A DNA stretch of 64,000 bases from contig CAZWWH010000002.1 of NCBI GenBank assembly GCA_964637365.1, forward strand, positions 11,528 through 75,527, given 5' to 3'. Below the pieces are notes generated by a model, which was not told the DNA's origin, did no database searches, and was given only the letters and a program-made list of their open reading frames with translations. This document shows, piece by piece, positions 1 through 64,000 of the stretch. This DNA is from an uncultured Peptococcaceae bacterium. Its GTDB lineage: Bacteria; Bacillota; Dehalobacteriia; UBA7702. How positions within the stretch are numbered: position 1 is the stretch's first letter; each line of letters opens with the position of its first letter. A program made the translations under genes and the position numbers.

Positions 1-2
1 CT

Positions 3-2219
3 TTGTCCTATACCTCCACTACAGTTCGGGATATAAAGGCTGCCGCTTGGGTGCTGGACAACGGTGCCAACCTTGGTGTGGTTCGCAATTACATTAATCG
101 CGCCTTTACACCGGAACAGCAGGACTTATTAAATGTTCTGATGGCAAATTGTCATGTGGAAAAAATTCGCGGTAAAAAAATTTTATTTTCTCAGGGAGAA
201 ACAGCACAATTTGTAGGGGAATTGGCATCACTCACCGGTAAGTTGCGTGATTTCCATATAGTAGATGCGGTTTTTACCGTTGTTCGAATGGGAAACCGTA
301 TTTATATTGTTTCCCGCAGCAGTTCTGAACAAATCAACGTGCGAGAGGTTTTGAAGTTTTATGGTGGTATGGGACACGATCATGCCTGTTCCGCCACGAT
401 TCGTGATGCAGATAGCATTTCCATTGATGCTGTCATTGATAAAATCCGTTCGGAATTATTGGAGTCCATTGCTCCACCTCTGATGGTAAAGGATATCATG
501 ACCACGCCGGTAAAAACTATCGACGCGCACACCACCATTCAGGAAGTTGAAGAATACCTGATTCGGTATGGACATTCAGGCTATCCTGTGATGGAGGAGG
601 GGAAACTCATCGGTATTATTTCCCGTCGCGATGTGGAAAAAGCCATTTATCATGGCTTTGGAAAAGTTCCGGTAAAAGGGTATATGTCTCATCATGTTAT
701 GACCATTTCCGAAGATATTCCTGTGGAAGAAGCACGCACCATGATGTTGGAACAGAATGTTGGTCGTTTTCCTGTTGTACGGGGCGAAGAATTGGTGGGG
801 ATTATTTCCCGTACAGACCTCCTTCAGCTTCTGTATGGGGAAAAGGTCACGACACGTCACAAAACAACCTATGAGCCTTCTGAAATTGCCGTGGATACCA
901 GCAATATGCTGTTAAAATTAAAGAACTCTTTACCGGAAAATACATATCGTATTTTGGGAGAAATCGCCTCTCTGGCGGATCGAGAAGGGTATCGTGTTTT
1001 TTTAGTAGGGGGACTCGTCCGTGACATGATGCTGGAGACGTCTTCTTCGGATTTGGATATTGTCGTAGAAGGGGATGGGATTACTTTTGCCCGTTTGGTA
1101 TCGGAGCAATACCACGGTCATCTTACGGCATATGAAAAATTCGGAACCTCCAATGTGATGATTGAAGGATTTTTAAAATTGGATATAGCCTCAGCACGTA
1201 CAGAGTTTTACGAATACCCCGCAGCGCTACCACAAGTGGAGAACAGTACCCTGCGTCAGGACTTGTATCGTCGAGACTTTACCATTAACGCCATGGCCAT
1301 ATCTTTGAATTTTTCTACCATTGGCCAGCTTGTTGATTATTATAATGGTAGGGAAGACTTGCTGAATAAAAGAATTAGAGTTCTTCATAACCTCAGTTTT
1401 GTGGAGGATCCTACCAGGATCATGCGGGCCATCCGCTTTGCCATTCGTTACGGCTTCCAGTTGGAAGAAGAAACGGAAATGTTTGCCAAAAAGGCCATTG
1501 CTGACGGCGTGTTTGAGAAACTCTCTTATCGTCGTATTTGGCAGGAAGTGATGATTTCTTTGAAAGAGGATGATCCCTACACAATATTGGAGCAATTCAA
1601 TGAATTTGGTTTATGGGATTATATTTTTCCGGGCCATCCTTTTGACTCTTCATTGAAGTCCACCAGCGAATTTTTGGAGAATCACGTTTCATTTTTAAAA
1701 TATCTGAAAACAAAGCCCAGCGTTCCATTGATTTATTTTTTGCTCTTGGTTTATGATATGACCAGAGATGAGCTGGATGAATTCTTTAAAAAAATTGAAG
1801 GTCGGCGTCATTATAAGGACAGCGCCTACTATGTCAATCGGGCCAAAGGCTACTTTTTTGATGAAGTGCCGACTTTGGATATTGTGGATTGGTATAAGAC
1901 TTTTTCAGAACAGAATCCAGAAATTATGATTGTTCTGATGCTAAAAGCTGATAAGAACCAAAGGAAAATTATTAATAATGCTGCTATGCGTTATTTTCGT
2001 TATCAGTTAAAAACCAATCGCCACGACCTTAAAGAATTGGTGGGGAAAAAACGAAAGATTTTGCAGGAAATTATTGAGGATCTGATCCGTGAAAAAACTT
2101 CCGGTCGTTTAAGTACAAAAGAAGAGGAATTGGACTATGTAAGGTCGAATCTAAAAATTGGCAAATATCACGATGATGATGATGCAGCGACGAAAGGGGA
2201 ATGGGATGCTGAACCTTGA
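3..2219 (+). CDS. CBS-domain-containing tRNA nucleotidyltransferase / polyA-polymerase family protein (5' partial at window edge)
   Basis: ORF runs from the window start, so the N-terminus is truncated. Tandem CBS-pair motifs (residues ~150-280). PolyA-polymerase head-domain motif GGLVRDMML...DLDIVVEGD. tRNA-NT C-terminal HD-like region. Confidence 0.6.
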   Translation: MSYTSTTVRDIKAAAWVLDNGANLGVVRNYINRAFTPEQQDLLNVLMANCHVEKIRGKKILFSQGETAQFVGELASLTGKLRDFHIVDAVFTVVRMGNRIYIVSRSSSEQINVREVLKFYGGMGHDHACSATIRDADSISIDAVIDKIRSELLESIAPPLMVKDIMTTPVKTIDAHTTIQEVEEYLIRYGHSGYPVMEEGKLIGIISRRDVEKAIYHGFGKVPVKGYMSHHVMTISEDIPVEEARTMMLEQNVGRFPVVRGEELVGIISRTDLLQLLYGEKVTTRHKTTYEPSEIAVDTSNMLLKLKNSLPENTYRILGEIASLADREGYRVFLVGGLVRDMMLETSSSDLDIVVEGDGITFARLVSEQYHGHLTAYEKFGTSNVMIEGFLKLDIASARTEFYEYPAALPQVENSTLRQDLYRRDFTINAMAISLNFSTIGQLVDYYNGREDLLNKRIRVLHNLSFVEDPTRIMRAIRFAIRYGFQLEEETEMFAKKAIADGVFEKLSYRRIWQEVMISLKEDDPYTILEQFNEFGLWDYIFPGHPFDSSLKSTSEFLENHVSFLKYLKTKPSVPLIYFLLLVYDMTRDELDEFFKKIEGRRHYKDSAYYVNRAKGYFFDEVPTLDIVDWYKTFSEQNPEIMIVLMLKADKNQRKIINNAAMRYFRYQLKTNRHDLKELVGKKRKILQEIIEDLIREKTSGRLSTKEEELDYVRSNLKIGKYHDDDDAATKGEWDAEP

Positions 2220-2871
2220 TATAACAAGAATACTTTTAACGATTCCAGCCTTAATCATTGCTTTAACGCTGCACGAGCTGTCCCACGGTTGGGTGGCTTA
2301 CCGCTTGGGTGATACTACTGCCAAGAGCCAAGGGCGTTTGAGCTTGAATCCACTGAAGCATATCGATCCTATTGGCGCATTGTTTTTGCTAATCGTGGGA
2401 TTTGGTTGGGCAAAACCTGTGCCGGTAAATCCCTACGCTTTTAAAAATAAAGACAAGGGTATGGCTTTGGTAGCCCTGGCGGGGCCTATTTCTAATTTTA
2501 TTATGGCCCTATTGGGTGGCATTGGCCTGATGATAACCTACCATTTTTTTGAAAATGCTGTTTACCAAGGCAGTGCCTCCATGGTGCCTTATTATCTCAC
2601 CTATTTCTGGATGTATTTCATTCAAATTAATGTGGTATTAATGGTATTCAATCTGATTCCAATCCCTCCTTTGGATGGCTCCAGAGTGGTTCGAGCCTTT
2701 TTATCCTTTGACTGGAAGGTTCGTTATGACCGTATTGAGCAATTCGGTATGTTTATTATGATGGCAATGTGTTTGCCTATTTTTGGTGGAACCTCCATCA
2801 TCAGTTTTATTTTAACAAAACCGGTTTCGGCTATTTCTCAATTTATTTATGGCTTGGCCGGAATCATGTAA
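2206..2871 (+). CDS. Site-2 protease (M50 family, SpoIVFB-like) membrane metalloprotease
   Basis: HELSHG zinc motif. NLIPIPPLDGS (LDG) motif. Multiple TM segments. Likely start MLNLDITR overlaps the upstream stop by 14 nt. Confidence 0.6.
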   Translation: MLNLDITRILLTIPALIIALTLHELSHGWVAYRLGDTTAKSQGRLSLNPLKHIDPIGALFLLIVGFGWAKPVPVNPYAFKNKDKGMALVALAGPISNFIMALLGGIGLMITYHFFENAVYQGSASMVPYYLTYFWMYFIQINVVLMVFNLIPIPPLDGSRVVRAFLSFDWKVRYDRIEQFGMFIMMAMCLPIFGGTSIISFILTKPVSAISQFIYGLAGIM

Positions 2872-2881
2872 GGAGACATAT

Positions 2882-3868
2882 ATGGCAAAAGAAACTATTT
2901 TAAGTGGAATGCGCCCCACAGGTAAACTGCATTTGGGGCATCTCAGTGTATTGGAAAATTGGGCAAAACTTCAAGAGGGCAATGAGAATTATTATATGAT
3001 TGCAGATTGGCATACCCTTACCACCGGTTTTAATGATACGAAAATGATTCAGAGCAATATTCGCGACATGGCATTGGATTATATGGCCGCCGGTATTGAC
3101 CCGGAAACTAGCGCTATTTTTATCCAAAGCCGTGTAAAAGAACACGCAGAGCTCCATTTGCTCCTTTCCATGGTAACGCCTTTGAGTTGGCTGGAGCGGG
3201 TGCCCACATACAAAGATCAAATCGCGCAATTCGGCAAAGACGGTAAGGATATTTCTACCTATGGTTTTCTAGGCTATCCTTTGCTGATGGCCGCTGATAT
3301 TCTCGTTTACCGAGCCACAGCAGTTCCCGTAGGGGAAGACCAGCTTCCTCATTTGGAATTTACCCGCGAATTGGTGCGCCGTTTCAATCATCTATATGAT
3401 TGCCAAGTATTTCCGGAACCGAAGGCTCTTTTGGCCAAAATTAAGCTGTTGCCCGGTACTGACAACCGTAAAATGAGCAAAAGTTACGGTAATGACATCC
3501 CCTTGGATGCCGATGATAAATTGATTCTTCAGAGAGTTGGCCAGATGGTGACAGATCCCGCCCGTATCAAGAAAACAGATTTAGGCCATCCAGACGTTTG
3601 CACCGTGTATACTTACCACACCTTCTATAATCAAGAAGAAGCTCCCGATATTGAGGAACGCTGCAAGGCTGGGGAAATCGGCTGCGTGGCCTGTAAAAAA
3701 CGCCTGGCGCAAAAGCTCAGCGAATTTATGGGTCCCATTCGCGAACGCCGCATGGAGTTCTCCGGCAATCCCAAACGTTTGGATGAAATTCTGGAAGCCG
3801 GCTGTGAAAAGGCACGAAAAGCTGCGGCGGAAACTCTGGCTAAAACAAGAGAGGCTATGAAAGTCTGA
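2882..3868 (+). CDS. trpS: Tryptophan--tRNA ligase
   Basis: Class I aaRS HIGH-type motif (TGKLHLGHL) and KMSKS motif. RBS AAGGAGA upstream of the ATG at 2882. Confidence 0.85.
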   Translation: MAKETILSGMRPTGKLHLGHLSVLENWAKLQEGNENYYMIADWHTLTTGFNDTKMIQSNIRDMALDYMAAGIDPETSAIFIQSRVKEHAELHLLLSMVTPLSWLERVPTYKDQIAQFGKDGKDISTYGFLGYPLLMAADILVYRATAVPVGEDQLPHLEFTRELVRRFNHLYDCQVFPEPKALLAKIKLLPGTDNRKMSKSYGNDIPLDADDKLILQRVGQMVTDPARIKKTDLGHPDVCTVYTYHTFYNQEEAPDIEERCKAGEIGCVACKKRLAQKLSEFMGPIRERRMEFSGNPKRLDEILEAGCEKARKAAAETLAKTREAMKV

Positions 3869-4632
3869 TGCCGCTCGCCATTAAATTGGATATTTTTGAA
3901 GGCCCTTTTGACCTGCTTTGTCATCTCCTTGATGAAAACCGTGTTGATATCTATGATATTCCCATTGCGGAGATTACTGCTCAATATTTGGAGTATCTTG
4001 ATGCCATGGCCAATCTTGATTTGGAGGTGGCCAGTGAATTTTTGGTTCTGGCGGCGACGCTGATTGCTATCAAAACAAAAATGCTTTTGCCAGTAGTAAA
4101 AAAAGATGATACGGGAGAATTTCCCGAAGGATACTATCAGGATGATGACGATCCCCGCTCCGATTTGGTACGCCAAATTTTAGAATACAAAAAGTATCGT
4201 GAATTGGCGGAATCTTTTAGGGAATTAGCAGAGGAGCAAAAAACGAAAATACCCAGGTCCAATGATGAGGAAATCTATGTTTCCATGTTCCGTGGAGAAA
4301 CGGTATTAAAAAATGTTTCCGTGGACAAGTTACGACTTTCCATGGAAAAGGTCATCGACCGCATGAAACAACGGGAAATTGTGCATACTGTATCAAAAGA
4401 GAATATCACAGTCGAAGACCGGATGCATCTTATTGAAAGCCGTCTGCAGAGCCATCCCGAAGGTTTTTTGTTCAGTGAACTGTACGACTATGAGTCGTCT
4501 CACATCCGCGTTATTATCGTTTTTCTGGCGCTGTTGGAATTGATTCGCCGTAAAAAAATTCGTGTTTTACAAAAAGAAAATTATGGAGAGATCCTTTTAT
4601 ATCCTTATGATGGAGTGAAACCGGTTTCATGA
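3868..4632 (+). CDS. scpA: Segregation and condensation protein A
   Basis: ScpA family N-terminus (LDIFEGPFDLLCHLL). Translationally coupled to scpB. Confidence 0.8.
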   Translation: MPLAIKLDIFEGPFDLLCHLLDENRVDIYDIPIAEITAQYLEYLDAMANLDLEVASEFLVLAATLIAIKTKMLLPVVKKDDTGEFPEGYYQDDDDPRSDLVRQILEYKKYRELAESFRELAEEQKTKIPRSNDEEIYVSMFRGETVLKNVSVDKLRLSMEKVIDRMKQREIVHTVSKENITVEDRMHLIESRLQSHPEGFLFSELYDYESSHIRVIIVFLALLELIRRKKIRVLQKENYGEILLYPYDGVKPVS

Positions 4633-5210
4633 CTGTACTATTTTCTGAAGAAATTATAAAAGCTGTGGAAGCCCTGCTTTTTGTGGCAGGGGAACCTCTT
4701 ACGGTCAAGGCCTTGGCGGATTATACCGAAAGCGATGAGGAGACTGTTCTTTCGGTTTTATCGGAGTTAAGGGTATTTTACGCCAATCGCGGCTTTTTTC
4801 TGGCTGAAATTGCCGGCGGCTATCAGTTTATGACGCCAAAGGAAATGTATCCTTACGTGGAACGTCTCTATCGACCAAAGGCGCAGAATCTAAGTAAGGC
4901 TGCTATGGAAACTCTGGCAGTGATTGCATACTGTCAGCCGGTAACCCGAGGGGAGATTGAGCATATTCGTGGTGTCAATGCTGACGGTATTGTAGCTGGT
5001 CTGTTAGAAAAAGGGCTTATTGACGAGGTCGGACGTAAAGATACGCCAGGAAAACCGGTGCTCTACGGCACCAATGATAAGTTTTTGCAATTACTGGGAC
5101 TGAACTCGTTGGAGGATTTGCCCCAAGTGAATCTTTCCACGGAAAATAACAGTGATGAGGCGGACAAACTGACGTTGATCTCATCGGAAAATGAGGTGGA
5201 GTCGCAGTGA
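4629..5210 (+). CDS. scpB: Segregation and condensation protein B
   Basis: ScpB winged-helix family (VEALLFVAGEPLT...). Start overlaps scpA stop (ATGA). Confidence 0.8.
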   Translation: MTVLFSEEIIKAVEALLFVAGEPLTVKALADYTESDEETVLSVLSELRVFYANRGFFLAEIAGGYQFMTPKEMYPYVERLYRPKAQNLSKAAMETLAVIAYCQPVTRGEIEHIRGVNADGIVAGLLEKGLIDEVGRKDTPGKPVLYGTNDKFLQLLGLNSLEDLPQVNLSTENNSDEADKLTLISSENEVESQ

Positions 5211-5833
5211 TCTGGCCATGGATTATACTGGCTATTTTACTCTTTTTATTATTTTATCCGCTGCGTATTAAGGGTCACTTTCGTTATGAAAAAGAACAAT
5301 GGCAAGGAAAGGTGACATTGCTTCCTTTCTTTGGGCTTAAATGGCCGAAAGTAACTTTGTTTGACTCCGATAGAACCAAGAAACGCGGCAAAGAAACGAA
5401 AAATGAAAAGAATCAAGCCAAAACCAAAATTGAAGGAAAGAAAAATCTATTTGGTCAGCAGCAATCCCTTGCTGAACAAATTCCCATAGTTCTGGAACTG
5501 CTTTCCGGTGCTAAGCAAGGAATTAAGAAGCTCCATGTTCGTTTTGTCTTCGGATATGGATTTAACGATCCAGCAGTTATGGGATACCTTACCGGTGCCA
5601 TTTATGGGATACTACCCTTGCTATTTGGTGATTTTCGTAACACCCATTGGTGCATTCGTGTCGAACCCCAATGGGGATTATCTGAAACCGTTGCTTTTGC
5701 CCGTTTTAACGCTACGGTAAGTCTTTTTTCTATGATTCGTTCTTTTGGACCTTTAATGCCGAAAGTTTATGATATGATTCCTAAAAAAACAAGGAGGAAT
5801 GAAAGATGTCGGAACATCCCATCGAATCCCTGA
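5207..5833 (+). CDS. Hypothetical membrane protein (YtfI-like)
   Basis: N-terminal TM helix, basic middle region. Sits directly upstream of ytfJ, as in the Bacillus ytfI-ytfJ pair. Family assignment is tentative. Confidence 0.4.
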   Translation: MIWPWIILAILLFLLFYPLRIKGHFRYEKEQWQGKVTLLPFFGLKWPKVTLFDSDRTKKRGKETKNEKNQAKTKIEGKKNLFGQQQSLAEQIPIVLELLSGAKQGIKKLHVRFVFGYGFNDPAVMGYLTGAIYGILPLLFGDFRNTHWCIRVEPQWGLSETVAFARFNATVSLFSMIRSFGPLMPKVYDMIPKKTRRNERCRNIPSNP

Positions 5834-6255
5834 TGTCAAGCGTATTAGAAAATTTAAAAAAAGTGGTTGACGCCAACACTGTCATTGGTGAGCCTATTTT
5901 ACTTCCCAACAATGTTTCCATTATTCCTGTCACAAAGCTATCCTGCGGCTTTGGTTGTGGAGGAGGAGAATACGGCCAAAAAGAAGGCGCTACAAAAATT
6001 CCCTTTGGCGGTGGTACTGGCGGCGGCATAAGCCTGCAGCCTTTGGGGTTTATCTCCGTTTCTGACCAGGATGTTAAATATATCCCCCTGGACAGCAATA
6101 CACCTGGTGGCATTGCAGACATAGTGGTAGACGGTATCGCTAAACTGGCCGCAGAACTTCCTAATTTGAAGAAAAAGAAATCCAAAAACGAGGAAAATGC
6201 CGCGGAAGTCATTGCTGAAATGGAAGAGGAAACACAAGAGATTCCCAAGGAATAA
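5806..6255 (+). CDS. ytfJ: GerW/YtfJ family sporulation protein
   Basis: Strong RBS AGGAGG. Conserved YtfJ N-terminal region (VIGEPILLPNNVSIIPVTKLSCGFGCGGGE). Confidence 0.65.
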   Translation: MSEHPIESLMSSVLENLKKVVDANTVIGEPILLPNNVSIIPVTKLSCGFGCGGGEYGQKEGATKIPFGGGTGGGISLQPLGFISVSDQDVKYIPLDSNTPGGIADIVVDGIAKLAAELPNLKKKKSKNEENAAEVIAEMEEETQEIPKE

Positions 6256-6279
6256 TTGAACGTCAAGTCCAATTTATTA

Positions 6280-6308
6280 TTGACAATTTCTCTCAGAACT
6301 GATAAAAT
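6280..6308 (+). promoter_or_regulatory. Sigma70-type promoter (TTGACA-17-TAAAAT) driving a cobalamin riboswitch
   Basis: Consensus -35 hexamer at 6280-6285, 17-nt spacer, -10 hexamer at 6303-6308. Confidence 0.5.
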
Positions 6309-6324
6309 TTTATTAAGTAAATAA

Positions 6325-6585
6325 TGACAAACCTGTGTAAAGTATTGGAATGAGGTGAAATCCCTCAGCGGACGGGCCACTGTGATTGCTTTTTAGCATA
6401 AGCCAGATCTTTGCTTTGCGATATGCTCCCTGTTTCGGCCAATGGACAGTTCCATTGAGGTGTCAGTGAATTTATCCGTGTCGGTGCAACAGGCTGGCAC
6501 GGTTTTATTTTGTACCGAAAAATCACACAAGGTGTTTGATAGAAAAGAATGATTTTCTTATCTGCACCTTGTGTTTTTTTATTCT
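6325..6585 (+). promoter_or_regulatory. Cobalamin (B12) riboswitch with intrinsic terminator
   Basis: Core GGAATGAGGTGAAATCCCTCAGCGGACGGGCCACTGTGA (6355-6395). Partial B12-box AAGCCAGATCTTTGC. Terminator hairpin CACAAGGTG...CACCTTGTG + T7 at 6527-6580. Confidence 0.7.
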
Positions 6586-6955
6586 ACGTATTTTCCAGAC
6601 TGCTTTGGAAATTTTATTGATATATTTTTCCATATTTCATTCATTTGGTTTCTTCCTGAGCACTCTCCAAATCTTACCTTGACCAAATAAGCTTCGATCT
6701 CTTTACCCTATGCTTTTCCCATATCTTATGATAAGCGCCATTGTCGTATTTTCTTGGAATATACGCAATACCTGCTCAGGATGAAATATGATAGGCGCAG
6801 CTTCCGTCCTTTCTGCGCTGCGCCCTCGGTGCTTCCCCGTGGCCAAAAGCCGCGGGGTATGCCCGGATAATTACAAAATGCTATTGTAATTGTACATTTT
6901 GAAATAAATAAGTTTTTGCCGGTAGAAATTAATGCCGGAAATGAAAGGAGATTTT

Positions 6956-8554
6956 ATGAAAAGAATGAAACGATTCATCGCACCCTTACTTGCTCTTGTC
7001 ATGGTAATATCTTTTGCCTTCGGTGTCACAGCCGCCGAAATCAATGCCGATGATGCCTCTAACAGCTATGTTTATCTAACAATGGAGAAATTTACTTTAG
7101 GGCAGGAATGTATTTTTGCACCTATTGCCATTCCCTGGGAGGAGGGAATGACTGCCGCATCCATTCTCGTCGATAAGCTTGGGGACGACAATTATCAATG
7201 CAGTGGCTCTTTAGACGGTGGTGACCTTTACATTTCAGCAGTAAAAGACCCCGATCAAGGTAGTGTTGATATGCCGAAGGTTATTTATGATGCAGTAATG
7301 GGCAGCCAAAATGTAATCTCTGCCCGTAATGAGAAGGAATGGCTCGGAGAGTTTGATTATTACAATGAAAGTGGCTGGATGTTGACGGTGAATGATGATT
7401 TTATTGGCACAAGCTCTGCTGCTCATACATTACAGCCCGGTGACGTTGTCCGTTGGCAATTTACCGTGTATGGCCTTGGTGCTGATTTGGGTAACAGTAA
7501 CGAATCTTTTGGTGGATATGATAAATTAATTGATGCTGCCAACAAAGATGACCTGGTAAAATCCTTGGCAAATGCTACACAAAAAGATACCAACGCATAT
7601 AAAAATGCCTATTCAGTGTTGGTCAATGCTGCGGCAACCCAGGCAGAGGTTGATACTGCAAAGGCCAATTTGGATGCCAATGCTGATGTTCCTTTGAATC
7701 TTTCTTCTTGTGAAAAACAGCACATTATTTTTACGAATGGGCTTCAGTTAAGTGCTACTGAACTTCAACTTGCACCTAAGGAAACTGAAAAATTAACCGC
7801 CGTGGTAACGCCTGACACGGCTAATTTCTCCGAGGTGGTCTGGAAATCTTCAAGAAAAGCTGTCGCCACTGTTTCGGCTGACGGCACTGTAACCGCAGTC
7901 GGTGAGGGGACGGCTAAAATTACCGCTACTACCAAAGATGGCGGAGCATCTGCTGTTTGTGAGGTTACAGTAAAAAAAGATGATGCCCCGGTAGAGATAA
8001 AACTCCCGTTCTCTGATGTTCAGAAAAAGGATTGGTTTTATACTGATGTTCTTTATGTTTACGAGAATGAAATCATGAATGGTGTCAGTAATACTGTGTT
8101 TGGTCCCAATGACGACTTGACCCGTGGTCAATTTGTTGCTATTTTAGGTCGTTATGCTGGGATTAAAGATAGCTCTAAAGGTTCGCCTGCTTCTAAAACC
8201 TTCGATGATGTGAAAACAACAGAGTACTATGCTTCTCATGTGAAGTGGGCCATAGATCAGGGGATTACTAATGGCGTAAGTGAAAAGAATTTTGCCCCTA
8301 AAGAAAAAATCACTAGAGAACAAATGGCTGCAATGATGTACCGCTACGCAAAGGCGATTGGTGTTACATTACCTGGGGCCGATAGCGACAAGTTTTCTGA
8401 TGACAATAAGATTTCCTCCTATGCTAAGGATGCAGTATATAGCATGAAAGCTGCAGGCATCTTAGGCGGTATGGGGAATAACACTTTTGCGCCTAAGGGT
8501 AATACCACTCGGGCCCAAGCAGCTAAAGTGATTCATGTGTTCATGGAACTGTAA
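6956..8554 (+). CDS. Surface protein: signal peptide + DUF4430 (transcobalamin-like beta domain) + Big_2 + 3x SLH domains
   Basis: Signal peptide MKRMKRFIAPLLALVMVISFAFGVTAA. DUF4430-type motif GEFDYYNESGWMLTVNDD...LQPGDVVRWQFTVYGLGADLG. Big_2 Ig-like segment (7720-7980). Three C-terminal SLH repeats (F.DV..W....I...G...G...F.P....TRAQ). RBS GAAAGGAG. Confidence 0.7.
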   Translation: MKRMKRFIAPLLALVMVISFAFGVTAAEINADDASNSYVYLTMEKFTLGQECIFAPIAIPWEEGMTAASILVDKLGDDNYQCSGSLDGGDLYISAVKDPDQGSVDMPKVIYDAVMGSQNVISARNEKEWLGEFDYYNESGWMLTVNDDFIGTSSAAHTLQPGDVVRWQFTVYGLGADLGNSNESFGGYDKLIDAANKDDLVKSLANATQKDTNAYKNAYSVLVNAAATQAEVDTAKANLDANADVPLNLSSCEKQHIIFTNGLQLSATELQLAPKETEKLTAVVTPDTANFSEVVWKSSRKAVATVSADGTVTAVGEGTAKITATTKDGGASAVCEVTVKKDDAPVEIKLPFSDVQKKDWFYTDVLYVYENEIMNGVSNTVFGPNDDLTRGQFVAILGRYAGIKDSSKGSPASKTFDDVKTTEYYASHVKWAIDQGITNGVSEKNFAPKEKITREQMAAMMYRYAKAIGVTLPGADSDKFSDDNKISSYAKDAVYSMKAAGILGGMGNNTFAPKGNTTRAQAAKVIHVFMEL

Positions 8555-8588
8555 AGTACTATATATAGGATAGGGAAGATAGATAAAG

Positions 8589-8623
8589 AAAACCGGAGTA
8601 TTCCTTTGAATACTCCGGTTTTA
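8589..8623. terminator. Bidirectional intrinsic terminator hairpin
   Basis: AAAACCGGAGTATTC-ctttg-GAATACTCCGGTTTTA: perfect stem flanked by an A-tract and a T-tract. Confidence 0.6.
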
Positions 8624-8821
8624 TATTGCCTTCAATTTAGCAACAAAAAAATCGCGGAACCATTCGGTTCCGCTGAAGGAAGGATAAAAGATAGAGATAA
8701 GAGTAGAAGATTCAGAATGAGATACGGATTATCATAAAAACTCATAGAGAGAGGAGTTTTAGAAAGGAGGGCAGCCGGCTGTACAATGACTGCCAAATTA
8801 AAAATAAGGAGATGATAGGTT

Positions 8822-9066
8822 TGGCAACTAAAAAAACTTTGTTCCCAAAGAGGAACAAAGCGCTTTTACAATGAAAAACACAAAACCTCTTACGCGGAAG
8901 TTCTTTGTAAATTCATAGGCTGAAATATCCTGACTTACCTTCTACGTTGATACCGCCTTCCCGCATGAACAGTGGCAAATGGTAACAACTCGGGTTTCAC
9001 AGTGGCGCGACCGTTGAGGATTTTCACCTCATTCCTTCTGCACCTATGATTTTTTGATTCAATTAC
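8822..9066 (-). promoter_or_regulatory. Cobalamin riboswitch (orphan; no downstream CDS) with intrinsic terminator
   Basis: Minus-strand core GGAATGAGGTGAAAATCCTCAACGGTCGCGCCACTGTGAAAC, GGGAAGGCGG, and AAGTCAGGATA B12-box-like segment. Terminator GCGCTTTGTTCC-tctttg-GGAACAAAG + T7 (plus 8822-8858). Confidence 0.6.
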
Positions 9067-9073
9067 TATAATT

Positions 9074-9102
9074 ATAATACATTAAAATCTACAAAAATTC
9101 AA
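9074..9102 (-). promoter_or_regulatory. Sigma70-type promoter (TTGAAT-17-TATTAT) for the orphan riboswitch
   Basis: Minus-strand -35 TTGAAT, 17-nt spacer, -10 TATTAT in an AT-rich region. Confidence 0.4.
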
Positions 9103-9231
9103 GTTAAGATATTATAACTATTCACTATAAAATTTTGCGTTTAAAGTTACTACATATTTAAGGGTAACCAGAGCAAAACTTATAATTATAAAATAAGGCT
9201 GTCCGGTTTTCCGAACAGCCTTACTACTCGA

Positions 9232-12102
9232 TTATGAGGGGACATCAGGATTTTTGTTAGGGCCACGCTTTTGTTTTTTATGGACAATCGTGGCGGTTAT
9301 GATAATGCCTGCTGCAAGTACAATGACTACAATAGAGCCAATGGCAATCCAACGGTGTTGCTCCCAGAATGATGTTAATTCTTCGGTAACACTATTATTA
9401 CCATGATCTGATTTGGTGTCATCGGTGTCTAACAGTGAACCTGCTTTGGCTCTTTTGGCAATAAAGTAATCACTACAATGCTCAATGATAAATTTCGTTG
9501 CTCCACCTTCGGCTGAAACTTTGTCAATAAATTCGGCCCTCATTTCTTCTGGTACGTAGTAAAAGAGGAGATATTTGCCGTCGGCTAATGATGTCTCCGG
9601 AATTTCAACCAAAGCTGGTCCTGGCATTTCACCTTCATGCATGAAGTGGATGATAAAAGGATCATCCGCTAGCTTACGGATGTTATCTTCGTTTTCACAA
9701 TCTTCTTTGCCAAAATAAATTTGCATATTAAAGTCCATGGGATTTTTGATGTCAGTGCCATTGAACGTAATGACGTAAGATTCCCCATTCTCAGTGGTAC
9801 CATCAAGCACCAAATTGATATTTTTTCCCTTAATTTCTTCAAATACTGATTTGGGTACTATGCCATTAGAAAAGTCGGCGCTGGTATACATGCGCCTTTT
9901 GCCGGAAACTTTCCTTTGAGAGAGAATATAGTCGCCTCCACGGTTTGCTTCGAACGTGGCTTGCATATTTTTGAGTGTTACTCCTACTTTTTCAAAGTCC
10001 TTTTTGGCTGCATTGTAGTAGTACATGGAGTATTTGCTTCCCGTTAAATCGACACTAATGGTGACGGTTGCCTTACCGGGGAATTCACCTTGGTGGGGGA
10101 AGTTCAGATAATAGGCGTCGGAAACAAAATCTCTAATTTCTTGTCCGTTGGCGGGAGTTGTCAGGATTCGGGCATCAAAATCCATGGGATTACTAATTTC
10201 TTTGCCTTTAAACGTGATGGTATATGCGTATTTATTATCGCACACACCTGTAATGGTATATTCCACATCTTTTCCGGAGATTAGTTCGAAAACCTCTTTG
10301 ATGACAATATTCTTTTTCAGGCCTTCGATAATTTTGCGGGCCAATAGTAAATCATCACTATGTTCCAGACTTTTTTGCTCTTTTTCTGAAAGCTTTAAAT
10401 AGCGCTGATAAAGAGCGTCTACCATGTTTTCATCGCTAAGTCTTATATTAATGGGATTGATAGATGCGGCAATATCTGCGTCCAATTTTTTTGCCGCATC
10501 GCTTATCGGATCGTCAGGATTATCCGAGGGATCGTTAATTTTGCTCAATTCTTTGATCTCGTCCAAAAGAATTTGCAGTTTACCGCGGTTGCTGATTTTT
10601 GACTTGTCGCTGCTGTTTAAGAGATTGTATTTTTGAGCGGTATCATAAATACTTTTAATATCTTCTTTCGTGGCGGTTTCCGGTAACTGCTCAATACTTT
10701 TGATGATGCTGTTAATTGTTTCTTCGGAACTGTTCGCTTCTTCTCTGAGATCGAAGAGGGGACGGAATCCATTGACAAAGCGGTAATATGCAACTAAGGC
10801 ATATCTTGCCTGGTCTGTTGCTATATGATTGCTTTCTCCAGCTGTTGCGTTGGAGCTGCCGTCTTTAGAGTAGGAATGAATAAAACCACCGTCTTTGCTG
10901 TTATAGTAGGCCAACAAGCCATCTAAAACAGTTTTTCCATTGTCAGTGATGAATCTTTGATCGCTAAGAGGATCGATCTGTAAGGAGCACAATGCCACCA
11001 GAACTTGAGCAGTGCTTTCTGCGTTGGGTACAGAAATGCTACCAAAGCCACCATCGTCTAGCTGCATTGCGGAAAGACGCGCCAATGCTTCGTCAACAAT
11101 GGTCTTGATCGTTTTCCCATTGGAATATACGGTAGTGGAGTCATAATAGGGAGCCAATGCCTGGAGTACCAAAGCAGTAATATCTGTATCACTGGAAGAA
11201 CTCGATAGAGCAAAACCGCCATCAGATAGTTGCTTAGATATCAAATATTCCAGAATCGCTTCTCTGGTTGTCGTAGCGTTTTCTGGAACCTCATATCGTT
11301 CGGAATCCAATGCGATTAAACCCCATGCCGCGCCATTAATACCTTGTTTCCACATGGGAGTCATGATACTCTGATAGATTCCGTCAGAAACTAAGTTTAC
11401 AGCGCTGCCATTTTTATCTTTCCCGAAGGATTTTGCATCTCTGCCCAAAGCGTTCAATGCCAAAATCGGACGGTGATAGTCGGTAGCTACGCGGTCACTC
11501 AGCCATCCTTTGGTTTGATAGGATTTGGTAACATAGGACTCAAGAGCCGTTAAGTAAGCTTCCGTGTCATCGGGATAACCAAATCTTGCAATGCCAAATG
11601 CCAGCCAATCGCAATCTGTGGTTCCGACACCAGCCAATGAACTTTCATTTAAGGCATAAAAGTTTTCCTGCTTTGACCAGTCAATCGTATTTTTAATGGC
11701 ATTTTCTAAATCATCGCTCAGATTGCGCACCGTACGTAGAGTGCCCGATAATTCCAATGATCCCTCTTCAACTGAACGATTATCGCCTTCCACAGTGGTG
11801 CTTTCAGATGATACGACACTGTGATCGATAATATTGTTGTAACCAGACAAAAATGTACGGAGCTGGAGTGATGTTACGCCTGCGCTATAAATATAGGCTT
11901 GGGAAGTACGTCCTGCCAGTTCGTCATAGCCCACATCCCAAATAAAATGTCCCCTTTGTGTCATGATTTGTTGCAGCGATTGGGCAGTAGTTGTGTCTTG
12001 GGTTTCTTCTTGATTGGATGATTCGTCATTTTTATCTCCACATCCCGTGAAAAAGAGACATAGCGCAAGACACAATACAACAATCAACGAGTGTTTTCTC
12101 AT
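9232..12102 (-). CDS. Large surface lipoprotein: alpha/alpha-toroid (prenyltransferase/terpene-cyclase-like) repeats + two tandem beta-domain repeats + C-terminal TM anchor
   Basis: Lipobox LFFTGCGD. Repeated Q/K.LsDGGF motifs (ISKQLSDGGFALS, AMQLDDGGFGS, YNSKDGGFIHS) typical of PF00432/SQHop-cyclase toroid repeats. Two ~140-aa internal repeats sharing ITF.G..I.NPMDF. C-terminal hydrophobic helix followed by KKQKRGP. RBS AGAGGGAG. Riboswitch directly upstream. Confidence 0.65.
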   Translation of the reverse strand: MRKHSLIVVLCLALCLFFTGCGDKNDESSNQEETQDTTTAQSLQQIMTQRGHFIWDVGYDELAGRTSQAYIYSAGVTSLQLRTFLSGYNNIIDHSVVSSESTTVEGDNRSVEEGSLELSGTLRTVRNLSDDLENAIKNTIDWSKQENFYALNESSLAGVGTTDCDWLAFGIARFGYPDDTEAYLTALESYVTKSYQTKGWLSDRVATDYHRPILALNALGRDAKSFGKDKNGSAVNLVSDGIYQSIMTPMWKQGINGAAWGLIALDSERYEVPENATTTREAILEYLISKQLSDGGFALSSSSSDTDITALVLQALAPYYDSTTVYSNGKTIKTIVDEALARLSAMQLDDGGFGSISVPNAESTAQVLVALCSLQIDPLSDQRFITDNGKTVLDGLLAYYNSKDGGFIHSYSKDGSSNATAGESNHIATDQARYALVAYYRFVNGFRPLFDLREEANSSEETINSIIKSIEQLPETATKEDIKSIYDTAQKYNLLNSSDKSKISNRGKLQILLDEIKELSKINDPSDNPDDPISDAAKKLDADIAASINPINIRLSDENMVDALYQRYLKLSEKEQKSLEHSDDLLLARKIIEGLKKNIVIKEVFELISGKDVEYTITGVCDNKYAYTITFKGKEISNPMDFDARILTTPANGQEIRDFVSDAYYLNFPHQGEFPGKATVTISVDLTGSKYSMYYYNAAKKDFEKVGVTLKNMQATFEANRGGDYILSQRKVSGKRRMYTSADFSNGIVPKSVFEEIKGKNINLVLDGTTENGESYVITFNGTDIKNPMDFNMQIYFGKEDCENEDNIRKLADDPFIIHFMHEGEMPGPALVEIPETSLADGKYLLFYYVPEEMRAEFIDKVSAEGGATKFIIEHCSDYFIAKRAKAGSLLDTDDTKSDHGNNSVTEELTSFWEQHRWIAIGSIVVIVLAAGIIITATIVHKKQKRGPNKNPDVPS

Positions 12103-12214
12103 TTTTTCTCCCTCTTTCAGTCTACCAACACTTGTTTGGCGCTGAATATGATCCTTTTGCGTAATTGTTTACGTGAGCGCTATAATTCTCGGCACGAATC
12201 ATGGAGCGCTTCCA

Positions 12215-12476
12215 TATAAATATAAAAGGGTATGGTAAAAAACCATACCCTTTCGCAATCGAATAGAATTCCAGTGATTCCAAATTTGAATACCTAAATT
12301 TTACAAATCTAGCAAATTCGAATCAAAGATACACCAGATTAACCTTTCTTCAGAAGGCATGGTAAGGTCAACCAAATGTTTTCTGGCTCATGCTAAAACG
12401 CAATCACAGTGGCCGGACCGCTGAGGAATCGCACCTCATTACCATTTTGATTACCTGTTACAATATCAAATTATCT
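12215..12476 (-). promoter_or_regulatory. Cobalamin riboswitch with intrinsic terminator (controls the 956-aa lipoprotein gene)
   Basis: Minus-strand core GGTAATGAGGTGCGATTCCTCAGCGGTCCGGCCACTGTGATTGCG. B12-box-like GAGCCAGAAAAC. Terminator AAGGGTATGGT-ttttt-ACCATACCCTT + TTTTAT (plus 12221-12260). Confidence 0.65.
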
Positions 12477-12482
12477 TAAAAT

Positions 12483-12511
12483 ATTATAATAATACTTGTA
12501 TAAAAAGTCAA
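12483..12511 (-). promoter_or_regulatory. Sigma70 promoter (TTGACT-17-TATAAT) for riboswitch c
   Basis: Near-consensus hexamers with a 17-nt spacer on the minus strand. Confidence 0.5.
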
Positions 12512-12604
12512 TACGAATGGGGGTATGGGTATTGGTCAGCGTTAAGAAAAGGAGGGATTTCCCTCCTTTTCTGTTCTATTAGAAGTATAATACATGGACC
12601 TTAA

Positions 12605-13351
12605 TTAAAGAGTATCTTCCATCCAACTCCCGCCTGGCAGATCTCTGCCTAAATCACAGGTATAATTCCATTCAATCACGTCGCCGGCCTGGACTTGATA
12701 ACGGCTGCAGCCATAATTGGGATACCAACTATTAACACAATACATCCAACCGCTCAAATCGCCACAATCAAATTCATATAAATTATTGATGCCTTCGATA
12801 TATGTGGATCCATACATTGGCGTCCAACTATATTCCATATGGATTTTATTATTCTTAGTTTCGCGAAGAAGGATATCAAAGACAGATTCTCCTTCATAGA
12901 ATGTTACGGTTCTGCGAGAAAGAATTACGCCATCGGAGGGGACAAGGCCTTTTTTGTTAGGGTCTAAATCCTCCATGTTGTCAAGAATGGTGGAGCATTT
13001 AATTGATAATGTACACTTAAGGGATTTCGATTTATCGATTTTTTGGTTTTCAGTATCAACAGGTTTGGGCTTTCCTTCAGGAATCGGGTCCGTGTTGTAT
13101 TTGTCCTTCTGGGAATCAGCATCATAGTTGGTGCTGCTTTCAGCCTTTGAGTATTTGTCATAATCGGTGCTGCTTTCATCAACGTCATCGACGTCAATAT
13201 AGCCATCATCATCTGCTTCTGGCTGGGTTTCTGTTGCCGCAACTTCCTTTTCATTTTTGTCTGCGGATTTATCATCTCCGCAAGCGGTGAGCATTAATCC
13301 CAAACTCAGCATCATAATGAGCAGTAGCATGAATATACTTTTTCGCTTCAT
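12605..13351 (-). CDS. Acidic lipoprotein with C-terminal DUF4430 (transcobalamin-like beta) domain
   Basis: Lipobox LMLTACGDD. Long D/E/S-rich low-complexity linker. C-terminal DUF4430-type motif GDLSGWMYCVNSWYPNYGCSRYQVQAGDVIEWNYTCDLGRDLPG. RBS AAAGGAGGAG before the ATG at 13351. Confidence 0.65.
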   Translation of the reverse strand: MKRKSIFMLLLIMMLSLGLMLTACGDDKSADKNEKEVAATETQPEADDDGYIDVDDVDESSTDYDKYSKAESSTNYDADSQKDKYNTDPIPEGKPKPVDTENQKIDKSKSLKCTLSIKCSTILDNMEDLDPNKKGLVPSDGVILSRRTVTFYEGESVFDILLRETKNNKIHMEYSWTPMYGSTYIEGINNLYEFDCGDLSGWMYCVNSWYPNYGCSRYQVQAGDVIEWNYTCDLGRDLPGGSWMEDTL

Positions 13352-13889
13352 TTTCTGACTCCTCCTTTTATTTTTGCCGTTTCTTATAAAAAAACACAGT
13401 CCTTTCGGTATCTGTGCCAAATGGTCACAGGCACAGAGTAATCACATTTGACATAAAATCAAATGTTTGATATCACCTTGTGCCGATCAGTGACGTCCGT
13501 ATTTCTTTATGATTTAATTTTAACCATTCAGGTCAAAAATGTCAATGGCGAGTGATTGCTATCTCGTAGAAAATTAGCTTTGGGTGATAACAAATTGGAA
13601 TCACCCGCGCGTTGACAAAAAACGGAAATATGCTATTCTTGTCTCATTGAAAGGGACGAACGTATATATTTAAGGTGCCATTATTGTTTCATACTGTGAT
13701 AATGCCGATATCTCAGTATGAAATGGCGCCGAATGATATTTAATAAGGAGGGTCGAGGTAATTTATTGATTTCTTTTAATTGGCGCGCCGAGATTAAGGA
13801 AGTCGTTGCCACATGGATTTATGAGATGTGGCGAGTTTTGTGTTTAGCAGTAAAAGCACCGGCTATGATATTAAGAAAGGTATTATATT

Positions 13890-15158
13890 ATGAAATTAAA
13901 AAGAGTTTTTTGTTGCATTGTCATGATCGGGGCAATGCTGATTTTTGGTTCTTTGGCTGCAATGGCTGCCAACATGGAATCCCCCGTTGAAAAGTTCAAG
14001 GATATTGATACAAAAGCATGGTATATTGATGATGTGGAATATGTTTATGAAAACGGTATTATGAATGGGATGTCCGATACCATGTTTGGGCCAAATCTAG
14101 CGGTGACCCGAGGCCAGTTTGTGACTATGTTGGGACGTCTTGTAGAGATTGATGATTCCAGTTTGGAATCACCCCAAAATACTATTTTTAGTGATGTAAA
14201 ACCGACGTCTTATTATGCATCCCATATTGCGTGGGCTACCGAGTACGGTATTGTCAATGGTATGTCCAGTACAACCTTTGCTCCGGAACAAAAAGTAACC
14301 CGAGAACAAATGGCTACCATGATGGCACGTTTTTCCAAGGTATTCCAAATCTATATTCCTACCAAAGCAGATACCGCCTTTGCTGATGATGCTGCGATCA
14401 GTAAGTATGCGAAGGAAGCGGTATACGGCTTAAAAAATATCGGAATCCTTGATGGTGTTGGCAAAAATATTTTTGACCCCAAGGGGGCTACCACCCGTGC
14501 TGCCGCTGCCAAAGTGATGCACTATTATATGGAATATGAACCTGCTGATACCGCAGTCGTTTCTATTGAAAAATTCACATTGGGTCAGGGGTATATTTTA
14601 GAACCCACGGTTGTTCCTCTTAATAATGAAGCTACGGCTGATAGTGTTCTTCGTGCCGCGGCCAAGGAAGTTGGTATTGATTTGAAGTTCCATGAAAAAT
14701 CTGGTTATCTTACTTTTGTAAAAGATGAGTGCAATGCTCCTCTGAAGATACCTGATTTTATTGCTGATGAGATGGCAAAAGACGAAGTGACGGTTGATAA
14801 TCGTGCAGATGACGCATGGCTTGGTGAATATGATTATACTGCTCAAGCCGGTTGGCTGTATTGGCATAATAATGCCACGGCTTCTACTACTGCTAATCAG
14901 TGTGCCGTCAGCGATGGCGATGTGGTACGTTTCCAATTTTCCATTAGCGGATGGGGTGCTGACTTGGGACGCAGTGATGCTTGGACCGTTGCCTATCGTG
15001 AGTCTGCTAATAAGGATGAATTGATGAAAGCAGTTGCCTGGGCAAATGATACCCAAAGCGAAGCATACGCCAATGCACTGAAAGTGCTCACGAATATCGA
15101 AAGTAGTCAAGAAGCGGTTGACGCGGCCCTAGCTGCCATGCCCTTACTTGCAGATTAA
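13890..15158 (+). CDS. Surface protein: signal peptide + 3x SLH + C-terminal DUF4430 domain
   Basis: Signal peptide with AMAAN cleavage site. Three SLH repeats. DUF4430-type motif GEYDYTAQAGWLYWHNN...VSDGDVVRFQFSISGWGADLG. Paralogous to the C-terminal part of the DUF4430 region in the 6956 gene. Confidence 0.7.
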   Translation: MKLKRVFCCIVMIGAMLIFGSLAAMAANMESPVEKFKDIDTKAWYIDDVEYVYENGIMNGMSDTMFGPNLAVTRGQFVTMLGRLVEIDDSSLESPQNTIFSDVKPTSYYASHIAWATEYGIVNGMSSTTFAPEQKVTREQMATMMARFSKVFQIYIPTKADTAFADDAAISKYAKEAVYGLKNIGILDGVGKNIFDPKGATTRAAAAKVMHYYMEYEPADTAVVSIEKFTLGQGYILEPTVVPLNNEATADSVLRAAAKEVGIDLKFHEKSGYLTFVKDECNAPLKIPDFIADEMAKDEVTVDNRADDAWLGEYDYTAQAGWLYWHNNATASTTANQCAVSDGDVVRFQFSISGWGADLGRSDAWTVAYRESANKDELMKAVAWANDTQSEAYANALKVLTNIESSQEAVDAALAAMPLLAD

Positions 15159-15178
15159 GCAGGAAAGAGGGAATATCT

Positions 15179-15601
15179 ATGGCAAAAATTACTGATGAAG
15201 TTTTGAATGAAATCCGTGCCAGAGCCAAGGAACTGCAACGTGCTCCTATGAAAGCTGAGATGAAGCAAAAGAGATCATACTATGGCGGTTGGAATCATGC
15301 CGTAACCCTCGCTGGTTTATGTCCTTATGATGGTCATCGTCGGGATGAAATCCGTCCTCCTATGAATGGGAAAGAATACACCAATTCCGAGCTATTGTCT
15401 TTTGTGCGTCAGGCAGCAAAAAACAATATTGCTCCGCAAAAACGTGATGTGCCGGAATATCCCTTTATTGAATACCGCTTTGGTCCTTGGGCTAAATTGA
15501 TGAAAAAAATGGGTTATCGTTATTTAAGAGAAGAACAGTCTGATCCGCGTCCTTCCTGGGTGCATACGATTCAGCGGTCAAGAGATGAGAGATTGGCCTA
15601 G
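15179..15601 (+). CDS. Hypothetical cytoplasmic protein (140 aa), co-oriented with the SLH-DUF4430 gene
   Basis: ORF with RBS GAAAGAGGGA, 20 nt after the upstream stop. No recognisable family. Confidence 0.4.
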   Translation: MAKITDEVLNEIRARAKELQRAPMKAEMKQKRSYYGGWNHAVTLAGLCPYDGHRRDEIRPPMNGKEYTNSELLSFVRQAAKNNIAPQKRDVPEYPFIEYRFGPWAKLMKKMGYRYLREEQSDPRPSWVHTIQRSRDERLA

Positions 15602-15605
15602 GCTC

Positions 15606-15652
15606 TAAGCTTTATAAGAAACAGGAGATACCTTAAGGTATCTCCTGTTTTT
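15606..15652. terminator. Bidirectional intrinsic terminator
   Basis: AACAGGAGATACC-ttaa-GGTATCTCCTGTT + TTTT, between convergent genes. Confidence 0.65.
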
Positions 15653-15722
15653 GGGTTTGCATAGAAACTTTCTGCTTGGTCAAGGGCTTGCGGCAGAGAA
15701 AGCAGAAAGAAAAGAATTTTCA

Positions 15723-16910
15723 TTATGGATCCATCATACCGTATTTTTTTTTGACACGGTCTAACTTTTCTATCATTGGTTTTGAGAGAATCCAAAGAAA
15801 GAAAAAGGTGGCGACACCATGAACTGCATCAACGGGAATACCTGAAAGATATATGGCCAATGCCCCAGTTTTTTCCGTATTTGTTGTTAGAACTGTCCAT
15901 GTGTTTAATAGCAGCCCATAAATTACTTGTGCGCAGAAATAACCGAAAAAGCAAAGTGGAAGCCGTTTCTTAGAAAGCCAGCCTTTTTTGAATAACACCC
16001 CGGCCAAAAAGCCAATGATACCAAAGGCAAACATTTGCCACGGCGTCCAAGGGCCTTGACCAAAGAAAAAGTTCGAAACAAAAGCCGTCATCGCACCGCA
16101 GAGAAATCCCGCCTCAGCACCCAAACAAACACCGGAAATGGCAACAATTGCCCAAATTGGTTTTACATAGGGAAACATAAAGAAAGCTGCCCGTCCTAAG
16201 ATGGCGATTCCCACCATAACAGCGATGACTACCAGCTCTCTAGCTTCAGGCTTGCGCTGTTCAAAGATCATGAAGAAAGGGATCATCGTTTCAATGATAA
16301 TCATCAAACTGATAAAGTAGTATTGACGGTCATTCATAAAGAGGATGCCAAAAGCAATGGTAGCGGGGATAACCACTAGAATAAGGAGTGCAGCCATAGC
16401 CAAACGCTTCTTAACCCGGCGTATTAGAAGCACCATGAAAGCTACCAATAACGCTACGACCATAGCGATACACCCCTGTCCCATGACAAAGGTTGCTTTT
16501 GGATCTACCTGAGTTTTTATGACATGGGAAACATAAAAGTATGTGATAAAAACGAATACTACAGCTAAAATGGAACTGAAAAAGGTCCAGATGGTATTAT
16601 CACTATTTTTTGTAGCTTTGTTCTTGTTAAAAAGCATGGCCAGGCCAAAGGCCATGGTAATGGTGGTGGCCAATCCCATAATTCTAATGACTGAGATAAG
16701 GGATTTCGCTGTTTCCGGAATTGCTTTTGCAATATCGGATTTATAGAACTTAGTTATAAAATTATAGAGACTGAAGGTAATGGTCTGGTTATCCGCCGTT
16801 ACAGTAATAAAGGGCATTGCTACGCAGACCAGAGCCACGATCAAGGCTGTGCGGGCGATTTCCTTTATGGTATGATTTTCATTTATTTTGTCTGTAAGTT
16901 CTGCTTGCAT
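15723..16910 (-). CDS. ECF-transporter S-component-like polytopic membrane protein, paralog 2 (~11 TM)
   Basis: About 11 predicted TM helices. First 295 codons are nucleotide-identical to the upstream paralog. C-terminal ~100 aa diverge. Last gene of the riboswitch-controlled ECF operon. Confidence 0.55.
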   Translation of the reverse strand: MQAELTDKINENHTIKEIARTALIVALVCVAMPFITVTADNQTITFSLYNFITKFYKSDIAKAIPETAKSLISVIRIMGLATTITMAFGLAMLFNKNKATKNSDNTIWTFFSSILAVVFVFITYFYVSHVIKTQVDPKATFVMGQGCIAMVVALLVAFMVLLIRRVKKRLAMAALLILVVIPATIAFGILFMNDRQYYFISLMIIIETMIPFFMIFEQRKPEARELVVIAVMVGIAILGRAAFFMFPYVKPIWAIVAISGVCLGAEAGFLCGAMTAFVSNFFFGQGPWTPWQMFAFGIIGFLAGVLFKKGWLSKKRLPLCFFGYFCAQVIYGLLLNTWTVLTTNTEKTGALAIYLSGIPVDAVHGVATFFFLWILSKPMIEKLDRVKKKYGMMDP

Positions 16911-16930
16911 AATTCCACGACATCCTCATT
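16027..16930 (-). repeat. Copy B of a ~0.9 kb 100%-identical tandem direct repeat (gene-conversion tract)
   Basis: Identical to 17255-18158, including 20 nt upstream of the start codon. Confidence 0.8.
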
Positions 16931-16944
16931 TATATATTAAAATA

Positions 16945-18138
16945 TTATGATTCCATCATACCGTATTTCTTTTTGATGCGATCTAATTTTTCTATCATTG
17001 GTTTTGAGAGAACCCATAGAAAAAAGAAGGTGGAAATTCCGTAAACCATGTTGACGGGAAAGCCTGAAATATAATAGGCTAAGGGACCTGTGGTGCTAGT
17101 ATCAAAAGCTAAAGTGAAAATTGTACAGGTATCCATAATGAGCCCATAGACAATTAATGCACTAAAAAAGCCAAAGATGCAAAGTGGAAGCCGCTTCTTA
17201 GAAAGCCAGCCTTTTTTAAAGAATATGCCTGCCAAGAAGCCAATAAGCCCTAATGCAAACATTTGCCACGGCGTCCAAGGGCCTTGACCAAAGAAAAAGT
17301 TCGAAACAAAAGCCGTCATCGCACCGCAGAGAAATCCCGCCTCAGCACCCAAACAAACACCGGAAATGGCAACAATTGCCCAAATTGGTTTTACATAGGG
17401 AAACATAAAGAAAGCTGCCCGTCCTAAGATGGCGATTCCCACCATAACAGCGATGACTACCAGCTCTCTAGCTTCAGGCTTGCGCTGTTCAAAGATCATG
17501 AAGAAAGGGATCATCGTTTCAATGATAATCATCAAACTGATAAAGTAGTATTGACGGTCATTCATAAAGAGGATGCCAAAAGCAATGGTAGCGGGGATAA
17601 CCACTAGAATAAGGAGTGCAGCCATAGCCAAACGCTTCTTAACCCGGCGTATTAGAAGCACCATGAAAGCTACCAATAACGCTACGACCATAGCGATACA
17701 CCCCTGTCCCATGACAAAGGTTGCTTTTGGATCTACCTGAGTTTTTATGACATGGGAAACATAAAAGTATGTGATAAAAACGAATACTACAGCTAAAATG
17801 GAACTGAAAAAGGTCCAGATGGTATTATCACTATTTTTTGTAGCTTTGTTCTTGTTAAAAAGCATGGCCAGGCCAAAGGCCATGGTAATGGTGGTGGCCA
17901 ATCCCATAATTCTAATGACTGAGATAAGGGATTTCGCTGTTTCCGGAATTGCTTTTGCAATATCGGATTTATAGAACTTAGTTATAAAATTATAGAGACT
18001 GAAGGTAATGGTCTGGTTATCCGCCGTTACAGTAATAAAGGGCATTGCTACGCAGACCAGAGCCACGATCAAGGCTGTGCGGGCGATTTCCTTTATGGTA
18101 TGATTTTCATTTATTTTGTCTGTAAATTCTGCTTGCAT
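16945..18138 (-). CDS. ECF-transporter S-component-like polytopic membrane protein, paralog 1 (~11 TM)
   Basis: Same architecture as paralog 2. Start overlaps the ecfA 3' end by 28 nt, implying translational coupling. The C-terminal half (ARELVVIAVMVGIAILGRAAF..., GQGPWTPWQ) resembles ECF S-components. Confidence 0.55.
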   Translation of the reverse strand: MQAEFTDKINENHTIKEIARTALIVALVCVAMPFITVTADNQTITFSLYNFITKFYKSDIAKAIPETAKSLISVIRIMGLATTITMAFGLAMLFNKNKATKNSDNTIWTFFSSILAVVFVFITYFYVSHVIKTQVDPKATFVMGQGCIAMVVALLVAFMVLLIRRVKKRLAMAALLILVVIPATIAFGILFMNDRQYYFISLMIIIETMIPFFMIFEQRKPEARELVVIAVMVGIAILGRAAFFMFPYVKPIWAIVAISGVCLGAEAGFLCGAMTAFVSNFFFGQGPWTPWQMFALGLIGFLAGIFFKKGWLSKKRLPLCIFGFFSALIVYGLIMDTCTIFTLAFDTSTTGPLAYYISGFPVNMVYGISTFFFLWVLSKPMIEKLDRIKKKYGMMES

Positions 18139-18158
18139 AATTCCACGACATCCTCATT
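17255..18158 (-). repeat. Copy A of the ~0.9 kb 100%-identical tandem direct repeat
   Basis: Identical to 16027-16930. Its upstream 20 nt lie inside the ecfA coding 3' end. Confidence 0.8.
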
Positions 18159-19790
18159 ATTAACTGCATTGGTAAACACATGCCTCGATAGCCGGTTGGC
18201 AGATGTTGTATAAAAGCTATTGCCGGAGAAAAATCGGTTTGGCGTATCGGTGGTAACAATATCGCCATCAAAAAACATAGAGCAGCTGTCACCATAGCGG
18301 GCACAAAACTCAATGTCATGGGATACCATCACTACAGTGACTCCTTGATTGATAAGCTTTTTCAGAATCTCTGCAAGTTTGATTTTAAAGTAATTATCTA
18401 AGCCTTTGGTAGGTTCATCCAGTAATAGAATTTTGGGTTCCAGAAGGAGGATTTTTGCCAAAGCCGCCCTTTGTTGTTCCCCGCCGCTGATATCATATGG
18501 ATGCATTTGCAATAAATCAGTAATTTCCACCAACTCTGCGACGCGGCGAATTTGTTCTGCTTGTTCTTCCTTGGGAATTTTTTTATCTCTCATCATTTCC
18601 CAAAGATCCAGTTCCACTGTTTTTTTCACAAAAAGCGATTGAGGATCCTGAGGAAGCACAGCCAGGTTGCCTACAAATAATTCCTTGTTGGAATATTTTT
18701 TAATTTCTTTCCCATTGATAAGGACTTTTCCTCGATATGGACGCAAAATGCCGCTCATAATTTTCAAAGTAGTGCTTTTGCCTGTGCCATTGCCGCCAAC
18801 AATGCAAAACAAACTAGCCTTAGGAATATCAACGGAAACACCTTTGACGATATCCTTACCTTCCTTTTCGTAGCGGAACCAAACTTCCTTTAAGCGAATC
18901 ACAGGGTCGCTTTTCTTTAATTCTTGATGGTGGTCAATATTTCGATATTTGATTTCCTGATTCTGAAATAGCTCAGAAATCCAGTTGCGTCCCTCTCTTA
19001 CTGTCAATGGACATTCCAGCAGATTGTCAACAGCCGCATAAATCTGCATAGGGGAGGGCATGGCTACAAACATATCATTATCTTCTTGTTTCAATTTGGT
19101 GCCGACATTTCTTGGCGTGTCGTCCGCAATGACTTTGCCTTTTTCCATCACCACAACTCGGTCAGCATAAGGAACGACGTCTTCCAAACGGTGTTCAATG
19201 ATGATGACTGTAGTGCCCACTTCCTGGTTAATTTTCCGAATAGTTGCAAGAAAATCTGCGGCGGCGATGGGATCCAACTGGGAGGTTGGTTCATCTAGTA
19301 GAAGAACGGACGGCTGCATTGCCATAATGGATGCAAGATTCAGTAGTTGCTTCTGACCACCGGAGAGCTCTGTTACATTTTTCATGAACCATGTTTGGAT
19401 TCCAAAATAGCTTGCCATTTCTGCTACTCTCAGACGAATGGTGTGGTTGTCAGCCCCTAAGCTCTCCAATCCAAAAGCTAATTCATGCCAAACTTTATCG
19501 GTGACTATTTGGTTGTCAGGGTTTTGTAAAACAAAACCGATTTGGGAGGATTGTGCGCGAAAGCTAACATCCTCCAGAGATTTACCATAAAACAAAATTT
19601 CCCCGCTTCTAGTGCCGTGGGGGGCCATCACTGTTTTTAGCTGGCGCATCAGGGTACTTTTGCCGCACCCTGATTTTCCGCAAAGTGCAATAAATTCACC
19701 TTGCTCTACTTTTAAATTGACGTGGTCTAACGCTTTTTTTTCTTGTTCTGGATATGAAAACGTCAGATCTTTGATTTCATAACATGCCAT
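18111..19790 (-). CDS. ECF transporter fused duplicated ATPase (EcfA-EcfA')
   Basis: Two ABC ATPase domains: Walker A GKSGCGKST and GGNGTGKST, signatures LSGGQKQ and ISGGEQQR. RBS GGAGG. Confidence 0.8.
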   Translation of the reverse strand: MACYEIKDLTFSYPEQEKKALDHVNLKVEQGEFIALCGKSGCGKSTLMRQLKTVMAPHGTRSGEILFYGKSLEDVSFRAQSSQIGFVLQNPDNQIVTDKVWHELAFGLESLGADNHTIRLRVAEMASYFGIQTWFMKNVTELSGGQKQLLNLASIMAMQPSVLLLDEPTSQLDPIAAADFLATIRKINQEVGTTVIIIEHRLEDVVPYADRVVVMEKGKVIADDTPRNVGTKLKQEDNDMFVAMPSPMQIYAAVDNLLECPLTVREGRNWISELFQNQEIKYRNIDHHQELKKSDPVIRLKEVWFRYEKEGKDIVKGVSVDIPKASLFCIVGGNGTGKSTTLKIMSGILRPYRGKVLINGKEIKKYSNKELFVGNLAVLPQDPQSLFVKKTVELDLWEMMRDKKIPKEEQAEQIRRVAELVEITDLLQMHPYDISGGEQQRAALAKILLLEPKILLLDEPTKGLDNYFKIKLAEILKKLINQGVTVVMVSHDIEFCARYGDSCSMFFDGDIVTTDTPNRFFSGNSFYTTSANRLSRHVFTNAVNNEDVVELCKQNLQTK

Positions 19791-20653
19791 TTAACATCCT
19801 CCATTATATCAATCACCATGGGGAAAAAACATAGAAAACCGTAGGCAATGTAAACAAATATCGCCAGCGGAGTTGTTTCATTCATGATGAACAATGGGCT
19901 GTACGAGATAAAAATCTTGCCTATTGCCACCATAATAAAGGCGAATAGTGTCGGAATTATAATAGAGGCAATCACAATGTAATCTCTGGTATCGAAACGG
20001 AAAATAGAAAAGCTGGTGCGCCCCGGAAGTCCATAACCTCGGGAACGCATGGAATCCGCTGTTTCAATTCCATTTTCCAATGCCCATGTTGTCATAATTG
20101 ATATGATTTTCATACCGTTTTTGGCCTTTTCAACGAGATTTCCTTCAGTCGCATCCCGACCCATACATTTTTGCCCATTAGAAATTACTTTGATTTGTGC
20201 TTTGAATTTCGGAACAAAACGCAGCACCATGGATAGTACCAAAGAAATTGCGGGAATGACCCGGCCAAAAAGGTAGATAAATTTATCTGATGTCATCACT
20301 GCGTTATAGCAGGAAAACCACATGATAACTGTAACAAACATTGTGGCGGAGGCGAGCCCGTAAATCAATGATTCCAAAGTTAACGGATTACCGCTGGGAA
20401 AATAAGTGAGAATCGTAGCGCCCTGATGATTGAAAAGAGGATTCATGACGGCTGCGAGAATTAAAAGCGGAAGCATTGCGCAGAGATTAAACAGCAGCGC
20501 CTTTTTTCCATTTAGATAAATAGAATAGGTTATAGCAGCCACGAAGGATATTGCGAGAAAAACTGGCTGCATCATAAACATGGTAAATAAAATGACAATA
20601 AGAAAAAATGAAAAATTTATAATTGGATGAAGCGTAGAAAAAGCGTCTTTCAT
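19763..20653 (-). CDS. ECF transporter transmembrane (T) component, CbiQ/EcfT family
   Basis: Polytopic membrane protein with the EcfT signature region ...ADSMRSRGYGLPGRT... RBS GGAGG 8 nt upstream of ATG (MKDAFST...). Overlaps the ecfA start. Confidence 0.7.
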   Translation of the reverse strand: MKDAFSTLHPIINFSFFLIVILFTMFMMQPVFLAISFVAAITYSIYLNGKKALLFNLCAMLPLLILAAVMNPLFNHQGATILTYFPSGNPLTLESLIYGLASATMFVTVIMWFSCYNAVMTSDKFIYLFGRVIPAISLVLSMVLRFVPKFKAQIKVISNGQKCMGRDATEGNLVEKAKNGMKIISIMTTWALENGIETADSMRSRGYGLPGRTSFSIFRFDTRDYIVIASIIIPTLFAFIMVAIGKIFISYSPLFIMNETTPLAIFVYIAYGFLCFFPMVIDIMEDVKWHVMKSKI

Positions 20654-20699
20654 TGGGAAACCTCCAAACAGAATCCTTCCGCAACAAAAAACGCTTGCA

Positions 20700-20882
20700 A
20701 TAAAAAAATCCTGCACCGAGCGCAGGACAATAGGGTACCACTGAAACCTCAGTCACGGAAGGCTTGGTAAATACAGCAAACAAAGTTTTCTGGCTTCCGA
20801 GTTTATGGCTCGTATCACAGTGGCCGGACCGCCGGGGAGTCTAACCCCGTTACCTTATGTCATTGCATTTCGATATTTGCTT
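20700..20882 (-). promoter_or_regulatory. Cobalamin riboswitch with intrinsic terminator controlling the ECF operon
   Basis: Minus-strand core GGTAACGGGGTTAGACTCCCCGGCGGTCCGGCCACTGTGATACG. B12-box-like GAAGCCAGAAAAC. Terminator CCTGCGCTCGGTGCAGG + T7 immediately upstream of the ecfT RBS. Confidence 0.6.
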
Positions 20883-20889
20883 TTTAATA

Positions 20890-20918
20890 ATCATAACAAA
20901 TTTTTTCGCTTTGCACAA
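20890..20918 (-). promoter_or_regulatory. Putative sigma70 promoter with extended -10 (TTGTGC-17-TGtTATGAT)
   Basis: Minus-strand hexamers with 17-nt spacer and a TG extended -10 element. Confidence 0.35.
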
Positions 20919-21135
20919 GCCCTTTTCTTGAAAAACTCTTTTCCTTGCTGTTGCTAAATCTTTATCTCCATGAATCGTGAAAAACTATCATTTTTAGTAA
21001 GGGTTTTTAACGATCATGTAAAACTTGTTTAAATTCTATTTTGATAATTTTCGATTTGCTTTTTGTGGAAAATTTTGATATTCTATAAAAATAGATTTGC
21101 TTTTCTGCAATACAACTCATGAGGGAGGCCAAAGT

Positions 21136-22623
21136 ATGAATATTTTTAATGAGTTTTTTAATAATAATACCTTATATTTTGATGCCTTTGATAAATTGGT
21201 GGAAGCTGTCTATGTCTGCGATACAAAAGGAAATCTAGTTTACTTTAATAAAACTGCGGAAAAATTAGACCGCTATCTTCTCAAAGATGTTAAAGGTAGG
21301 TCTACTTTTGAGCTTTATGGACTCGATGAAAGCAGCAGTCCTATGCTAAAAGCATTAACTACGGAGCGCCCGATTTATAACGAGGAATTTAAGTATTATG
21401 TGAACGGTAAGGAAAATGTTCAGTTATGTAATGCCGGTCCGATTTATAACGAGGGAAAGCTGGCCGGTGCATATACTGTTCAGTGCGACTTGACTCCCAT
21501 TAAAGATTTTGTGGAAAAGAACATTGCCCTCCAACGGGAAATCATTCATCAGAAGAGCCTTATTACAGCCAATTATCCGGAGAAAGACATTTTCTCCGGT
21601 CTCATAGGGAGCAGCGAGGCCTTTGCCAGATGTAAGGAGTTGGCGCGTCGTGTGTCAAAAACCGATTCTTCTGTGATGCTGGTGGGCAGCACCGGCAGTG
21701 GGAAAGAAGTGTTTGCCCGTGCCATCCATGACTACAGCAACCGCAGGAAAGGACCGTTTCTTGCCTTAAACTGTGCCGCCATCCCAGAAAGTCTCATTGA
21801 AGGAATATTGTTTGGCACCACCAAAGGCGTTTATACCGGTGCTATGGAGAAGGAAGGTCTCCTGGCCCAAGCCGATGGAGGCACGATATTCCTGGATGAA
21901 ATCAACTCCATGCCTTTGGCGTCCCAAGCGAAGCTTTTGCGAGTGTTAGAGGAGAAGAAAATCATGAAGCTAGGCAGCGATAAGGAAAAGGAAATCAATG
22001 TCAAAATCATCAGCAGCACCAATGAGTTTCCCCGGGAAGCCATAAAAAACGGTCATATGCGTGAAGACCTGTTTTATCGTTTATCTGTGGTGCAGATAGT
22101 GATCCCGTCGCTGAGAGAGCGGAAGGATGATATACCGCAGCTGGTTCAACATTTCATAGATAAATACAACAGCCGTTTTCAAAAGAATATATTGGGAGTA
22201 GACGGTGAGGTAATGGAGTATTTTATGAAATTTCCCTGGCCCGGCAATGTACGGCAGTTGAAAGCCTGTGTAGAGTCGGCGATGAACTTTGCGAAGGATG
22301 GTGCCTGGATTACCTTTTCCGATTTGCCTCAGTATGTGTTTGAAAGCTCTGATATGCCAGAGGACCGCTACCGTCAATGGCAGCAAATACGGCATCAGAA
22401 GCCGCCAATTCCAACGCCCACAGCCATTGTGGAGACGAAGACACCGGAGAAAAAACAGGAATTGTCGGAAATGAATCTCATGGATTCCATTTGGATGGAG
22501 GAAAGGGATGAAATTATTCAGGCCTTGCGACAATCAAAAGGTAATATTACCAGGGCGGCAAAGGCATTGGGAATGAGCCGCCAATCATTGTCATATCGTT
22601 TGAAAAAATACCGTCTAAAATAA
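21136..22623 (+). CDS. Sigma54-dependent transcriptional activator (PAS sensor + AAA+ sigma54-interaction + Fis-type HTH)
   Basis: Walker A GSTGSGKE. GAFTGA-like motif GTTKGVYTGA. Arginine-finger region. C-terminal HTH. N-terminal PAS-like domain. RBS GAGGGAGG. Confidence 0.75.
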   Translation: MNIFNEFFNNNTLYFDAFDKLVEAVYVCDTKGNLVYFNKTAEKLDRYLLKDVKGRSTFELYGLDESSSPMLKALTTERPIYNEEFKYYVNGKENVQLCNAGPIYNEGKLAGAYTVQCDLTPIKDFVEKNIALQREIIHQKSLITANYPEKDIFSGLIGSSEAFARCKELARRVSKTDSSVMLVGSTGSGKEVFARAIHDYSNRRKGPFLALNCAAIPESLIEGILFGTTKGVYTGAMEKEGLLAQADGGTIFLDEINSMPLASQAKLLRVLEEKKIMKLGSDKEKEINVKIISSTNEFPREAIKNGHMREDLFYRLSVVQIVIPSLRERKDDIPQLVQHFIDKYNSRFQKNILGVDGEVMEYFMKFPWPGNVRQLKACVESAMNFAKDGAWITFSDLPQYVFESSDMPEDRYRQWQQIRHQKPPIPTPTAIVETKTPEKKQELSEMNLMDSIWMEERDEIIQALRQSKGNITRAAKALGMSRQSLSYRLKKYRLK

Positions 22624-22681
22624 TATTGAATCAAGTAATCGTTGTAATAGGGTTGATTATTTTTTCCAAAAGTAAATAATC

Positions 22682-22740
22682 GTATAAAACCGCAAAAAAT
22701 CGAAGCTGTTGTTGTAAGTCGATTTTTTGCGGTTTTATTT
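22682..22740. terminator. Long bidirectional terminator hairpin
   Basis: AAAACCGCAAAAAATCGA...TCGATTTTTTGCGGTTTTA: ~18-bp inverted repeat with T-tract. Confidence 0.6.
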
Positions 22741-22870
22741 AATATTATTCATTAATTGTCGCACAAGATTTTTGAGCCTAATCTTAAAAATTGTTACATA
22801 CGACTTTCTATGTGAAATAATGCCAGCATAAATGCTTCTTCCTAAATTTTTTATAAAAACTTTCTTTCTT

Positions 22871-22886
22871 TGGCACGGTATTTGCA
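22871..22886 (+). promoter_or_regulatory. Sigma54 (-24/-12) promoter TGGCACggtatTTGCA
   Basis: Perfect match to the TGGCAC-N5-TTGCA consensus, ~100 nt upstream of the MttB-family gene and downstream of the sigma54 activator gene. Confidence 0.65.
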
Positions 22887-22989
22887 GTTATAGAATAACA
22901 AAACAAGATAAAATCGATTTTATTAAGAATTACACATCAGAAACTACACAACAGAGAAAAATTGATGAATGATTTAGGAGGAAATGATT

Positions 22990-24399
22990 ATGGTGCCCAG
23001 ATATCAGCTTTTAACCCAGGAAGACATTGTTAAAATTCACGAAACTTCGATGAGAATTATGGAAAACGTAGGGATCGTTTTCAGCTATGAACCTGCCAGA
23101 GAAATGTTGAAAAAGCATGGCGCAAAAGAAGAAGGACATACCATGTTCTTCCCCCGCAGCATGGTTGAAGAAAAATTGAAAACTGTACCTTCCGCCTTTA
23201 CCCTTCATGGCAGAAATCCTGAAAAAACCATCGAAATTAATACAGTAGACACTTGCTATGCAGGACCTTATGGTTCTCCCTTTGTCACAGATATTGATAA
23301 CGGTCGCCGTTACGGTACTTTGGACGATTTTATCAGAATTGCTAAATTGCAAAATGACCTCTCCAATGTCGATATCATCAGCCATATCGGTTGTGAAGCC
23401 AACGATGTTGATGCCGATATTCGTCACAATGTGATGACCTATTGGAACTTAAAATTGAGCGACAAACCCCTTATGGGCAGCGTCCTTGGTTATGAAGCTG
23501 CAAAACAGTCCATTGAAATGGCAGGGATTGCCAATGGTGGTCTTGATGTTTTGAAAGAAAAAACCGTTATTGCTTCCATTCCCTGCACCTTGACTCCCTT
23601 GAGTTATGATGACAAGATGGCTGGGGCTATCATGGCATATGCTGAATACAATCAGGCTCAGTTGATTAATTCTCTCTCCATTTCCGGTGCAACCACTCCT
23701 GCAACCCTTGCCGGTCTCGTAGCTTTGCAGAATGCTGAAGTTCTTGCCGGTATCGTATTGGCACAGTGTGTAAATCCCGGTTGCCCCATTGTTTATTCTG
23801 CTTCCGGCTCTAATGCCGAAATGAGCACTGGCGCATTGTCCATCGGTTCCCCAGAAGATGCCATTGTTTCTTTAATGAATGGTCAGTTGGCTAAATTCTA
23901 TAATATTCCCTGCCGTATTAGTGGTACTCTCTCCGACTCCAAAGCCTGCGATGCCCAAGCCGGTTTTGAATCCGCTATCACCGGTTTGATGGCTCAGTTG
24001 GCTGGTGGTAACTTCATCCTCCATTCCATGGGGATCATTGAAGCGTATAACTGCACCTCTTATGAAAAAATGATTATTGACAATGAATTGCTTGGCTATT
24101 TTAAACACATTGGCAGAGGTGTAGAGGTTAACGACGAAACCTTGGCTTATGACGTGATTGCTGAAGTTGGTCCTCAGGGCGAATTCCTCTCCAATCCTCA
24201 TACCTTCATGCATTTCCGCAAAGAGTTCTATCGTCCTACCATTACCGACAGACTCAACTATGACCAGTGGAATGCCAATGGCGCTCTTACCATTGAACAG
24301 AGAGCCAACGCTAAATGGAAACAGATGCTGGAAGAATATGTTGAACCTACGCTTCCTGCTGATGTTGATGCTGAATTGAAAAAATACATTGAAAAATAA
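22990..24399 (+). CDS. MttB-superfamily (trimethylamine-type) corrinoid-dependent methyltransferase, non-pyrrolysine member (quaternary amine such as glycine betaine, proline betaine or carnitine)
   Basis: N-terminal region QLLTQEDIVKIHETSMRIMENVGIVF...FPRSMVEEKLKTVPS typical of COG5598/MttB-family TIM-barrel methyltransferases. No in-frame stop, so no Pyl codon. RBS AGGAGG. Confidence 0.7.
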   Translation: MVPRYQLLTQEDIVKIHETSMRIMENVGIVFSYEPAREMLKKHGAKEEGHTMFFPRSMVEEKLKTVPSAFTLHGRNPEKTIEINTVDTCYAGPYGSPFVTDIDNGRRYGTLDDFIRIAKLQNDLSNVDIISHIGCEANDVDADIRHNVMTYWNLKLSDKPLMGSVLGYEAAKQSIEMAGIANGGLDVLKEKTVIASIPCTLTPLSYDDKMAGAIMAYAEYNQAQLINSLSISGATTPATLAGLVALQNAEVLAGIVLAQCVNPGCPIVYSASGSNAEMSTGALSIGSPEDAIVSLMNGQLAKFYNIPCRISGTLSDSKACDAQAGFESAITGLMAQLAGGNFILHSMGIIEAYNCTSYEKMIIDNELLGYFKHIGRGVEVNDETLAYDVIAEVGPQGEFLSNPHTFMHFRKEFYRPTITDRLNYDQWNANGALTIEQRANAKWKQMLEEYVEPTLPADVDAELKKYIEK

Positions 24400-24511
24400 T
24401 CTTAGTTCAATATATGAAGTAAATAGGGAGGGGAATTATCTCCTCCCTAACTTTTCTCAATGAAGAAATATGTAATTAAAGTATGGGGTATACTTTGGAA
24501 AGGATTATAAA

Positions 24512-25777
24512 ATGAAAAATTTCGGTTTTAGAAAATTGATGATTTTCATCATTTTAAGTGCCACTGTGGCCATTGCCTATCAATTACCTTATCTTCGGTA
24601 CACCTTTTACGATCAAATGATGGCCGCCCTGAATCTCAATGATGTACAAATGGGTGTTTTAGCCTCTGCAGTCAGCATTGCTAGTACAATCAGTTATCCT
24701 ATCGGTGGTTTTCTTGCTAACCGTTTTTCCATGCGATCTCTGATTAATCTTACCTTGGCAGCGTTCGTTGTACTTACTGTCTGTTTCGCTTTTACTACAA
24801 ACTATGTATTCCTGATTGGGATCCATGTACTTTATGGCTTTTTTGGTATCGCTACTTTGTGGTCTGCTTACCTCGTTGGGATCCGTAACCTAGGTGATGA
24901 AAGCGTGCAGAGTAAGCTCTTTGGTTTCAGTGAAGCGACTCGTGGGATCCTTCAGACCTTGCTTGGCTTTGCTTTCCTCGGCATCATGGGGGCAGCAGCA
25001 GCTCCAGCTATGGGCTTTAAAACCATGCTGATTGTCGGTGCTGTCGTTACCGGTGTCTTCCTGGTGCTCGGCTTTATCTTCCTCCCCAAAAAGGAACAAG
25101 ATGACAACATGGAAGCTCAGACGGAATCAGAGAAAAAATATACCATCGTAGATGTATTGAAGAACCCTGGTGTTTGGATTACGATTATCATTTTGACTTG
25201 TGGCTATGCTTGCTGGTCTTTCGGGAATGGTTATTTAACAACCTATACTGTGCGTGTCGCAGGTCTTTCCGAAACTACTGCTTCTTTTTTAGGCATGATT
25301 CGCAGCTATGTTATCGTGTTTATCGCCGGTTTCCTTGGCGGATGGGTACTTGATAAGTTTACCTATAAAGGGAAGGCTTTCCTCATCCTCTTTATTTTGA
25401 GCGCTGGTTGTTTTGCAGCTGTGATGTTTAGCAGTAAAGCTTTGGCTGTTTGCGTAGGTCTCACTCTCTTTGTGGCTTTTATTGCCAACATCATGAAGTC
25501 CACCTATTGGAGCATTATGGGACAAGCCGGCATTCCTTCCGGAATGACTGCTTTGGCTACCGGTTTTATTTCCTTAATTATTTTCCTTCCTGATGCGATT
25601 TTGCCTACATTCATTGGTACCTGGCTCAATAACGCGGAAGCGGCCGGTAATATTGCCGCCGGATTTGACCGGATCTTTATCATGCTGATTATATTTGCCG
25701 TTATCGGTATCCTTGGCAGCATTCTTCTGACTAGAAGAACAAAAAAAATTGACTCCAAAGGACAAATGGAGAAATAA
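24512..25777 (+). CDS. MFS transporter
   Basis: 12-TM major facilitator architecture, 421 aa. Confidence 0.6.
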   Translation: MKNFGFRKLMIFIILSATVAIAYQLPYLRYTFYDQMMAALNLNDVQMGVLASAVSIASTISYPIGGFLANRFSMRSLINLTLAAFVVLTVCFAFTTNYVFLIGIHVLYGFFGIATLWSAYLVGIRNLGDESVQSKLFGFSEATRGILQTLLGFAFLGIMGAAAAPAMGFKTMLIVGAVVTGVFLVLGFIFLPKKEQDDNMEAQTESEKKYTIVDVLKNPGVWITIIILTCGYACWSFGNGYLTTYTVRVAGLSETTASFLGMIRSYVIVFIAGFLGGWVLDKFTYKGKAFLILFILSAGCFAAVMFSSKALAVCVGLTLFVAFIANIMKSTYWSIMGQAGIPSGMTALATGFISLIIFLPDAILPTFIGTWLNNAEAAGNIAAGFDRIFIMLIIFAVIGILGSILLTRRTKKIDSKGQMEK

Positions 25778-26023
25778 TTGCTCTTTATCACGGTGATAAA
25801 ATACGGGCATATTTTTGTTAAATAAGCAAAGCTACCATAATCGATTCAGCACAACAAAGAATGCCTGAAACGTGTTGTGCTGTTCGATGAATGGTAGCTT
25901 TCTATTTTTCGGAACGTAGAGACAAAGGCGTAATGCTAATCCTAGATGTTGAATTATACTGCGCCCCTGTCTGTATGGTCTTCTCAGTTAAAACAAAAAT
26001 CATTTCAAAAGGAGCTGTTAAAT

Positions 26024-27532
26024 ATGAAAATATTGGGTAAAATTGATAAAACCATCTTTGGCACTTCTGTATTGATTTACGCTTTGATTTTTTTATTTAT
26101 TCTAATTTCCCCTAAAATGGCTGAGGCTGTCGTCAACTCTGTTATGGATTTTACATTATCTGCCGTTGGTTGGGTATATATTTTGGCTTATGCCTTCATC
26201 ACAGTTTCATTTCTTATTATTGGACTGAGCAAATACGGCAAATTGAAACTGGGAAAGCAGGAATCCAAACCCGAATATTCCTTTTTTAGTTGGATGGGAA
26301 TGCTTTTCGGCGCTGGGCTCGGGGTAGGACTTGTTTATTACGGAGTAACCGAACCAGTATCGCATTTTATGACAGCACCTTTTGCGGAAAGCGGTACAGC
26401 GGAAGCTGCCGCTGACGCTATGCGCACCACATTTTTTCATTGGAGCTTTCTGCCTTGGGCCAGTTATGGTATTGTAGGACTTTGTATCGGTTACTTCTCT
26501 CACCGCAAAGGATTACCGGGGCTTGTATCCTCTGCATTCCAACCAATGTTAGGGGAGAAAATCAGCAAAACGCCAGGGAAAATTATTGACGCTTTTTCCT
26601 TGATCGCTGTGATTTGTGGCGTTTCCATGTCCGTGGGCTTCGCAGCGACACAGTTAGCCAGCGGCCTCAGTATGCAGTATGGTCTGCCCAATAATTTTGT
26701 AACTGTGGCGATTATTGTTCTTACCATCGGTGTTTTGGCGACGGTATCCGCTATGAGTGGCGTTGCCAAAGGAGTCAAACTAATCAGTGATTCCAATATG
26801 TACATTGTGCTATTTTTTTTGGCTTTTACATTTATATTTGGTTCTACTGTTTTCCTGATTAATACCTTTTTTCAAAGCATGGGGAATATGGTTTTTAATT
26901 TACCGTGGCTCTTATTTTTTGCAGATAGCTTCGAAACCATATCCTCTCAAACAGGATTTGATTGGGTAGAAAGTTGGACAATTTTTTATTGGGCCTGGTG
27001 GGTGGCTTTTGCTCCTTTTGTAGGAGGCTTTCTTGCCCAAATTTCTAAAGGCCGCACCATCCGAGAATTCGTGTTTGCATGTCTTTTTGTACCCGGCGTG
27101 CTTTGCTGTATTTGGTTCACATTTTTTGGTGGTGAAGCCATCCATATGACACTCTTTGAAGGCTCCCAGGTTTGTGCTGCGGCTGCAGCGGATCTTAATA
27201 ATTCCCTTTTCGTATTTCTAAAGGAATTGCCAGTTTCTGGGTTTACCATTCCTTTGGCAATCCTTTTAATCATTACATTAATTGTAACTTCGGTGAATTC
27301 TGCCACTTGTGTTGCCGGCACTTTCAGTTCTGGTGGCGATTTTACACCATCTCTGGGACTCCGTGCCTTTTGGGGCGTCTTCATTGCCTTGAATTCCATT
27401 CTCTTTTTCTCCATCGGAGGCTTGGATACCTTGAAAAATACAGCCATTGTTTTCGCCTTCCCTTTTATTTTGATTATGGTTTTCATGGTGCTGAATCTTT
27501 TCAAAGACCTCAAAAACTGTGATGACGTCTGA
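26024..27532 (+). CDS. BCCT family (betaine/carnitine/choline) transporter
   Basis: BCCT-type polytopic protein with Trp-rich TM segments. RBS AAAGGAG before the ATG at 26024. Confidence 0.65.
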   Translation: MKILGKIDKTIFGTSVLIYALIFLFILISPKMAEAVVNSVMDFTLSAVGWVYILAYAFITVSFLIIGLSKYGKLKLGKQESKPEYSFFSWMGMLFGAGLGVGLVYYGVTEPVSHFMTAPFAESGTAEAAADAMRTTFFHWSFLPWASYGIVGLCIGYFSHRKGLPGLVSSAFQPMLGEKISKTPGKIIDAFSLIAVICGVSMSVGFAATQLASGLSMQYGLPNNFVTVAIIVLTIGVLATVSAMSGVAKGVKLISDSNMYIVLFFLAFTFIFGSTVFLINTFFQSMGNMVFNLPWLLFFADSFETISSQTGFDWVESWTIFYWAWWVAFAPFVGGFLAQISKGRTIREFVFACLFVPGVLCCIWFTFFGGEAIHMTLFEGSQVCAAAAADLNNSLFVFLKELPVSGFTIPLAILLIITLIVTSVNSATCVAGTFSSGGDFTPSLGLRAFWGVFIALNSILFFSIGGLDTLKNTAIVFAFPFILIMVFMVLNLFKDLKNCDDV

Positions 27533-27833
27533 TCTGATCTTGGAAATGACAAGGTGTCCGTAACCCGTAAAATAAACGATTGCAAAACTTCTCACATAAA
27601 AAAGAAGGTCTTTTCTTGTAGAAAAAACCTTCTTTTTTATGTGATACTCTATAATTGTTTGTTATTTTTTTAGAAAACATAGAAAAGAGCCTTGTTTAAT
27701 CGTGGGAAAAAGGGTAAAATAAAAAATAAATATATTGTCAGATTCGCTGGCACGAGGCTATGGCTTGATAGAAAAAGCCCTGTAGTCTATTTGGAAATGT
27801 CAGGATACTGACTGATGGTAAGGTGAATAGATT

Positions 27834-28436
27834 ATGGATGAACGCGGAAAAATGGGAATCGCTTTTGATAAGTATTTGGCGGATTTCTTAGCGGAAAATG
27901 GTAAAAAAATGGCAGAGCTTTCTGGTGGTCAATGGGAAGATCCATTGATTCGTCTTCCCTATTTAGGTGGTTCTATCACAATTAATCATAAGGATGGAAC
28001 CATTACTCCGGAACCCAAAGAATTATTGGAAAAGATTTTAATTTATAAGTATCTTTTGGAAGTTCAGGGCATTGAGGGGCCTGGTGATGATTTTATCGCT
28101 TTTATTCAGTTACCCTGTGGCTCCCATCACCAAAAGTTTTTTAAATTAGAGGTACTTGCCCCTCTTCAGAACCGTTTTGGCGAGGATTTGCTCGCGTTTA
28201 CCAAAGCGGCGAAAGCTTTTGGTGGTTTCCCCGTAAAGGGTGGCGATTTGGCTTATCAGATTCCTTATTTTCCAAAAATTCAGGTTCGTATACAGATCTG
28301 GGAAGGTGATGATGAGTTTCCGGCTCAGAGCGCATTTTTGTTTGACAATAAATGTCACTTCCATATGGATACCGACGGCTTAAATGAACTAGCCAATCAC
28401 ATGACGGCATTGCTTTTGGAAGAGGCGGATCGATGA
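27834..28436 (+). CDS. Hypothetical protein (200 aa)
   Basis: ORF with good coding periodicity. No family recognised. Confidence 0.4.
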   Translation: MDERGKMGIAFDKYLADFLAENGKKMAELSGGQWEDPLIRLPYLGGSITINHKDGTITPEPKELLEKILIYKYLLEVQGIEGPGDDFIAFIQLPCGSHHQKFFKLEVLAPLQNRFGEDLLAFTKAAKAFGGFPVKGGDLAYQIPYFPKIQVRIQIWEGDDEFPAQSAFLFDNKCHFHMDTDGLNELANHMTALLLEEADR

Positions 28437-29008
28437 GTCATTTTTTTGCCTATATCAGTAAAATGAAGTGGATCAAGCGATGGGGGCTCATGAAAAACAC
28501 TGCCGAGGAAAATATCATGGAGCACAGCTGGCAAGTCGCTACTATCGCCCATGGTTTGGCCACAATCAAAAATGATGTGTTCGGCGCCAATGTTGATGCC
28601 GAACATATTGCTATGCTGGCGTTATATCATGAAACCGGTGAAGTGATTACCGGTGATTTTGCTACGCCGGTAAAATATTTTAATCCCGAAATCAAAAATG
28701 CCATTGGTGATTTGGAACATCTGGCAAAGGAAAAAATTTTTTCCATGCTCCCAACAGAGCTGCAAAAAAGCTATCAACCATTAATTTTTCCCGATGAAAA
28801 AGGGGAAGAATATATCATTGTCAAAGCTGCTGATAAAATTTGCGCTTATTTAAAGTGTATAGAGGAATTGAAGTGGGGCAATCGAGAATTCTCCAAAGCG
28901 GAAAAAACCATTCGCAGTGATTTGGAAAAAATGGATCGAGAAGAAGTGCAGTATTTCTTGGAACATTTTTTGGAAAGCTTCTCTTTGACATTGGATGAAT
29001 TAAACTAG
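28433..29008 (+). CDS. HD-domain 5'-deoxynucleotidase (YfbR-like)
   Basis: HD motif region (ALYHETGEVITGDFATP, H...D residues), ~190 aa YfbR-like size. Confidence 0.6.
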   Translation: MSHFFAYISKMKWIKRWGLMKNTAEENIMEHSWQVATIAHGLATIKNDVFGANVDAEHIAMLALYHETGEVITGDFATPVKYFNPEIKNAIGDLEHLAKEKIFSMLPTELQKSYQPLIFPDEKGEEYIIVKAADKICAYLKCIEELKWGNREFSKAEKTIRSDLEKMDREEVQYFLEHFLESFSLTLDELN

Positions 29009-29044
29009 TAGAATGAATCATGAAATGAAAAAACAGGTGAAGTA

Positions 29045-30055
29045 ATGAGTGGCAATCGTGAAAATTATATGAAACGAAAAAACGGCAAAGAACATGGCTG
29101 CGAGAGGTCCTCTCCACCATCCGGCTCTTCCGATAAGCGTTTAACGCAGAGAAGCGGTGGCAACCGTCAAAAAAAATCATCCCTCGTCGGGAAGGTTTCA
29201 ACTTCCAAAGGAAATAAGCTGCCTTTTTATTTTGCAGTCTTTTCTCTTATTTTGATCATCATTGGCGTTGTGCTCATCTTCAAATCTCCGGGGCAGAGCA
29301 CTGCCGCGGCCCCCAAGCCAACGCCGGAACAGGCCATTGATTTTCACACCTTTACTTACGAGGATGGCCTTGTTACCATGGGGTTGAAAACAGCGGCTGA
29401 GGTCAGCCAGGAGGCGAAAAAAACATCTGAAATTATGATTCCGCCCAAAGCCAAAGAATATGACCCCATTATTTACAGTTATCCTGCTGCGGGAAAACGA
29501 GTGGCGCTGACCTTTGATGATGGACCTTCCAGTAAAATGACGAAGGATTATCTGAATGTATTGGATCAACTCAATATCAAAGCTTCCTTTTTTATGCTGG
29601 GTAACAGTGTAATGGCCTATCCCGATTTGGCCAAAGAAGTGGAAGAACGTGGCCACGATGTGCTAAGCCATTCTAAGGAGCATGCGATTTTGGCGAACCT
29701 TTCCAGAGAGCAGCTGGAAGCTGATTTTTCTTATTGCAATGATGCCTTTAAGGAGGTTCTGGGCCATACTCCCAAGATGGTACGACCGCCTTACGGCAGT
29801 TATACTGATGAGGTGCTTTCTATTTCCAGAAAATATGGACAAATTCCTATTTATTGGAGTATTGATACCAATGATTGGAGAAAGTACTCGACGGAAACTA
29901 TGGTGAATACGATTGTTAATAATCTCAGTGACGGAGGTATCATCTTGATGCATGAAGCCAAAGGGAATACTTTGGAAGCTCTGCCAGCCATTGCGGAGGC
30001 AGTGCGTGCTCAAGGTTATGAATTCGTACCTCTCTCAGAATTATTGTCATATTGA
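29045..30055 (+). CDS. Polysaccharide deacetylase (NodB homology domain) membrane-anchored protein
   Basis: N-terminal TM. NodB motifs TFDDGP...HS.EH... Confidence 0.65.
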   Translation: MSGNRENYMKRKNGKEHGCERSSPPSGSSDKRLTQRSGGNRQKKSSLVGKVSTSKGNKLPFYFAVFSLILIIIGVVLIFKSPGQSTAAAPKPTPEQAIDFHTFTYEDGLVTMGLKTAAEVSQEAKKTSEIMIPPKAKEYDPIIYSYPAAGKRVALTFDDGPSSKMTKDYLNVLDQLNIKASFFMLGNSVMAYPDLAKEVEERGHDVLSHSKEHAILANLSREQLEADFSYCNDAFKEVLGHTPKMVRPPYGSYTDEVLSISRKYGQIPIYWSIDTNDWRKYSTETMVNTIVNNLSDGGIILMHEAKGNTLEALPAIAEAVRAQGYEFVPLSELLSY

Positions 30056-30086
30056 TATTGTGGATGAAACAGAAAGAAGGAACAAC

Positions 30087-30962
30087 ATGAATGAAAAAAT
30101 GGGCAGAAATGACCATTGTTGGTGCGACAGTGGGAAAAAATATAAATCATGCCATATGAAATTTGATCAAAAATTGGAATCTTTGGCTGCTCAAGGTCAT
30201 ATTATCCCTTCCCATGACATGATTAAAACATCAGCGGAAATTGAAATGATCCGCCGTAGTGCCGAAGTAAATATTGCAGTATTAGATTATGTTGCAGAGC
30301 ATATTAAAGCCGGCATGACAACAGAAGAAATTGATATGCTGGTTTATCAAAAAACCACGGATTTAGGGGGGATTCCTGCACCCCTTGGCTTTGAGGGCTT
30401 CCCTAAAAGCGTTTGTACATCCATAAACGATCAGGTGTGCCACGGGATTCCTTCCAAGGATGATGTATTGAAGAATGGCGATATCGTTAATGTCGATGTA
30501 TCGACGATTCTCAATGACTTTTATTCTGATTCGTCCCGCATGTTCTGTATTGGCAATGTCAGCGAAGAAAAAAAGCGACTGGTAGAAGTTACTAAGGAAT
30601 GTGTGGAACTCGGCTTGAAGGAAGTAAAACCCTGGGGCTTTATGGGTGATATGGCTCAGGCTGTTTATGACCATGCGATATCCAATGGATATTCTGTTGT
30701 TAAAGAAATGGGCGGACACGGTGTTGGTTTAGATTTTCATGAGGATCCTTTTGTTAGCTATATTGGAAAACGAAATACAGAAATTGTTTTGGCTCCGGGT
30801 ATGATTTTCACCATCGAACCTATGATTAATATGGGAGACAGTAGTATTTTCCTGGATCAAAAAAATGGCTGGACCGTTTATACGAAAGATGGTAAGCCAT
30901 CGGCTCAGTGGGAAATCATGGTGCTGGTTACAGAAGATGGTAATGAGGTTTTGGCCTATTAA
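30087..30962 (+). CDS. map: Methionine aminopeptidase type I with N-terminal SEC-C zinc-binding motif
   Basis: SEC-C motif NDHCWCDSGKKYKSCH. MetAP pita-bread fold motifs with conserved metal ligands. Confidence 0.75.
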   Translation: MNEKMGRNDHCWCDSGKKYKSCHMKFDQKLESLAAQGHIIPSHDMIKTSAEIEMIRRSAEVNIAVLDYVAEHIKAGMTTEEIDMLVYQKTTDLGGIPAPLGFEGFPKSVCTSINDQVCHGIPSKDDVLKNGDIVNVDVSTILNDFYSDSSRMFCIGNVSEEKKRLVEVTKECVELGLKEVKPWGFMGDMAQAVYDHAISNGYSVVKEMGGHGVGLDFHEDPFVSYIGKRNTEIVLAPGMIFTIEPMINMGDSSIFLDQKNGWTVYTKDGKPSAQWEIMVLVTEDGNEVLAY

Positions 30963-31058
30963 TCCGTTAAATATCTAAAAAAGGAATTACACCGATTTGA
31001 TTTGGTGTAATTCCTTTTTTTATTTATTGAGTTTTGTAAATTTGTTGGTTATATCTTT

Positions 31059-32489
31059 TTACCATTTTGACTGCGCCAAACCACCGTTACTCCAGTCGGA
31101 AGAAGCGTCGCCATATGTTTTTCCTTGGTTGTCGGTAAATTGGCCGACACTGGGATAGCTAACCGAGTATTTGGCGTTAAAATACCATTCCCCGGTGAAG
31201 GAAGAACCATCGGTAAAATATCCGGTTCCTTTTGTGATATGTCCTTCCGCAAATGTGCCGATATACAATTCACCCAAGGTTGATATATAGCGTCCCGTGC
31301 CGCTCATCATACCTTTGGACCAATTACCAATGTATCGCTGGCCCGTTTCTGTGGTATAGCTTCCATAGGAGAGTACGCCATTGGTAACTTGACCATAATA
31401 ACCGTCTTTTTTATCATTGAAACGAAGAGACAGTAACCCACTTACATCAGTTTTGGAATCAGCCTTTCCATAAAATTGATTGGTGCTTCGTACGATACTT
31501 GGCAAGGGACAGGTGATGGAGAGAATTTGTCCATTTCCCCCCCAATTCTTCTTCTCAATGCTAACTTTTAGTGCCGAAGCAACTGTATCAATGGGTACCA
31601 TAGTGCTTTCATTGACAAGCCGGGGAGTCGTTGCAAAAATAACTTCTGTGCCGTTTATATAGGCATTCGCTTTCCCAATCCAGCATTGCATATCTTGATC
31701 GTCACTGTCTGCGACTAAAAGTTTGGTTGTAGAATAGAAAGAGACTTGATATCCCATGGCCTCTAAATAAGGTCTGACTTGGATCATATCAACTCCATTT
31801 ACGGTTTCTGTGAAGACGTCTGTTTTGACTAATTTGCCGTTGACATAAATATTAGTGCCATCATTACCTGGAATATTGGGTTTACCCAAATAATATGCCA
31901 TGATTTTGGCTGTTTCCCCGCGGGTAATTGGATTTTGGGGGCGGAAACTGTCGTCTTCATAACCATCGAGAATTGCGGCTTTTTGTAGATACTGCACAGC
32001 GACCTTTGCCCATTCCCCAATTTGCTCATCATCAGTAAAAGGGGTTGGTTCGATAACGGCCTCTGGAAGATCTTTCTTAACTTTGTCCAGATATCGGTAA
32101 AACATGACCGCTAATTCCTGGCGAGTGATAGCGCCATCGGGCAAAAACGTGCCGTCAGAGTATCCATCCACAACACCATTCTCACTGGCCCAAAGGATTG
32201 CATCTTTGGCCCAGTGCTGATTTACATCGGGAAATGGTGTGTCCTCCGTATACTTATCTAAGCTGATTTGAGATTCACGGGCCAAAATGACCACAAATTC
32301 CGCCCGTGTAATCTGTCCATTTGGCAGAAACGTACCGTCGGGGTAGCCTTTAATGAGTCCCTTGTCCGTAATGTATTCAATATTATCCTGGGACCAGTGG
32401 CCATCAATATCAGTGAATTCTGCAGCCAAAACAGGCATTGTACAAAATACGCAGAGGATGAGTGTTAGCAGAAAAAGGCGTTTTTTCAT
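31059..32489 (-). CDS. SLH-domain surface protein with copper-amine-oxidase-N-terminal-like domain and MORN repeats
   Basis: Signal peptide. Three SLH repeats. Cu_amine_oxidN1-like segment. C-terminal repeated G.Y.G motifs characteristic of MORN repeats. RBS AAAGGAG. Confidence 0.6.
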   Translation of the reverse strand: MKKRLFLLTLILCVFCTMPVLAAEFTDIDGHWSQDNIEYITDKGLIKGYPDGTFLPNGQITRAEFVVILARESQISLDKYTEDTPFPDVNQHWAKDAILWASENGVVDGYSDGTFLPDGAITRQELAVMFYRYLDKVKKDLPEAVIEPTPFTDDEQIGEWAKVAVQYLQKAAILDGYEDDSFRPQNPITRGETAKIMAYYLGKPNIPGNDGTNIYVNGKLVKTDVFTETVNGVDMIQVRPYLEAMGYQVSFYSTTKLLVADSDDQDMQCWIGKANAYINGTEVIFATTPRLVNESTMVPIDTVASALKVSIEKKNWGGNGQILSITCPLPSIVRSTNQFYGKADSKTDVSGLLSLRFNDKKDGYYGQVTNGVLSYGSYTTETGQRYIGNWSKGMMSGTGRYISTLGELYIGTFAEGHITKGTGYFTDGSSFTGEWYFNAKYSVSYPSVGQFTDNQGKTYGDASSDWSNGGLAQSKW

Positions 32490-32518
32490 AGTTGAATCTC
32501 CTTTGAGACAGCGTTCCA

Positions 32519-33757
32519 TTATTCTAAAGTATCTTCAAAAGGAAGTGCTTCAATATACTTGTTGATTGATGATAGAATCACCTCTTGGTAGTGTTCGATT
32601 TCTCCGGGATCATCTGCAATTTTTTCAGTCACCGTGTAGATATCAGTGGCGGGGAACAGCTGATTATTTTGAATGTCGTAAATTTGTAAACGAATTGTAA
32701 TATTCCCGGCTGTGACGTCTGCGGCGTAGTGTCCATTGCTGTCCAGAGGAATAATATACATGATATATCGGCAATCATTCATACTGATTGCGCGCATAAA
32801 ATGTTTCTCCATCGCCTCGGTGGCATTCAAGGTTAAAAAAGATGTGGATGAGTCGATCTCCCCATACTGCTTTATGTAGGGGAAATAAATATGGGGAACC
32901 TCGTCAATGGGATCCGCATTGCAATACACATCCATCATTTGTTGATTACTGTATGGCGTTGCTTGTAGGACATTGGGGGGAGCCGCTAGAACCATGGTAC
33001 CATTTATTTTTGGAATACTATTGACGACTGGCACAGGGGTGTCAGTGCATTTACGTCGGTACTGCGTAAGGATTTTAGCCACTTCAAATTGTTGGTAATA
33101 ATAAATCTCTTCTGGGGAAAGATATTCCTTGACATCATATTGTTCTTTTTCCACGGCATTGATAAATTTCAGTGATTCATTATTTTTTAATGATTCCAGT
33201 CCAAGCCACAAATCTTCACGAAGGGGAATTTCAATTGATTCCAAGGGTAATAACTGCAGTGTTGGAAAATCATATTGTTCAGCTTCAATATAGAGATTTT
33301 TTAAGCTAGGATGTGATGATAAAGTTGTATAATCAAGATCGGAATTATCAAATACAGTCAAAGTCTCTAGATCTGATAACTTCAGAATGGGGGAGATATC
33401 TTTCAGTGTGCATTCTCCCCGTAGGGATAGACTGGTCAAACCTTGCACCGTTGACAAGTCTGCCAAGCGTTTCCAATCGGCATCTCCGGATAAGTTCATT
33501 TCCAAGGTAAGGTTTTCCGCGGAGGGACTCCCTATACTGCTTAAATTGTCAAGAATATATGATGCTTTAGGAGCGTCAAACCGAACAATGATATCAGAAG
33601 AACCATCCAGGGCTTCTCCGACTTTTGATAAATCGAACTCCTTTTTGTCAATGGTGACAACATTGACCTCATTATTGTTGAAGTAATAATCACCACCACA
33701 GGCTGTGAGAGAAAAAGCAATCGTTAATATAAAGAAAAGTATGAAATTCTTTTTCAT
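32519..33757 (-). CDS. Lipoprotein with leucine-rich-repeat-like region
   Basis: Lipobox SLTACGGD. LRR-like L..L..L segments. Confidence 0.5.
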   Translation of the reverse strand: MKKNFILFFILTIAFSLTACGGDYYFNNNEVNVVTIDKKEFDLSKVGEALDGSSDIIVRFDAPKASYILDNLSSIGSPSAENLTLEMNLSGDADWKRLADLSTVQGLTSLSLRGECTLKDISPILKLSDLETLTVFDNSDLDYTTLSSHPSLKNLYIEAEQYDFPTLQLLPLESIEIPLREDLWLGLESLKNNESLKFINAVEKEQYDVKEYLSPEEIYYYQQFEVAKILTQYRRKCTDTPVPVVNSIPKINGTMVLAAPPNVLQATPYSNQQMMDVYCNADPIDEVPHIYFPYIKQYGEIDSSTSFLTLNATEAMEKHFMRAISMNDCRYIMYIIPLDSNGHYAADVTAGNITIRLQIYDIQNNQLFPATDIYTVTEKIADDPGEIEHYQEVILSSINKYIEALPFEDTLE

Positions 33758-33913
33758 ACAAAACCTCCCAATTTTTTGTATATTATAACATATATAATGT
33801 CAGGTTTCAAATGAGTGGTGAAAGTTTTTATACGGTCGGTTAATTAATTACTTTATTAATTGTTAAAAAAATGGTAATATAAATCAACAAAGATTATTGA
33901 TAAGGAGGTTCTT

Positions 33914-34276
33914 ATGAAAATTTATATTTGTGAAAAATGTGGTGAAATCGTCATGGAATTGAAAAAGGGCGGGAAGCCTTTCTGTTGTGGACAAGCCATG
34001 AAGGCATTGAATGCAAATTCCACCGACGCTGCCACAGAAAAACACGTTCCTGTAGTTACTAAAGAAGATGGAAAACTCCATATCAGGGTTGGTTCCGTTG
34101 ATCATCCCATGACGGAAGAACACAGCATTGAATGGGTGGCTGCCGTTGGTGACCAATTTACGATGATGCATCGTTTTCAACCCGGAGAGGCTCCTGACGT
34201 CACGGTTTGTGATCGTGGCGCTAAGGAAGTTTACGCTTATTGTAATCTTCACGGTTTGTGGAAAGTGGAGCTTTAA
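33914..34276 (+). CDS. dfx: Desulfoferrodoxin (2Fe superoxide reductase)
   Basis: N-terminal desulforedoxin Cys cluster (CEKCGEIV...FCCGQ) and C-terminal SOR domain. RBS AAGGAGG. Confidence 0.75.
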   Translation: MKIYICEKCGEIVMELKKGGKPFCCGQAMKALNANSTDAATEKHVPVVTKEDGKLHIRVGSVDHPMTEEHSIEWVAAVGDQFTMMHRFQPGEAPDVTVCDRGAKEVYAYCNLHGLWKVEL

Positions 34277-34279
34277 ACT

Positions 34280-34930
34280 ATGGATAAGACAGTTTTATTC
34301 CAGCTATCTTACGGTCTTTATGCCATTGGCGTAATGGATTATAACAATCCTACTGGATGTATCGTTAATACAGTTTTCCAGGTCACCAGTGATGAGCCTT
34401 CCATTGCAATAAGTATCAATAAAGATAATTATACCATGGATATTTTGAAGCAGAATCCCCAGTTTGCAGTCTCAATTCTTGGGGAGAACGCAGATACTGA
34501 AGTTATTGGCAGCCTGGGATTTACCACTGGTAAAGAGAAAAAGGACAAATTTTCGACTCTGCCTTACCAAATGATGGATGGTGCGCCGGTGGTTTCTCAT
34601 GGTGCCACTGGATATTTGCGTTGCGAAGTTCTTTCCATGACGGAAAATGGTACCCATATCGTTGTTATCGCTAAGGTTCTAGATGCGAAACATGGAGAAG
34701 AAGGTAATCCAATGACTTATAAATACTACCATGAGGTCAAAAAAGGGAGTGCGCCGAAAAATGCGCCGACCTATCGTGGTGAAGATACGGAAGACTTTGC
34801 AACGGCTTCCACCGGTCCTAGGTACCGCTGTATGTTTTGCGGATACATTCATGAAGGAGAACTTCCCGATGATTTTGTTTGCCCAGGATGCGGCATGCCA
34901 GCATCGGCTTTTGAAAAAATATCTGAGTAA
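34280..34930 (+). CDS. Flavin reductase-like domain fused to rubredoxin (high-molecular-weight rubredoxin)
   Basis: N-terminal flavin-reductase split-barrel region. C-terminal rubredoxin CxxC...CPGC (YRCMFCGYIHEGELPDDFVCPGCG). Confidence 0.7.
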   Translation: MDKTVLFQLSYGLYAIGVMDYNNPTGCIVNTVFQVTSDEPSIAISINKDNYTMDILKQNPQFAVSILGENADTEVIGSLGFTTGKEKKDKFSTLPYQMMDGAPVVSHGATGYLRCEVLSMTENGTHIVVIAKVLDAKHGEEGNPMTYKYYHEVKKGSAPKNAPTYRGEDTEDFATASTGPRYRCMFCGYIHEGELPDDFVCPGCGMPASAFEKISE

Positions 34931-35325
34931 TGTTTAGTCTTTGAAAAGAAAACCGACGAAATAGTATTTCGTCGGTTTCTTGCATAAGATAGAGAATAGG
35001 CTTCATAAGGATGGTGGGAATTTTGTATGACCAATCAACATACCGTCATTGGCTAATCGGAGTCAATCGACTTTATTTTGCGTCTTGGTCGGCTGCCGCC
35101 TTAAGCTATGGTAAAAGCGCAGAGGATATTACAATATTAGCGGAATATTTTTCTTTGCTTTCTGATTGTTTGTCGAATATCGTCTTGGCATTAGGAGCCG
35201 AAGTGGTTCTTGATACTGACGACGGTAATATTTTACTTTAGTACTCTTGATTGAATTTATATGATACGGTATAATATAATTAGCTATTTTTATGCCTATT
35301 TTGAAATAAAACGAAAAGGGGTGAT

Positions 35326-36861
35326 TTGATGAATCTTCTTCATTTGCTTTTCACACGCTTATTTTCAATCTCGATTTTGATTCTTTTACAAATCATCCTA
35401 TTTTTAGGTGCGATTTTTATTTTGTCTGAAGTAACTCCCTTTGTCTATATCTTTTTTACTGCCGTCAGTATGGTTATCGTTATTTATGTTTTGATGAATG
35501 ATGATAACCCTGCTTATAAATTATCCTGGTGTATTGTGATTCTGATGGCGCCACTCTTTGGTGGCATACTGTACTTGATATTTGGTAACAACCGCCTCCC
35601 AAAGCAAATTCGGGTCCGCGCTACTGCCTTTAACAGCACCAGTCTCCATCAGGCGTATCGAAACGACCATATCCTAAAAGATCTTTGGAATAAAGACAAA
35701 CGCCTCGGTACCATTGCCCGTTATGTGGACGAGATTGGCGGCTTTCCGGTCTGGGAAAACACCTCGGCGGAATACTTCCCCAGTGGGGAAAACAAGTTTG
35801 TTTGCTTAATTGAGGAATTGGAAAAGGCGGAGCAATATATTCTTTTGGAATACTTTATTATTGCCAAAGGACGCATGTGGGACACCATCCATCATATTCT
35901 GTGTGAAAAGTTGGAGAAAGGTGTAGAGGTTTACTTGATTTATGACGATGTGGGATGTATTTCAACTTTGCCTCATGACTATTATAAGCAGTTGACCCAG
36001 GAGGGATTTCATGTAAAGGTCTTTAATCCCTTCCGACCGCGCCTCAACCCCTTTATGAATTATCGTGATCATCGCAAAATTGTGGTAATTGATGGGAAGA
36101 CAGCATTTTGTGGCGGTATCAATCTGGCAGATGAGTATATCAATGAAAAACCTCGCTTTGGTTATTGGAAGGATACAGCGGTAATGATTCGCGGCGAGGC
36201 TGTCTGGAATTTGACAGAAACCTTTTTTAAAATGTGGAATTTCTGCTGTACCCGCAATGAGGAAAAAGTGGATATCAGCTCCTATCGTCGTACCATCGGT
36301 ACTTCCTTTAGTGACGGTTATATCCAGCCATTTAGCGATAGCCCCCTAGACCGTGAAAACGTTAGTGAGAATTTTTATCTGAATGTTATTAATCGGGCCA
36401 AGGAATACGTCTATGTTTCTACACCGTATCTAATCATTGACCATGAAATGCAAACAGCCCTTTGTTTAGCGGCAAAAAACGGTATTGATGTTCGTATTAT
36501 TGTTCCGGGGATTCCCGATAAAAAGACGGTCTTTATGGTAACACGCAGCTACTACGGCCCTTTGGTCGAGGCCGGGGTGCGTATTTATGAATATACTCCC
36601 GGTTTTATCCATGCGAAAAATATGGTTTCTGATGACAAAATTGCTCAGGTGGGAACCATTAACATGGATTTTCGCAGCTTTTATTTTCATTTCGAATGCG
36701 GTGTGGTTTTTTATCGGAGCGGCGTGATTGCAGATATCCGTGAGGATATGGAGCGCACTATGGCCGATTCTAAGGAGATCACGGCTCAGGTTGTCAAGGA
36801 AGTCCCCTTATTCAAACGCTTTTTCAGGGCGTTTTTAAAAATTTTTTCCCCCATGATGTAG
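35326..36861 (+). CDS. cls: Cardiolipin synthase
   Basis: N-terminal TMs and two PLD HKD motifs (HRKIVVIDG...GGINL; HAKNMVSDD...GTINMD). Confidence 0.8.
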   Translation: MMNLLHLLFTRLFSISILILLQIILFLGAIFILSEVTPFVYIFFTAVSMVIVIYVLMNDDNPAYKLSWCIVILMAPLFGGILYLIFGNNRLPKQIRVRATAFNSTSLHQAYRNDHILKDLWNKDKRLGTIARYVDEIGGFPVWENTSAEYFPSGENKFVCLIEELEKAEQYILLEYFIIAKGRMWDTIHHILCEKLEKGVEVYLIYDDVGCISTLPHDYYKQLTQEGFHVKVFNPFRPRLNPFMNYRDHRKIVVIDGKTAFCGGINLADEYINEKPRFGYWKDTAVMIRGEAVWNLTETFFKMWNFCCTRNEEKVDISSYRRTIGTSFSDGYIQPFSDSPLDRENVSENFYLNVINRAKEYVYVSTPYLIIDHEMQTALCLAAKNGIDVRIIVPGIPDKKTVFMVTRSYYGPLVEAGVRIYEYTPGFIHAKNMVSDDKIAQVGTINMDFRSFYFHFECGVVFYRSGVIADIREDMERTMADSKEITAQVVKEVPLFKRFFRAFLKIFSPMM

Positions 36862-36883
36862 CGATAGGCAAAAGGAGAGGTAA

Positions 36884-37399
36884 TGAAACAGGTTGATAAA
36901 ACAGCGATAAACTATTTATTACTGGCCTATGGAGCCTTTACTTACTTGGCTCCTTTTTCGTCGTTGTTCCCCGCTGGGGATTAACTGTTATGACATGGCT
37001 GATCGGTTTGGGCTTTTTAATCTTTGGCATGATTTGTTTCGGTATTTTTTTTATGGAACCGTAAAAGAGAAACCAACCACGTGATGTTGTTGGGGTGTCC
37101 TGGGCATCATTGCCGGCATTGTTGTCATGGTATTTCGTCTCAAGGTTGCGCTGGTGATTTTACCCAGCTTGATTGGGATAGTGGTGGTGGCATCGGCAGC
37201 CTGGTGCATTCTGGTGGCAATGCGTTACCACAGCTGGAAAATAACCAGATGGTGGGTGCCGCTGATTGCCGCACTCGTTGCTTTCATTGTGGCAGTTCTG
37301 ATTTTCTCAATCTTAGCAGCACTGTCACCTTGCTCACAAGAATTATTGGTATCTACTGTATTGATTTTTCCGCCCTTCGTTTTGGTGAATCCTATATAG
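36884..37399 (+). pseudogene. DUF308/HdeD-like small membrane protein gene apparently disrupted by frameshifts
   Basis: Three consecutive membrane-protein-like reading-frame fragments (36884-36985, 36968-37053, 37081/37127-37399) with G..I..GI-type repeat helices. A T8 homopolymer sits at ~37037-37046. Confidence 0.35.
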
Positions 37400-37498
37400 T
37401 AAAAAAATATTTATAAAGTTAAAACAGCTTTTTGCATAGTTCCGATATAAACCTGCCAATAATAAAGGAAATTGATTCCATTATTGGGAGGTTTTTTT

Positions 37499-38956
37499 AT
37501 GTCTATATCATATTGGGAAGATACCGTAACTTTGTCACCGCGAGAAGAACTCCAGGGGCCAATTCGTACGGAAGTGGCGGTTATCGGCGGAGGCATTACA
37601 GGTATTCTAACTGCTTATTATTTGCAGAGTGCTGGTAAAAAGGTAATCTTACTGGAGGCCGACCGCATGCTGCGCGGAGTTACCTCTGGAACTACCGCTA
37701 AGGTCACATCACAGCATGGTTTGATTTATGACAATTTACAGCGTTACTTTGGCGGTGAGGGCGCAGAGATTTATGCGACAGCCAACGAAAAAGCGATCTC
37801 TCACTATCGTGACCTCATTAAAGAAAAGGAAATTGACTGCGATTGGGAAGATGTTGATGCCTATATTTATTCCACAGAGGATTCACTCCGTATTGAACAG
37901 GAGGCAAAAGCTGCCCAAAGTGTCGGCATTAAAGCGGAATTTACCGATAAAACAGAGTTGCCCTTCGAAGTTAAGGCAGCGGTACGCTTCCCAAATCAGG
38001 GAAAATTCCATCCGTTAAAATTTCTTGCTGCCTTAGCCAAGGAGCTTACTATTTATGAAAATGTCCGGGTAAAGGAAGTTAATGATGGTGAAGTAATATG
38101 GGATGGCGGGACGGTACTTGCTGAAGATGTGATCATTGCGTCCCATTATCCCTTTATCAATTTTCCCGGATTTTACTTTCTAAAAATGCATCAGGAACGT
38201 TCTTATGTGGTAGCTGTGTCCAATGAAGCAAAGATTCGCAACCATTATTTGGAGGAGAATGGCCATTGTTCTTTCCGCAGTCATGGAGATGCTCTTTTTA
38301 TCGGCGGGGGAAATCATCGTACCGGCGAACATCACGGTACTGTATATGATGATCTGTGGATGCGGGCAAAGCATTGGTATCCTCAAAGCCGTCTTAAATA
38401 TTTTTGGTCTGCCCAGGATTGCATGACTGATGACAGCCTACCCTATATTGGGCGATATTCTTTGGATACACCTCATCTTTATTTGGCCACGGGCTTCGGC
38501 AAGTGGGGGATGACTAATGCCATGGTTGCAGCACATCTGTTAACGGATCTAATTACGGAAAAGCATTCTCCATATGCATCGCTTTATGACCCTGGGCGGT
38601 TAAAAATTTCAGCTTCAGCCAAGCAGTTTTTGGTTGATAGTGGTGAAACTATGAAAGGCTTGAGTAAATCCATATTTTCTATTGGATCACACCATATTGG
38701 GGATTTGGAAAAGGATTCTGCCAAAGTCATTGACCTTCATGGATCTTTAGCAGCCGTTTATCGTGATCAGGAAGGAAAAGACTCCGCAGTTTCCGCTGTC
38801 TGTTCTCATCTGGGATGTGCAATACACTGGAACCAGGATGAAAAAATCTTTGAATGTCCTTGTCATGGTTCTTGCTTTAGTCATCAAGGAAAGGTTCTAA
38901 GCGGTCCCGCGTTGAAGGATTTACCCCCTATTACTATTGAAGGTGTTAGCGTATAA
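37499..38956 (+). CDS. FAD-dependent oxidoreductase fused to C-terminal Rieske [2Fe-2S] domain
   Basis: N-terminal dinucleotide fold VAVIGGGITGILTAYYL. C-terminal Rieske motif CSHLGC...CPCHGSCF. RBS GGGAGG. Confidence 0.7.
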   Translation: MSISYWEDTVTLSPREELQGPIRTEVAVIGGGITGILTAYYLQSAGKKVILLEADRMLRGVTSGTTAKVTSQHGLIYDNLQRYFGGEGAEIYATANEKAISHYRDLIKEKEIDCDWEDVDAYIYSTEDSLRIEQEAKAAQSVGIKAEFTDKTELPFEVKAAVRFPNQGKFHPLKFLAALAKELTIYENVRVKEVNDGEVIWDGGTVLAEDVIIASHYPFINFPGFYFLKMHQERSYVVAVSNEAKIRNHYLEENGHCSFRSHGDALFIGGGNHRTGEHHGTVYDDLWMRAKHWYPQSRLKYFWSAQDCMTDDSLPYIGRYSLDTPHLYLATGFGKWGMTNAMVAAHLLTDLITEKHSPYASLYDPGRLKISASAKQFLVDSGETMKGLSKSIFSIGSHHIGDLEKDSAKVIDLHGSLAAVYRDQEGKDSAVSAVCSHLGCAIHWNQDEKIFECPCHGSCFSHQGKVLSGPALKDLPPITIEGVSV

Positions 38957-38957
38957 A

Positions 38958-39037
38958 ATGAAATTGAAATTCAATTTCATATTGACATGAAAGCGGTAAA
39001 GGAGTAAAATAAATATGAAATTGAAATTCAATTTCAT
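38958..39037 (+). promoter_or_regulatory. Two identical 23-bp perfect palindromes (putative Zur/Fur-family operators) bracketing a sigma70 promoter
   Basis: ATGAAATTGAAaTTCAATTTCAT at 38958-38980 and 39015-39037. TTGACA (38982-38987)-17-TAAAAT (39005-39010) lies between them. Directly upstream of the Fur-family gene and znuACB. Confidence 0.55.
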
Positions 39038-39075
39038 ATTTAACGCCATCTCTATTCTCTTTGAAGGAGGCTGCT

Positions 39076-39489
39076 ATGGGCTATAATACCAAACAAAGAG
39101 ACCGCATCATGGATTATTTACTTGCCAATCGTGACCGTCATATTACGGTGGATATTTTATTTGACGCCTTCCGGGAGGAAGGGAAATCCATTGGAAAGTC
39201 TACCATTTACCGCTATCTTGACATCTTAGTGAACGAAGGCACGGTACGTAAGTTCAAAATTGAGGAGGGGCATCCTGCCTGTTATCAATATTGTGGCGAT
39301 CATCAACATTGTTGCGAACATTTCCATCTAAAATGCGACAACTGTGGTGAACTATTCCATATTGATTCGGACTATTTGTTCAAAGCAAAGGATGAATTAA
39401 TGAATCTCTACGGCTTTGCTGTGGATTCATCGAAAACCGTACTTTATGGACGCTGTGCCAAATGCAGTGGGGAGGATGAAAATCAATGA
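39076..39489 (+). CDS. zur: Fur-family transcriptional regulator (likely zinc uptake regulator Zur)
   Basis: Fur-family DNA-binding N-terminus and C-terminal CxxC pairs (CEHFHLKCDNCG...CAKCSG). Heads a znuACB operon. Confidence 0.65.
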   Translation: MGYNTKQRDRIMDYLLANRDRHITVDILFDAFREEGKSIGKSTIYRYLDILVNEGTVRKFKIEEGHPACYQYCGDHQHCCEHFHLKCDNCGELFHIDSDYLFKAKDELMNLYGFAVDSSKTVLYGRCAKCSGEDENQ

Positions 39490-40439
39490 AACGTTTTTCC
39501 GCCATCATTTTAACGTTGTTTGCTTGCTTTTTCCTGGCGGCCTGCAGTGGTGACCAAGCGGCCAGTCAAGAGGAACCCAAAGGGGATTCTTCCGGTAAAA
39601 TTCAGGTGGTAGCTACGATTTTTCCCGTTTATGATTTTGCGAGAGAAGTCGGTGGGGATAATGTTTCGGTAACAAAGATTTTGCCCTCCGGTGTGGAGAG
39701 TCATTCCTTTGAGCCCAGCCCCTCCGATGTTATCACCATTAACGAGGCAGATCTTTTTCTTTATACCGGCGACACCATGGAACCTTGGGTATCCACAGTG
39801 ATCCGGGGGGCCGATTCTGATGCTCTTTCGGTCGGAGTCGTTTCCAAAGGCGTTCCTTTGCTTCGACTGAAGGATGAACATGATGAAGACAAAGAACATG
39901 AGGAGCATTACGATTATGACCCTCATATTTGGACCGATCCTGCCAGAGCCATGATTATGGTGGATAATATTACTGCCTATCTTTCTGGCTGCGACCCGCA
40001 GCATGCTGATGAATATACTGCTAATGCCGCTTCCTATAAAAAAGAACTTGAAGCTCTCGATAATAAAATAAAGGAAATTGTGACCAACGGTAAGAGAGAT
40101 GAAATTATATTTGGTGGTCGCTTTGCGTTTCTCTATTTTGTTGACCACTATGACCTGGATTATGATGCCGCTGTTGATTCCTGTTCCGATCATAGCGAGC
40201 CCAGCGCCAAGAAAATTGCGGAAATTATCACGGAGATAAGGGAAGATCAGATTCCCGTCATTTATTATGAGGAATTAACCAATCCCACGGTTTGCCAAAG
40301 TATTGCCGATGATACCGGCGCGAAAATGTTGATGCTTCATTCCTGCCATAATGTCACAGAAGAAGAGTTGGCAAACGGCACTACCTATCTGTCGTTGATG
40401 GAGCAAAACGCCGAGAATCTGAAAGAGGGATTGAACTGA
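39486..40439 (+). CDS. znuA: Zinc ABC transporter substrate-binding lipoprotein
   Basis: Lipobox LAACSGD. Cluster-9 metal-binding SBP fold. His/Asp/Glu-rich loop (DEHDEDKEHEEHYDYDPH). Confidence 0.75.
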   Translation: MKRFSAIILTLFACFFLAACSGDQAASQEEPKGDSSGKIQVVATIFPVYDFAREVGGDNVSVTKILPSGVESHSFEPSPSDVITINEADLFLYTGDTMEPWVSTVIRGADSDALSVGVVSKGVPLLRLKDEHDEDKEHEEHYDYDPHIWTDPARAMIMVDNITAYLSGCDPQHADEYTANAASYKKELEALDNKIKEIVTNGKRDEIIFGGRFAFLYFVDHYDLDYDAAVDSCSDHSEPSAKKIAEIITEIREDQIPVIYYEELTNPTVCQSIADDTGAKMLMLHSCHNVTEEELANGTTYLSLMEQNAENLKEGLN

Positions 40440-41146
40440 TGTACTTAGCTTGTGATCATTTAACAATGAAATATGAGAATACTTTAGCGCTGGATGACAT
40501 TAGCTTTCAGGTAGATGCCGGTGATTATCTCTGTATTTTGGGAGCCAATGGCTCAGGGAAGAGTACACTTTTGAAGGCGATTCTTGGACTTCTCCCTGTA
40601 AAGAATGGCAGTGTTGTCTATGGGGACGGGGTGAGAGCCTCTGAAATCGGCTATCTGCCTCAGCAAACTGTAGTGCAAAAAGATTTTCCCGCATCGGTAT
40701 GGGAAGTGGTTCTCTCCGGTACCTTAAACGGATGCGGCTTAAGGCCCTTTTATTCTCGCCAAGTGAAAGCAATGGCGGAACACAATATGGAACGGCTAGG
40801 TATTACTGATTTACGAAAGAAAAGCTATCGTGAGCTCTCCGGCGGTCAGCAGCAGCGTGTCCTTTTGGCTCGGGCGCTCTGTGCTACCAAAAAATTGTTA
40901 TTACTCGACGAGCCGGTCACCGGCCTGGATCCTGTGATTACGTCGGAGCTTTATGAACTGATCGGAACAATTAATCGAGAAGAGGGAATTTCTGTGATTA
41001 TGGTGACCCATGATATGGAAGGAGCCTTAAAGCACAGCAATAAAATTCTGCATTTAGACCAAAAGGTTCTATTTTTTGGGGATACTGAGACTTACACCCA
41101 CTCGAAAATTTGCAGAATCTTTTTGGGAGGAAAATGCCAATGCTAA
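40439..41146 (+). CDS. znuC: Zinc ABC transporter ATP-binding protein
   Basis: Walker A GANGSGKST, signature LSGGQQQR, Walker B LLLDEP. Confidence 0.75.
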   Translation: MYLACDHLTMKYENTLALDDISFQVDAGDYLCILGANGSGKSTLLKAILGLLPVKNGSVVYGDGVRASEIGYLPQQTVVQKDFPASVWEVVLSGTLNGCGLRPFYSRQVKAMAEHNMERLGITDLRKKSYRELSGGQQQRVLLARALCATKKLLLLDEPVTGLDPVITSELYELIGTINREEGISVIMVTHDMEGALKHSNKILHLDQKVLFFGDTETYTHSKICRIFLGGKCQC

Positions 41147-42006
41147 CATTATTCCAACAAATTTTTTCCTACGATTTTTTGGTGCGGGCATTGGTGGTAG
41201 GTTCGCTCGTGTCAGTCTGTGCCTCTCTTCTCGGCGTGACCTTGGTCCTGAAGCGTTATTCTATGATAGGAGACGGTTTGGCTCATGTGGGTTTTGGTGC
41301 TCTTTCTGTGGCTTTGGCCATGAATGTGACCCCCTTGCAAATTTCCATTCCTGTCGTGATGATCGCCGCTGTCCTGTTGCTGCGCATTAGTGAAACCAGT
41401 AAAATTAAAGGGGATGCTGCCATTGCTCTGATTTCCAGCAGCGCTATTGCCATTGGTGTCATTGTAACCTCCTTAACCAGTGGTTTAAGCGTAGATATTT
41501 ACAGCTATATGTTCGGCAGTATTCTCGCCATGGGCCGTCAGGACGTGTTCTTGAGCGTTGCCTTGTCTGTCATTGTATTTATTCTTTTTATACTCTTTTA
41601 CCATAAGATTTTCGCTGTAACCTTCGATGAAAATTTTGCGCGGGCTACCGGTACCCGTTCCGGGGTCTATAATATGTTGATTGCGCTTTTAACAGCCTGC
41701 ACCATTGTGGTGGGGATGCGCATTATGGGTACGATGTTGATTTCCAGTCTGATTATCTTTCCTGCTCTTACTTCTATGCGGATATTTAAGAGCTTCCGTA
41801 TGGTTATTATCAGCTCTGCTGTGGTTTCTATTGTTTGCTTTTTCTGGGGAATTGTGTTATCCTTTGGTCAGTCATTGCCAGCAGGAGCCAGTATTGTTTT
41901 AGTAAATCTTTTGGCATTGGGGCTGTTCTCCCTGATTGGCTTCTTGATTTCAAAATTGAATAGGAGAAAACTTCATGGACAAAAAGAAAATAGAGCGTAT
42001 CAATGA
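41134..42006 (+). CDS. znuB: Zinc ABC transporter permease
   Basis: 8-TM ABC-3 family permease. Confidence 0.7.
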   Translation: MPMLTLFQQIFSYDFLVRALVVGSLVSVCASLLGVTLVLKRYSMIGDGLAHVGFGALSVALAMNVTPLQISIPVVMIAAVLLLRISETSKIKGDAAIALISSSAIAIGVIVTSLTSGLSVDIYSYMFGSILAMGRQDVFLSVALSVIVFILFILFYHKIFAVTFDENFARATGTRSGVYNMLIALLTACTIVVGMRIMGTMLISSLIIFPALTSMRIFKSFRMVIISSAVVSIVCFFWGIVLSFGQSLPAGASIVLVNLLALGLFSLIGFLISKLNRRKLHGQKENRAYQ

Positions 42007-42307
42007 ACTTGCAAGAAAGGCAAAGACCCAAGGCCTAACTGCGGCAGAAACGGAAGAACGAGCTGGGCTGCGAAAGGAGTATATCGCATCTTTTCGTAAC
42101 AATATGCGCGCTACATTAGATAGCATCGTCATTCAGGAGTCTGACGGCACCTTAACCCCTCTGAAGAAAAAGGAGCCCCATCAGGTGCATCCTCATGAGC
42201 ACTGTGGTTGCGGTTGTCATGATCATCATCACGAACACCATCATGAGCGTCATGACGGCCACTGCGGTTGCAGACATCATCATGATGATAGTACTCTAAA
42301 ACATTGA
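41975..42307 (+). CDS. Small DUF896-like protein with His/Cys-rich C-terminal metal-binding tail
   Basis: N-terminal helical region (IERINELARKAKTQGLTAAETEERAGLRKEYI) followed by HPHEHCGCGCHDHHHEHHHERHDGHCGCRHHHDD. Overlaps the znuB 3' end by 32 nt. Confidence 0.5.
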   Translation: MDKKKIERINELARKAKTQGLTAAETEERAGLRKEYIASFRNNMRATLDSIVIQESDGTLTPLKKKEPHQVHPHEHCGCGCHDHHHEHHHERHDGHCGCRHHHDDSTLKH

Positions 42308-42561
42308 CAGACTTCTCAAGTTCCATAATCAATTCTCAAAAGAGGCATAAGCCTCTTTTTGATTTTTTTGTGATTTTTTTCAATAATTTTTAGGTCATTG
42401 GGAAACAGCAGGTCAGCACGGAATGGTAAATTTGCAATTCGGCGCTGTTTCGTTTACAATAGATAGTAATTGCAAAACAGAAAAATAAAATGCAATTTCG
42501 TGGAAGTATTGGCAGCAAAATACCTGTTAAAAGGGAATTTTGGCATTTGGAGGAATCATTC

Positions 42562-44898
42562 ATGCTGGAGACAATTATAAAGAGAGATTTTCGAGAGGTG
42601 CCTTTTGACGAGGACAAAATTGTCCAAGCCATTGTAAAAGCCTTTAAAGCTTCAGGCAGTACCAAACGGGAAGAAACGGCTCAGGAATTGACAAAACAAG
42701 TTGTGGCCTTTCTGGAGGAAGAGGGCAACGACCACCCCACAGTGGAACATATTCAAGATATCGTGGAACGCGTTTTGATGGATAACGGCTTTGTGCAGAC
42801 AGCCAAAGCTTATATTCTTTACCGGGCCGAAAGAAGCCGCGTTCGTGAAATGAATACCAGTTTGATGAAAGTGTATCACGATATCACTTTTAAATCGGCA
42901 AAGGAGTCTGATATTAAGCGCGAAAATGCCAATATTGACGGTGATACGGCCATGGGAACCATGCTGAAATACGGCTCTGAAGGCTCCAAGCAATTTTATG
43001 AAATGTTCGTTTTGGATAAGGAATTCGCCACGGCTCACCGTGAAGGGGATATCCATATCCATGATATGGATTTTTACACTCTTACTACCACTTGTTGTCA
43101 GATAGATTTACAAAATCTATTCCATGGCGGATTTTCTACCGGCCACGGGGTGCTCAGAGAACCCAATGATATTTCAAGCTACGCTGCCTTGGCCTGCATC
43201 GCCATTCAAAGTAATCAGAACGACCAGCATGGCGGCCAAAGTATTGCAAATTTCGATTACGGTATGGCGCCCGGTGTGTATAAAACCTTTGTGAAGCGTT
43301 TTAAAACCAATTTAGGTAATGCGCTGGAGCTTCTCGCCAATCGCAGCGACTTCGCAGAATTGGCGGAAAATGTTTTGGAACATTGTGGAAAGCCTGCCAT
43401 GGAAGGGGATGAGCAAAATACTCGTTGCTGTCAGTACCTTGTGGAACAGGGCTTTGCCGAAGATTTGTCCGAAAGAATCGTGGGATTTGCCCAGCGAAAG
43501 GCCATGGAGGAAACGGATCGCTTGACCTATCAGGCTATGGAAGCCTTTATCCATAATCTCAATACCATGCATTCCCGGGCCGGAGCTCAAACTCCCTTTT
43601 CTTCTATTAATTACGGAACAGATACCAGCCCCGAAGGTCACTTGCTGATTAAAAATCTTCTTTTAGCTACAGAAGCAGGTTTAGGCAGGGGAGAAACACC
43701 GATTTTCCCTATTCAAATTTTCCGCATCAAGGAAGGAAAAAATTACGAGCCCGGTGATCCCAACTATGATCTATTCCGTCTGGCTTGCCGTGTCAGTGCC
43801 AAGCGGTTATTCCCTAATTTCTCTTTTCAGGATGCTCCCTATAATCTTCAATATTATAAAGAAGGGCATCCTGAAACCGAAATTGCCTATATGGGCTGCC
43901 GTACTCGCGTCATTGGTAATTATCACGATAAAGACCAGGAGGTTTCCACACGCAGAGGAAATCTTTCCTTTACTTCTATTAACTTGCCCCGTATTGCCAT
44001 TCGCTCCAATGGTGACTTGAATTTCTTCTTCGATGAGTTGGAACGAAAAATGGATTTGGCAGTGCGCCAGCTCAATGAACGCTTTGCCATTCAGTGCAAA
44101 AAGAAGGTAAAAAATTTCCCCTTCCTGATGGGACAAGGTGTTTGGCTTGACAGCGAAAAACTCGATTGGGATGACGAAGTAGGCGAAGTATTGAAGCACG
44201 GTACTTTGTCCGTCGGTTTCATCGGTTTGGCTGAAACCTTAGTAGCGCTTTGCGGCAGCCATCATGGGGAAAGCGAAAAAGCCCAGAATCTTGGTTTGGA
44301 AATTGTTGGCTTTATGAGAAATTATCTTGATAATCTTACGAAAAAAACAGGCCTTAACTATACTCTTTTGGCGACGCCTGCCGAGGGACTCAGCGGCCGC
44401 TTTGTGAGAATGGATAAAAAGCGCTTCGGCATTATCAAAGGCGTGACGGATCGTGACTACTATACCAACAGCTTTCATGTTCCTGTCTATTATCCTATCA
44501 GTGCCTTTGAGAAAATACATTTGGAAGCGCCATACCATGCCATGACCAACGCTGGCCATATTACTTACGTAGAAATGGATGGCGATATTGCCCAAAACCT
44601 TGATGTATTTGAAAAACTGATTCGCGCAATGAAGGAGGCCGGCATCGGTTACGGTTCCATCAATCACCCAGTAGACCGTGACCCTGTCTGCGGTTATAAC
44701 GGCATTATTGGTGATACCTGCCCCCATTGCGGACGCAGTGAAAACAATGTAGAATTTGAAAGAATTCGCCGTATTACTGGTTATTTGGTCGGTACACTTA
44801 ATCGCTTCAATAATGCCAAACGTGCCGAGGAACGTGACCGTTTGGTTCACGGGAAAGAAGGGTTACATGAACATACAAATTGCGGAACTTGTGAATGA
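42562..44898 (+). CDS. nrdD: Anaerobic ribonucleoside-triphosphate reductase
   Basis: ATP-cone N-terminus. Class III RNR core. C-terminal Zn-ribbon (CGYNGIIGDTCPHCG) and glycyl-radical motif (RITGYLVG). RBS GGAGG. Confidence 0.85.
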   Translation: MLETIIKRDFREVPFDEDKIVQAIVKAFKASGSTKREETAQELTKQVVAFLEEEGNDHPTVEHIQDIVERVLMDNGFVQTAKAYILYRAERSRVREMNTSLMKVYHDITFKSAKESDIKRENANIDGDTAMGTMLKYGSEGSKQFYEMFVLDKEFATAHREGDIHIHDMDFYTLTTTCCQIDLQNLFHGGFSTGHGVLREPNDISSYAALACIAIQSNQNDQHGGQSIANFDYGMAPGVYKTFVKRFKTNLGNALELLANRSDFAELAENVLEHCGKPAMEGDEQNTRCCQYLVEQGFAEDLSERIVGFAQRKAMEETDRLTYQAMEAFIHNLNTMHSRAGAQTPFSSINYGTDTSPEGHLLIKNLLLATEAGLGRGETPIFPIQIFRIKEGKNYEPGDPNYDLFRLACRVSAKRLFPNFSFQDAPYNLQYYKEGHPETEIAYMGCRTRVIGNYHDKDQEVSTRRGNLSFTSINLPRIAIRSNGDLNFFFDELERKMDLAVRQLNERFAIQCKKKVKNFPFLMGQGVWLDSEKLDWDDEVGEVLKHGTLSVGFIGLAETLVALCGSHHGESEKAQNLGLEIVGFMRNYLDNLTKKTGLNYTLLATPAEGLSGRFVRMDKKRFGIIKGVTDRDYYTNSFHVPVYYPISAFEKIHLEAPYHAMTNAGHITYVEMDGDIAQNLDVFEKLIRAMKEAGIGYGSINHPVDRDPVCGYNGIIGDTCPHCGRSENNVEFERIRRITGYLVGTLNRFNNAKRAEERDRLVHGKEGLHEHTNCGTCE

Positions 44899-45361
44899 CT
44901 CCATCGTTGATGGAAAAGGGCTGCGCTTGAGCATTTATGTTCAGGGATGCAGCCATCACTGCAAAGGGTGCCATAATCCACAAACCCATGATCCCCGGGG
45001 CGGAAAAACCATGGCGATTGAAGAAATCTGGGCGCTGGCTCAAAAGAATCCCCTGATAGATGGCTTGACCTTTAGCGGCGGGGAACCTATGGAACAGCCA
45101 ATTCCTCTCATTGCATTGGCTCGAAAAGCGAAAGATGCGGGGATGGGTATCTGGTGCTATACCGGTTATACCTGGGAGGAACTGGTGAATTCTGATGATG
45201 ACCGCAAAGAGCTCCTTGGACTCGTCGATGTTTTGGTAGAAGGTCCTTTTAAGCTAGAAGAGCGCACGCTTTCTATGGCTTTTAAGGGGTCGAAAAATCA
45301 AAGAATCATCGATGTTCCTCAAAGCCTTGCCAAAGGAAAAATCGTATTATTTATGGAATAA
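44867..45361 (+). CDS. nrdG: Anaerobic RNR activating protein (radical SAM)
   Basis: CxxxCxxC-type cluster motif (GCSHHCKGCHNP). Overlaps the nrdD 3' end. Confidence 0.75.
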   Translation: MNIQIAELVNDSIVDGKGLRLSIYVQGCSHHCKGCHNPQTHDPRGGKTMAIEEIWALAQKNPLIDGLTFSGGEPMEQPIPLIALARKAKDAGMGIWCYTGYTWEELVNSDDDRKELLGLVDVLVEGPFKLEERTLSMAFKGSKNQRIIDVPQSLAKGKIVLFME

Positions 45362-45409
45362 CTTAAGGGCGGTGTGTGAAAATGCGCCGCCTAGTTTTAT
45401 AATAAGGAG

Positions 45410-47629
45410 GTGGGGTTTTTGCTATATGCTGAGGTGTTAATCAATCGAAAAGTAGAAGCTCTGGATCATGGCTTTACCTATGAAATCCCGCCGGAGCTTT
45501 TTGATGAGATTCATGTGGGCAGTGTCGTTTCCGTCCCTTTTGGTGCTCAAACGGTCAAGGGCATTGTTTTGAGTATTACCGATGACCCCGGTGACATAAC
45601 GCCGAAGTACATTGACAGCCTTGTAAATGAATCCTTTATTTTCCCCGAAGATTTGTTGGAATTGGCAAATTATTTGGGGGAATACTACATGAATCCTAAA
45701 ATGTCTGTATTGCGTGCCATGATTCCTCGTGGGGTAAACCTTTTTGGCAAAGCGCTGAAGGCGAAGACTGAGTCTTACTATACTTTAGCGCCTTGGGCGG
45801 AGATATCGGGGCTTCGCAGTGAAAAGCAGAAGGTAATCGTAGAGTACCTTTCTGAGTACAGTGAAATTTCTCTTTCAGAAGCCTTGAATGAACAGGGATT
45901 TTCCCAATCCTCACTGCAAAACCTCGTAAAAAAGGGCATTCTTCTCAAGCAGCAGCGACCTGTACGCCGCGGCCGATATACCGTCAATCTTAATACCCCA
46001 AATGGGTTTATTTTGACTGATGAACAAAGAAATGTGCTCCATGCCATCAGAAATCGTAGTGAGAATGATAAGCGGCCGATATTGTTACACGGCGTCACCG
46101 GCTCCGGGAAAACCGAAGTATATCTTCGGCTGGTCGCCGATGCTATGGCCAAGGGAAAACAGTCCATTGTGTTGATGCCTGAAATCGCTTTGACGCCTCA
46201 ATTTATTTCCGTTTTTGAACAGCGCTTTACTGGAAAAGTCGTTTTGATGCACAGCCGTCTCAGCGCTGGAGAACGGCGGGACGCTTGGTATGCCGCTCGT
46301 TACGGTGAAGCGTCGGTGATTTTGGGAGCGCGCTCTGCGGTGTTTGCACCCGTTTGCAACTTGGGGCTCATCGTCATGGATGAGGAGCATGAGGAAAGCT
46401 ACTACCAAAGTAATACTCCCAGATTTCACGCAAGAGAAGCAGCGGCAAAGCGCTGTGAAATGGCGGGAGCATTGTTTGTAATGGGCAGCGCTACTCCATC
46501 TTTTGAGTCCTATAAAAAAGCAAAGGATGGTACCGTTCAGCTTTTATCAATGGCGCATCGTGTCAATGAACGTCCCTTGCCGAAGGTGAAAATTGTCGAT
46601 ATGAGAGATGAGTTAAGAGCTGGCTGGACTGACGTATTAAGCCGCCCTTTGTTAGAGGCTATAGGAAAAAATCTAGAGCAGAAAAAACAAACAGTCCTGT
46701 TTTTGAATCGTTTAGGCTCTCATACCTTCGTTTCCTGTCGTGATTGTGGTTTTGTGCATACTTGCCCCGACTGCGGCATATCTCTCATTTATTATGAAGG
46801 AAAAAAGACTTTGCACTGCAACCATTGTGATTATGAAATTGAGATGAAGCAAGCCTGCCCGCAATGTGGTAGTTACAGAATTCGGTATTTCGGTTTGGGA
46901 ACTGAGGGACTTGAAAAAGCGGTGCGAAAAAATTTCCCCCAAGCCGGTATTGACCGTTTAGATTCCGATAGCACAAAGCATAAAGGTGATTTTGACCGTA
47001 TATATCAGCGGATGAAGAGTAGTGAAACGGATATTCTTATTGGAACAAAAATGGTTACCAAAGGATGGGATTTTCCCAATTTAACTTTAATCGGCGTCAT
47101 CGCCGCAGATTTGACCCTGAATTTTCCCGACTTTCGTTCCGGAGAAAGGGCTTTTCAGACCATTACCCAGGTAGCGGGCCGTTGCGGCCGAAGCAATGAG
47201 GTGGGACAGGTGATTTTACAGACCTATCGCCCCAATGATCCTGTCATTCGCGGCGGCAGCCATCAGGACTATGCCACTTATTACGAATGGGAGTCGGAAA
47301 AGAGGGCAGGATATGGTTATCCACCCTTTACCCACGAGGGAAAAATCGTCCTTTCCGCACCTCGTAGTTATTTATTCCAGCATGAGTTGGATCGGATTCA
47401 CGAAAAGTTGGAAGAGACCGTTTCCAGAGATACCTTGGTGCTTGGTCCCGCTCCGGCGGTTTATCGTTACCGCAAAGAAATGGAAAAATGGGTCGTAACC
47501 TTGGTGAATAAAAAACTTTCTGTCTTAAGGAACGAAATAAAAGAAGGACTTCGCCGCTTAAAGGTAGAAAATATATTAGATAAGAATATTGTGGTGCAGG
47601 TGGAACTCGATCCCCTGGATATTATTTAG
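45410..47629 (+). CDS. priA: Primosomal protein N' (replication restart helicase PriA)
   Basis: Walker A GVTGSGKTEVY, DEEH box, C-terminal Cys4 zinc-binding motifs. Confidence 0.8.
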   Translation: MGFLLYAEVLINRKVEALDHGFTYEIPPELFDEIHVGSVVSVPFGAQTVKGIVLSITDDPGDITPKYIDSLVNESFIFPEDLLELANYLGEYYMNPKMSVLRAMIPRGVNLFGKALKAKTESYYTLAPWAEISGLRSEKQKVIVEYLSEYSEISLSEALNEQGFSQSSLQNLVKKGILLKQQRPVRRGRYTVNLNTPNGFILTDEQRNVLHAIRNRSENDKRPILLHGVTGSGKTEVYLRLVADAMAKGKQSIVLMPEIALTPQFISVFEQRFTGKVVLMHSRLSAGERRDAWYAARYGEASVILGARSAVFAPVCNLGLIVMDEEHEESYYQSNTPRFHAREAAAKRCEMAGALFVMGSATPSFESYKKAKDGTVQLLSMAHRVNERPLPKVKIVDMRDELRAGWTDVLSRPLLEAIGKNLEQKKQTVLFLNRLGSHTFVSCRDCGFVHTCPDCGISLIYYEGKKTLHCNHCDYEIEMKQACPQCGSYRIRYFGLGTEGLEKAVRKNFPQAGIDRLDSDSTKHKGDFDRIYQRMKSSETDILIGTKMVTKGWDFPNLTLIGVIAADLTLNFPDFRSGERAFQTITQVAGRCGRSNEVGQVILQTYRPNDPVIRGGSHQDYATYYEWESEKRAGYGYPPFTHEGKIVLSAPRSYLFQHELDRIHEKLEETVSRDTLVLGPAPAVYRYRKEMEKWVVTLVNKKLSVLRNEIKEGLRRLKVENILDKNIVVQVELDPLDII

Positions 47630-47651
47630 TATGAAAAGAGAATGAAGCGAT

Positions 47652-48095
47652 ATGGCTATTTATGAAATTGTACAAGTTGGAGACGATGTATTAAGAGAAA
47701 AATGTCAGCCTGTCAACGAGGTCAACGACACGGTACGTGAGCTCCTTGATGATATGGCGGAAACAATGTACCATGCTGACGGTGTGGGGCTGGCTGCTCC
47801 TCAGGTGGGAATTCCCAAGCGTATCATCGTGGTTGATGTGGGGGAAGGCTTGGTGCAGTTGGTGAATCCTGAGTTAGTCAACGGCAGGGGAAGACAAACC
47901 GATGAAGAGGGCTGTCTCAGTGTTGTTGGCGTTACAGGGACGGTGGAACGCTACAAAACCGTCATAGTCAAAGGTCTTGATCGCAACGGAAAGGGCGTTT
48001 TGATTAAGGCCAGCGGTCTATATGCCAGAGCCCTTCAGCATGAAATGGATCATCTCGACGGAATTTTGTTTATTGATAAAGTAGTGAAGAAGTGA
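47652..48095 (+). CDS. def: Peptide deformylase
   Basis: Motifs [22 protein letters not shown]. Confidence 0.85.
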
Positions 48096-48099
48096 TTGT

Positions 48100-49044
48100 A
48101 TGAAAATTATTTATATGGGCAGCCCGGAATTCGCAGTTTACGGATTGAACGCCCTTTACAATGCGGGCCATGAAATTAAGGCAGTGATTACAAGAGAGGA
48201 TAAAATTAGAGGACGAAAAAAACAGCCTCAGCCCACCGCCGTCAAAGCGAGAGCCATGGAATTGGGATTGACCGTTTATACTCCATCGAATGTCAACGAT
48301 TCGGATTTTATCGCAACCCTTAAAGATACCGGCGCAGAGCTTATTATTGTATCAGCCTTTGGCCGCTTGCTGAAATCGGAAATTTTGTCGGCCCTGCCCT
48401 TGGGGGTATTGAACATCCACGGTTCCCTTTTGCCAAAATATCGTGGCGCTTCTCCGATGAACGCCGTATTGCGGGATGGCGAATCCGAAACCGGTATTAC
48501 CATTATGTATCTCAATGAAGGCATGGACGAAGGGGATATTTGTCTGAAAGGTTCCCTGGAAATTGGTGAGGATGAAAATTTTGCCTCCCTTTCCCAGAGG
48601 ATGGGAGAATTGGGCGGTCAGCTGATTGTGGAGGCCCTGGAACTGATGGAGCGGGGAAATGCTCCCAGAATCCCTCAAAATCATGAAGAGGCAACATACT
48701 GTCAGCTGATGACGAGAGAAGACGAAAAAATTTCTTGGCAGTGCGACGGCAAAGCCATTCACAATCAAATTCGCAGTCTCTCTCCGGAGCCCGGCGCATA
48801 TACTCATCTCAACGGAGATGTGGTAAAATTAATTGCCTCTCACTGGGAACCTATTACGGTGGAAGGAACTCCGGGACAGATTTTGTCCATGGATAAAAAA
48901 AATGGCGTAGCAGTTTGCTCTTTGGGTGGTATATTGTGGCTGCAGGAGGTAAAGCCCGCAGGTAAAAAGACCATGAGAGCCACCGATTGGTACCGTGGGC
49001 TTCGCCAAAAAGAATCTGCTGTTTTTACTGATGACGAAGTTTAA
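48100..49044 (+). CDS. fmt: Methionyl-tRNA formyltransferase
   Basis: Formyltransferase N-terminal domain with HGSLLPKYRGASP motif, and a C-terminal domain. Confidence 0.85.
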   Translation: MKIIYMGSPEFAVYGLNALYNAGHEIKAVITREDKIRGRKKQPQPTAVKARAMELGLTVYTPSNVNDSDFIATLKDTGAELIIVSAFGRLLKSEILSALPLGVLNIHGSLLPKYRGASPMNAVLRDGESETGITIMYLNEGMDEGDICLKGSLEIGEDENFASLSQRMGELGGQLIVEALELMERGNAPRIPQNHEEATYCQLMTREDEKISWQCDGKAIHNQIRSLSPEPGAYTHLNGDVVKLIASHWEPITVEGTPGQILSMDKKNGVAVCSLGGILWLQEVKPAGKKTMRATDWYRGLRQKESAVFTDDEV

Positions 49045-49063
49045 AGGAGGAATTTAATTCGGT

Positions 49064-49750
49064 ATGTTATTTTTTGACCCGACTATGATTATATTAATTC
49101 CCGCGATTATTTTATCTATGTGGGCGCAAATCAATATCAGTAGCACCATTGGTCGTTATGAAAGGGTTCAGGCGCGTAGCAGTCTGACCGGAGCTCAAGT
49201 GGCTCAACGAATTTTGCAGGCTAATGGTATTTATGATGTCCGTGTGGAAGCGGTGAGAGGTCATCTCACAGATCACTATGATCCTCGTACTAAAGTGGTG
49301 AGACTTTCCGAGTCTGTTTATGGCAAAACTTCCTTGGCAGCTTTGGGAGTGGCCGCTCATGAAGTAGGTCATGCTATTCAGCATGAAAACGACTATATGC
49401 CTCTGCGCATCCGTTCCGCTCTGGCCCCTATTGCTCAGTTTGGAAGCTATGGCTCCTGGATTTTGCTGATTGTGGGAATTTTGTTGTCCTCAATGTCTTT
49501 GGTTGAAGTCGGCATTTGGCTTTTTGTCGCCGTAGTTCTATTCCAGTTGGTGACGTTGCCTGTGGAATTCAACGCTTCCTCCAGGGCTTTGGTGCAGTTG
49601 GAATCCGGCGGTTATCTTGAATCCGATGAGATTAGCGGCAGCCGCAAAGTGCTGCGGGCCGCGGCGATGACCTATGTGGCCGCTGTTGTAATGGCTATTC
49701 TTCAATTGGTACGTTTGCTGGCCATTGCCGGTATTTTCAATCGTGACTAA
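49064..49750 (+). CDS. Membrane zinc metallopeptidase (HExxH)
   Basis: HEVGHAIQH motif. Conserved fmt-rsmB neighbourhood. Confidence 0.6.
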   Translation: MLFFDPTMIILIPAIILSMWAQINISSTIGRYERVQARSSLTGAQVAQRILQANGIYDVRVEAVRGHLTDHYDPRTKVVRLSESVYGKTSLAALGVAAHEVGHAIQHENDYMPLRIRSALAPIAQFGSYGSWILLIVGILLSSMSLVEVGIWLFVAVVLFQLVTLPVEFNASSRALVQLESGGYLESDEISGSRKVLRAAAMTYVAAVVMAILQLVRLLAIAGIFNRD

Positions 49751-49759
49751 GGAATTAAC

Positions 49760-51109
49760 ATGGAAAACACACGAAATTTAGCGGCAAAAATTCTTCACGC
49801 TGTAACGGAAGAGGGAGCGTATGCCAACCTCACCTTGAGCCGGTATTTGAATCAATGTGGCCTGGAGCGCCGTGACAAGGCCTTTGTTACCAGCTTAGTT
49901 TACGGTACACTGGAGCATCTATGCCCTATTAATTATCAATTAAATCAGTTTTTGAAAAAGCCCTTAAAGAAGAAGGATCGTTTTTTAATGACCCTTCTTC
50001 GTTTGGGTTTTTATGAAATCTTATACACTGACACTCCCGGACGTGCCGTGGTCAATGAAATTGTAAAATTGGCAAAAAAACACGGCCATCAAGGCTGGGG
50101 AAATATGGCCAATGGTATTTTACGAAATCTTCTTCGTCAAAAAGAAATGTTAGCATGGCCAAAATTTTCCACCCCACTGGAAAAAATTGTCTTTGAGTCC
50201 TCATTGCCCCAATGGCTGGGAGATCTTTGGCAAAGAGAGCGGGGAGAAGGAGAAGCTGTTCGCCTTTTGGAGAGTGTTCAGGAGGTACGCTCTCTGGTTT
50301 TGCGGGTCAATACCTTGGTCGTTAACCGTGGTACTTTGCAAAAGGATTTGGAGCAAGAAGGCTGCTATACGGAACCTTGCCGTTATTCACCACATGGTCT
50401 CCGTTTCCTTTACGGTGAAAACCCGTTGACTACCTCATGTTATCAAAATGGTTTCTTTACCATACAAGAGGAATCGTCTCAAATGGCCGCTTTAGCGCTA
50501 TCTCCCGGACCCGGACAAAAAGTTCTTGATCTTTGCGCGGCGCCTGGAGGAAAAACAACTCACTTGGCTCAGCTCATGAAGAATCAGGGAGCCATCATGG
50601 CGGGGGATATCCATCCTCATAAAATCAAGCTCATCGAAGAAAACGCTCGACGTTTATCTATTAATATTATCGAAGCTGAGACTAGAGATGGTAAGCTGTG
50701 GGGAGAGGAATTTCCTGGATTCTTTGACTGCGTGCTGCTGGATGCTCCCTGCTCTGGCCTAGGCGTTCTTTCCAGAAGACAGGACGCCCGCTTCCGCAAG
50801 GATGCTTCAGATATTGTAGCTTTGGCGGCAGTGCAGTGGGATTTAATTTGTTCCGCAGTCAAAGCTCTGAAGCCCGGCGGTGTTATGGTTTATTCTACCT
50901 GCACTCTGACAAATTTGGAGAATCATGAAAACCGCCGCAAACTTTTGGAATCATTTTCAGAGATAAAGCCCTTGAACTTATCGGAACGGCTGCAAAACTT
51001 TTCTCAAGAGGAAGCGCCGTTTTTGCAAGAAGGTTATTTGGAATTATTGCCTTACCGTCACCATACTGATGGATTCTATATCTCCGCTTATCGAAAGGAA
51101 CCGTCATGA
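49760..51109 (+). CDS. rsmB: 16S rRNA (cytosine967-C5)-methyltransferase
   Basis: NusB-like N-terminus plus SAM-MTase domain with motifs DLCAAPGGKT, DAPCSG, TCT. Confidence 0.8.
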   Translation: MENTRNLAAKILHAVTEEGAYANLTLSRYLNQCGLERRDKAFVTSLVYGTLEHLCPINYQLNQFLKKPLKKKDRFLMTLLRLGFYEILYTDTPGRAVVNEIVKLAKKHGHQGWGNMANGILRNLLRQKEMLAWPKFSTPLEKIVFESSLPQWLGDLWQRERGEGEAVRLLESVQEVRSLVLRVNTLVVNRGTLQKDLEQEGCYTEPCRYSPHGLRFLYGENPLTTSCYQNGFFTIQEESSQMAALALSPGPGQKVLDLCAAPGGKTTHLAQLMKNQGAIMAGDIHPHKIKLIEENARRLSINIIEAETRDGKLWGEEFPGFFDCVLLDAPCSGLGVLSRRQDARFRKDASDIVALAAVQWDLICSAVKALKPGGVMVYSTCTLTNLENHENRRKLLESFSEIKPLNLSERLQNFSQEEAPFLQEGYLELLPYRHHTDGFYISAYRKEPS

Positions 51110-52167
51110 TTGATTTGTTGTGTCTTGATAAAAATGATATGGAAACACTCATGGTTGATGCGGGATTCCCTGGCTATCGTGGCCGCCAGCTTTACGAGTG
51201 GTGTCACTGCAAAGAAGCAACCAATCTTCAAAGTATGACGAATTTACCACGAGATTTGAAGGATTGGCTGGCCAAATATGCAGTGATTGGCAAAGGTCGC
51301 TGTTTAGATACCCTTTATGGCTCTGACGATCAAACGGTGAAATTTCTTTTGGAATTCCCGGAGAAAACCGCCATTGAAACAGTTTTAATGCGATACGAAC
51401 GGGAATCCGCCAGAAACCGCAATACGATATGTGTTAGCACGCAAGCTGGCTGTGCCATGGGATGTCAATTCTGTGCCACGGCACTTAACGGGCTTCAACG
51501 AAACCTTTCCACTGGTGAAATTATTGAGCAAGTGAACTACGGGAATCGCTACTTAAGCAGAAAAAAAGAATCCCACATTACCAACGTTGTTTATATGGGC
51601 ATGGGAGAACCTCTGGCAAATTGGAACGCTGTATGGAAAAGTATTACTATTCTTAATGATGCGAAAAACATTGGTATGCGGCGAATTACAGTTTCTACTT
51701 CTGGTCTGGTGCCACAAATCAGAAAAATAACGGAGTTAAATCCGCAGTTTACTCTGGCGGTGTCTTTACACGCTCCCAATGATGCATTGCGCAACCGCTT
51801 AATGCCCATCAATCGAAAATATCCCATCAAAGATCTAATAAATGCTTTGGATGAATATGCGGAAAAAACAGGACGCCGCGTTACCATTGAATATGCCCTA
51901 TTCGATGGTGTCAATGATTCGGAAGAAATTGCCAAGGAATTGGTAACTCTTTTAAAGGGACGACTGGTTCATGTTAATCTTTTGCCGGGAAATCCTGTAA
52001 AAGAGACAGGTTTGCGTCGCTCCAATGAAAAAAATGTGGTGCAATTTCTAAAGCATCTTGAAATAAACGGTATTGAGGCAACATTAAGAGAATCAAGAGG
52101 CCAAGATATTGACGGAGCTTGCGGTCAGCTTAGGGCAAAGAAAAAAGACTGCATCGATAATCAGTAA
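51106..52167 (+). CDS. rlmN: 23S rRNA (adenine2503-C2)-methyltransferase (radical SAM)
   Basis: CAMGCQFCAT cluster motif and GMGEPL motif. Confidence 0.85.
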   Translation: MIDLLCLDKNDMETLMVDAGFPGYRGRQLYEWCHCKEATNLQSMTNLPRDLKDWLAKYAVIGKGRCLDTLYGSDDQTVKFLLEFPEKTAIETVLMRYERESARNRNTICVSTQAGCAMGCQFCATALNGLQRNLSTGEIIEQVNYGNRYLSRKKESHITNVVYMGMGEPLANWNAVWKSITILNDAKNIGMRRITVSTSGLVPQIRKITELNPQFTLAVSLHAPNDALRNRLMPINRKYPIKDLINALDEYAEKTGRRVTIEYALFDGVNDSEEIAKELVTLLKGRLVHVNLLPGNPVKETGLRRSNEKNVVQFLKHLEINGIEATLRESRGQDIDGACGQLRAKKKDCIDNQ

Positions 52168-52255
52168 AAAGTTACTGACAAAAAGAGGAAAAATAGAAAA
52201 AAAACAGAATTATATACGTTGAATCATTTTACGTTTGATACGAAAGAAGGTATTT

Positions 52256-52987
52256 ATGAAAGCCTGGTCGTTGACAGATATCGGATTAAAGAGAATAGAG
52301 AATGAGGACTTTTATTTTTGTGATGCCGAGAAAGGCCTATTTCTGATTGCCGATGGCATGGGTGGCCATGCTGGGGGTGAAGTTGCCAGCGCCACTGCAG
52401 TAAAAGTTGTTCGTGATCATTTCTTCGGCGTGACAGAGGAAAACTACCGGAAAGAAATCAGCGGTATTTTTCGTTTAGCCAATCAAGAAATCTATCAATT
52501 GGCTCAGAGGAAAAAGCATTTGAAAGGGATGGGCACTACTTTGGCAGCGGCGGCTGTTTCCGGGGAGCACTTATTCATTGGTTATGTAGGTGATAGCAGA
52601 GTCTATCTTTATCGTAATGGTGACATTCGTCAACTGACAGAGGATCAGAACATCGCCGGACAACTGGTGCGGAGCGGTGAATTAACGGAAGAAGAAGCCA
52701 TGGAGCATCCCGGAAAAAATTTACTCACCAATGCCATGGGGCTTCATCCAGATTTAGAGATTGCTTTTTGCCATGAAATTCTGGAAAAAGATGATATCTT
52801 GCTGATGTGTACCGATGGTTTAAATAGTTTTCTTTCTTCATCGGAATTGGCACAAATCATTCATAAGTATGAAAAAGACTTATCAAAAGCTTTAGATAAA
52901 ATGTTAAAAACCGCCCTAGAACGTGGGGGCGATGATAATATAACAATCATATTGACGAAAAATTCTTGGTATGAGGTGAAATCATGA
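52256..52987 (+). CDS. stp: PP2C-family Ser/Thr protein phosphatase
   Basis: PP2C motifs (ADGMGGH, DGLN). Upstream of and overlapping prkC. Confidence 0.8.
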   Translation: MKAWSLTDIGLKRIENEDFYFCDAEKGLFLIADGMGGHAGGEVASATAVKVVRDHFFGVTEENYRKEISGIFRLANQEIYQLAQRKKHLKGMGTTLAAAAVSGEHLFIGYVGDSRVYLYRNGDIRQLTEDQNIAGQLVRSGELTEEEAMEHPGKNLLTNAMGLHPDLEIAFCHEILEKDDILLMCTDGLNSFLSSSELAQIIHKYEKDLSKALDKMLKTALERGGDDNITIILTKNSWYEVKS

Positions 52988-54966
52988 TAGGAACGAAGTT
53001 TATGGGACGATATGAAATCGTTTCCAAATTGGGAAGCGGTGGTATGGCCGTGGTTTATAAAGCGGTGGATACAGTTTTGAACCGCATGGTAACTGTAAAA
53101 ATCATGCAGGAACAGCTTTCCTCTAATCAACAGTTTGTGGTTCGATTCCGCAAGGAAGCGCAGGCTGTTGCGGCGTTGTCCCATCCTAATATTGTGAAGG
53201 TGTACGATGTGGGTTGCAGCGAAGAGGGTGAACACTACCTGATTATGGAATACGTGGAGGGCCGTACATTAAAAGAAGTAATCCAGAAAAACGGTTCTCT
53301 TTCAGTGTCAGCTTCTTTGGATTATGTGAACCAAATTTTAGCCGGGCTGCGCCATGCTCATTCCTATGGTGTAATTCATCGTGATATCAAGCCTCAAAAT
53401 ATTATGATTACACCCAATAACCAAGTAAAAATCATGGATTTTGGTTTGGCACTGAACCTTTCTGACTCTACTATGACGTATGATTCCACGGTGTTTGGCT
53501 CCGTTCATTATATTGCACCGGAAATTGCCCAAAAGGGTACCGGAGATGCCCGGGCGGACATCTATTCCACTGGGATTGTTCTTTACGAAATGCTTACTGG
53601 GGAATTACCCTTTTCGGGCGAGAGTCCTATTACGATTGCTTTGCAGCATGTAGAGGGGAAGTATGCCCCAGTTGATGAGATTGACGATGATATTCCCTAT
53701 GAAGTGGCCCGCATCGTTGATAAAACCATGGCAGTGGATCCCGAAGAACGGTATCACAGTGTAAAATCTGTAATGCGTGACATTGAACGTGCTGCGACTC
53801 AGCATGGGATTCGTTTATCCTCTGTTTCTGTAGATGAAAACGATACTACAATGCGCACTTCGGCATTAAATCAAACAATTCCGGTGAGAGAACCCCAAAA
53901 AGTTCACCGCAATTATGACTTTGATGAAGATGAAGACTTTGATTTAGATGATGAGGAAGATTCTTACAATCGACGTTCCAAAAAGAATCGCGGTTCTTCT
54001 TCTACTCGAAGTGCAAAAGCGGAAGCAGCCAGGAAAAAGAAAAAGAAGAAGATCATAATCGGTGTAATTATTGGCATCGTTCTCTTGTCCGTGGGAATTT
54101 TTGCGGGTGTACGTGCCTTTACAAATACCGGTGAAGAAGTGGAAGTCCCCAAAGTTGAAGGTGAAAAAGTTGACGTTGCCTGTGATATGCTGGATGAACT
54201 GGGGATTAAGTACAATATCAACTATATGGAAAGCGATGAAGTGGAAGTTGATTATGTAATCTCTCAAAGCATCAAAGCTGGCCAAAAAGTGAAAGCTGGG
54301 CGCACCATTGAACTGGCTGTAAGTACTGGTAGTGACAAAATAGAGGTACCTGACGTTGTCGGAGATACTGAGGAGAAGGCCACCAAGAAACTGGAAGGTG
54401 AAGGTTTCAAGGTGAAAGTAAAAGAAGAAGCTTCTGATACAGTGAAGGAAGGTAGAGTGATTAGTCAAGATCCCGAAGGTGGAGAAGAGGCTGGAAAAAA
54501 TGCGACTGTCACCATTGTAGTAAGCACCGGCAAAGATGCAAAGACAGAAACCACTACTGTGCCGAATGTTACAGGCCTTACTCTCGAAGATGCGGAAAAA
54601 CAGTTGAAAGCCAAAGGCTTGAATTGTGGTAAGGTAACGGAAAAATATTCTTCTGAGGCGGAATCTGGCTATGTATATTATCAGAGTATTAACGCCGGAA
54701 CCACAGTGGAAAAAGGTACCACCGTTGATCTTACGGTAAGCAAAGGTACGGAAACAAAATCTTATAATTATTCTTTTGTGGTGCCTCAGGAATATGATGA
54801 TGGTTTATTGATTATCGTTTGTGAAGACGAGCGTGGCAGCGAAGAGTATTACCATGATACTTGTAGTGCCGGGCAGACGGTGCGTCTTACCATTGATGTG
54901 ACACCCCCTGGTAGAATTATCGCCACCATTGATGGTTCAGAAGTTGACCGCAAAACGGTGAATTGA
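52984..54966 (+). CDS. prkC: Ser/Thr protein kinase with PASTA domains
   Basis: Hanks kinase motifs (GSGGMAVVYKA, HRDIKPQN, DFG). TM segment. Three C-terminal PASTA repeats. Confidence 0.85.
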   Translation: MIGTKFMGRYEIVSKLGSGGMAVVYKAVDTVLNRMVTVKIMQEQLSSNQQFVVRFRKEAQAVAALSHPNIVKVYDVGCSEEGEHYLIMEYVEGRTLKEVIQKNGSLSVSASLDYVNQILAGLRHAHSYGVIHRDIKPQNIMITPNNQVKIMDFGLALNLSDSTMTYDSTVFGSVHYIAPEIAQKGTGDARADIYSTGIVLYEMLTGELPFSGESPITIALQHVEGKYAPVDEIDDDIPYEVARIVDKTMAVDPEERYHSVKSVMRDIERAATQHGIRLSSVSVDENDTTMRTSALNQTIPVREPQKVHRNYDFDEDEDFDLDDEEDSYNRRSKKNRGSSSTRSAKAEAARKKKKKKIIIGVIIGIVLLSVGIFAGVRAFTNTGEEVEVPKVEGEKVDVACDMLDELGIKYNINYMESDEVEVDYVISQSIKAGQKVKAGRTIELAVSTGSDKIEVPDVVGDTEEKATKKLEGEGFKVKVKEEASDTVKEGRVISQDPEGGEEAGKNATVTIVVSTGKDAKTETTTVPNVTGLTLEDAEKQLKAKGLNCGKVTEKYSSEAESGYVYYQSINAGTTVEKGTTVDLTVSKGTETKSYNYSFVVPQEYDDGLLIIVCEDERGSEEYYHDTCSAGQTVRLTIDVTPPGRIIATIDGSEVDRKTVN

Positions 54967-55857
54967 TTGATGACAGCAGAAGGTTTATTAATCAAAGGTT
55001 ATAATGGATTTTATTATGTTGAATCAATGGGGCACCTGTGGAGTTGCTCTTTGCGCGGACGCTTCCGCATCAAAAAGCAAACATTTCTTCCTGGGGATTT
55101 GGTGAGAATCACAGTCGTAGATGACGCCAAAAGCCATGGCGTTATTGAAGAAGTGATGGAACGTAAAAACGAATTGCTTCGCCCCCATGTGGCCAATGTA
55201 GATCGAGCTGTAATTACCTTTGCATTACAGAATCCCAAGCCTGACCTTTTATTGCTGGATCGTATCCTAATCCAAGTTTTAGATGCCAAAATTCAGCCGT
55301 TGCTTTGCTTTAATAAAGCGGATTTGGTTTCTGAGGAAGAGCGGCATTCCTTGATTCATCCCTATCAAAAAGCTGGTTTTGATGTAATCACGGTTTCTGC
55401 AAATACAGGTGAAGGAATTCAAGCATTGCGGTCCGCTATCCATGGGAATTTGATTGTGATGGCTGGCCCCTCCGGAGCTGGAAAAAGTAGTATTCTCAAT
55501 GCATTAAATGCTCGATTCCATTTGGAAACAGGAGAATTGAGCAAAAAGGTGGAACGGGGAAAGCACACCACTCGCAGGGTAGAGCTATTGCCTTTGGATG
55601 ATACCACCTATATTGCGGATACTCCAGGCTTTTCTAGTTTATTTTTGCCAGAAGGTATTGAACGTCCTAATTTGCAGCGGTTTTATCCAGAATTTGCTCC
55701 TTTTTCCGAAGAGTGCCCTTATTTATCTTGTCTCCACGATAAAGAACGAGATTGTGGCATTAAAGACGCAGTGGAGCAGGGTAAGATTGACCGTGGCCGT
55801 TATGAACGGTATTGTGTATTTTTGGAAGAATTAAAAGAAAGAGAAGGAAAGTACTAA
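54967..55857 (+). CDS. rsgA: Ribosome small-subunit-dependent GTPase A
   Basis: OB-fold N-terminus. Circularly permuted GTPase (GPSGAGKSS). C-terminal zinc finger (CPYLSCLHDKERDC). Confidence 0.85.
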   Translation: MMTAEGLLIKGYNGFYYVESMGHLWSCSLRGRFRIKKQTFLPGDLVRITVVDDAKSHGVIEEVMERKNELLRPHVANVDRAVITFALQNPKPDLLLLDRILIQVLDAKIQPLLCFNKADLVSEEERHSLIHPYQKAGFDVITVSANTGEGIQALRSAIHGNLIVMAGPSGAGKSSILNALNARFHLETGELSKKVERGKHTTRRVELLPLDDTTYIADTPGFSSLFLPEGIERPNLQRFYPEFAPFSEECPYLSCLHDKERDCGIKDAVEQGKIDRGRYERYCVFLEELKEREGKY

Positions 55858-56507
55858 TGACAATTTTAGCGCCTTCACTTTTGGCAGCGGATTTCAGTTG
55901 TCTAAAGAATATGACATTGGAAGTGGAGCAAGCTGGGGCCCAATGGCTTCATTTGGATATTATGGATTACCATTTTGTTCCGAATCTTACATTTGGTGCC
56001 GGCGTTGTAAAGTCGCTTCGTCCCCATTCCGACATGGTATTCGACGCACACCTTATGGTGGAAGATCCAGAAAAATATATTGCTGATTTTCAAAAGGCTG
56101 GTGCGGATTATTTTACCTTCCATTATGAAGCCGTGGATGATGCCGCCAAGTTGATTGATACCATCAAGGAACACGGTATGAAAGTTGGTATTTCCGTAAA
56201 ACCGGGGACAGATATCAAAGTTTTGGCTCCATATTTAAATAAGTTAGATCTTGTTCTGGTAATGAGTGTGGAACCAGGTTTTGGCGGTCAAAAATTTATG
56301 GCAGATATGTTATCAAAGGTCCAATGGTTAAAAGAACAAAAGATGTGCGGCGCAGGAAGCTACCTGATTGAAATTGATGGAGGTATTAATCGTGAAACCG
56401 CCATTGATGCGGTCAAGTCTGGAGTAGAAGTCCTTGTGGCGGGAACGGCGGTATTTGGAGCCAAGAATATTTCGGCGGAAGTGGAATATTTTCTCAATCT
56501 TCTGTGA
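55857..56507 (+). CDS. rpe: Ribulose-phosphate 3-epimerase
   Basis: TIM-barrel RPE motifs (HLDIMD, MSVEPGFGGQ). Start overlaps the rsgA stop (TAATG). Confidence 0.85.
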   Translation: MTILAPSLLAADFSCLKNMTLEVEQAGAQWLHLDIMDYHFVPNLTFGAGVVKSLRPHSDMVFDAHLMVEDPEKYIADFQKAGADYFTFHYEAVDDAAKLIDTIKEHGMKVGISVKPGTDIKVLAPYLNKLDLVLVMSVEPGFGGQKFMADMLSKVQWLKEQKMCGAGSYLIEIDGGINRETAIDAVKSGVEVLVAGTAVFGAKNISAEVEYFLNLL

Positions 56508-56559
56508 TTTAGACCTTTACAAAATAAAGAATTGTGCTATAATATTAAAAAATGAAAAA

Positions 56560-56720
56560 TTCTTCGGGGACGGTTCGATTCCGTACCGGCGGTAAAGCCC
56601 GCGAGCCTACTTGGTTGATTCGGTGAAATTCCGAAGCCGACAGTAAAGTCTGGATGGAAGAAGAATGGTGATTATTTATCATGCTTTGGGAGCCCCGATA
56701 TCAATCGGGGCTTTTTTGCG
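56560..56720 (+). promoter_or_regulatory. FMN riboswitch (RFN element) with intrinsic terminator
   Basis: TTCTTCGGGGACGG...CCGTACCGGCGGTAAAGCCCG...GATTCGGTGAAATTCCGAAGCCGACAGTAAAGTCTGGATGGAAGAAGAATG. Terminator GGGAGCCCCGAT-atcaa-TCGGGGCTTTTTT. Confidence 0.85.
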
Positions 56721-56737
56721 TATATGGGAGTGATGGA

Positions 56738-57886
56738 ATGCAAATTGAAGATGAGAAATATCATGAACAGTTTATGCGTAGAGCTCTGCATTTAGCGGAA
56801 AAAGCCAAGGGTTTTACCGCACCTAATCCCATGGTTGGTGCAGTCATTGTAAAAAATGGTCAAATTGTAGGGGAAGGGTATCATCGCCGTGCTGGTGAAA
56901 ACCATGCAGAGGTCAATGCACTGCATCGTGCCGGGACTCATGCCCAAGGAGCTACGATATACGTTACTCTAGAGCCTTGTTCCCACTATGGAAAAACCCC
57001 ACCTTGTGCCGATGCACTGATTCGGGCAGGAATTAAAGAAGTATATATCGCAGTGGCAGATCCGAATCCAAAAGTTAACGGTGGTGGGATTCAGAAACTG
57101 GAACAAGCTGGAATTAAAGTGCATATAGGCCTTTGCGGCAAGGAAGCATTTTATTTAAATGAGGTATTTTTTACTAACCATACAGAGAAACGTGCTTTTG
57201 TGGCGTTAAAAAGCGCGCAAAGCATTGACGGGAAAATTGGCCCAGACAATGGAGCTCCTATAAGAATCACCTCTGAATTATCACGGAAATACGGTCATAT
57301 GCTGCGTCGGGAATATGGCGCTGTTTTGGTGGGAATCAATACCATATTAAATGATGACCCCGTGCTGAATATCCGCTATGATATTCCCCATGATAGTAAT
57401 AGACCAATATGTATTATTGTTGATTCAGAAATGAGAATACCGCTTAACGCCAAGGTATTGGATTTAAATGATGGGCCAATTCTGATATATACCGCAGCCG
57501 AGCTTTCCCGTAGTTTACGGGGAAAAATCGAAAGTAAAGGCGTGGAAGTAGTAGCCCTTCCTGATGGATATGGTCGTGTTGATTTGAAACAGTTGCCTTA
57601 TGATTTATATCAACGCGGTATTTGTGGTGTCTTGATAGAAGGCGGCTCTCAGATTCTAAGCAGTTTTTTTTCTGCTGAAAATTGGGATCGGTATTATGCT
57701 TTTACAGCACCAAAACTCATCGGCAAGCAAGGAATTCCACTTTTTGCTCATACCCCCCAAACAGTTCTGGACAACATAATACGAGATAAAGCCCAGATGA
57801 TTGATGAGGATATCCTGGTAGAATATCTCAGAAAGGATGGATTTGATCGATGTTTACCGGAATTATTGAAGAAAAGGGAATCCTAA
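56738..57886 (+). CDS. ribD: Bifunctional diaminohydroxyphosphoribosylaminopyrimidine deaminase / 5-amino-6-(5-phosphoribosylamino)uracil reductase
   Basis: CMP/dCMP deaminase zinc motifs (HAE...PCSHYG) plus reductase domain. Confidence 0.85.
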   Translation: MQIEDEKYHEQFMRRALHLAEKAKGFTAPNPMVGAVIVKNGQIVGEGYHRRAGENHAEVNALHRAGTHAQGATIYVTLEPCSHYGKTPPCADALIRAGIKEVYIAVADPNPKVNGGGIQKLEQAGIKVHIGLCGKEAFYLNEVFFTNHTEKRAFVALKSAQSIDGKIGPDNGAPIRITSELSRKYGHMLRREYGAVLVGINTILNDDPVLNIRYDIPHDSNRPICIIVDSEMRIPLNAKVLDLNDGPILIYTAAELSRSLRGKIESKGVEVVALPDGYGRVDLKQLPYDLYQRGICGVLIEGGSQILSSFFSAENWDRYYAFTAPKLIGKQGIPLFAHTPQTVLDNIIRDKAQMIDEDILVEYLRKDGFDRCLPELLKKRES

Positions 57887-58497
57887 AATCCATTGTCCAG
57901 AGAGGGGAAAGCGCCTTTCTTGATATCCAATGCAAGACAGTTTTAGAGCGAACAAAATTGGGAGACAGCATCGCCGTCAACGGTGTTTGTCTTACCGTGA
58001 CCCATTTGGAATTCGATTCCTTTACAGCTGATGTGATGGCAGAAACTTTACACCGCACTTCTTTGGGAGAATTGAAGAAAGGTTCTCCCGTCAATTTGGA
58101 GCGAGCCCTCCGCTTGGGAGACCGCTTGGGGGGACATATGGTAAGCGGTCATGTAGATGGCATTGGAACTATCGTCAAACTGGAACAGCAGGGGATTGCC
58201 ATTGTTATGACAATCGCAGCAGAGGAATCTGTTACCGATGGTATTATAGAGAAGGGCTCTATTACCATTGACGGAATTAGTCTCACAGTGGTTTTTGTGA
58301 AAAAGGATTGCTTTGCTGTATCACTGATTCCCCACACCATGCAGGAAACAAATTTATCTTATAAAAAACCCGGAAATACAGTGAATTTGGAAACTGATAT
58401 GATCGGGAAATATGTAAAAAAAATAATTACATCCCAATCTCGCGAGACTGGTTCACAAATCACTATGGATCTTCTTGCGAAAAATGGCTTTCTGTAA
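57850..58497 (+). CDS. ribE: Riboflavin synthase alpha subunit
   Basis: MFTGIIEE... and duplicated lumazine-binding halves. Confidence 0.85.
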
Positions 58498-58511
58498 AAG
58501 GAGGAACTGGA

Positions 58512-59735
58512 ATGAGCTTTTGTACAATTGAAGATGCGATTTCTGAATTAAAACAAGGTAAAATGATTATTGTTGTGGACGATCCCAATCGCGAGAATGA
58601 GGGTGATTTGATTTGTGCGGCGGAATTTGCCACGACAGAAAATGTAAATTTTATGGCCAGCTATGGCAAGGGCCTGATTTGTATGCCAATGAGTAGTACC
58701 CATATTCACCGTCTTGGCCTTCGACAAATGGTGGAACATAATACTGACAATCATGAGACTGCTTTTACTGAGAGCATTGACTATGTAACTACTACCACAG
58801 GTATTTCTGCGGTGGAGCGCTCTGTAACGGCTATGAAAGCTGCGGAGGACTCTGCTCGCCCAGCTGATTTCCGTCGTCCTGGCCATATGTTCCCTCTAGA
58901 AGCTAAAGCTGGAGGCGTTTTGGTTCGCAATGGTCATACTGAAGCTACCGTGGATCTAATGAGACTTTCGGGTTTAAAAGAAATCGGCTTATGTTGTGAA
59001 ATTATGCGGGAGGATGGTACCATGATGCGTACCTCTGAACTAATGGAATTTGCCAAAGAGCATGGTTTGAAAATTACTTCCATTAAGGCGCTCCAGGCTT
59101 ACCGTAAAATGAATGATAAATTTATGGTGCGCGCCACAACTTCCCAGCTTCCCACGAAATATGGACGTTTTACCCTTCATGGCTATATCAATACCATCAC
59201 TCAAAAGCATCATGTGGCTTTAGTGATGGGAGATGTTGCCGATGGCGCGCCTGTTTTATGCCGGATGCACTCCGAGTGTCTCACTGGTGATGTGTTCGGC
59301 TCCTGCCGCTGTGATTGTGGCTTGCAGTTAGATTCTGCGTTACGCCAGATTGCAGAAGAAGGACGCGGCATTTTGGTTTATCTCCGTCAAGAGGGACGCG
59401 GTATTGGGTTAATTAATAAACTCAAAGCCTATGAGCTTCAGGAGAAAGGCCTTGATACTGTGGAAGCGAACATTGAGCTGGGATTTGCTCCGGATTTGCG
59501 GGATTACAGTGAGGGCAGTCAAATTTTAAAGGATCTGGGTGCCACCAAGTTACGTTTGCTGACTAACAATCCTACAAAAATATCAGGTCTTGCTGATTAT
59601 GGCATTGATATTGTAGAGCGGGTCAGCACGGAAATGCCCACCAATCCTTATAATGAATTCTACATGGAAACCAAAAAAGAAAAAATGGGTCATCTTTTAG
59701 AGCATATTGATGGTCACCATCATAAAGAAGCATAA
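58512..59735 (+). CDS. ribBA: Bifunctional 3,4-dihydroxy-2-butanone-4-phosphate synthase / GTP cyclohydrolase II
   Basis: DHBP synthase N-domain (RENEGDLI). GCH-II C-domain (CxRxC...C zinc motif CRCDCGLQ). Confidence 0.85.
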
Positions 59736-59753
59736 GAAAGGGACGTGAGAGTT

Positions 59754-60218
59754 ATGAAAAAAGTAGAAGCACAGCTTATCGGTAATGGATTAAAAGTGGC
59801 GATTATTGCAGCCCGTTTCAATGAATTTATCACCGGCCGCTTGATTGAAGGAGCAGAGGATGGACTCGTTCGGCACGGTGTCAATACAGATGACATTACT
59901 TTATACCGTGTACCCGGCGCTTTTGAGATTCCTGTAGCCGCTCAGAAAGCTGCTGGCAAAGGCGATGTGGATGCAGTGATTTGTCTTGGTGCTGTCATTC
60001 GTGGTAATACCCCTCATTTTGACTATGTGGCAGCAGAGGTCTCTAAAGGCTGCGCACAGGTAAGTCTTGCTAGCGGTAAACCTGTGGTTTTTGGCGTGTT
60101 GACCACCGATACCATTGAACAGGCCATCGAACGTGCCGGTACCAAGGCCGGAAACAAAGGGTATGATGCAGCTGTTACTGCCATTGAAATGGCAAATCTG
60201 ATGGGAATGTTTGAATGA
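59754..60218 (+). CDS. ribH: 6,7-dimethyl-8-ribityllumazine synthase
   Basis: Lumazine synthase fold ([13 protein letters not shown]...VPGAFEIP). Confidence 0.85.
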
Positions 60219-60847
60219 AACGTTGTGTTTTAGTTTGTAACGGTGCCTTTAATGACTTGGAATTTCATAAAAATCTCCTAAAAGAGAATGATTATATTAT
60301 TGCTGCTGACGGCGGCGCCAATCATTGCCGAAAAATGGGAGTAACACCCCATTTATTATTGGGAGATTTCGATTCCATTCATCAAGAAACCGATGACTGC
60401 TTTTCAAAAATTCCTCATCTTAAAGTTCCCTCGGATAAGGATTTTACGGATATCGTTTTGGGAATTGAGGAGGGCTCAAAAAGGGGGTATTCCGAAATTT
60501 TGATTTTAGGGGCTTTGGGTGGAAAGCGAATTGATATGGAACTCAGTAATCTTTTATTATTATCTCAATACCAGGAATCCATTGAAATTGTTGACGAAAC
60601 CCGTAGGATTCGCTGTATTCATGAAGGAGAGTCTGTTTCTATTCATGGTTGGAAAAACCAGTATCTTTCCATAATACCATTAACCCCTTTGGTAAAGACC
60701 GGTCCCAGTCAGGGGCTAAAATATCCTTTAATGGGGTTGGCGTTTTCCTTCGGGGATACTCTGGGAATTAGCAATGAAATTAATGCAGAAATTGCCGAGG
60801 TTTCAGTGCTGGAGGGCAAGGCTCTATTGATTTGTCAAAAAAAATAA
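60215..60847 (+). CDS. Thiamine pyrophosphokinase
   Basis: TPK catalytic motifs (IAADGGANH..., GDFDS) and C-terminal thiamine-binding domain. Confidence 0.7.
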
Positions 60848-60864
60848 TCACAAAATAGCAGGAT

Positions 60865-61494
60865 ATGACAGATAAAGGTCGTAATATAATATCATTCAGG
60901 AAAATATGCCATATGAATAAAAAAGAAGAATTCATTAATATCTATCAAGAGAATATCCATCGTGACGGTGCTCATCAGTTGCTTGACTATTTGAAGCATA
61001 AATGCGATTTCTTTACAGCACCTGCCAGCGCACGCTTTCATTTATCACATGAAGGAGGTCTTGTGACTCATAGCCTTAATGTATATGACTGTTTGAAGGC
61101 TTATATGGAACGCAGTCGTGTACGCGAGGAATATGGACTCATTGCCAGTGATGAGACCATTGCCATTGTAGCATTGCTCCATGACCTTTGCAAAATTGAT
61201 TGCTACAAACCGGGATTTCGTAATGTTAAGGATGAAAACGGAATATGGCAGCGCGTGCCATCGTATGACTATGAGGACAAACTGCCCTATGGTCACGGTG
61301 AAAAGTCTGTCTACATCATTAGTGGGTTTATGCGTCTCACCCGGGAAGAGGCTTTTGCTATTCGTTACCATATGGGATTTTCTGGTACGGAGGATAACCG
61401 TAGCGTTGGGGATAGCTTTCGTCGTTATCCTTTGGCTTTTGCTCTATCTACTGCCGATATGGAGGCCACTTATTTTCTTGAAAACAATGAATAA
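60865..61494 (+). CDS. HD-domain phosphohydrolase
   Basis: His...HD motif (FHLSHEGG...LLHDLCK). Start may instead be the internal Met at ~60913. Confidence 0.5.
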   Translation: MTDKGRNIISFRKICHMNKKEEFINIYQENIHRDGAHQLLDYLKHKCDFFTAPASARFHLSHEGGLVTHSLNVYDCLKAYMERSRVREEYGLIASDETIAIVALLHDLCKIDCYKPGFRNVKDENGIWQRVPSYDYEDKLPYGHGEKSVYIISGFMRLTREEAFAIRYHMGFSGTEDNRSVGDSFRRYPLAFALSTADMEATYFLENNE

Positions 61495-61515
61495 GAGAAT
61501 GAATAAGAGAAGGTT

Positions 61516-62082
61516 TTGACCATGAAATATGGAAATGGGGTAGGGTATTCCAGTAAGTTTCAATTGCCGGAATACCGAATAACACCCAGTTTTTTGGCAA
61601 GAATATCACCGAATTTGCCGCTTATTATCAGTATTTTACTATTAGTGGCAATGTTATTTCTTGGTTTTTTTAATATTATTTCCTGGGGGATAATGCTGGT
61701 AGTTAGCGGTCTAGTGGGTATTGTAATGTCAATTTTATCCATGTCCATTGCTAATATCCACAGGAAATCTACCCTTAAACCTGATCGTGAAGCGATCTTA
61801 AAGAAAAAAGTTATTGTTAAAAGCAAGTCAAAAGGTAGTGTAATTCACCGACTTGTATTTGAGTTTTCCAATGGTTCTCAATATTACTTGGATCTTGTAA
61901 ACCAGGATGAGTTGTTCCAGTATTACAATGTCGGAGACCGCGTCTGTGTTCATGGCGGATATACCTATCCGGAAAAATATGAAAAACTCTTCGATGATAA
62001 AATTGTTTGCATATCCTGCGGTCACCTATATCTTACGGAAACACAGCGTTGTCGCCACTGTCAATTAACACTTTTAAAGTAA
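61516..62082 (+). CDS. Hypothetical membrane protein with C-terminal Cys4 zinc-ribbon-like motif
   Basis: Two TM helices (residues ~30-75). C-terminal CISCGH...CRHC. Confidence 0.4.
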   Translation: MTMKYGNGVGYSSKFQLPEYRITPSFLARISPNLPLIISILLLVAMLFLGFFNIISWGIMLVVSGLVGIVMSILSMSIANIHRKSTLKPDREAILKKKVIVKSKSKGSVIHRLVFEFSNGSQYYLDLVNQDELFQYYNVGDRVCVHGGYTYPEKYEKLFDDKIVCISCGHLYLTETQRCRHCQLTLLK

Positions 62083-62264
62083 AAATACCCGTGTTTTTAA
62101 AGAACACGGGTTTCGTCTTTTTTCGAAAATATTATTTACAAATCGACAAAAAATGTTATAATTATTAATTGACTACGAAGTAAAGGAGGTTTGGTAAGTA
62201 AGCTCTGCGGCGCACCTCGCTGGGACGGCCGCAAAGGGGAGATTCAATAGAAAGGGGTAAAACA

Positions 62265-63674
62265 ATGACAGAACAAGCACACACCTTAAAAAAACATAAG
62301 GTAACGACAACAACAGTATTTTTTATGATTTTTTGCATGGTTTGCGCCGGAGCTTATGGTATCGAGGATATGATTCCGACCTCAGGCCCCGGACTTACTC
62401 TGTTGCTTTTGGTGGTATTACCATTTTTTTGGAGTATACCCCAGGGCCTTGTCGCCGCTGAACTGGGGTCAGCGATTCCGGAGGAGGGCGGTTATTATAA
62501 GTGGATCCAACGGGCTTTGGGAGAATTTTGGGGCTTTCAGGCTTGTTGGTGGCGAACCGTTTCTATCTATGTGGATTCCACACTTTATGTTATTTTATCG
62601 GTTGGCTATATTTCTTCTATTTTTCCATTAGACAGTTGGCAGGAATTTGCACTAAAGGTGTTTTTTATATTGGCGTTTACTTACGTCAATATACTTGGTT
62701 TACAATCGGTAGGGCGGATCGCATCCTATTTTTCGATTATCGTTATTGGTTCCTTTATTGCCCTTATTTTTGTGGGGGCCGCCAATTTTCAATATAACCC
62801 GGTGACGCCCTTTATTCCGGAAGGGCAGGGACTTCTGGAAAGCATTGGACTTGGTATTGCCATCTGTATGTGGATGTATGCTGGATATGAATCAATGTCT
62901 ACAATGGCAGGAGAAATGGAAAATCCGCAAGTAATCCCTAAAGCTACAATTTTGTCAGTGCCAGCAATTATGCTTTTATATATTTTGTCGACGGCAGCTT
63001 GTTTGGGAGCAGTCGGTAATTGGCAATCCTGGGGCGTTGAGGATGGCATTTCCTTTGGCAGCGTGGCGCACTTATTAGGCCATCCCATTCTGGGATTTGT
63101 TTTTGTTATTACGGCAGTTATTGCAAATTTGTCAATGTATAATACCTATTTGGCATCGGGTTCCAGAGGATTTTTTTCCTTGGCAGATGACAACTTGAGT
63201 CCAAGATTTCTTAAGAAAATACATCCCAAGCATAAAACGCCGTATATTGCAGTCATTAGTATGGCAGTGATAAATCTTATTCTCTGTCAATTTGGATTCG
63301 ACACCCTGGTGGTTATCGATGTTTTCCTTTTGATGTTCGCCTATATCCTAATTTATATCGCTGCCATTGTTCTGCGAATCAAAGAGCCAGAGTTGAAGCG
63401 TCCTTTCCGCATTCCTTTGGGGATAAAAGGTCTGACTATTTTATGTATTAGCCCGATTGTTTTAGCTGTAATCGCACTTTTTACTAATGGTTTAGATTAT
63501 TTTATCGGCGGTTGCTTAGGAGCAATTTCCGGACCTGTCGCCTACATCATTTGCAAAAAAGTATATGGTGGTGTGGATGGCAGCAAAAGAATTCTCTCAA
63601 AAGACAAAAAGTCCATGATTATTTTATGTGGAGTGATGATAATTTTTATGGCTGGCGGACTGATTCTTTTTTAA
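62265..63674 (+). CDS. APC-family amino acid permease
   Basis: 12-TM APC-superfamily architecture. RBS AAAGGGG. Confidence 0.65.
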   Translation: MTEQAHTLKKHKVTTTTVFFMIFCMVCAGAYGIEDMIPTSGPGLTLLLLVVLPFFWSIPQGLVAAELGSAIPEEGGYYKWIQRALGEFWGFQACWWRTVSIYVDSTLYVILSVGYISSIFPLDSWQEFALKVFFILAFTYVNILGLQSVGRIASYFSIIVIGSFIALIFVGAANFQYNPVTPFIPEGQGLLESIGLGIAICMWMYAGYESMSTMAGEMENPQVIPKATILSVPAIMLLYILSTAACLGAVGNWQSWGVEDGISFGSVAHLLGHPILGFVFVITAVIANLSMYNTYLASGSRGFFSLADDNLSPRFLKKIHPKHKTPYIAVISMAVINLILCQFGFDTLVVIDVFLLMFAYILIYIAAIVLRIKEPELKRPFRIPLGIKGLTILCISPIVLAVIALFTNGLDYFIGGCLGAISGPVAYIICKKVYGGVDGSKRILSKDKKSMIILCGVMIIFMAGGLILF

Positions 63675-63729
63675 TCAATGATAATTAAGCGCAAGCGGAA
63701 TACAACCGCTTGCGCTTTTTGTTATTATT

Positions 63730-64000
63730 TTAAGATTGACTGCAAAGGTAGATAGAATTTTCGATAGCTTTAAAGAATCCAGATTTGTTGATGTTATAAG
63801 GAGAAGGGAGCTCAATGAGAGCGGAATACATTCCTTGTTCTTTGCCATAACCAGCCAAATACCCCTTAAACCCTACAAGTCCTGACTCAAAGGCCATTTC
63901 CTTTTCCTGTTGGGGAAGATACGTTACATTGTTGGCGGATAAGCCTGCACTACTTGAGAAGAGAACCTTATAGGGAAGCCCCATATTTTCTTTAAAAATA
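63730..64000 (-). CDS. Hypothetical protein, 3' portion (gene continues beyond window end)
   Basis: Open frame reaching the window edge, convergent with the permease. No family assigned. Confidence 0.25.
   Translation of the reverse strand, partial: IFKENMGLPYKVLFSSSAGLSANNVTYLPQQEKEMAFESGLVGFKGYLAGYGKEQGMYSALIELPSPYNINKSGFFKAIENSIYLCSQS

Follow-up and report, generated by a model that had tools for sequence, protein, structure and literature searches.

Tandem S-component genes with a near-identical 5' part and an anciently diverged core in a probable corrinoid ECF importer operon of an uncultured Peptococcaceae bacterium

Described S components and conversion between paralogs

CbrT is the vitamin-B12-specific S component of the ECF-CbrT transporter of Lactobacillus delbrueckii (PDB 6FNP; PMC5997447). 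Two S proteins encoded in a 64,000-nucleotide stretch of DNA from an uncultured Peptococcaceae bacterium (here called the window) resemble CbrT in the S-component fold, in an aligned C-terminal LDRxKKKxG helix and His, and in a cobalamin-linked genomic context. CbrT, however, has 182 amino acids and six transmembrane (TM) helices and uses a general ECF module common to seven other S components, whereas the window proteins have about 395 amino acids and about 12 TM helices, are encoded by two tandem copies next to a T component and a fused A-A' ATPase of their own, and show low sequence identity to CbrT. Duplicated S components on one ECF module are represented by FolT1 and FolT2 of L. delbrueckii (PMC4820897). 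The likeness to the window pair lies in the presence of two paralogs for one vitamin class (in the window, a predicted one), that dock on one ECF module, in FolT1 and FolT2 by helices 1 and 3 and the AxxxA motif. Along their whole length FolT1 and FolT2 share 93% identity, with none of their 12 differences in the binding site (PMC4820897), whereas the window pair is a mosaic, identical over three quarters of its length and about 55% identical in the segment formed by TM5, loop L5 and TM6.

A short form of about 241 amino acids (PF20221 DUF6580 plus PF12822; Clostridium, Paenibacillus), annotated as 'ECF transporter S component', is 60-64% identical to residues 165-395 of one of the window proteins (copy A). 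It consists of the S core preceded by two additional TM helices, without the first 165 residues (four TM helices and a beta-sheet) of the long form found in the window. Gene conversion between bacterial paralogs occurs, for example, between tufA and tufB of Salmonella and among rRNA operons. The window pair shares with such cases a sharp-edged tract of near-identity, phylogenetic incongruence and islands of different ages. It differs from them in that conversion would end before the likely specificity segment, and in that the donor tract brings along the coding end of the upstream gene.

The operon and the fold of its S proteins

The S genes lie on the minus strand and are the last two of an operon with the order cobalamin-riboswitch-like leader, terminator, EcfT-like gene, fused EcfA-EcfA' gene, S copy B and S copy A. 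The aptamer heading the operon (20763-20894, minus strand) matched RF00174 with 27.0 bits, short of the 31.5 bits that Rfam sets for gathering; local searches gave E values from 2.9e-5 to 7.8e-5. Riboswitch-like elements were found at the same place 5' of the T gene in the related loci L003 (AdoCbl, RF01482, 39.5 bits) and L004 (RF00174, 26.8 bits). An intrinsic-terminator-like hairpin between aptamer and T gene (20698-20728, minus strand), with the nine-pair stem GTCCTGCGC..GTGCAGGAT followed by TTTTTTT, is a putative expression platform.

The EcfT/CbiQ-like T component (19763-20653, minus strand) gave a weak match to TIGR02454 CbiQ, and its homologue in locus L024 a weak match to PF02361 CbiQ. 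The listed open reading frame runs on to a GTG at 20716; the true start is probably the ATG at 20653, which is preceded by GGAGG. Relatives of the T component align only from residue 20-22 on. The fused EcfA-EcfA' ATPase, with two ABC domains (18111-19790, minus strand), shares 28 nt with the beginning of S copy B. It contained PF00005 twice (E = 1.5e-58) and scored 384.6 bits against TIGR04520 ECF_ATPase_1 (cutoff 315) and 353 bits against TIGR04521 (cutoff 330). The T and A-A' genes are located directly 5' of the S genes and share their strand, the stop and start codons overlapping, and the order T, A-A', S recurs in L003-L005, L024 and L026. Neighbouring genes encode SLH-anchored DUF4430 surface proteins, and two more cobalamin riboswitches are nearby; DUF4430 is the C-terminal domain of transcobalamin (PMC4350170).

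The only significant PDB sequence match of the S proteins was CbrT (6FNP; phmmer E = 5.4e-8 over 171 residues). Residues 222-392 align with residues 8-178 of CbrT, including the C-terminal LDRxKKKxG helix and a His at position 364. This match and the cobalamin-riboswitch-like leader ahead of the operon bear out the corrinoid link made in an initial annotation of this DNA. Judged from these sequence features, the locus is probably a vitamin-B12 (corrinoid) importer, whose substrate-capturing subunits would be encoded by the S genes.

The same annotation had taken the tandem genes for ECF S-component paralogs, and this was confirmed. Both PF12822 and PF07155 exceeded their curated cutoffs (30.7 and 26.7 bits) within residues 224-370, with 38.5 and 35.1 bits for copy A and 34.8 and 31.1 bits for copy B. 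An AF2 model of the S protein (pLDDT 80) matched the solved S-component structures of RibU, PanT, TmRibU, ThiT, BioY and FolT in Foldseek with probability 1.00 and TM-scores (target) of 0.54-0.74. The model predicts about 12 TM helices, namely an N-terminal group of four with an extracellular beta-sheet, two middle helices that are also present in the common 241-residue short form, and the six-helix S core. This 4+2+6 arrangement replaces the topology of about 11 helices, divided 5+6, that had been proposed before.

The N-terminal four-TM domain is lineage-specific. No stand-alone homologue of it was found among 1.84 billion proteins, its six cluster representatives all being long forms or fragments, so the suggested fusion of an N-terminal module to an S-like module found no support. 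No support was found for reading the N-terminal half as a second S component: it gave no Pfam or NCBIfam match of note, and the predicted fold of its 165 residues resembles claudin/TARP proteins instead, with 7-13% sequence identity to these matches. Within the claudin/PMP22/TARP tetraspan superfamily, the ECL1 of claudins carries the signature W-(G/N)LW-C-C. This signature is absent from residues 32-65 (PFITVTADNQTITFSLYNFITKFYKSDIAKAIPE), which contain neither Trp nor Cys.

EcfT binds helices 1 and 3 of S components and their AxxxA motif, the motif in helix 1 serving EcfT docking, and helices 5 and 6 touch the ligand in FolT (PMC4820897, PMC11109136). Both window copies read A230-V-M-V-G234 in helix 1, a small-xxx-small motif and not AxxxA. 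The family consensus carries A230-x-x-x-A234, as does a divergent patch in a metagenome-assembled genome (MAG) described below.

The near-identical tract and its junctions

S copy B (397 amino acids; 16945-18138, minus strand) abuts ecfA and S copy A (395 amino acids; 15723-16910, minus strand) is distal. Positions 16027-16930 on the A side and 17255-18158 on the B side are identical at 903 of 904 nt (99.9%); the tract thus has the extent given in the initial annotation, its identity falling one nucleotide short of the 100% stated there. The sole mismatch, at 16898/18126, is in codon 5 (Leu in A, Phe in B), and the longest perfect run measures 871 nt (16027-16897). If the 90 differences fell randomly in the 1214 columns, a run of this length would have a probability of about 5e-47. 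Maximum chi-square placed the breakpoint between A and B exactly at 16026/16027 (chi2 = 275).

At the protein level, residues 1-295 of the two copies are the same apart from residue 5, and identity from residue 296 to the end is 67%. A drop to roughly 60-70% beyond codon 295 had been reported; nucleotide identity past the break is 71% overall and uneven along the 3' part. It is 74% in codons 295-310 and 61% (about 55% in amino acids) in the core of about 170 nt, codons 318-373. Between these lies the island GWLSKKRL (codons 311-318; 15957-15980, minus strand), in which A and B agree at 23 of 24 nt (96%) and B and its relative at 14 of 24. The 3' tail of A (codon 374 to stop; 15723-15791, minus strand) is 88% identical to B and is read as an older conversion tract. 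In terms of AF2 helices, the core of A (15792-15959, minus strand) comprises TM5, loop L5 and the first half of TM6 of the S core and contains His364. The core of B (codons 318-375; 17014-17187, minus strand) has Tyr at that position and a two-residue insertion in L5. The last three S-core helices do differ between the copies, in agreement with what had been said of the last three or so TM helices.

The tract takes in 20 nt 5' of each ATG. On the B side these are the 3' end of ecfA, followed by codons 1-295, so the annotated location of this segment within the ecfA coding end holds for the ecfA-proximal copy. On the A side the final 15 codons of ecfA are repeated as a relic without function, which lies before and runs into copy A (16886-16930); residues 545-559 of EcfA matched 16930-16886 at 100% (tblastn). 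As the annotation had held, the sequence was seeded from the ecfA-S junction, and the position of the relic in front of A gives the direction of transfer as B to A.

A unique 14-nt junction (16931-16944, minus strand), not found downstream of A, lies between the stop codon of B and the first base of the repeat unit. This junction, together with two intact and different 3' ends, supports the tandem arrangement. Had the duplication arisen in assembly, for instance by joining two strains with one gene each into a chimera, the genome would have one S gene. Such a single gene, with the same neighbours, is present in MAG contig L001, and no second tandem record was found. After the stop codon of B, however, the unique 14 nt are joined to ecfA-tail sequence and not to the downstream region of A, and an assembler cannot invent such a junction. 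In addition, neither reading frame is broken, and purifying selection acts on both cores. A misassembled duplication is therefore very improbable.

Contig L001, of MAG GCA_036306385.1, is about 99.8% identical to the window in the flanks, and its S gene combines the 5' end of B with a 3' end identical to that of copy A. A 200-nt patch in this gene (codons 197-264) has 45 mismatches to both window copies (dS about 1.5). The MAG strain may have a B core besides; a search with the C-terminal 107 amino acids of B yielded no near-identical fragment (best 63%).

The window is part of a 207,020-nt NCBI draft contig of unstated sequencing technology, so that inside the 'perfect' tract a single consensus could have been entered for both copies. 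The single chimeric gene of L001 with its divergent patch likewise means that perfect identity could be partly assembly-made. The tandem would then be real, and a de Bruijn repeat edge would have been traversed twice, yielding one consensus from which differences were removed as bulges. It would fit this explanation that the one mismatch of the tract is 33 nt away from its edge, where k-mers still extend into unique sequence, and that a MAG of the same species has alternative codons 197-264 and a collapsed single gene, as an unresolved repeat yields. Long-read assemblies, however, would not act in this way, and the sequence of the junction and of either 3' end occurs only once. Moreover, at least 591 + 95 nt are common to the paths of window and MAG, so that extensive homogenisation stands even if the identity is partly assembly-made. 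On balance, an identity produced in part by the assembler appears quite unlikely.

Age of the divergent core and the predicted ligand pocket

In pairwise comparison of A and B, dS was 0.005 for codons 1-295. From codon 296 to the end it was 1.35, with dN 0.196 and dN/dS 0.145, indicating a long-standing divergence of the 3' part, with purifying selection acting on it. Diversifying selection on the C-terminal region, which had been suggested earlier, is rejected by this ratio at the pairwise level, that is, for two sequences. Nor was support found for a recent duplication as the origin of this divergence, which had also been suggested: the A core is 55% identical to B in amino acids, a distance like that between genera (median for between-genus pairs of the family, 47%). 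Rapid divergence of A after duplication was rejected as well, since dS has reached saturation and the distance from the family is no greater for the A core than for the B core (mean identities 46.5% and 47.8%, respectively).

The core of B is 83% identical in amino acids to P0002, its orthologue in the nearest species, which has one S gene only, and the C-terminal 100 residues are 84% identical. The core of A is without a close relative outside its own species. It is 50% identical to P0002 and 37-54% identical to 35 other long-form proteins (a set without P0002), and no second database sequence with an A-type core was found outside this species. In the 5' part A and B are alike, each being about 73% identical in nucleotides to the P0002 orthologue. 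The two parts are thus incongruent: B groups with the orthologue in the core, equals A in the 5' part, and is the only copy for which an orthologue can be identified. In codons 311-318 and in the 88% identical tail, A and B have derived states in common, at synonymous sites and in residues, that set them apart from the sister species. Such shared derived islands point to repeated conversion events of different ages.

A single S gene was present in seven of seven related loci (L002-L005, L024-L026). A scan of a genome collection with an eight-sequence N-terminal alignment yielded three loci, all single-copy, the window's own species not being among them. In a metagenome scan, a degenerate pattern for the S-stop/S-start tandem junction gave 18 matches, none of them a homologue, within the scope set by exact-pattern matching, and database searches returned no other tandem record. 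As no relative has the tandem pair, ancient paralogy needs losses, or a paralog elsewhere in those genomes.

The single S gene of the seven loci would also agree with a recent tandem duplication of a B-type gene, followed by replacement of the distal 3' core, the incoming DNA stemming from a divergent allele or a different species. So would the finding that the A core is equally far from B and from other genera. The L001 patch, which segregates within the species at the same gene, shows that foreign-looking patches of about 200 nt do occur there. A lone import, however, predicts 100% identity outside the patch, whereas a mixture of 88% (tail), 74% (codons 295-310) and 96% (island) was observed, so several events of different ages would be needed. 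No donor-like sequence was found in database searches, and recombination with a donor diverged by about 40% is mechanistically hard. We consider such a recombination mosaic unlikely.

The best explanation, to which we assign a probability of about 0.6, is that the genes are anciently diverged S paralogs of a dedicated, riboswitch-controlled corrinoid ECF importer, the EcfT-docking and N-terminal parts of A having recently been overwritten from B by gene conversion. Concerted evolution of the 5' part, already proposed in the initial annotation, accounts best for the tract, the breakpoint and the incongruence. The importer would consist of T, the fused A-A' and two S components under a cobalamin riboswitch, and the S genes would be long-form CbrT-like paralogs that split long ago. 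Conversion would have homogenised the ribosome-binding site, the extension of six TM helices at the N-terminus and, in the S core, helices 1-3 including the EcfT-docking motif of helix 1. The latest and largest event would have carried about 0.9 kb from the ecfA-proximal B into the distal A, together with part of the 3' end of ecfA. The roughly 170-nt core (TM5, L5 and TM6, on the predicted ligand-pocket side) would have escaped homogenisation under purifying selection in both copies. With the docking half shared and the core distinct, one ECF module could serve two S subunits that have the same docking surface and different pockets. Gene conversion that halts where a functional segment begins is well known from textbooks, and the locus would be a neat, fairly ordinary example of it. 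Less ordinary are the uncharacterised 12-TM long form and the richness of the locus in riboswitches and DUF4430 surface proteins.

We infer that both S proteins are made, that corrinoids are transported and that ligand preference is not the same in the two pockets. From their sequences, a difference in corrinoid specificity between A and B is plausible, the sole hint of differing cobamide specificity being His364 in A and Tyr in B. Cobamide selectivity shapes anaerobic cross-feeding, and the choice of imported corrinoids by Gram-positive bacteria is little understood. Since A and B differ only in TM5-L5-TM6, a His/Tyr exchange at a nearly invariant site included, and would share one ECF module, the pair offers a natural experiment for mapping a CbrT-type corrinoid-binding site.

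A further idea, which we put forward as speculation and hold to be rather doubtful, is that the pair might be a natural 'specificity cassette' system for corrinoid uptake. Conversion would keep the docking half and the N-terminal surface domain alike, selection would keep two pockets (His364 in A, Tyr in B) for different cobamides or precursors, and the N-terminal domain would take corrinoid from the SLH-anchored DUF4430 binders. If so, strains would come to vary through recombination across the 0.9-kb repeat; the copy content is A and B in the window, A only in the MAG and B only in the sister species. Hand-over of corrinoid from DUF4430 binders to the claudin-like N-terminal sheet would be a step not known for ECF transporters. 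At the site of His364, His is found in 47 of 49 relatives and in CbrT, and the Tyr of copy B is also present in Ca. Cryptoclostridium obscurum.

The near-identical tract and its edges

The minus-strand operon ends with two tandem S-component genes, the ecfA-proximal copy B (18138..16945, 397 aa) and the distal copy A (16910..15723, 395 aa). When the window was compared with itself, 903 of 904 bases were the same between 16027-16930 and 17255-18158 (offset 1228 nt; longest perfect run 871 nt). At the sole mismatch (16898/18126), codon 5 reads Leu in copy A and Phe in copy B. The tract described in the initial annotation as 100% identical over about 904 nt is thus real, but the correct figure is 99.9%. 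A maximum chi-square scan placed the breakpoint exactly at 16026/16027 (chi2 = 275), and the probability of such a run with 90 differences placed at random is ~5e-47, which together with the identity count confirms the observation.

In each copy the tract begins 20 nt upstream of the ATG, as had been stated. In front of copy B these 20 nt are part of the 3' end of ecfA; the overlap of ecfA with the beginning of the S gene is 28 nt. At copy A a relic of the last 15 ecfA codons (16930-16886) lies within the tract, upstream of the ATG and extending beyond it. The B stop codon is separated from the repeated unit by a unique 14-nt junction (16931-16944). A degenerate pattern for a tandem S-stop/S-start junction was matched, each time over the same 80-nt span, by six unrelated metagenome contigs (L006, L008, L013, L014, L016, L018). 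No homologues of the operon proteins are encoded on these contigs; what they have in common is probably a conserved junction between other genes.

Age of the 3' divergence and gene conversion

Between A and B dS was 0.005 for codons 1-295, and 1.35 from codon 296 to the end (dN 0.196, dN/dS 0.145). The 3' divergence is therefore old and purifying, and the diversifying selection proposed for the C-terminal region was not borne out. Within the 3' part, too, the pattern is mosaic: nucleotide identity is 74% in codons 295-310, 23/24 nt in an island (codons 311-318) in which A and B have residues in common that are derived relative to the sister species, 61% in the core (codons 318-373) and 88% in the 3' tail.

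Homologues of the S proteins fall into two classes, a common short form of ~241 aa (60-64% identity to aa 165-395) and a long form of ~400 aa found in Clostridiales MAGs. The B core shares 83% amino acid identity with P0002, the single S gene product of a Ca. Cryptoclostridium obscurum-like relative, and 55% with the A core. Against 35 other long-form proteins the A core shows 37-54% identity (P0002, counted separately, 50%), typical of the between-genus range (median 47%). Its mean identity to the family (46.5%) places it no further off than B (47.8%), so the A core represents an anciently separated lineage, and a fast-evolving recent copy was ruled out by the equal family distance.

The best-supported reading is concerted evolution, in which two tandem paralogs of ancient divergence would have undergone gene conversion repeatedly, leaving the TM5-L5-TM6 core unconverted. 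The latest tract, ~0.9 kb, would have been copied from B into A, since the ecfA relic lies upstream of A. Concerted evolution of the 5' part had been suggested before, and the contrast in dS, the sharp break and the relic all speak for it. A recent duplication followed by lateral replacement of the core of the distal copy would suit the related loci, seven of seven of which (L002, L003, L004, L005, L024, L025, L026) carry a single long-form S gene; in the available data the tandem pair is thus confined to the lineage of the window. The replacement scenario is at odds with the zones of intermediate identity, and we consider it unlikely. In five of the seven loci the S gene directly follows the T and A-A' genes; the L002 contig begins inside the ecfA 3' end, so that adjacency to ecfA is seen and the T gene lies beyond the contig. 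Gene conversion between paralogs is a known phenomenon, and so is the duplication of S components (FolT1/FolT2 is an example); here they occur in an uncharacterised long-form CbrT-like family.

In ecfA, 1 of 1357 nt differs between the window and a contig of a near-identical MAG (L001; GCA_036306385.1, JAXJZP010000197.1); downstream, 5 of ~2400 nt do. The contig thus belongs to the same species. It carries one S gene with the 5' end of B (Phe5) and the 3' end of A. A 200-nt patch in this gene (L001 1969-2166, codons 197-264) has 45 mismatches to each window copy (dS 1.5, dN/dS 0.07), is nearer the family consensus, and contains the helix-1 motif AxxxA, which is AxxxG in both window copies. The patch may be an unconverted remnant of the original A sequence. 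The single-gene structure could have arisen by unequal crossover across the repeat, or by a short-read assembler collapsing it. The window itself comes from a 207-kb draft contig; if this was assembled from short reads, a single consensus would have supplied the interior of both repeats, and a patch in which one copy diverged could have been lost. Inflation of the A/B identity by assembly seems somewhat less probable still than core replacement. That the tandem itself is false is very unlikely: the sequence is unique at its junction and at either 3' end, and these parts are beyond doubt.

Architecture and putative specificity of the S proteins

The operon starts with a cobalamin-riboswitch-like aptamer (20894-20763, minus strand; RF00174 27 bits, under the 31.5 gathering score, local E = 3e-5), followed by a 9-bp hairpin with a T-run (20728-20698) and an RBS ahead of the ATG at 20653. 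This ATG probably starts the EcfT/CbiQ-like gene, after which come fused EcfA-EcfA' (TIGR04520 385 bits), S copy B and S copy A. Elements resembling a riboswitch are also present at the corresponding place in Ca. Cryptoclostridium obscurum (L003; 39.5 bits with the AdoCbl model) and a Hadza gut MAG (L004; 26.8 bits).

PF12822 and PF07155 exceed their cutoffs at aa 224-370 in both S proteins. The only significant PDB sequence match was 6FNP chain A (E = 5.4e-8, aa 222-392), from ECF-CbrT, which transports vitamin B12 and cobinamide in L. delbrueckii (PMC5997447); judged by its length (182 aa), this chain is presumably CbrT. With the cobalamin-linked neighbourhood, these matches uphold the earlier assignment as corrinoid S components.

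The AlphaFold model (pLDDT 80) has ~12 helices, and its C-terminal half matches RibU, PanT, ThiT, BioY and FolT (Foldseek probability 1.0, TM-score 0.54-0.74). From the two homologue classes the protein is predicted to be three-part: a domain of aa 1-165, two TM helices common to the short form, and a 6-TM CbrT-like core. The proposed 5+6 TM topology gives way to 4 + 2 + 6. The aa 1-165 domain, present only in the long form, is modelled as four TM helices with an extracellular beta-sheet. It had no Pfam or NCBIfam match and was found in 6 of 1.84 billion cluster representatives, each time at the start of a long form or on a long-form fragment.

Four near-invariant residues kept in A are changed in B and its orthologue P0002 (F296L, I298L, L306F, H364Y). 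At position 364 (15819-15821 in A), 47 of 49 family members have His, which aligns with a CbrT His; Tyr occurs only in B (codon 366, 17041-17043) and P0002. The EcfT-docking surface consists of helices 1 and 3 with the helix-1 motif (PMC4820897; PMC11109136), and ligand contacts in FolT come from helices 5 and 6 (PMC4820897). The homogenised part comprises the RBS, the N-terminal extension and S-core helices 1-3, and the unconverted core is TM5-L5-TM6. As the docking helices are homogenised and the residues of B deviate, it is reasonable to suppose, by analogy with FolT, one docking platform with two pockets of putatively differing ligand preference. CbrT is promiscuous.

The corrinoid-related neighbourhood

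The surroundings of the operon fit corrinoid capture. Two more cobalamin riboswitches besides the leader lie near it, and three DUF4430 proteins are encoded around it (6932-8554, plus; 12605-13420, minus; 13890-15158, plus), two with SLH anchors and one resembling a lipoprotein. DUF4430 is the C-terminal domain of transcobalamin (PMC4350170), and these proteins are candidate surface corrinoid binders. Similar DUF4430/SLH sets likewise accompany the operon in L004, L005, L024 and L026; in L025 the S gene adjoins cobalamin biosynthesis and CbiMNQO genes.

The strongest cobalamin riboswitch of the window (8901-9062, minus; 71 bits) lies directly past the terminator of a 956-aa gene. It has a promoter-like site of its own (9102-9074) and, at 8861-8836, a terminator-like hairpin. 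On the minus strand it is followed by no ORF >54 aa, and transcripts extending past the hairpin would be antisense to the SLH/Big_2/DUF4430 gene 6932-8554 at its 3' end; the target of the riboswitch may be an antisense RNA, an sRNA or a small ORF. The 956-aa protein (9232-12102, minus), without Pfam match, is encoded directly behind another cobalamin riboswitch (12356-12486, 35 bits). L005 has homologues, one (1462-3405) preceded by a riboswitch (1110-1297), and the protein appears to be conserved, putatively B12-regulated and without assigned function.

Divergent to the operon, the genes in 21097-27532 (plus) begin with that of a PAS-domain sigma-54 activator whose nearest match is PrdR; behind it are genes for an MttB-family methyltransferase and for two transporters, one MFS and one BCCT. 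Together they are likely a corrinoid-dependent quaternary-amine demethylation cluster of MttB type, which would explain a demand for B12. The gene convergent to copy A (15179-15601, plus) specifies a protein of 140 aa in which a homing-endonuclease-associated repeat (PF18780) is present. The same gene lies 3' of the S gene of the near-identical MAG, and a homologue with 48% identity near the L005 operon. An FMN riboswitch (56556-56669, plus; 108 bits) was found upstream of ORF 56681-57886.

Follow-up and report, generated by a model that had tools for sequence, protein, structure and literature searches.

A cluster of four genes in a 64,000-nt stretch of DNA from an uncultured Peptococcaceae bacterium (the whole stretch is referred to as the window) would encode, with a probability that we place at about 0.8, a B12-repressed and dedicated (group I) ECF importer of corrinoids of the CbrUVT type. 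This reading is drawn from sequence comparison, as the S domain of the encoded proteins matches CbrT and 11 of the 12 related operons whose 5' end was checked carry a cobalamin riboswitch. Importers of this type are common in Firmicutes, and the atypical traits of the one described here are its tandem S genes and an extra N-terminal domain in the S proteins. To our knowledge, the uptake of corrinoids by Gram-positive anaerobes has received little characterisation, and among ECF systems a single one has been studied, the small CbrT (group II) of a lactobacillus. Our findings extend this known system and do not overturn the current understanding, placing the window operon within a much larger family, whose dedicated operons are under riboswitch control and are accompanied by transcobalamin-like surface proteins. 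Further, the S pair amounts to a natural experiment, with the same docking half, different binding halves and one motor, which could be used for mapping the determinants of corrinoid selectivity as well as the exchange of S-components on a dedicated module.

Gene order and components of the ECF module

All four genes lie contiguously on the minus strand, between the terminator of the leader and a hairpin at 15621-15648. The first, ecfT (19763-20653), encodes a T component of 296 aa that starts at ATG 20653 and is preceded by a GGAGG ribosome-binding site (RBS) at 20661-20665; the ORF as called mechanically, from GTG 20716, is probably too long, and the ATG is preferred. It is followed by the gene for a fused A-A' ATPase of 559 aa (AA', 18111-19790), whose GGAGGA RBS lies within the 3' end of ecfT, and by two genes for S-components, namely S1 (397 aa, 16945-18138) and its tandem paralogue S2 (395 aa, 15723-16910), the latter having a separate copy of the RBS. 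As read on the sequence, the overlaps between ecfT and AA' and between AA' and S1 are exactly 28 nt each. The distal hairpin, a 12-bp stem recognised by sequence reading (ACAGGAGATACC-TTAA-GGTATCTCCTGT, minus strand), has a T-run too weak for the terminator scan; the operon probably ends here, and a convergent HNH-repeat gene would share this hairpin. The first-pass annotation had proposed both the order T - fused AA' - S - S and the 28-nt overlaps, and these were borne out by all four genes, whereas the interval that it gave for the operon, 18111-20882, covers the leader, ecfT and AA' and leaves the two S genes outside, at 15723-18138.

Genes of the MttB family adjoin the operon, and the organism is rich in genes for corrinoid-dependent methyltransferases, for which reason corrinoid supply is likely to be physiologically important.

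In phmmer searches against PDB, the ecfT product best matched the EcfT chain 5d3m_D (E 1.4e-10), and residues 15-237 were covered by matches to EcfT chains with E values between 1.4e-10 and 1.3e-5; no Pfam CbiQ match was obtained, and the NCBIfam match to TIGR02454 was weak (17 bits). Regarding its coupling motifs, the second, SRG, is kept across 74 orthologues, the first taking the form of a GR variant specific to this family. AA' carries two ABC_tran domains (Pfam) in a single protein, scoring 384.6 bits with TIGR04520 ECF_ATPase_1 (cut-off 315) and 353.2 bits with TIGR04521 (cut-off 330). The parts by which a group I ECF system is recognised, namely an S domain with its fold, an EcfT-like T component and two ECF ATPase domains encoded in one operon, were all found, and the domain, NCBIfam and PDB matches confirm the dedicated module with a fused duplicated ATPase that had been proposed earlier.

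This organisation is shared by a very large family, with at least 563 species-level matches confirmed among the first 600 pattern matches and 165 loci inspected. The order T-AA'-S is kept across the inspected loci wherever the contig reaches T and AA'; this order and the 28-nt overlaps are the conserved norm of the family, and no peculiarity of the window. In about 49 of 85 relatives, A, A' and S are fused into one polypeptide. In 57 of 85 loci, the gene immediately upstream of T encodes DUF4430, SLH/alpha-toroid proteins being also present; surface proteins with DUF4430 and alpha-toroid domains are usually encoded alongside this operon in other Bacillota. DUF4430 and the alpha-toroid are the two domain types that compose eukaryotic B12 carriers. 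The DUF4430 domain of B12 binders has been discussed previously (PMC4350170). In the literature searched, we found no characterisation of this operon family, and no mention of tandem S genes, of the four-helix N-terminal domain or of A-A'-S triple fusions.

The S proteins and their tandem genes

S1 is composed of an N-terminal segment with four transmembrane (TM) helices (residues 1-168), two further TM helices and a CbrT-like S domain of six TM helices (residues 222-395), which includes Tyr366, a position where S2 has the family-typical His. Both proteins match Pfam PF12822 (ECF_trnsprt; 38.5 bits for S1 and 34.8 for S2, cut-off 30.7), and the AF2 model of S1 (pLDDT 83.4) retrieved RibU, ThiT, FolT, BioY and PanT in Foldseek, with target-normalised TM scores of at most 0.73. 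The S proteins had been described as oversized and atypical; both are oversized indeed, but an S core of ~242 aa is already normal for the related family, and only the extra N-terminal domain (~160 aa, within residues 1-168) is special, being restricted to one clade. Among 1.84 billion proteins, this domain was found in six representative clusters, all within this S subfamily. In its AF2 model (pLDDT 82.6), the first of four TM helices is followed by a beta-hairpin and the third by a further strand, and its top 50 Foldseek matches in PDB all fall in one group, made up of claudin/TARP/GSG1L tetraspans and E. coli LetA, with modest scores (E 2e-3 to 5e-2; query-normalised TM 0.36-0.59, mostly ~0.5-0.6). 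On the basis of this model, a claudin/TARP-like tetraspan fold is predicted for the domain; the likeness to claudin/TARP/GSG1L and LetA is structural, with no sequence similarity, and implies no membership in those families.

At the DNA level, S1 and S2 display one mismatch in ~904 nt, which make up their first three quarters, and diverge in the last quarter. The identical tract lies on the minus strand at 17255-18158 in the S1 copy, where it starts 20 nt before the ATG and extends to nt 884 of the gene. In the S2 copy it spans 16027-16930, and the 45 nt with which it opens (16930-16886) repeat, as a relic, the 15 codons at the end of AA' (residues 545-559, 100% identical by tblastn). Between codons 1 and 295 the dS is 0.005, versus a dS of 1.35 and a dN/dS of 0.145 for codons 296-397, and the divergence spans helices 4-6 of the S domain, with the N-terminal domain and helices 1-3 being identical. 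This pattern suggests old tandem paralogues that underwent recent gene conversion over their 5' 904 nt, and the saturated synonymous divergence and the low dN/dS point to purifying selection that would have long maintained both genes.

The duplicated S gene had been regarded as atypical, in agreement with its presence here and with the absence of a second S gene in tandem from all of the 165 related loci inspected; the duplication is known from one assembly only. A 98.6%-identical strain (L001) has a single mosaic S gene, whose 5' 550 nt are those of S1/S2, whose nt 551-800 match neither, and whose 3' part is that of S2. Given a single assembly and this one, differently mosaic gene, an effect of assembly or polishing on the identical tract is conceivable. 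These observations, to which the absence of the exact S1 protein from the public gene collection is to be added, would fit a tandem that is not a functional two-S system, in which either S2 arose by a recent partial duplication, is redundant and is being lost, or two strain alleles were joined or homogenised during assembly or polishing, with the 904-nt tract as the artefact. We consider this unlikely, as both ORFs are intact, the S2 RBS sits inside the relic of the AA' 3' end, as a true gene-sized tandem duplication would give, and the divergent parts bear the marks of long retention by selection described above. Moreover, each C-terminal module has its own closest relative, that of S1 being nearest to P0002, the sole S protein of locus L002 (84% identical over residues 296-397), and that of S2 to P0001 (100%). 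L001, in turn, is a 5-kb contig from a short-read MAG, in which a perfect repeat of 550-900 nt is expected to collapse.

Under the favoured reading of two maintained S genes, T and AA' would form one motor docking either S1 or S2. The identical half, consisting of the N-terminal domain and helices 1-3, would be the side used by S-components to contact EcfT, and helices 4-6 would be the substrate-binding half, in which the variants of S1 and S2 would be old and selectively maintained. An AxxxA motif in helix 1 of S-components has been associated with docking to the ECF module (PMC11109136); at this site S1 and S2 have A230-V-M-V-G234 (AxxxG), the family consensus is AVxAA, and CbrT of Lactobacillus delbrueckii has ALLTA. 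In the divergent half, F296L, I298L, L306F and H366Y set S1 apart from the family, and S2 agrees with the consensus; the position of Tyr366, just before the C-terminal helix, is occupied by His in 94% of the relatives and in CbrT. Judging from where these differences lie, S1 and S2 most likely provide one motor with two corrinoid specificities or affinities. A more detailed proposal, speculative and possible without being probable, is that of one motor with two S cassettes for different corrinoids, for instance complete cobamides that differ in their lower ligand, or cobinamide; ongoing gene conversion would keep the docking halves identical, and selection would maintain the difference between the binding halves (helices 4-6, with the change from His to Tyr at an almost invariant site). 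The clade-specific, claudin-like tetraspan domain would then be an outward platform receiving the corrinoid from SLH- or lipid-anchored DUF4430/alpha-toroid binders that are encoded nearby. The hand-off by a surface binder in the BtuG/BtuB system of Gram-negative bacteria is proposed as the functional analogue of this last step.

Substrate assignment and proposed control by the leader

When compared with PDB chains, the S domain gave a sole significant match, CbrT (6fnp_A; E 6.2e-8 with the single sequence), and a family profile of 70 sequences returned 6fnp_A alone (E 1.6e-15), other S-components being absent from both sequence searches. An affinity to Cbr rather than Yko systems, both of which the first-pass annotation had named, is thereby supported. 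The substrate was assigned from this homology, at a low identity of ~20-25%, together with the regulation and genomic context of the operon. Transporters of cobalt and those of B12 precursors are likewise controlled by B12 riboswitches. This, the low identity to CbrT and the lack of a specific NCBIfam family for S1 and S2 (their sole match being a folate family below threshold, 27 bits vs a cut-off of 60) speak for the import of something other than a complete corrinoid, be it a metal (cobalt or nickel, as with CbiMNQO) or a B12-related precursor such as a lower-ligand base, the predicted substrate of CblT. Such a substrate is nevertheless very unlikely: neither Pfam nor NCBIfam gave a CbiM or CbiN signature for S1 and S2, the operon contains no small N-like gene, CbrT is the only relative in PDB, and the operon family is linked to DUF4430 and alpha-toroid proteins. 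Furthermore, CbrT itself binds and transports both Cbl and Cbi (PMC5997447).

For this putative corrinoid importer, a candidate sigma-70-type promoter lies on the minus strand (20890-20918), recognised by sequence reading as TTGTGC at 20918-20913, a 17-nt spacer and TATGAT at 20895-20890; the consensus scan did not return it, its -35 hexamer being too weak. A local Rfam scan placed a cobalamin riboswitch aptamer at 20763-20894 on the same strand (RF00174, 27.0 bits, E 7.8e-5), below the gathering score of 31.5 and hence unlisted in the scan of the whole window at that threshold. The match is aligned over the full length of the model (positions 1-189), with 8 nt in place of the P6 extension only, which makes it a short form of the aptamer. 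The core is preserved, with the P3-P5 junction, the GCCACUG stretch and the B12-box-like AGCCAG; it is nearly identical to that of a second short riboswitch in the window (12356-12486; 35 bits, above threshold), and it also aligns with the above-threshold riboswitches of related operons. RF00174 scored above the gathering threshold at the same 5' position in 11 of the 12 related operons checked (L003, L005, L083, L084, L085, L032, L027, L030, L009, L047 and L023), L051 being the single exception. On account of the sub-threshold match and of these related operons, we read 20763-20894 as a real but weak cobalamin riboswitch, consistent with the one earlier proposed to precede ecfT.

Downstream of the aptamer by 35 nt, an intrinsic terminator (20708-20728, minus strand; GTCCTGCGC-TCG-GTGCAGGAT then TTTTTTATTG) would serve as expression platform; returned by the terminator scan as a 9-bp hairpin with a T-run and 5 of 9 pairs GC, it also appears when the leader is folded to its MFE structure. 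This terminator had been said to abut the ecfT RBS; it exists, but ~43 nt upstream of the RBS, and does not strictly abut it. No antiterminator was identified in the leader. That the leader is instead a decayed, non-functional riboswitch, with the operon constitutive or otherwise controlled, e.g., from the divergent sigma-54 activator region, is improbable, for the low score, the several non-canonical pairs flagged in P1 and P2 and the absent P6 extension are outweighed by the intact core and its near-identical above-threshold copy, a good terminator at the expected distance, the riboswitch control of orthologous operons in 11 of 12 cases, and the existence of short P6-less cobalamin riboswitches as a known functional class.

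With a functional riboswitch, the proposed control would operate as follows. When corrinoid is plentiful, the ligand-bound aptamer would let the terminator form, and transcription would stop before ecfT; when it is scarce, read-through would occur, the translation of T, AA' and S1 would be coupled via the conserved 28-nt overlaps, and S2 would be translated from its own duplicated RBS.

Comparison with known ECF systems

YkoEDC of Bacillus subtilis is a thiamine-related group I ECF system, for which the crystal structure of YkoE has been reported (PMC5037267). It resembles the window operon as a dedicated module under riboswitch control, with YkoD as fused double ATPase, YkoC as T component and YkoE as its one S-component, although its riboswitch is a THI-box and that of the window operon a B12 riboswitch. 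Identity with YkoEDC was rejected, with no YkoE among the PDB matches of the S proteins at E <=10 and no TPP riboswitch in the window, as was identity with the metal systems CbiMNQO/NikMNQO, with no CbiM or CbiN match for S1 and S2 and no N-like gene.

A closer likeness is found in ECF-CbrT of L. delbrueckii (PDB 6FNP; PMC5997447). The S domain at residues 222-395 is a detectable homologue of CbrT, the His preceding the C-terminal helix is kept in S2, and the expected substrate class comprises Cbl and Cbi. Conversely, CbrT measures 182 aa, versus ~396 aa for the S proteins described here with their six additional N-terminal helices; it uses the shared group II EcfAA'T, in contrast to a dedicated module with fused A-A' and two S paralogues; and in L. 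delbrueckii it is encoded in an nrdJ-cbrS-cbrT-pduO cluster. The window operon is further set apart by its proposed riboswitch control.

The combination of a dedicated T component, a duplicated ATPase and a CbrT-like S-component in one B12-regulated operon is that of CbrUVT, reportedly the name given by the Rodionov group to this importer type. CbrUVT has been named as a predicted dedicated B12 ECF system (PMC6593275), TCDB family 3.A.1.32 CbrT being listed in PMC3654945, and the window operon is, most simply, a putative member of it.

Operon architecture and family membership

The operon consists of four minus-strand genes, recognized in the ORF listing and by Pfam and NCBIfam: ecfT, encoding a 296-aa T component (T; 19763..20653), with an ATG start preceded by GGAGG at 20661-20665; a fused double ABC ATPase of 559 aa (AA'; 18111..19790), which reached 384.6 bits against TIGR04520 (cut-off 315); and the genes for two S components, S1 (397 aa, 16945..18138) and S2 (395 aa, 15723..16910), both exceeding the cut-off for PF12822. 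T and AA' overlap by exactly 28 nt, as do AA' and S1, with GGAGGA and GAGGA, respectively, located 5' of the downstream start codons, and a 12-bp hairpin at 15621-15648 probably constitutes the operon end. No Pfam CbiQ match was obtained for T; nevertheless, a PDB sequence search related it to solved EcfT chains (E 1.4e-10), and its SRG coupling motif is conserved in 74 orthologues. Convergent to S2, a plus-strand gene (15179-15601) encodes a small protein with the homing-endonuclease-associated HNH_repeat domain (Pfam), which occupies the same place in the related locus L001.

Regarding substrate, S1 matched a single chain among all PDB entries, 6fnp_A, i.e., CbrT of the Lactobacillus delbrueckii B12 ECF transporter (E 6.2e-8), and a profile built from 70 sequences of the S family recovered the same chain (E 1.6e-15) and no other S-component. 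A search of species-representative genomes with the S-family profile yielded at least 563 confirmed matches, the best 80 of which were inspected together with 80 metagenome loci and five further loci found via single homologues (165 in total); counts out of 85 given below refer to those 80 genome loci plus the five. The T-AA'-S order was kept throughout the inspected loci, the same 28-nt overlaps were common, and the gene order and overlaps of the operon are therefore typical of the CbrT-related family. A DUF4430 gene lies directly 5' of T in 57 of the 85 loci, often with SLH or alpha-toroid proteins further upstream, and 11 of the 12 loci checked with a visible operon 5' end carry a cobalamin riboswitch (RF00174) above the gathering score there, including the closest relatives with a long S gene (L003, L005 and L085; 60-74 bits). 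Thus, the operon belongs to a CbrT-related family of dedicated ECF systems that is very common and under B12-riboswitch control, and the first-pass annotation, which had described a riboswitch-controlled ECF operon of T - fused AA' - S - S organization, is supported by the CbrT-only PDB match and by the riboswitches of the related operons. Since neither CbiM nor CbiN signatures were found (Pfam, NCBIfam), a reading of the operon as a cobalt transporter was rejected.

Leader region and B12-related surroundings

At Rfam gathering thresholds, the whole-window scan detected cobalamin riboswitches at 8901-9062 and 12356-12486, and nothing 5' of ecfT. A permissive local Rfam scan located an RF00174 match there (20763-20894, minus strand; 27.0 bits versus 31.5, E 7.8e-5), which spans the full model length, has 8 nt in place of the P6 extension and displays an aptamer core that is nearly identical to the one in the 35-bit riboswitch at 12356-12486. 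Cobalamin riboswitches that lack P6 would be expected to favour MeCbl or AqCbl. The weak match is credible because RF00174 recurs at the 5' ends of the related operons. Downstream of the aptamer, a GC-rich 9-bp hairpin and a T-run (20728-20708, minus strand) form an intrinsic terminator. Both elements proposed in the earlier reading are hence present, although the riboswitch is sub-threshold and the terminator is placed about 43 nt before the RBS rather than literally abutting it. A convincing antiterminator was sought in the leader fold and not found, and a sigma-70 consensus scan returned no site upstream of the aptamer; a hand-read sequence at 20890..20918 (minus strand) is a weak promoter candidate.

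The region 6932-15158 is a B12-scavenging locus, containing three DUF4430 proteins, namely one with Big_2 and SLH domains (6932..8554, plus strand), a lipoprotein (12605..13420, minus strand) and one with SLH (13890..15158, plus strand), as well as a 956-aa lipoprotein (9232..12102, minus strand), which shows a weak, sub-threshold Pfam match to the prenyltransferase alpha-alpha-toroid and lies behind the 12356-12486 riboswitch. The DUF4430 gene is detached from ecfT in the window, whereas it is directly 5' of ecfT in most relatives.

The strong riboswitch at 8901-9062 (minus strand; 71 bits, Rfam) is accompanied by a promoter-like site at 9102-9074 and by terminator-like hairpins on its 3' side (8861-8836, 8673-8654 and 8622-8589), and no ORF longer than 54 aa was found downstream on its strand. 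Read-through would enter the 3' end of the SLH/Big_2/DUF4430 gene (6932..8554) in antisense orientation. The segment 8589-9062 (minus strand) is a candidate for a small or antisense RNA under B12 control, which in principle might resemble EutX/Rli55 or AspocR.

Divergent from the operon, the region 21097-27532 encodes a PAS/sigma-54 activator (21097..22623), an MttB-family methyltransferase (22984..24399), and MFS and BCCT transporters. In locus L085, the related ECF operon is found beside a sigma-54 activator, a corrinoid protein and a pyrrolysine-type dimethylamine methyltransferase with a PYLIS element; taken with the neighbours in the window, this like pairing points to a methylotrophic anaerobe with a high corrinoid demand. 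At 56556-56669 (plus strand), an FMN riboswitch (108 bits) located 5' of ORFs starting at 56681 has no relation to the ECF operon.

The oversized and twin S components

The core of the S family comprises about 242 aa, corresponding to two extra helices and the six-helix S domain, and short-form S proteins occur in approximately 28 of the 85 loci. Only seven loci (L001-L005, L079 and L085) share with the window a stand-alone S of about 400 aa. Among 1.84 billion proteins, the extra 160-170 residues had relatives in no more than 6 representative clusters, each belonging to this S subfamily. In S1 these residues form an N-terminal four-helix domain (residues 1-168; 17635-18138, minus strand), also carried by S2, which AlphaFold modelled confidently (pLDDT 83.4 for the full S protein, 82.6 for the isolated domain) as four helices accompanied by a small beta-sheet that faces outward. 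The top 50 Foldseek matches in the PDB were all claudin, TARP, GSG1L or GARLH4 tetraspans or E. coli LetA; scores were modest (E 2e-3 to 5e-2, TM about 0.5-0.6), and we treat the predicted similarity as structural resemblance, not membership. In Pfam, the domain had no matches beyond weak ones to DUF4293 and Tmemb_40. Two other origins, a degenerate second S domain and a relative of the linker found in A-A'-S fusions, were discarded for lack of similarity (blastp E >1 in both cases). The tetraspan-like domain is a real variant.

S1 and S2 are arranged as a tandem repeat of 1228 nt. In the DNA alignment, a single base differs between the position 20 nt 5' of the ATG and gene nt 884, and the remaining ~300 nt are about 72% identical. 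A 45-nt remnant of the final 15 AA' codons surrounds the S2 start, from which it follows that S2 inherited its RBS. Nei-Gojobori estimates for codons 1-295 were dS 0.005 and dN 0.001 (dN/dS 0.289, from one difference of each kind, synonymous and non-synonymous), versus dS 1.35 and dN 0.196 (dN/dS 0.145) for codons 296-397; this contrast is consistent with paralogues of old standing in which recent homogenisation has affected the 5' three quarters. The C-terminal module of S1 type shares 84% identity with that of P0002, the sole S protein of locus L002, and the S2-type module shares 100% with that of P0001, the S protein of L001. S1 departs from the family consensus at strongly conserved positions (F296L, I298L, L306F and H366Y), whereas S2 does not, and the consensus His, replaced by Tyr366 in S1, is shared with L. 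delbrueckii CbrT.

In S-components, helices 1-3 provide the conserved EcfT-docking surface, and helices 4-6 determine most of the substrate specificity. Since S1 and S2 diverge across helices 4-6 of the S domain while their docking helices are identical, we infer that the mosaic corresponds to a shared dock with different pockets.

No tandem second S was observed in the 165 inspected loci, which include the best 80 of at least 563 genome matches and 80 metagenome loci; L095 harbors a second S, 38% identical, about 4 kb away and not in tandem. The exact S1 protein had no match in public assemblies. The closest public record, L001 (MAG GCA_036306385.1, a 5-kb contig), has flanking DNA 98.6% identical and a single, differently mosaic S gene (1378-2565): its nt 1-550 equal window S1/S2, nt 551-800 diverge by ~18% from each of the two, and the last 340 nt (851-1188) are those of S2. 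Possible explanations for the single gene are repeat collapse during the assembly of short reads, unequal crossing-over, and additional recombination that is still under way among S alleles. In the window, the twin mosaic S genes are probably a real variant.

A-A'-S fusions and comparison with known systems

Approximately 49 of the 85 loci encode a single A-A'-S ORF of 650-950 aa, mostly 880-920 aa, as exemplified by L009 (3030-5705), L040 (2955-5705) and L060 (3048-5702), with about 46 others among L003-L085. Two ABC_tran domains plus ECF_trnsprt were Pfam-confirmed in three fused ORFs, and the linker consists of a charged stretch and two transmembrane helices. Covalent fusion implies that S need not leave the module in this CbrT-related family. 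Our literature search found no mention of such fusions and no experimental characterisation of this dedicated family. CbrT itself binds and transports cobalamin and cobinamide (PMC5997447), and CbrUVT is listed as the ECF B12 transporter by the Rodionov group (PMC6593275). The YkoEDC system, likewise named in the first-pass annotation, follows the same modular logic as the operon described here (PMC5037267), but its S component is not detectably related and its riboswitch is different.

Follow-up and report, generated by a model that had tools for sequence, protein, structure and literature searches.

Several systems close to the locus analysed here have been described in anaerobic bacteria. 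In E. limosum, the enzymes MtcB, which uses L-carnitine, and MtyB, which uses gamma-butyrobetaine, are orphan MT1 proteins with an adjacent MFS transporter and a RocR-like regulator, while the corrinoid protein MtqC, the MTII enzyme MtqA and the activase RamQ are encoded remotely and shared (PMC8604678). In Sporomusa sphaeroides KIAC, the transporter and methyltransferase genes of a betaine cluster are expressed from SigL promoters of the form TGGCA-N6-TTGC, mapped by dRNA-seq, with the help of sigma-54 activators (PMC12456013). Among predicted sigma-54 targets in Clostridia, MttB (COG5598) is enriched (PMC12316311). The combination of a sigma-54 enhancer-binding protein (EBP), an MttB protein and an MFS transporter is therefore already known and not new, since MtcB and MtyB share this layout and SigL promoters have been mapped in the betaine cluster of S. 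sphaeroides.

Here, we compare with these systems a locus at positions 21136-27532 of a 64 kb stretch of DNA, the whole of which is called the window and which belongs to a contig of 207 kb. It comprises a PAS/AAA+/HTH_8 sigma-54 activator, a promoter, a non-pyrrolysine MttB and transporters of the MFS and BCCT types, as listed below. An earlier note on this DNA had proposed this reading, which the Pfam domains and the promoter match bear out, and every feature that it named lies at or near the position given there. The cassette is genuine yet fairly ordinary, an activator-switched, B12-dependent demethylase with transporters for a betaine-type nutrient. What it adds is a useful substrate lead, a hydroxyproline-derived betaine, for an uncharacterised sister group of the glycine betaine enzyme MtgB. 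As an explanation of the whole, we regard as probable a substrate-inducible catabolic cassette run by sigma-54 and the EBP, whose MttB would demethylate a betaine of the hydroxyproline or proline type.

21136..22623, plus strand, sigma-54 enhancer-binding protein (Pfam, translation, start codon)
22684..22738, plus strand, long A/U-rich hairpin followed by a U-run (fold energy -26.2 kcal/mol)
22871..22886, plus strand, sigma-54 promoter of the -24/-12 type, TGGCAC-GGTAT-TTGCA (motif match, conservation)
22990..24399, plus strand, non-pyrrolysine MttB-superfamily methyltransferase (MT1), 469 aa (PF06253, 495 bits)
24424..24449, plus strand, GC-rich hairpin with a weak U-tail directly 3' of mttB (terminator scan, fold energy -20.8 kcal/mol)
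24512..25777, plus strand, MFS transporter (Pfam MFS_1)
25825..25903, plus strand, strong hairpin with a U-run, 3' of the MFS gene (fold energy -36.6 kcal/mol)
25946..27532, plus strand, BCCT-family transporter of the betaine/choline/carnitine type (PF02028, 527 bits)

The open reading frame of the activator extends over 21097-22623, with the real start at the ATG at 21136, just behind GAGGGAGG. Pfam assigns to the protein a PAS_4 sensor domain, Sigma54_activat (207 bits), AAA_lid_14 and HTH_8, and its motifs include the Walker A sequence GSTGSGK and a C-terminal Fis-type HTH. The loop that contacts sigma-54 reads GVYTGA, the canonical form being GAFTGA, and GVYTGA or GIYTGA is kept in EBP orthologues from 9 loci. 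Orthologues with 48-75% identity adjoin MttB genes of the same clade (see below) in 14 loci.

The perfect TGGCAC-N5-TTGCA promoter reported earlier is present as TGGCACGGTATTTGCA at 22871-22886 (plus strand), and is the sole match in the 64 kb window, even with one mismatch allowed; the number of perfect matches expected by chance is 0.04. Aligned with relatives, it forms the only strongly conserved block of an otherwise diverged intergenic region. In 14 related loci TGGCA[CT]-N5-TTGC stands 5' of a clade MttB accompanied by the orthologous EBP, and a 15th locus (L037) has the promoter only, on a short contig without room for an EBP. Apart from L037, the promoter was not found in any EBP-less locus, and in 13 such loci a TetR-like regulator takes the place of the EBP. 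Because activator, promoter and MttB gene travel together in related loci, sigma-54 control of the mttB gene in the window is well supported by comparative sequence data, and dependence on sigma-54 would be expected in vivo.

The hairpin at 22684..22738 is likely the terminator of the EBP gene. Inside it lies the inverted pair CGCAAAA (22691-22697) and TTTTGCG (22725-22731). The window and three related loci (L001, L005, L006) have such a pair 110-225 nt ahead of the -24 element, with p<0.001 in each of the four by shuffling; pairs of this type occur in at most 2.7% of genomic windows of 300 nt. This pair is our best candidate for the activator-binding site (UAS). The repeat proposed earlier for this role, ACATA-N8-TATGT, does exist, at 22796-22813, but it does not stand out from chance, nor is it conserved among relatives: the 247-nt spacer holds 9 inverted repeats with arms of 5 nt where 6.2 would be expected, and at least one turns up in 99% of its shuffled versions.

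The mttB open reading frame covers 22984-24399, and the better start is the ATG at 22990, with GGAGG 8 nt before it; the homologue is classed as non-pyrrolysine because it has no in-frame stop. Its closest characterised and crystallised relative is MtgB (structures 9YCE and 2QNE, E=3e-138, 464 bits), whose Km for glycine betaine is roughly 1 mM. The residues by which MtgB contacts glycine betaine, Y97, R312, H348 and F356, correspond to Y, R, H and Y, so that the carboxylate-binding R and H and the aromatic pair that binds the quaternary nitrogen are conserved. In a tree the enzyme falls in a tight clade of its own, sister to the MtgB clade and not within it: it reaches no more than 46-50% identity with MtgB, against 65% or above among the members of the MtgB clade proper, which include the Acetobacterium and Sporomusa enzymes. 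The two clades are fixed differently at 23 positions, several of which adjoin binding residues, and both types occur in Desulfitobacterium (D. hafniense), Sporomusa and Formimonas. The cultured Lactonifactor longoviformis also carries a member of the window clade.

Downstream, the GC-rich hairpin at 24424..24449 has similar counterparts just past the MttB stop codon in four loci (L001, L002, L003, L006), and probably adjusts the ratio of enzyme to transporter, by terminating part of the transcripts or by stabilising the mRNA. The MFS protein, and not the BCCT, is the conserved transporter partner of the MttB clade. Its identity follows that of MttB, with 80-86% in L001, L003, L005, L006 and L020, 60% in L007, L017 and L019, and 52% in L008, and in L007 and L017 it lies within an operon encoding the dehydratase HpyG. 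It probably imports the betaine substrate, or else exchanges substrate for product. The hairpin behind it (25825..25903) is likely an intrinsic terminator, and the BCCT gene, 3' of this strong terminator-like structure, may be a separate transcription unit. The BCCT is 32-67% identical to the BCCTs of relatives, where the gene is sometimes not adjacent; in the PDB it comes closest to trimethylamine, choline and BetP transporters, and its top NCBIfam match, the glycine-betaine BCCT model, scores 524 bits, below the cut-off of 650 bits.

The earlier note had also stated that the corrinoid protein and the methyl-corrinoid:THF methyltransferase are missing from the window. A Pfam scan of nearly all of its open reading frames of at least 120 aa (the few left out are mostly embedded or overlapping) agrees, with no B12-binding corrinoid protein, pterin-binding MTII or RamA-type activase among them. 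The partners are presumed to lie elsewhere in the source genome, and for such remote or shared partners, as the note had suggested, MtqC, MtqA and RamQ of E. limosum are a direct precedent (PMC8604678). Genes for a corrinoid protein and an MTII adjoin other clade members (D. hafniense DSY3648, S. sphaeroides, L023, L027-L031), and in the closest relative (91% identity) a corrinoid protein cluster lies about 10 kb away. Two cobalamin riboswitches on the minus strand, at 8901-9062 and 12356-12486, score above the Rfam threshold. A third candidate, at 20763-20894 (minus strand), covers the full model length at 27 bits against a cut-off of 31.5 bits, and is followed by a terminator hairpin immediately 5' of the ECF operon, which is probably regulated by a B12 riboswitch. 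The juxtaposition of this B12-scavenging system with the cassette had been taken as functionally coherent. It occurs in this genome only, the 98 other loci examined having no counterpart, and is therefore not a conserved functional link.

Regarding the substrate, 4-hydroxyproline betaine (betonicine-type) or a close proline-derived betaine appears most likely, rather than glycine betaine. This assignment derives from the clade MttB and the window-type MFS transporter standing beside an HpyG-type dehydratase and a P5C-reductase partner. In three gut genomes (L007, L008, L017) they are grouped with genes for a glycyl radical enzyme, the activase of that enzyme and a homologue of P5C reductase; the glycyl radical enzyme of L007 is essentially identical to HpyG (PDB 8ID1, 1584 bits), and the same type of P5C reductase is found in the Sporomusa cluster (59-70% identity). 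Of 36 clade loci, only 3 showed the association with HpyG and 5 that with P5C reductase, many contigs being short. Near the cassette in the window and in its closest relatives (77-91% identity) neither enzyme is found, and the substrate assignment therefore rests on clade members with 59-66% identity; MtcB and MtyB, at 53% identity, prefer different substrates (PMC8604678). The Sporomusa clade member KIAC18_001788 stayed at 1-12 normalised counts in all conditions, 43 mM betaine included, while its sigma-54 regulator was expressed, data that bear on induction and not on enzyme specificity. The four substrates listed earlier thus fare unequally: glycine betaine is disfavoured by the distinct clade, the uninduced Sporomusa member and the neighbourhoods, which point to a hydroxyproline-derived betaine; the enzymes for carnitine and gamma-butyrobetaine lack the aromatic pair of the clade; and for proline betaine only its relatedness to the favoured candidate speaks.

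Glycine betaine still deserves weighing, since all four contact residues, proven in MtgB by mutagenesis and crystallography, are conserved and the sequence thus leaves it possible. The enzyme would then be an isoenzyme of MtgB, a second glycine betaine:corrinoid methyltransferase, and the BCCT would import glycine betaine. The F356Y variant of MtgB, which matches the one exchange, acts like the wild type, no characterised enzyme is closer than MtgB, among NCBIfam models the BCCT fits the glycine betaine one best, and a clade fragment (P0120) was named 'Glycine betaine methyltransferase' by one database submitter. However, the authors of the MtgB study call the four-residue motif necessary but not sufficient for specificity, and the low identity, the clade-fixed differences, the coexistence of both types in three genera, the silence of the Sporomusa member on betaine, the BCCT score under its curated cut-off and the conservation of the MFS instead make an isoenzyme unlikely. 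Rather improbable, too, is that the substrate is another proline-family compound or alpha-amino-acid betaine, such as proline betaine (stachydrine), N-methylproline from the HpyG pathway, alanine betaine or trigonelline, with the HpyG linkage reflecting a neighbouring pathway step. The closest relatives of the window lack HpyG, the motif would suit any betaine with its carboxylate one carbon from the nitrogen, and the Sporomusa and L016 clusters have the P5C-reductase homologue without a glycyl radical enzyme, together with a second MttB paralogue that hints at multi-step demethylation. In the HpyG clusters, the MttB step could come after that of the dehydratase, with N-methylproline as one conceivable substrate. 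Yet all characterised non-pyrrolysine MttB enzymes use quaternary amines and not tertiary ones like N-methylproline, the proline betaine enzyme MtpB reportedly lacks the aromatic pair kept by the clade and so falls outside it, and just 9 mild substitutions separate the subclade of the window enzyme from the HpyG-linked one.

As to regulation, the TGGCAC-N5-TTGCA site might be non-functional, or the EBP might control something else, with mttB being read from a sigma-70 promoter. No rpoN gene lies in the 64 kb window, the EBP loop departs from GAFTGA, and a weak sigma-70-like site overlaps 22793-22821; sigma-70-like sites are not in excess in the region, though (15 against 18.7 expected), and the rarity of the sigma-54 match, its isolation as a conserved block, its distribution with the EBP and its absence where a TetR-like regulator replaces it, as well as the SigL promoters mapped in Sporomusa betaine clusters (PMC12456013), make this very improbable.

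Under sigma-54 control, the PAS-domain EBP would sense a betaine-type compound or a signal derived from it, bind ahead of the -24/-12 promoter, where the CGCAAAA/TTTTGCG repeats are the probable site, and spend ATP on opening the sigma-54 RNA polymerase complex at TGGCAC-N5-TTGCA. The transcript would cover mttB and, through a leaky hairpin, the MFS gene, the BCCT next door being reached by read-through or expressed on its own. MttB would then move one N-methyl group of a carboxylate-bearing quaternary amine to a Co(I) corrinoid protein encoded outside the window, and a methyl-corrinoid:tetrahydrofolate methyltransferase and an ATP-dependent reductive activase, both encoded elsewhere, would complete the system.

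The cassette resembles that of E. limosum MtcB and MtyB in its non-pyrrolysine MT1 adjoining an MFS transporter and a sigma-54 EBP with a Fis-type HTH; it differs in that its regulator is co-oriented and upstream, while theirs is divergent, and in the additional BCCT. Based on the reported residues, the enzymes are also set apart by the aromatic pair (Y97, F/Y356), which MtcB and MtyB reportedly lack, and the window enzyme is therefore placed in a different subfamily, probably acting on a shorter alpha-carboxy betaine. Like D. hafniense MtgB (DSY3156; PDB 2QNE, 9YCE), it is a TIM-barrel protein of the same family and has the four substrate-contact residues, but the two belong to sister clades (46-50% identity, 23 fixed differences), and neither MtgC nor MtgA adjoins the window enzyme; D. 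hafniense itself has a paralogue of the window type, DSY3648, which comes with an EBP, a corrinoid protein, an MTII and a BCCT of its own. The SigL betaine cluster of S. sphaeroides KIAC likewise combines a sigma-54 promoter and activator with betaine transporter and methyltransferase genes, yet glycine betaine induces that cluster, which spans 58 kb, whereas the window-type MttB cluster of this strain (KIAC18_001784-001794) is silent on betaine. The HpyG/HpzG N-methyl-4-hydroxyproline dehydratase clusters of gut Clostridia carry the glycyl radical dehydratase and P5C reductase that the window lacks, and TetR-like or HTH/cupin regulators in place of its sigma-54 EBP, but share with it the MttB (59-66% identity) and the MFS transporter (51-60%) in L007, L008 and L017.

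The cassette that the earlier note had described between 21136 and 27532, with a sigma-54 activator, its promoter, a non-pyrrolysine mttB gene and genes for an MFS and a BCCT transporter, is present as claimed. The observation is confirmed, and the interpretation then attached to it is partly supported. The elements are as follows:

21136, + strand: ATG of the sigma-54 activator gene (495 aa), with GAGGGAGG ahead of the start; the mechanical ORF begins at TTG 21097
22796-22813: inverted repeat ACATA-N8-TATGT of the earlier note
22871-22886, + strand: sigma-54 promoter TGGCACGGTATTTGCA (TGGCAC-N5-TTGCA), 104 nt ahead of ATG 22990
22984/22990-24399, + strand: mttB; ATG 22990, with GGAGG 8 nt ahead, is the likelier start and 22984 the less likely one
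24424-24449, + strand: GC-rich hairpin just after mttB (-20.8 kcal/mol, weak U-tail)
24512-25777, + strand: MFS transporter gene
25946-27532, + strand: BCCT transporter gene

The activator consists, according to Pfam, of a PAS domain, a sigma-54 interaction AAA+ domain (Sigma54_activat, 207 bits) with the Walker A motif GSTGSGK, an AAA lid and a Fis-type helix-turn-helix (HTH_8). The mttB reading frame is uninterrupted, contains no in-frame UAG and aligns end to end with the non-pyrrolysine glycine betaine enzyme MtgB; its product matches PF06253 over the full length (495 bits, profile positions 28-494 of 500), and the predicted MttB fold is settled by homology to a crystal structure. The MFS protein is identical to MEE0777084.1, and the closest species-level genome is that of Candidatus Cryptoclostridium obscurum (Clostridia incertae sedis), with a 91% identical MttB. 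The transporters themselves give little indication of the substrate: among PDB neighbours of the BCCT protein the trimethylamine, choline and BetP transporters score alike, and no informative solved or curated relatives of the MFS protein were found. For comparison, 98 related loci were used, 36 of which encode an MttB at least 56% identical to the window protein.

Among characterised proteins, the nearest is MtgB of Desulfitobacterium hafniense (DSY3156; PDB 2QNE, 9YCE; E=3e-138), and the Methanosarcina barkeri MttB 7XCL also matches the window protein (E=4e-49). A 2026 study assigned the glycine betaine site of MtgB to Y97, R312, H348 and F356, where R312 pairs with the acidic group of the substrate and the F356Y variant is kinetically like the wild type (PMC13080624). 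The corresponding residues of the window protein are Y, R, H and Y, and the arginine equivalent to R312 is invariant both in its own clade (116/116 sequences) and in the MtgB clade (87/87). More distant paralogues (L015_par470 of a Sporomusa locus and L016_par473) have the Y/R/H/F-type motif as well, and it therefore does not discriminate MtgB. The identity of the window protein is 63-91% to more than 100 database clusters among the matches listed and 46-50% to MtgB, while a search with MtgB itself retrieves a separate set of sequences that are at least about 65% identical to DSY3156, include the Acetobacterium and Sporomusa enzymes and are named 'glycine betaine--corrinoid protein methyltransferase' by NCBI. 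No NCBIfam equivalog matches the window MttB above its cut-off.

The earlier note had left the position of the enzyme among the characterised homologues to a phylogeny, which with regard to MtgB now gives an answer: in a neighbour-joining tree, the window clade is sister to MtgB together with a proteobacterial (Arenicellales) group, and by sequence the window protein is placed outside the MtgB clade. MtcB, MtpB, MtyB and MthB, which are too distant to appear among the best 120 matches listed, were set apart outside the tree by the published statement that they have the arginine but lack the aromatic pair (PMC13080624). The separation from MtgB is also visible at 23 alignment positions that are at least 90% conserved inside each clade and differ between the two, several of them beside binding residues (PGY vs GPY before Y97, G314 vs S after R312, N202/S203 vs C/T). 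All 23 clade-type residues are found in the window protein, in the D. hafniense and Sporomusa members and in most gut members checked; the Lactonifactor protein P0123 deviates at 4/23 and three other proteins at one position each. Both types of MttB are encoded together in D. hafniense (DSY3648 of the window type, DSY3156), Sporomusa and Formimonas. A search for literature on DSY3648 returned none.

Several other MttB-family arrangements were seen among the compared loci. About 60 mostly marine or sediment homologues (L038-L099), 46-55% identical to both MtgB and the window clade and rarely near any partner genes, may form a third uncharacterised group. The locus L002 contains an MttB-family gene called as two pieces (4504-5976, - strand; 327 and 143 aa), which is consistent with an in-frame UAG and suggests a pyrrolysine-type trimethylamine methyltransferase; the same bacterium also has the window-type cassette. 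In Candidatus Formimonas warabiya (L013, 1-6097), a second sigma-54 activator precedes heterotetrameric sarcosine/proline dehydrogenase-like genes (Fer2_4, Pyr_redox_2, Fer4, SO_alpha_A3, DAO) and, after them, a gene for a distant MttB paralogue (482 aa), an arrangement that links oxidative and corrinoid-dependent demethylation. The Formimonas homologue P0089 was considered as one of the glycine-betaine-induced MtgB proteins of that organism and rejected, since it lies in the context activator, MttB and one BCCT, whereas the induced context is MtgA, MtgB, OpuD, OpuD.

Glycine betaine was among the substrates that the earlier note had named for such enzymes. Expression, gene neighbourhoods and the conservation within the clade argue against this part of the proposal, and a proline-derived betaine is favoured instead. 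A run of genes in Sporomusa sphaeroides KIAC is syntenic gene for gene with the Sporomusa locus L015: catalase/peroxidase, sigma-54 regulator, corrinoid protein, MttB, corrinoid protein, methyl-corrinoid:THF methyltransferase (MTII), MttB, two BCCTs, chemoreceptor and prohibitin. In the KIAC transcriptome table, the window-type gene KIAC18_001788 has normalised counts of 1.2 on CO2, 6.6 on formate, 6.6 on methanol and 11.5 on 43 mM betaine; the adjoining sigma-54 regulator has about 200 counts, and MttB-family genes that are truly induced by betaine reach tens of thousands. This Sporomusa member of the clade thus appears not to be induced by glycine betaine, which by analogy is an indirect test of the window enzyme.

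The neighbourhoods point to another substrate. Three gut genomes, those of the human-gut Lachnospiraceae loci L007 and L008 and of Lactonifactor longoviformis (L017), carry the clade MttB in a cluster that also encodes an MFS transporter, a homologue of P5C reductase and a glycyl radical enzyme together with its activase. The L007 glycyl radical enzyme scores 1584 bits over 792 residues against HpyG (PDB 8ID1), compared to 504 bits against HypD. PDB 8IOF is HpzG, the D-isomer enzyme, and HpyG and HpzG, both N-methyl-4-hydroxyproline dehydratases, yield N-methyl-P5C (PMC13450708). The same type of reductase, with 59-70% identity, is found in the Sporomusa cluster. The simplest reading would be that the clade demethylates 4-hydroxyproline betaine to N-methyl-4-hydroxyproline, which in some organisms would be processed onward by HpyG and the reductase. 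The window MFS protein is 60% identical to those of L007, L017 and L019, a further related locus, and 52% to that of L008. Its MttB is 59-66% identical to the MttBs of the HpyG clusters and has all 23 diagnostic residues in common with the homologue P0080, and only nine mild substitutions separate the window subclade from the HpyG-linked one.

Alternatively, the clade MttB could act at another step of the HpyG-linked pathway. The linkage with HpyG occurs in 3/36 loci, or 5/36 when the reductase is counted; tblastn with the L007 queries detected no HpyG, activase or P5C-reductase in the window, and the closest relatives of the window also lack HpyG and the reductase. Specificity is known to shift between MtcB and MtyB at 53% identity (PMC8604678), a value to be set beside the 59-66% between the window protein and its HpyG-linked counterparts. 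A search of an open-access library, which does not include the primary HpyG paper, returned nothing that links MttB to hydroxyproline betaine or to glycyl radical enzymes. With these reservations, we favour demethylation of 4-hydroxyproline betaine. In its full form the proposal, which we hold with rather more doubt than confidence, is that the window enzyme and its clade would be the so far unassigned corrinoid-dependent 4-hydroxyproline-betaine methyltransferase feeding HpyG/HpzG, with the co-inherited MFS protein as dedicated transporter and the PAS sigma-54 activator, or a TetR-like repressor in lineages without sigma-54, as specific sensor.

To our knowledge, substrates have been assigned to only a minority of the MttB superfamily, and Eubacterium limosum alone has 42 MttB paralogues. 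In the gut, these enzymes decide whether dietary quaternary amines are converted to harmless demethylated products or left to trimethylamine-forming routes. The clade extends over gut, digester and sediment Bacillota, Negativicutes and Synergistota, with more than 100 clusters at at least 60% identity among the matches listed. This large and coherent group gains a concrete substrate prediction, hydroxyproline or proline betaines, and a conserved transporter partner; if true, the proposal would settle what an entire MttB subfamily acts on, and an anaerobic route for hydroxyproline betaines from plants and the diet would be complete.

With regard to regulation, the promoter noted earlier remains the sole match to TGGCAC-N5-TTGCA in the 64 kb window if one mismatch is tolerated, and chance would yield 0.04 perfect matches. 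An orthologue of the activator (48-75% identity) adjoins the MttB gene in 14 of the 36 loci, and in all 14, as well as on one short contig (15 loci), TGGCA[CT]-N5-TTGC precedes the MttB gene at a distance of at most 400 nt; none of the other activator-less loci has the element. When the upstream regions are aligned, the only conserved blocks are the promoter (TTTTGGCA..G...TTGCA.TA) and the ribosome-binding site. The sigma-54 contact loop of the activator reads GVYTGA instead of the canonical GAFTGA, and GVYTGA or GIYTGA is kept in nine orthologous activators, which argues that the variant loop is functional. No rpoN gene is located in the window. Taken together, the predicted sigma-54 dependence of the mttB promoter is well supported by the comparison of loci. 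In 13 activator-less loci, a TetR-like protein of about 212 aa is found instead; it is encoded just after the clade MttB in L007 (9516-10154), L018 (11660-12295) and L019 (11561-12202) and is also present in L008, L021, L024, L025, L033, L035, L036 and L040. These proteins have no Pfam match, a TetR-like N-terminal helix-turn-helix and a mutual identity of 41-60%, and they are apparently an alternative regulator of the same cassette, so that the clade has two regulatory solutions, a sigma-54 activator or a TetR-like protein. We know of experimental mapping of sigma-54 control of such genes only in Sporomusa; the 15 loci add comparative support for such control of corrinoid methyltransferase genes in Clostridia.

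The inverted repeat ACATA-N8-TATGT, suggested earlier as the upstream activator site, was rejected because it is at chance level and not conserved in relatives: the 247-nt spacer contains 9 inverted repeats with 5-nt arms, where 6.2 are expected, and such a repeat turns up at least once in 99% of shuffles. A better candidate is the inverted pair CGCAAAA...TTTTGCG, which precedes the -24 element by 110-225 nt in the window (22691-22697 and 22725-22731) and in L001, L005 and L006, thus in 4/8 close loci, with p<0.001 in each by shuffling. In the window the pair also forms the stem of the terminator hairpin of the activator gene (-26.2 kcal/mol).

The hairpin after mttB has equivalents 3' of the MttB stop codon in L001, L002, L003 and L006; a stronger hairpin with a U-run (-36.6 kcal/mol) follows the MFS gene, and a second sigma-54 element was looked for ahead of the MFS and BCCT genes without result. 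From these features, mttB can confidently be included in the sigma-54 unit and the MFS gene probably belongs to it, while BCCT may be transcribed as a separate unit. The predicted mttB 5' UTR contains a palindrome, ATAAAATCGATTTTAT (22908-22923, + strand), which L003, the 91% identical relative, has kept; in other relatives this place is taken by small, unrelated hairpins.

The earlier statement that the window contains no corrinoid partner is borne out: a Pfam scan of nearly all ORFs of at least 120 aa revealed no B12-binding protein, no pterin-binding MTII, no RamA-type activase and no adjacent MtgC or MtgA. In D. hafniense the order is activator, MttB, corrinoid protein, MTII, hydantoinase-like protein and BCCT, and in S. 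sphaeroides and the related loci L023 and L027-L031, too, the clade MttB has a corrinoid protein and a pterin-binding MTII as immediate neighbours. About 10 kb downstream, the genome of the 91% identical relative carries a convergent cluster with genes for a corrinoid protein, two MttB paralogues, a hydantoinase-like protein and a BCCT; in the window, this position is taken by the BCCT, DUF3786 and YfbR-like genes. Orphan MttB-type methyltransferase genes of E. limosum use a shared, remotely encoded corrinoid protein (PMC8604678), and with this precedent it is reasonable to assume that the corrinoid partners of the window enzyme are remote or shared.

The earlier note had further called the position of the cassette next to a B12 uptake cluster functionally coherent. 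The window contains the following cobalamin riboswitch matches:

8901-9062, - strand: cobalamin riboswitch above threshold (RF00174, 71 bits)
12356-12486, - strand: cobalamin riboswitch above threshold (RF00174)
20763-20894, - strand: third cobalamin riboswitch-like match (27 bits vs a gathering cut-off of 31.5 bits; E=2.5e-4 in a 2.6 kb search)

The third match, which a scan at the default Rfam threshold misses, spans the whole RF00174 model (1-189). Together with the terminator hairpin that follows it (20728-20708), it falls precisely within the leader of the ECF operon (15723-20716), which is divergent from the activator gene. A full-length though sub-threshold riboswitch with a terminator in this leader suggests that the neighbour is plausibly a B12-regulated transporter, and to this extent the earlier view stands. 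The juxtaposition is, as judged from 0/98 other loci with ECF T or S components beside the cassette, specific to this genome and not a conserved functional coupling. A conserved link to the ECF/B12 cluster, to DUF3786 or to YfbR was rejected, as their homologues lie beside the cassette in 0/98 loci; the DUF3786 and YfbR-like HD-domain genes after BCCT (27834-29008, + strand) are, for the same reason, probably unrelated to it.

The ECF operon encodes two tandem paralogous S-components of 395 and 397 aa (15723-18138, - strand), in both of which the S-component domain (residues ~224-372) is preceded by about 220 extra N-terminal residues; a fused double ATPase (559 aa) comes next, and a protein of 317 aa without Pfam match stands at the place expected for the T-component. 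Directly downstream of the riboswitch at 12356-12486 is a gene for a 956-aa protein without Pfam match (9232-12486, - strand), and a DUF4430 protein is encoded just upstream (12605-13420); the region looks like a B12-regulated surface or uptake module. The riboswitch at 8901-9062 has no downstream ORF longer than 54 aa on the same strand and points into the 3' end of a plus-strand gene for a DUF4430/Big_2/SLH surface protein (6932-8554); it may drive an antisense RNA or be an orphan leader.

New here are the placement of the enzyme in an uncharacterised sister clade of MtgB and a testable substrate prediction. The locus itself, an orphan non-pyrrolysine MttB methyltransferase under control of sigma-54 and an enhancer-binding protein and with its own transporters, is of a kind already known. 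The regulatory idea is likewise not new, since dRNA-seq of S. sphaeroides KIAC had already located SigL promoters (TGGCA-N6-TTGC), together with sigma-54 activators, in its betaine cluster (PMC12456013), and MttB (COG5598) is among the predicted sigma-54 targets enriched in Clostridia in a comparative study (PMC12316311). The gene arrangement also has a counterpart in E. limosum, where MtcB and MtyB each adjoin an MFS transporter and a RocR-like regulator (PMC8604678).
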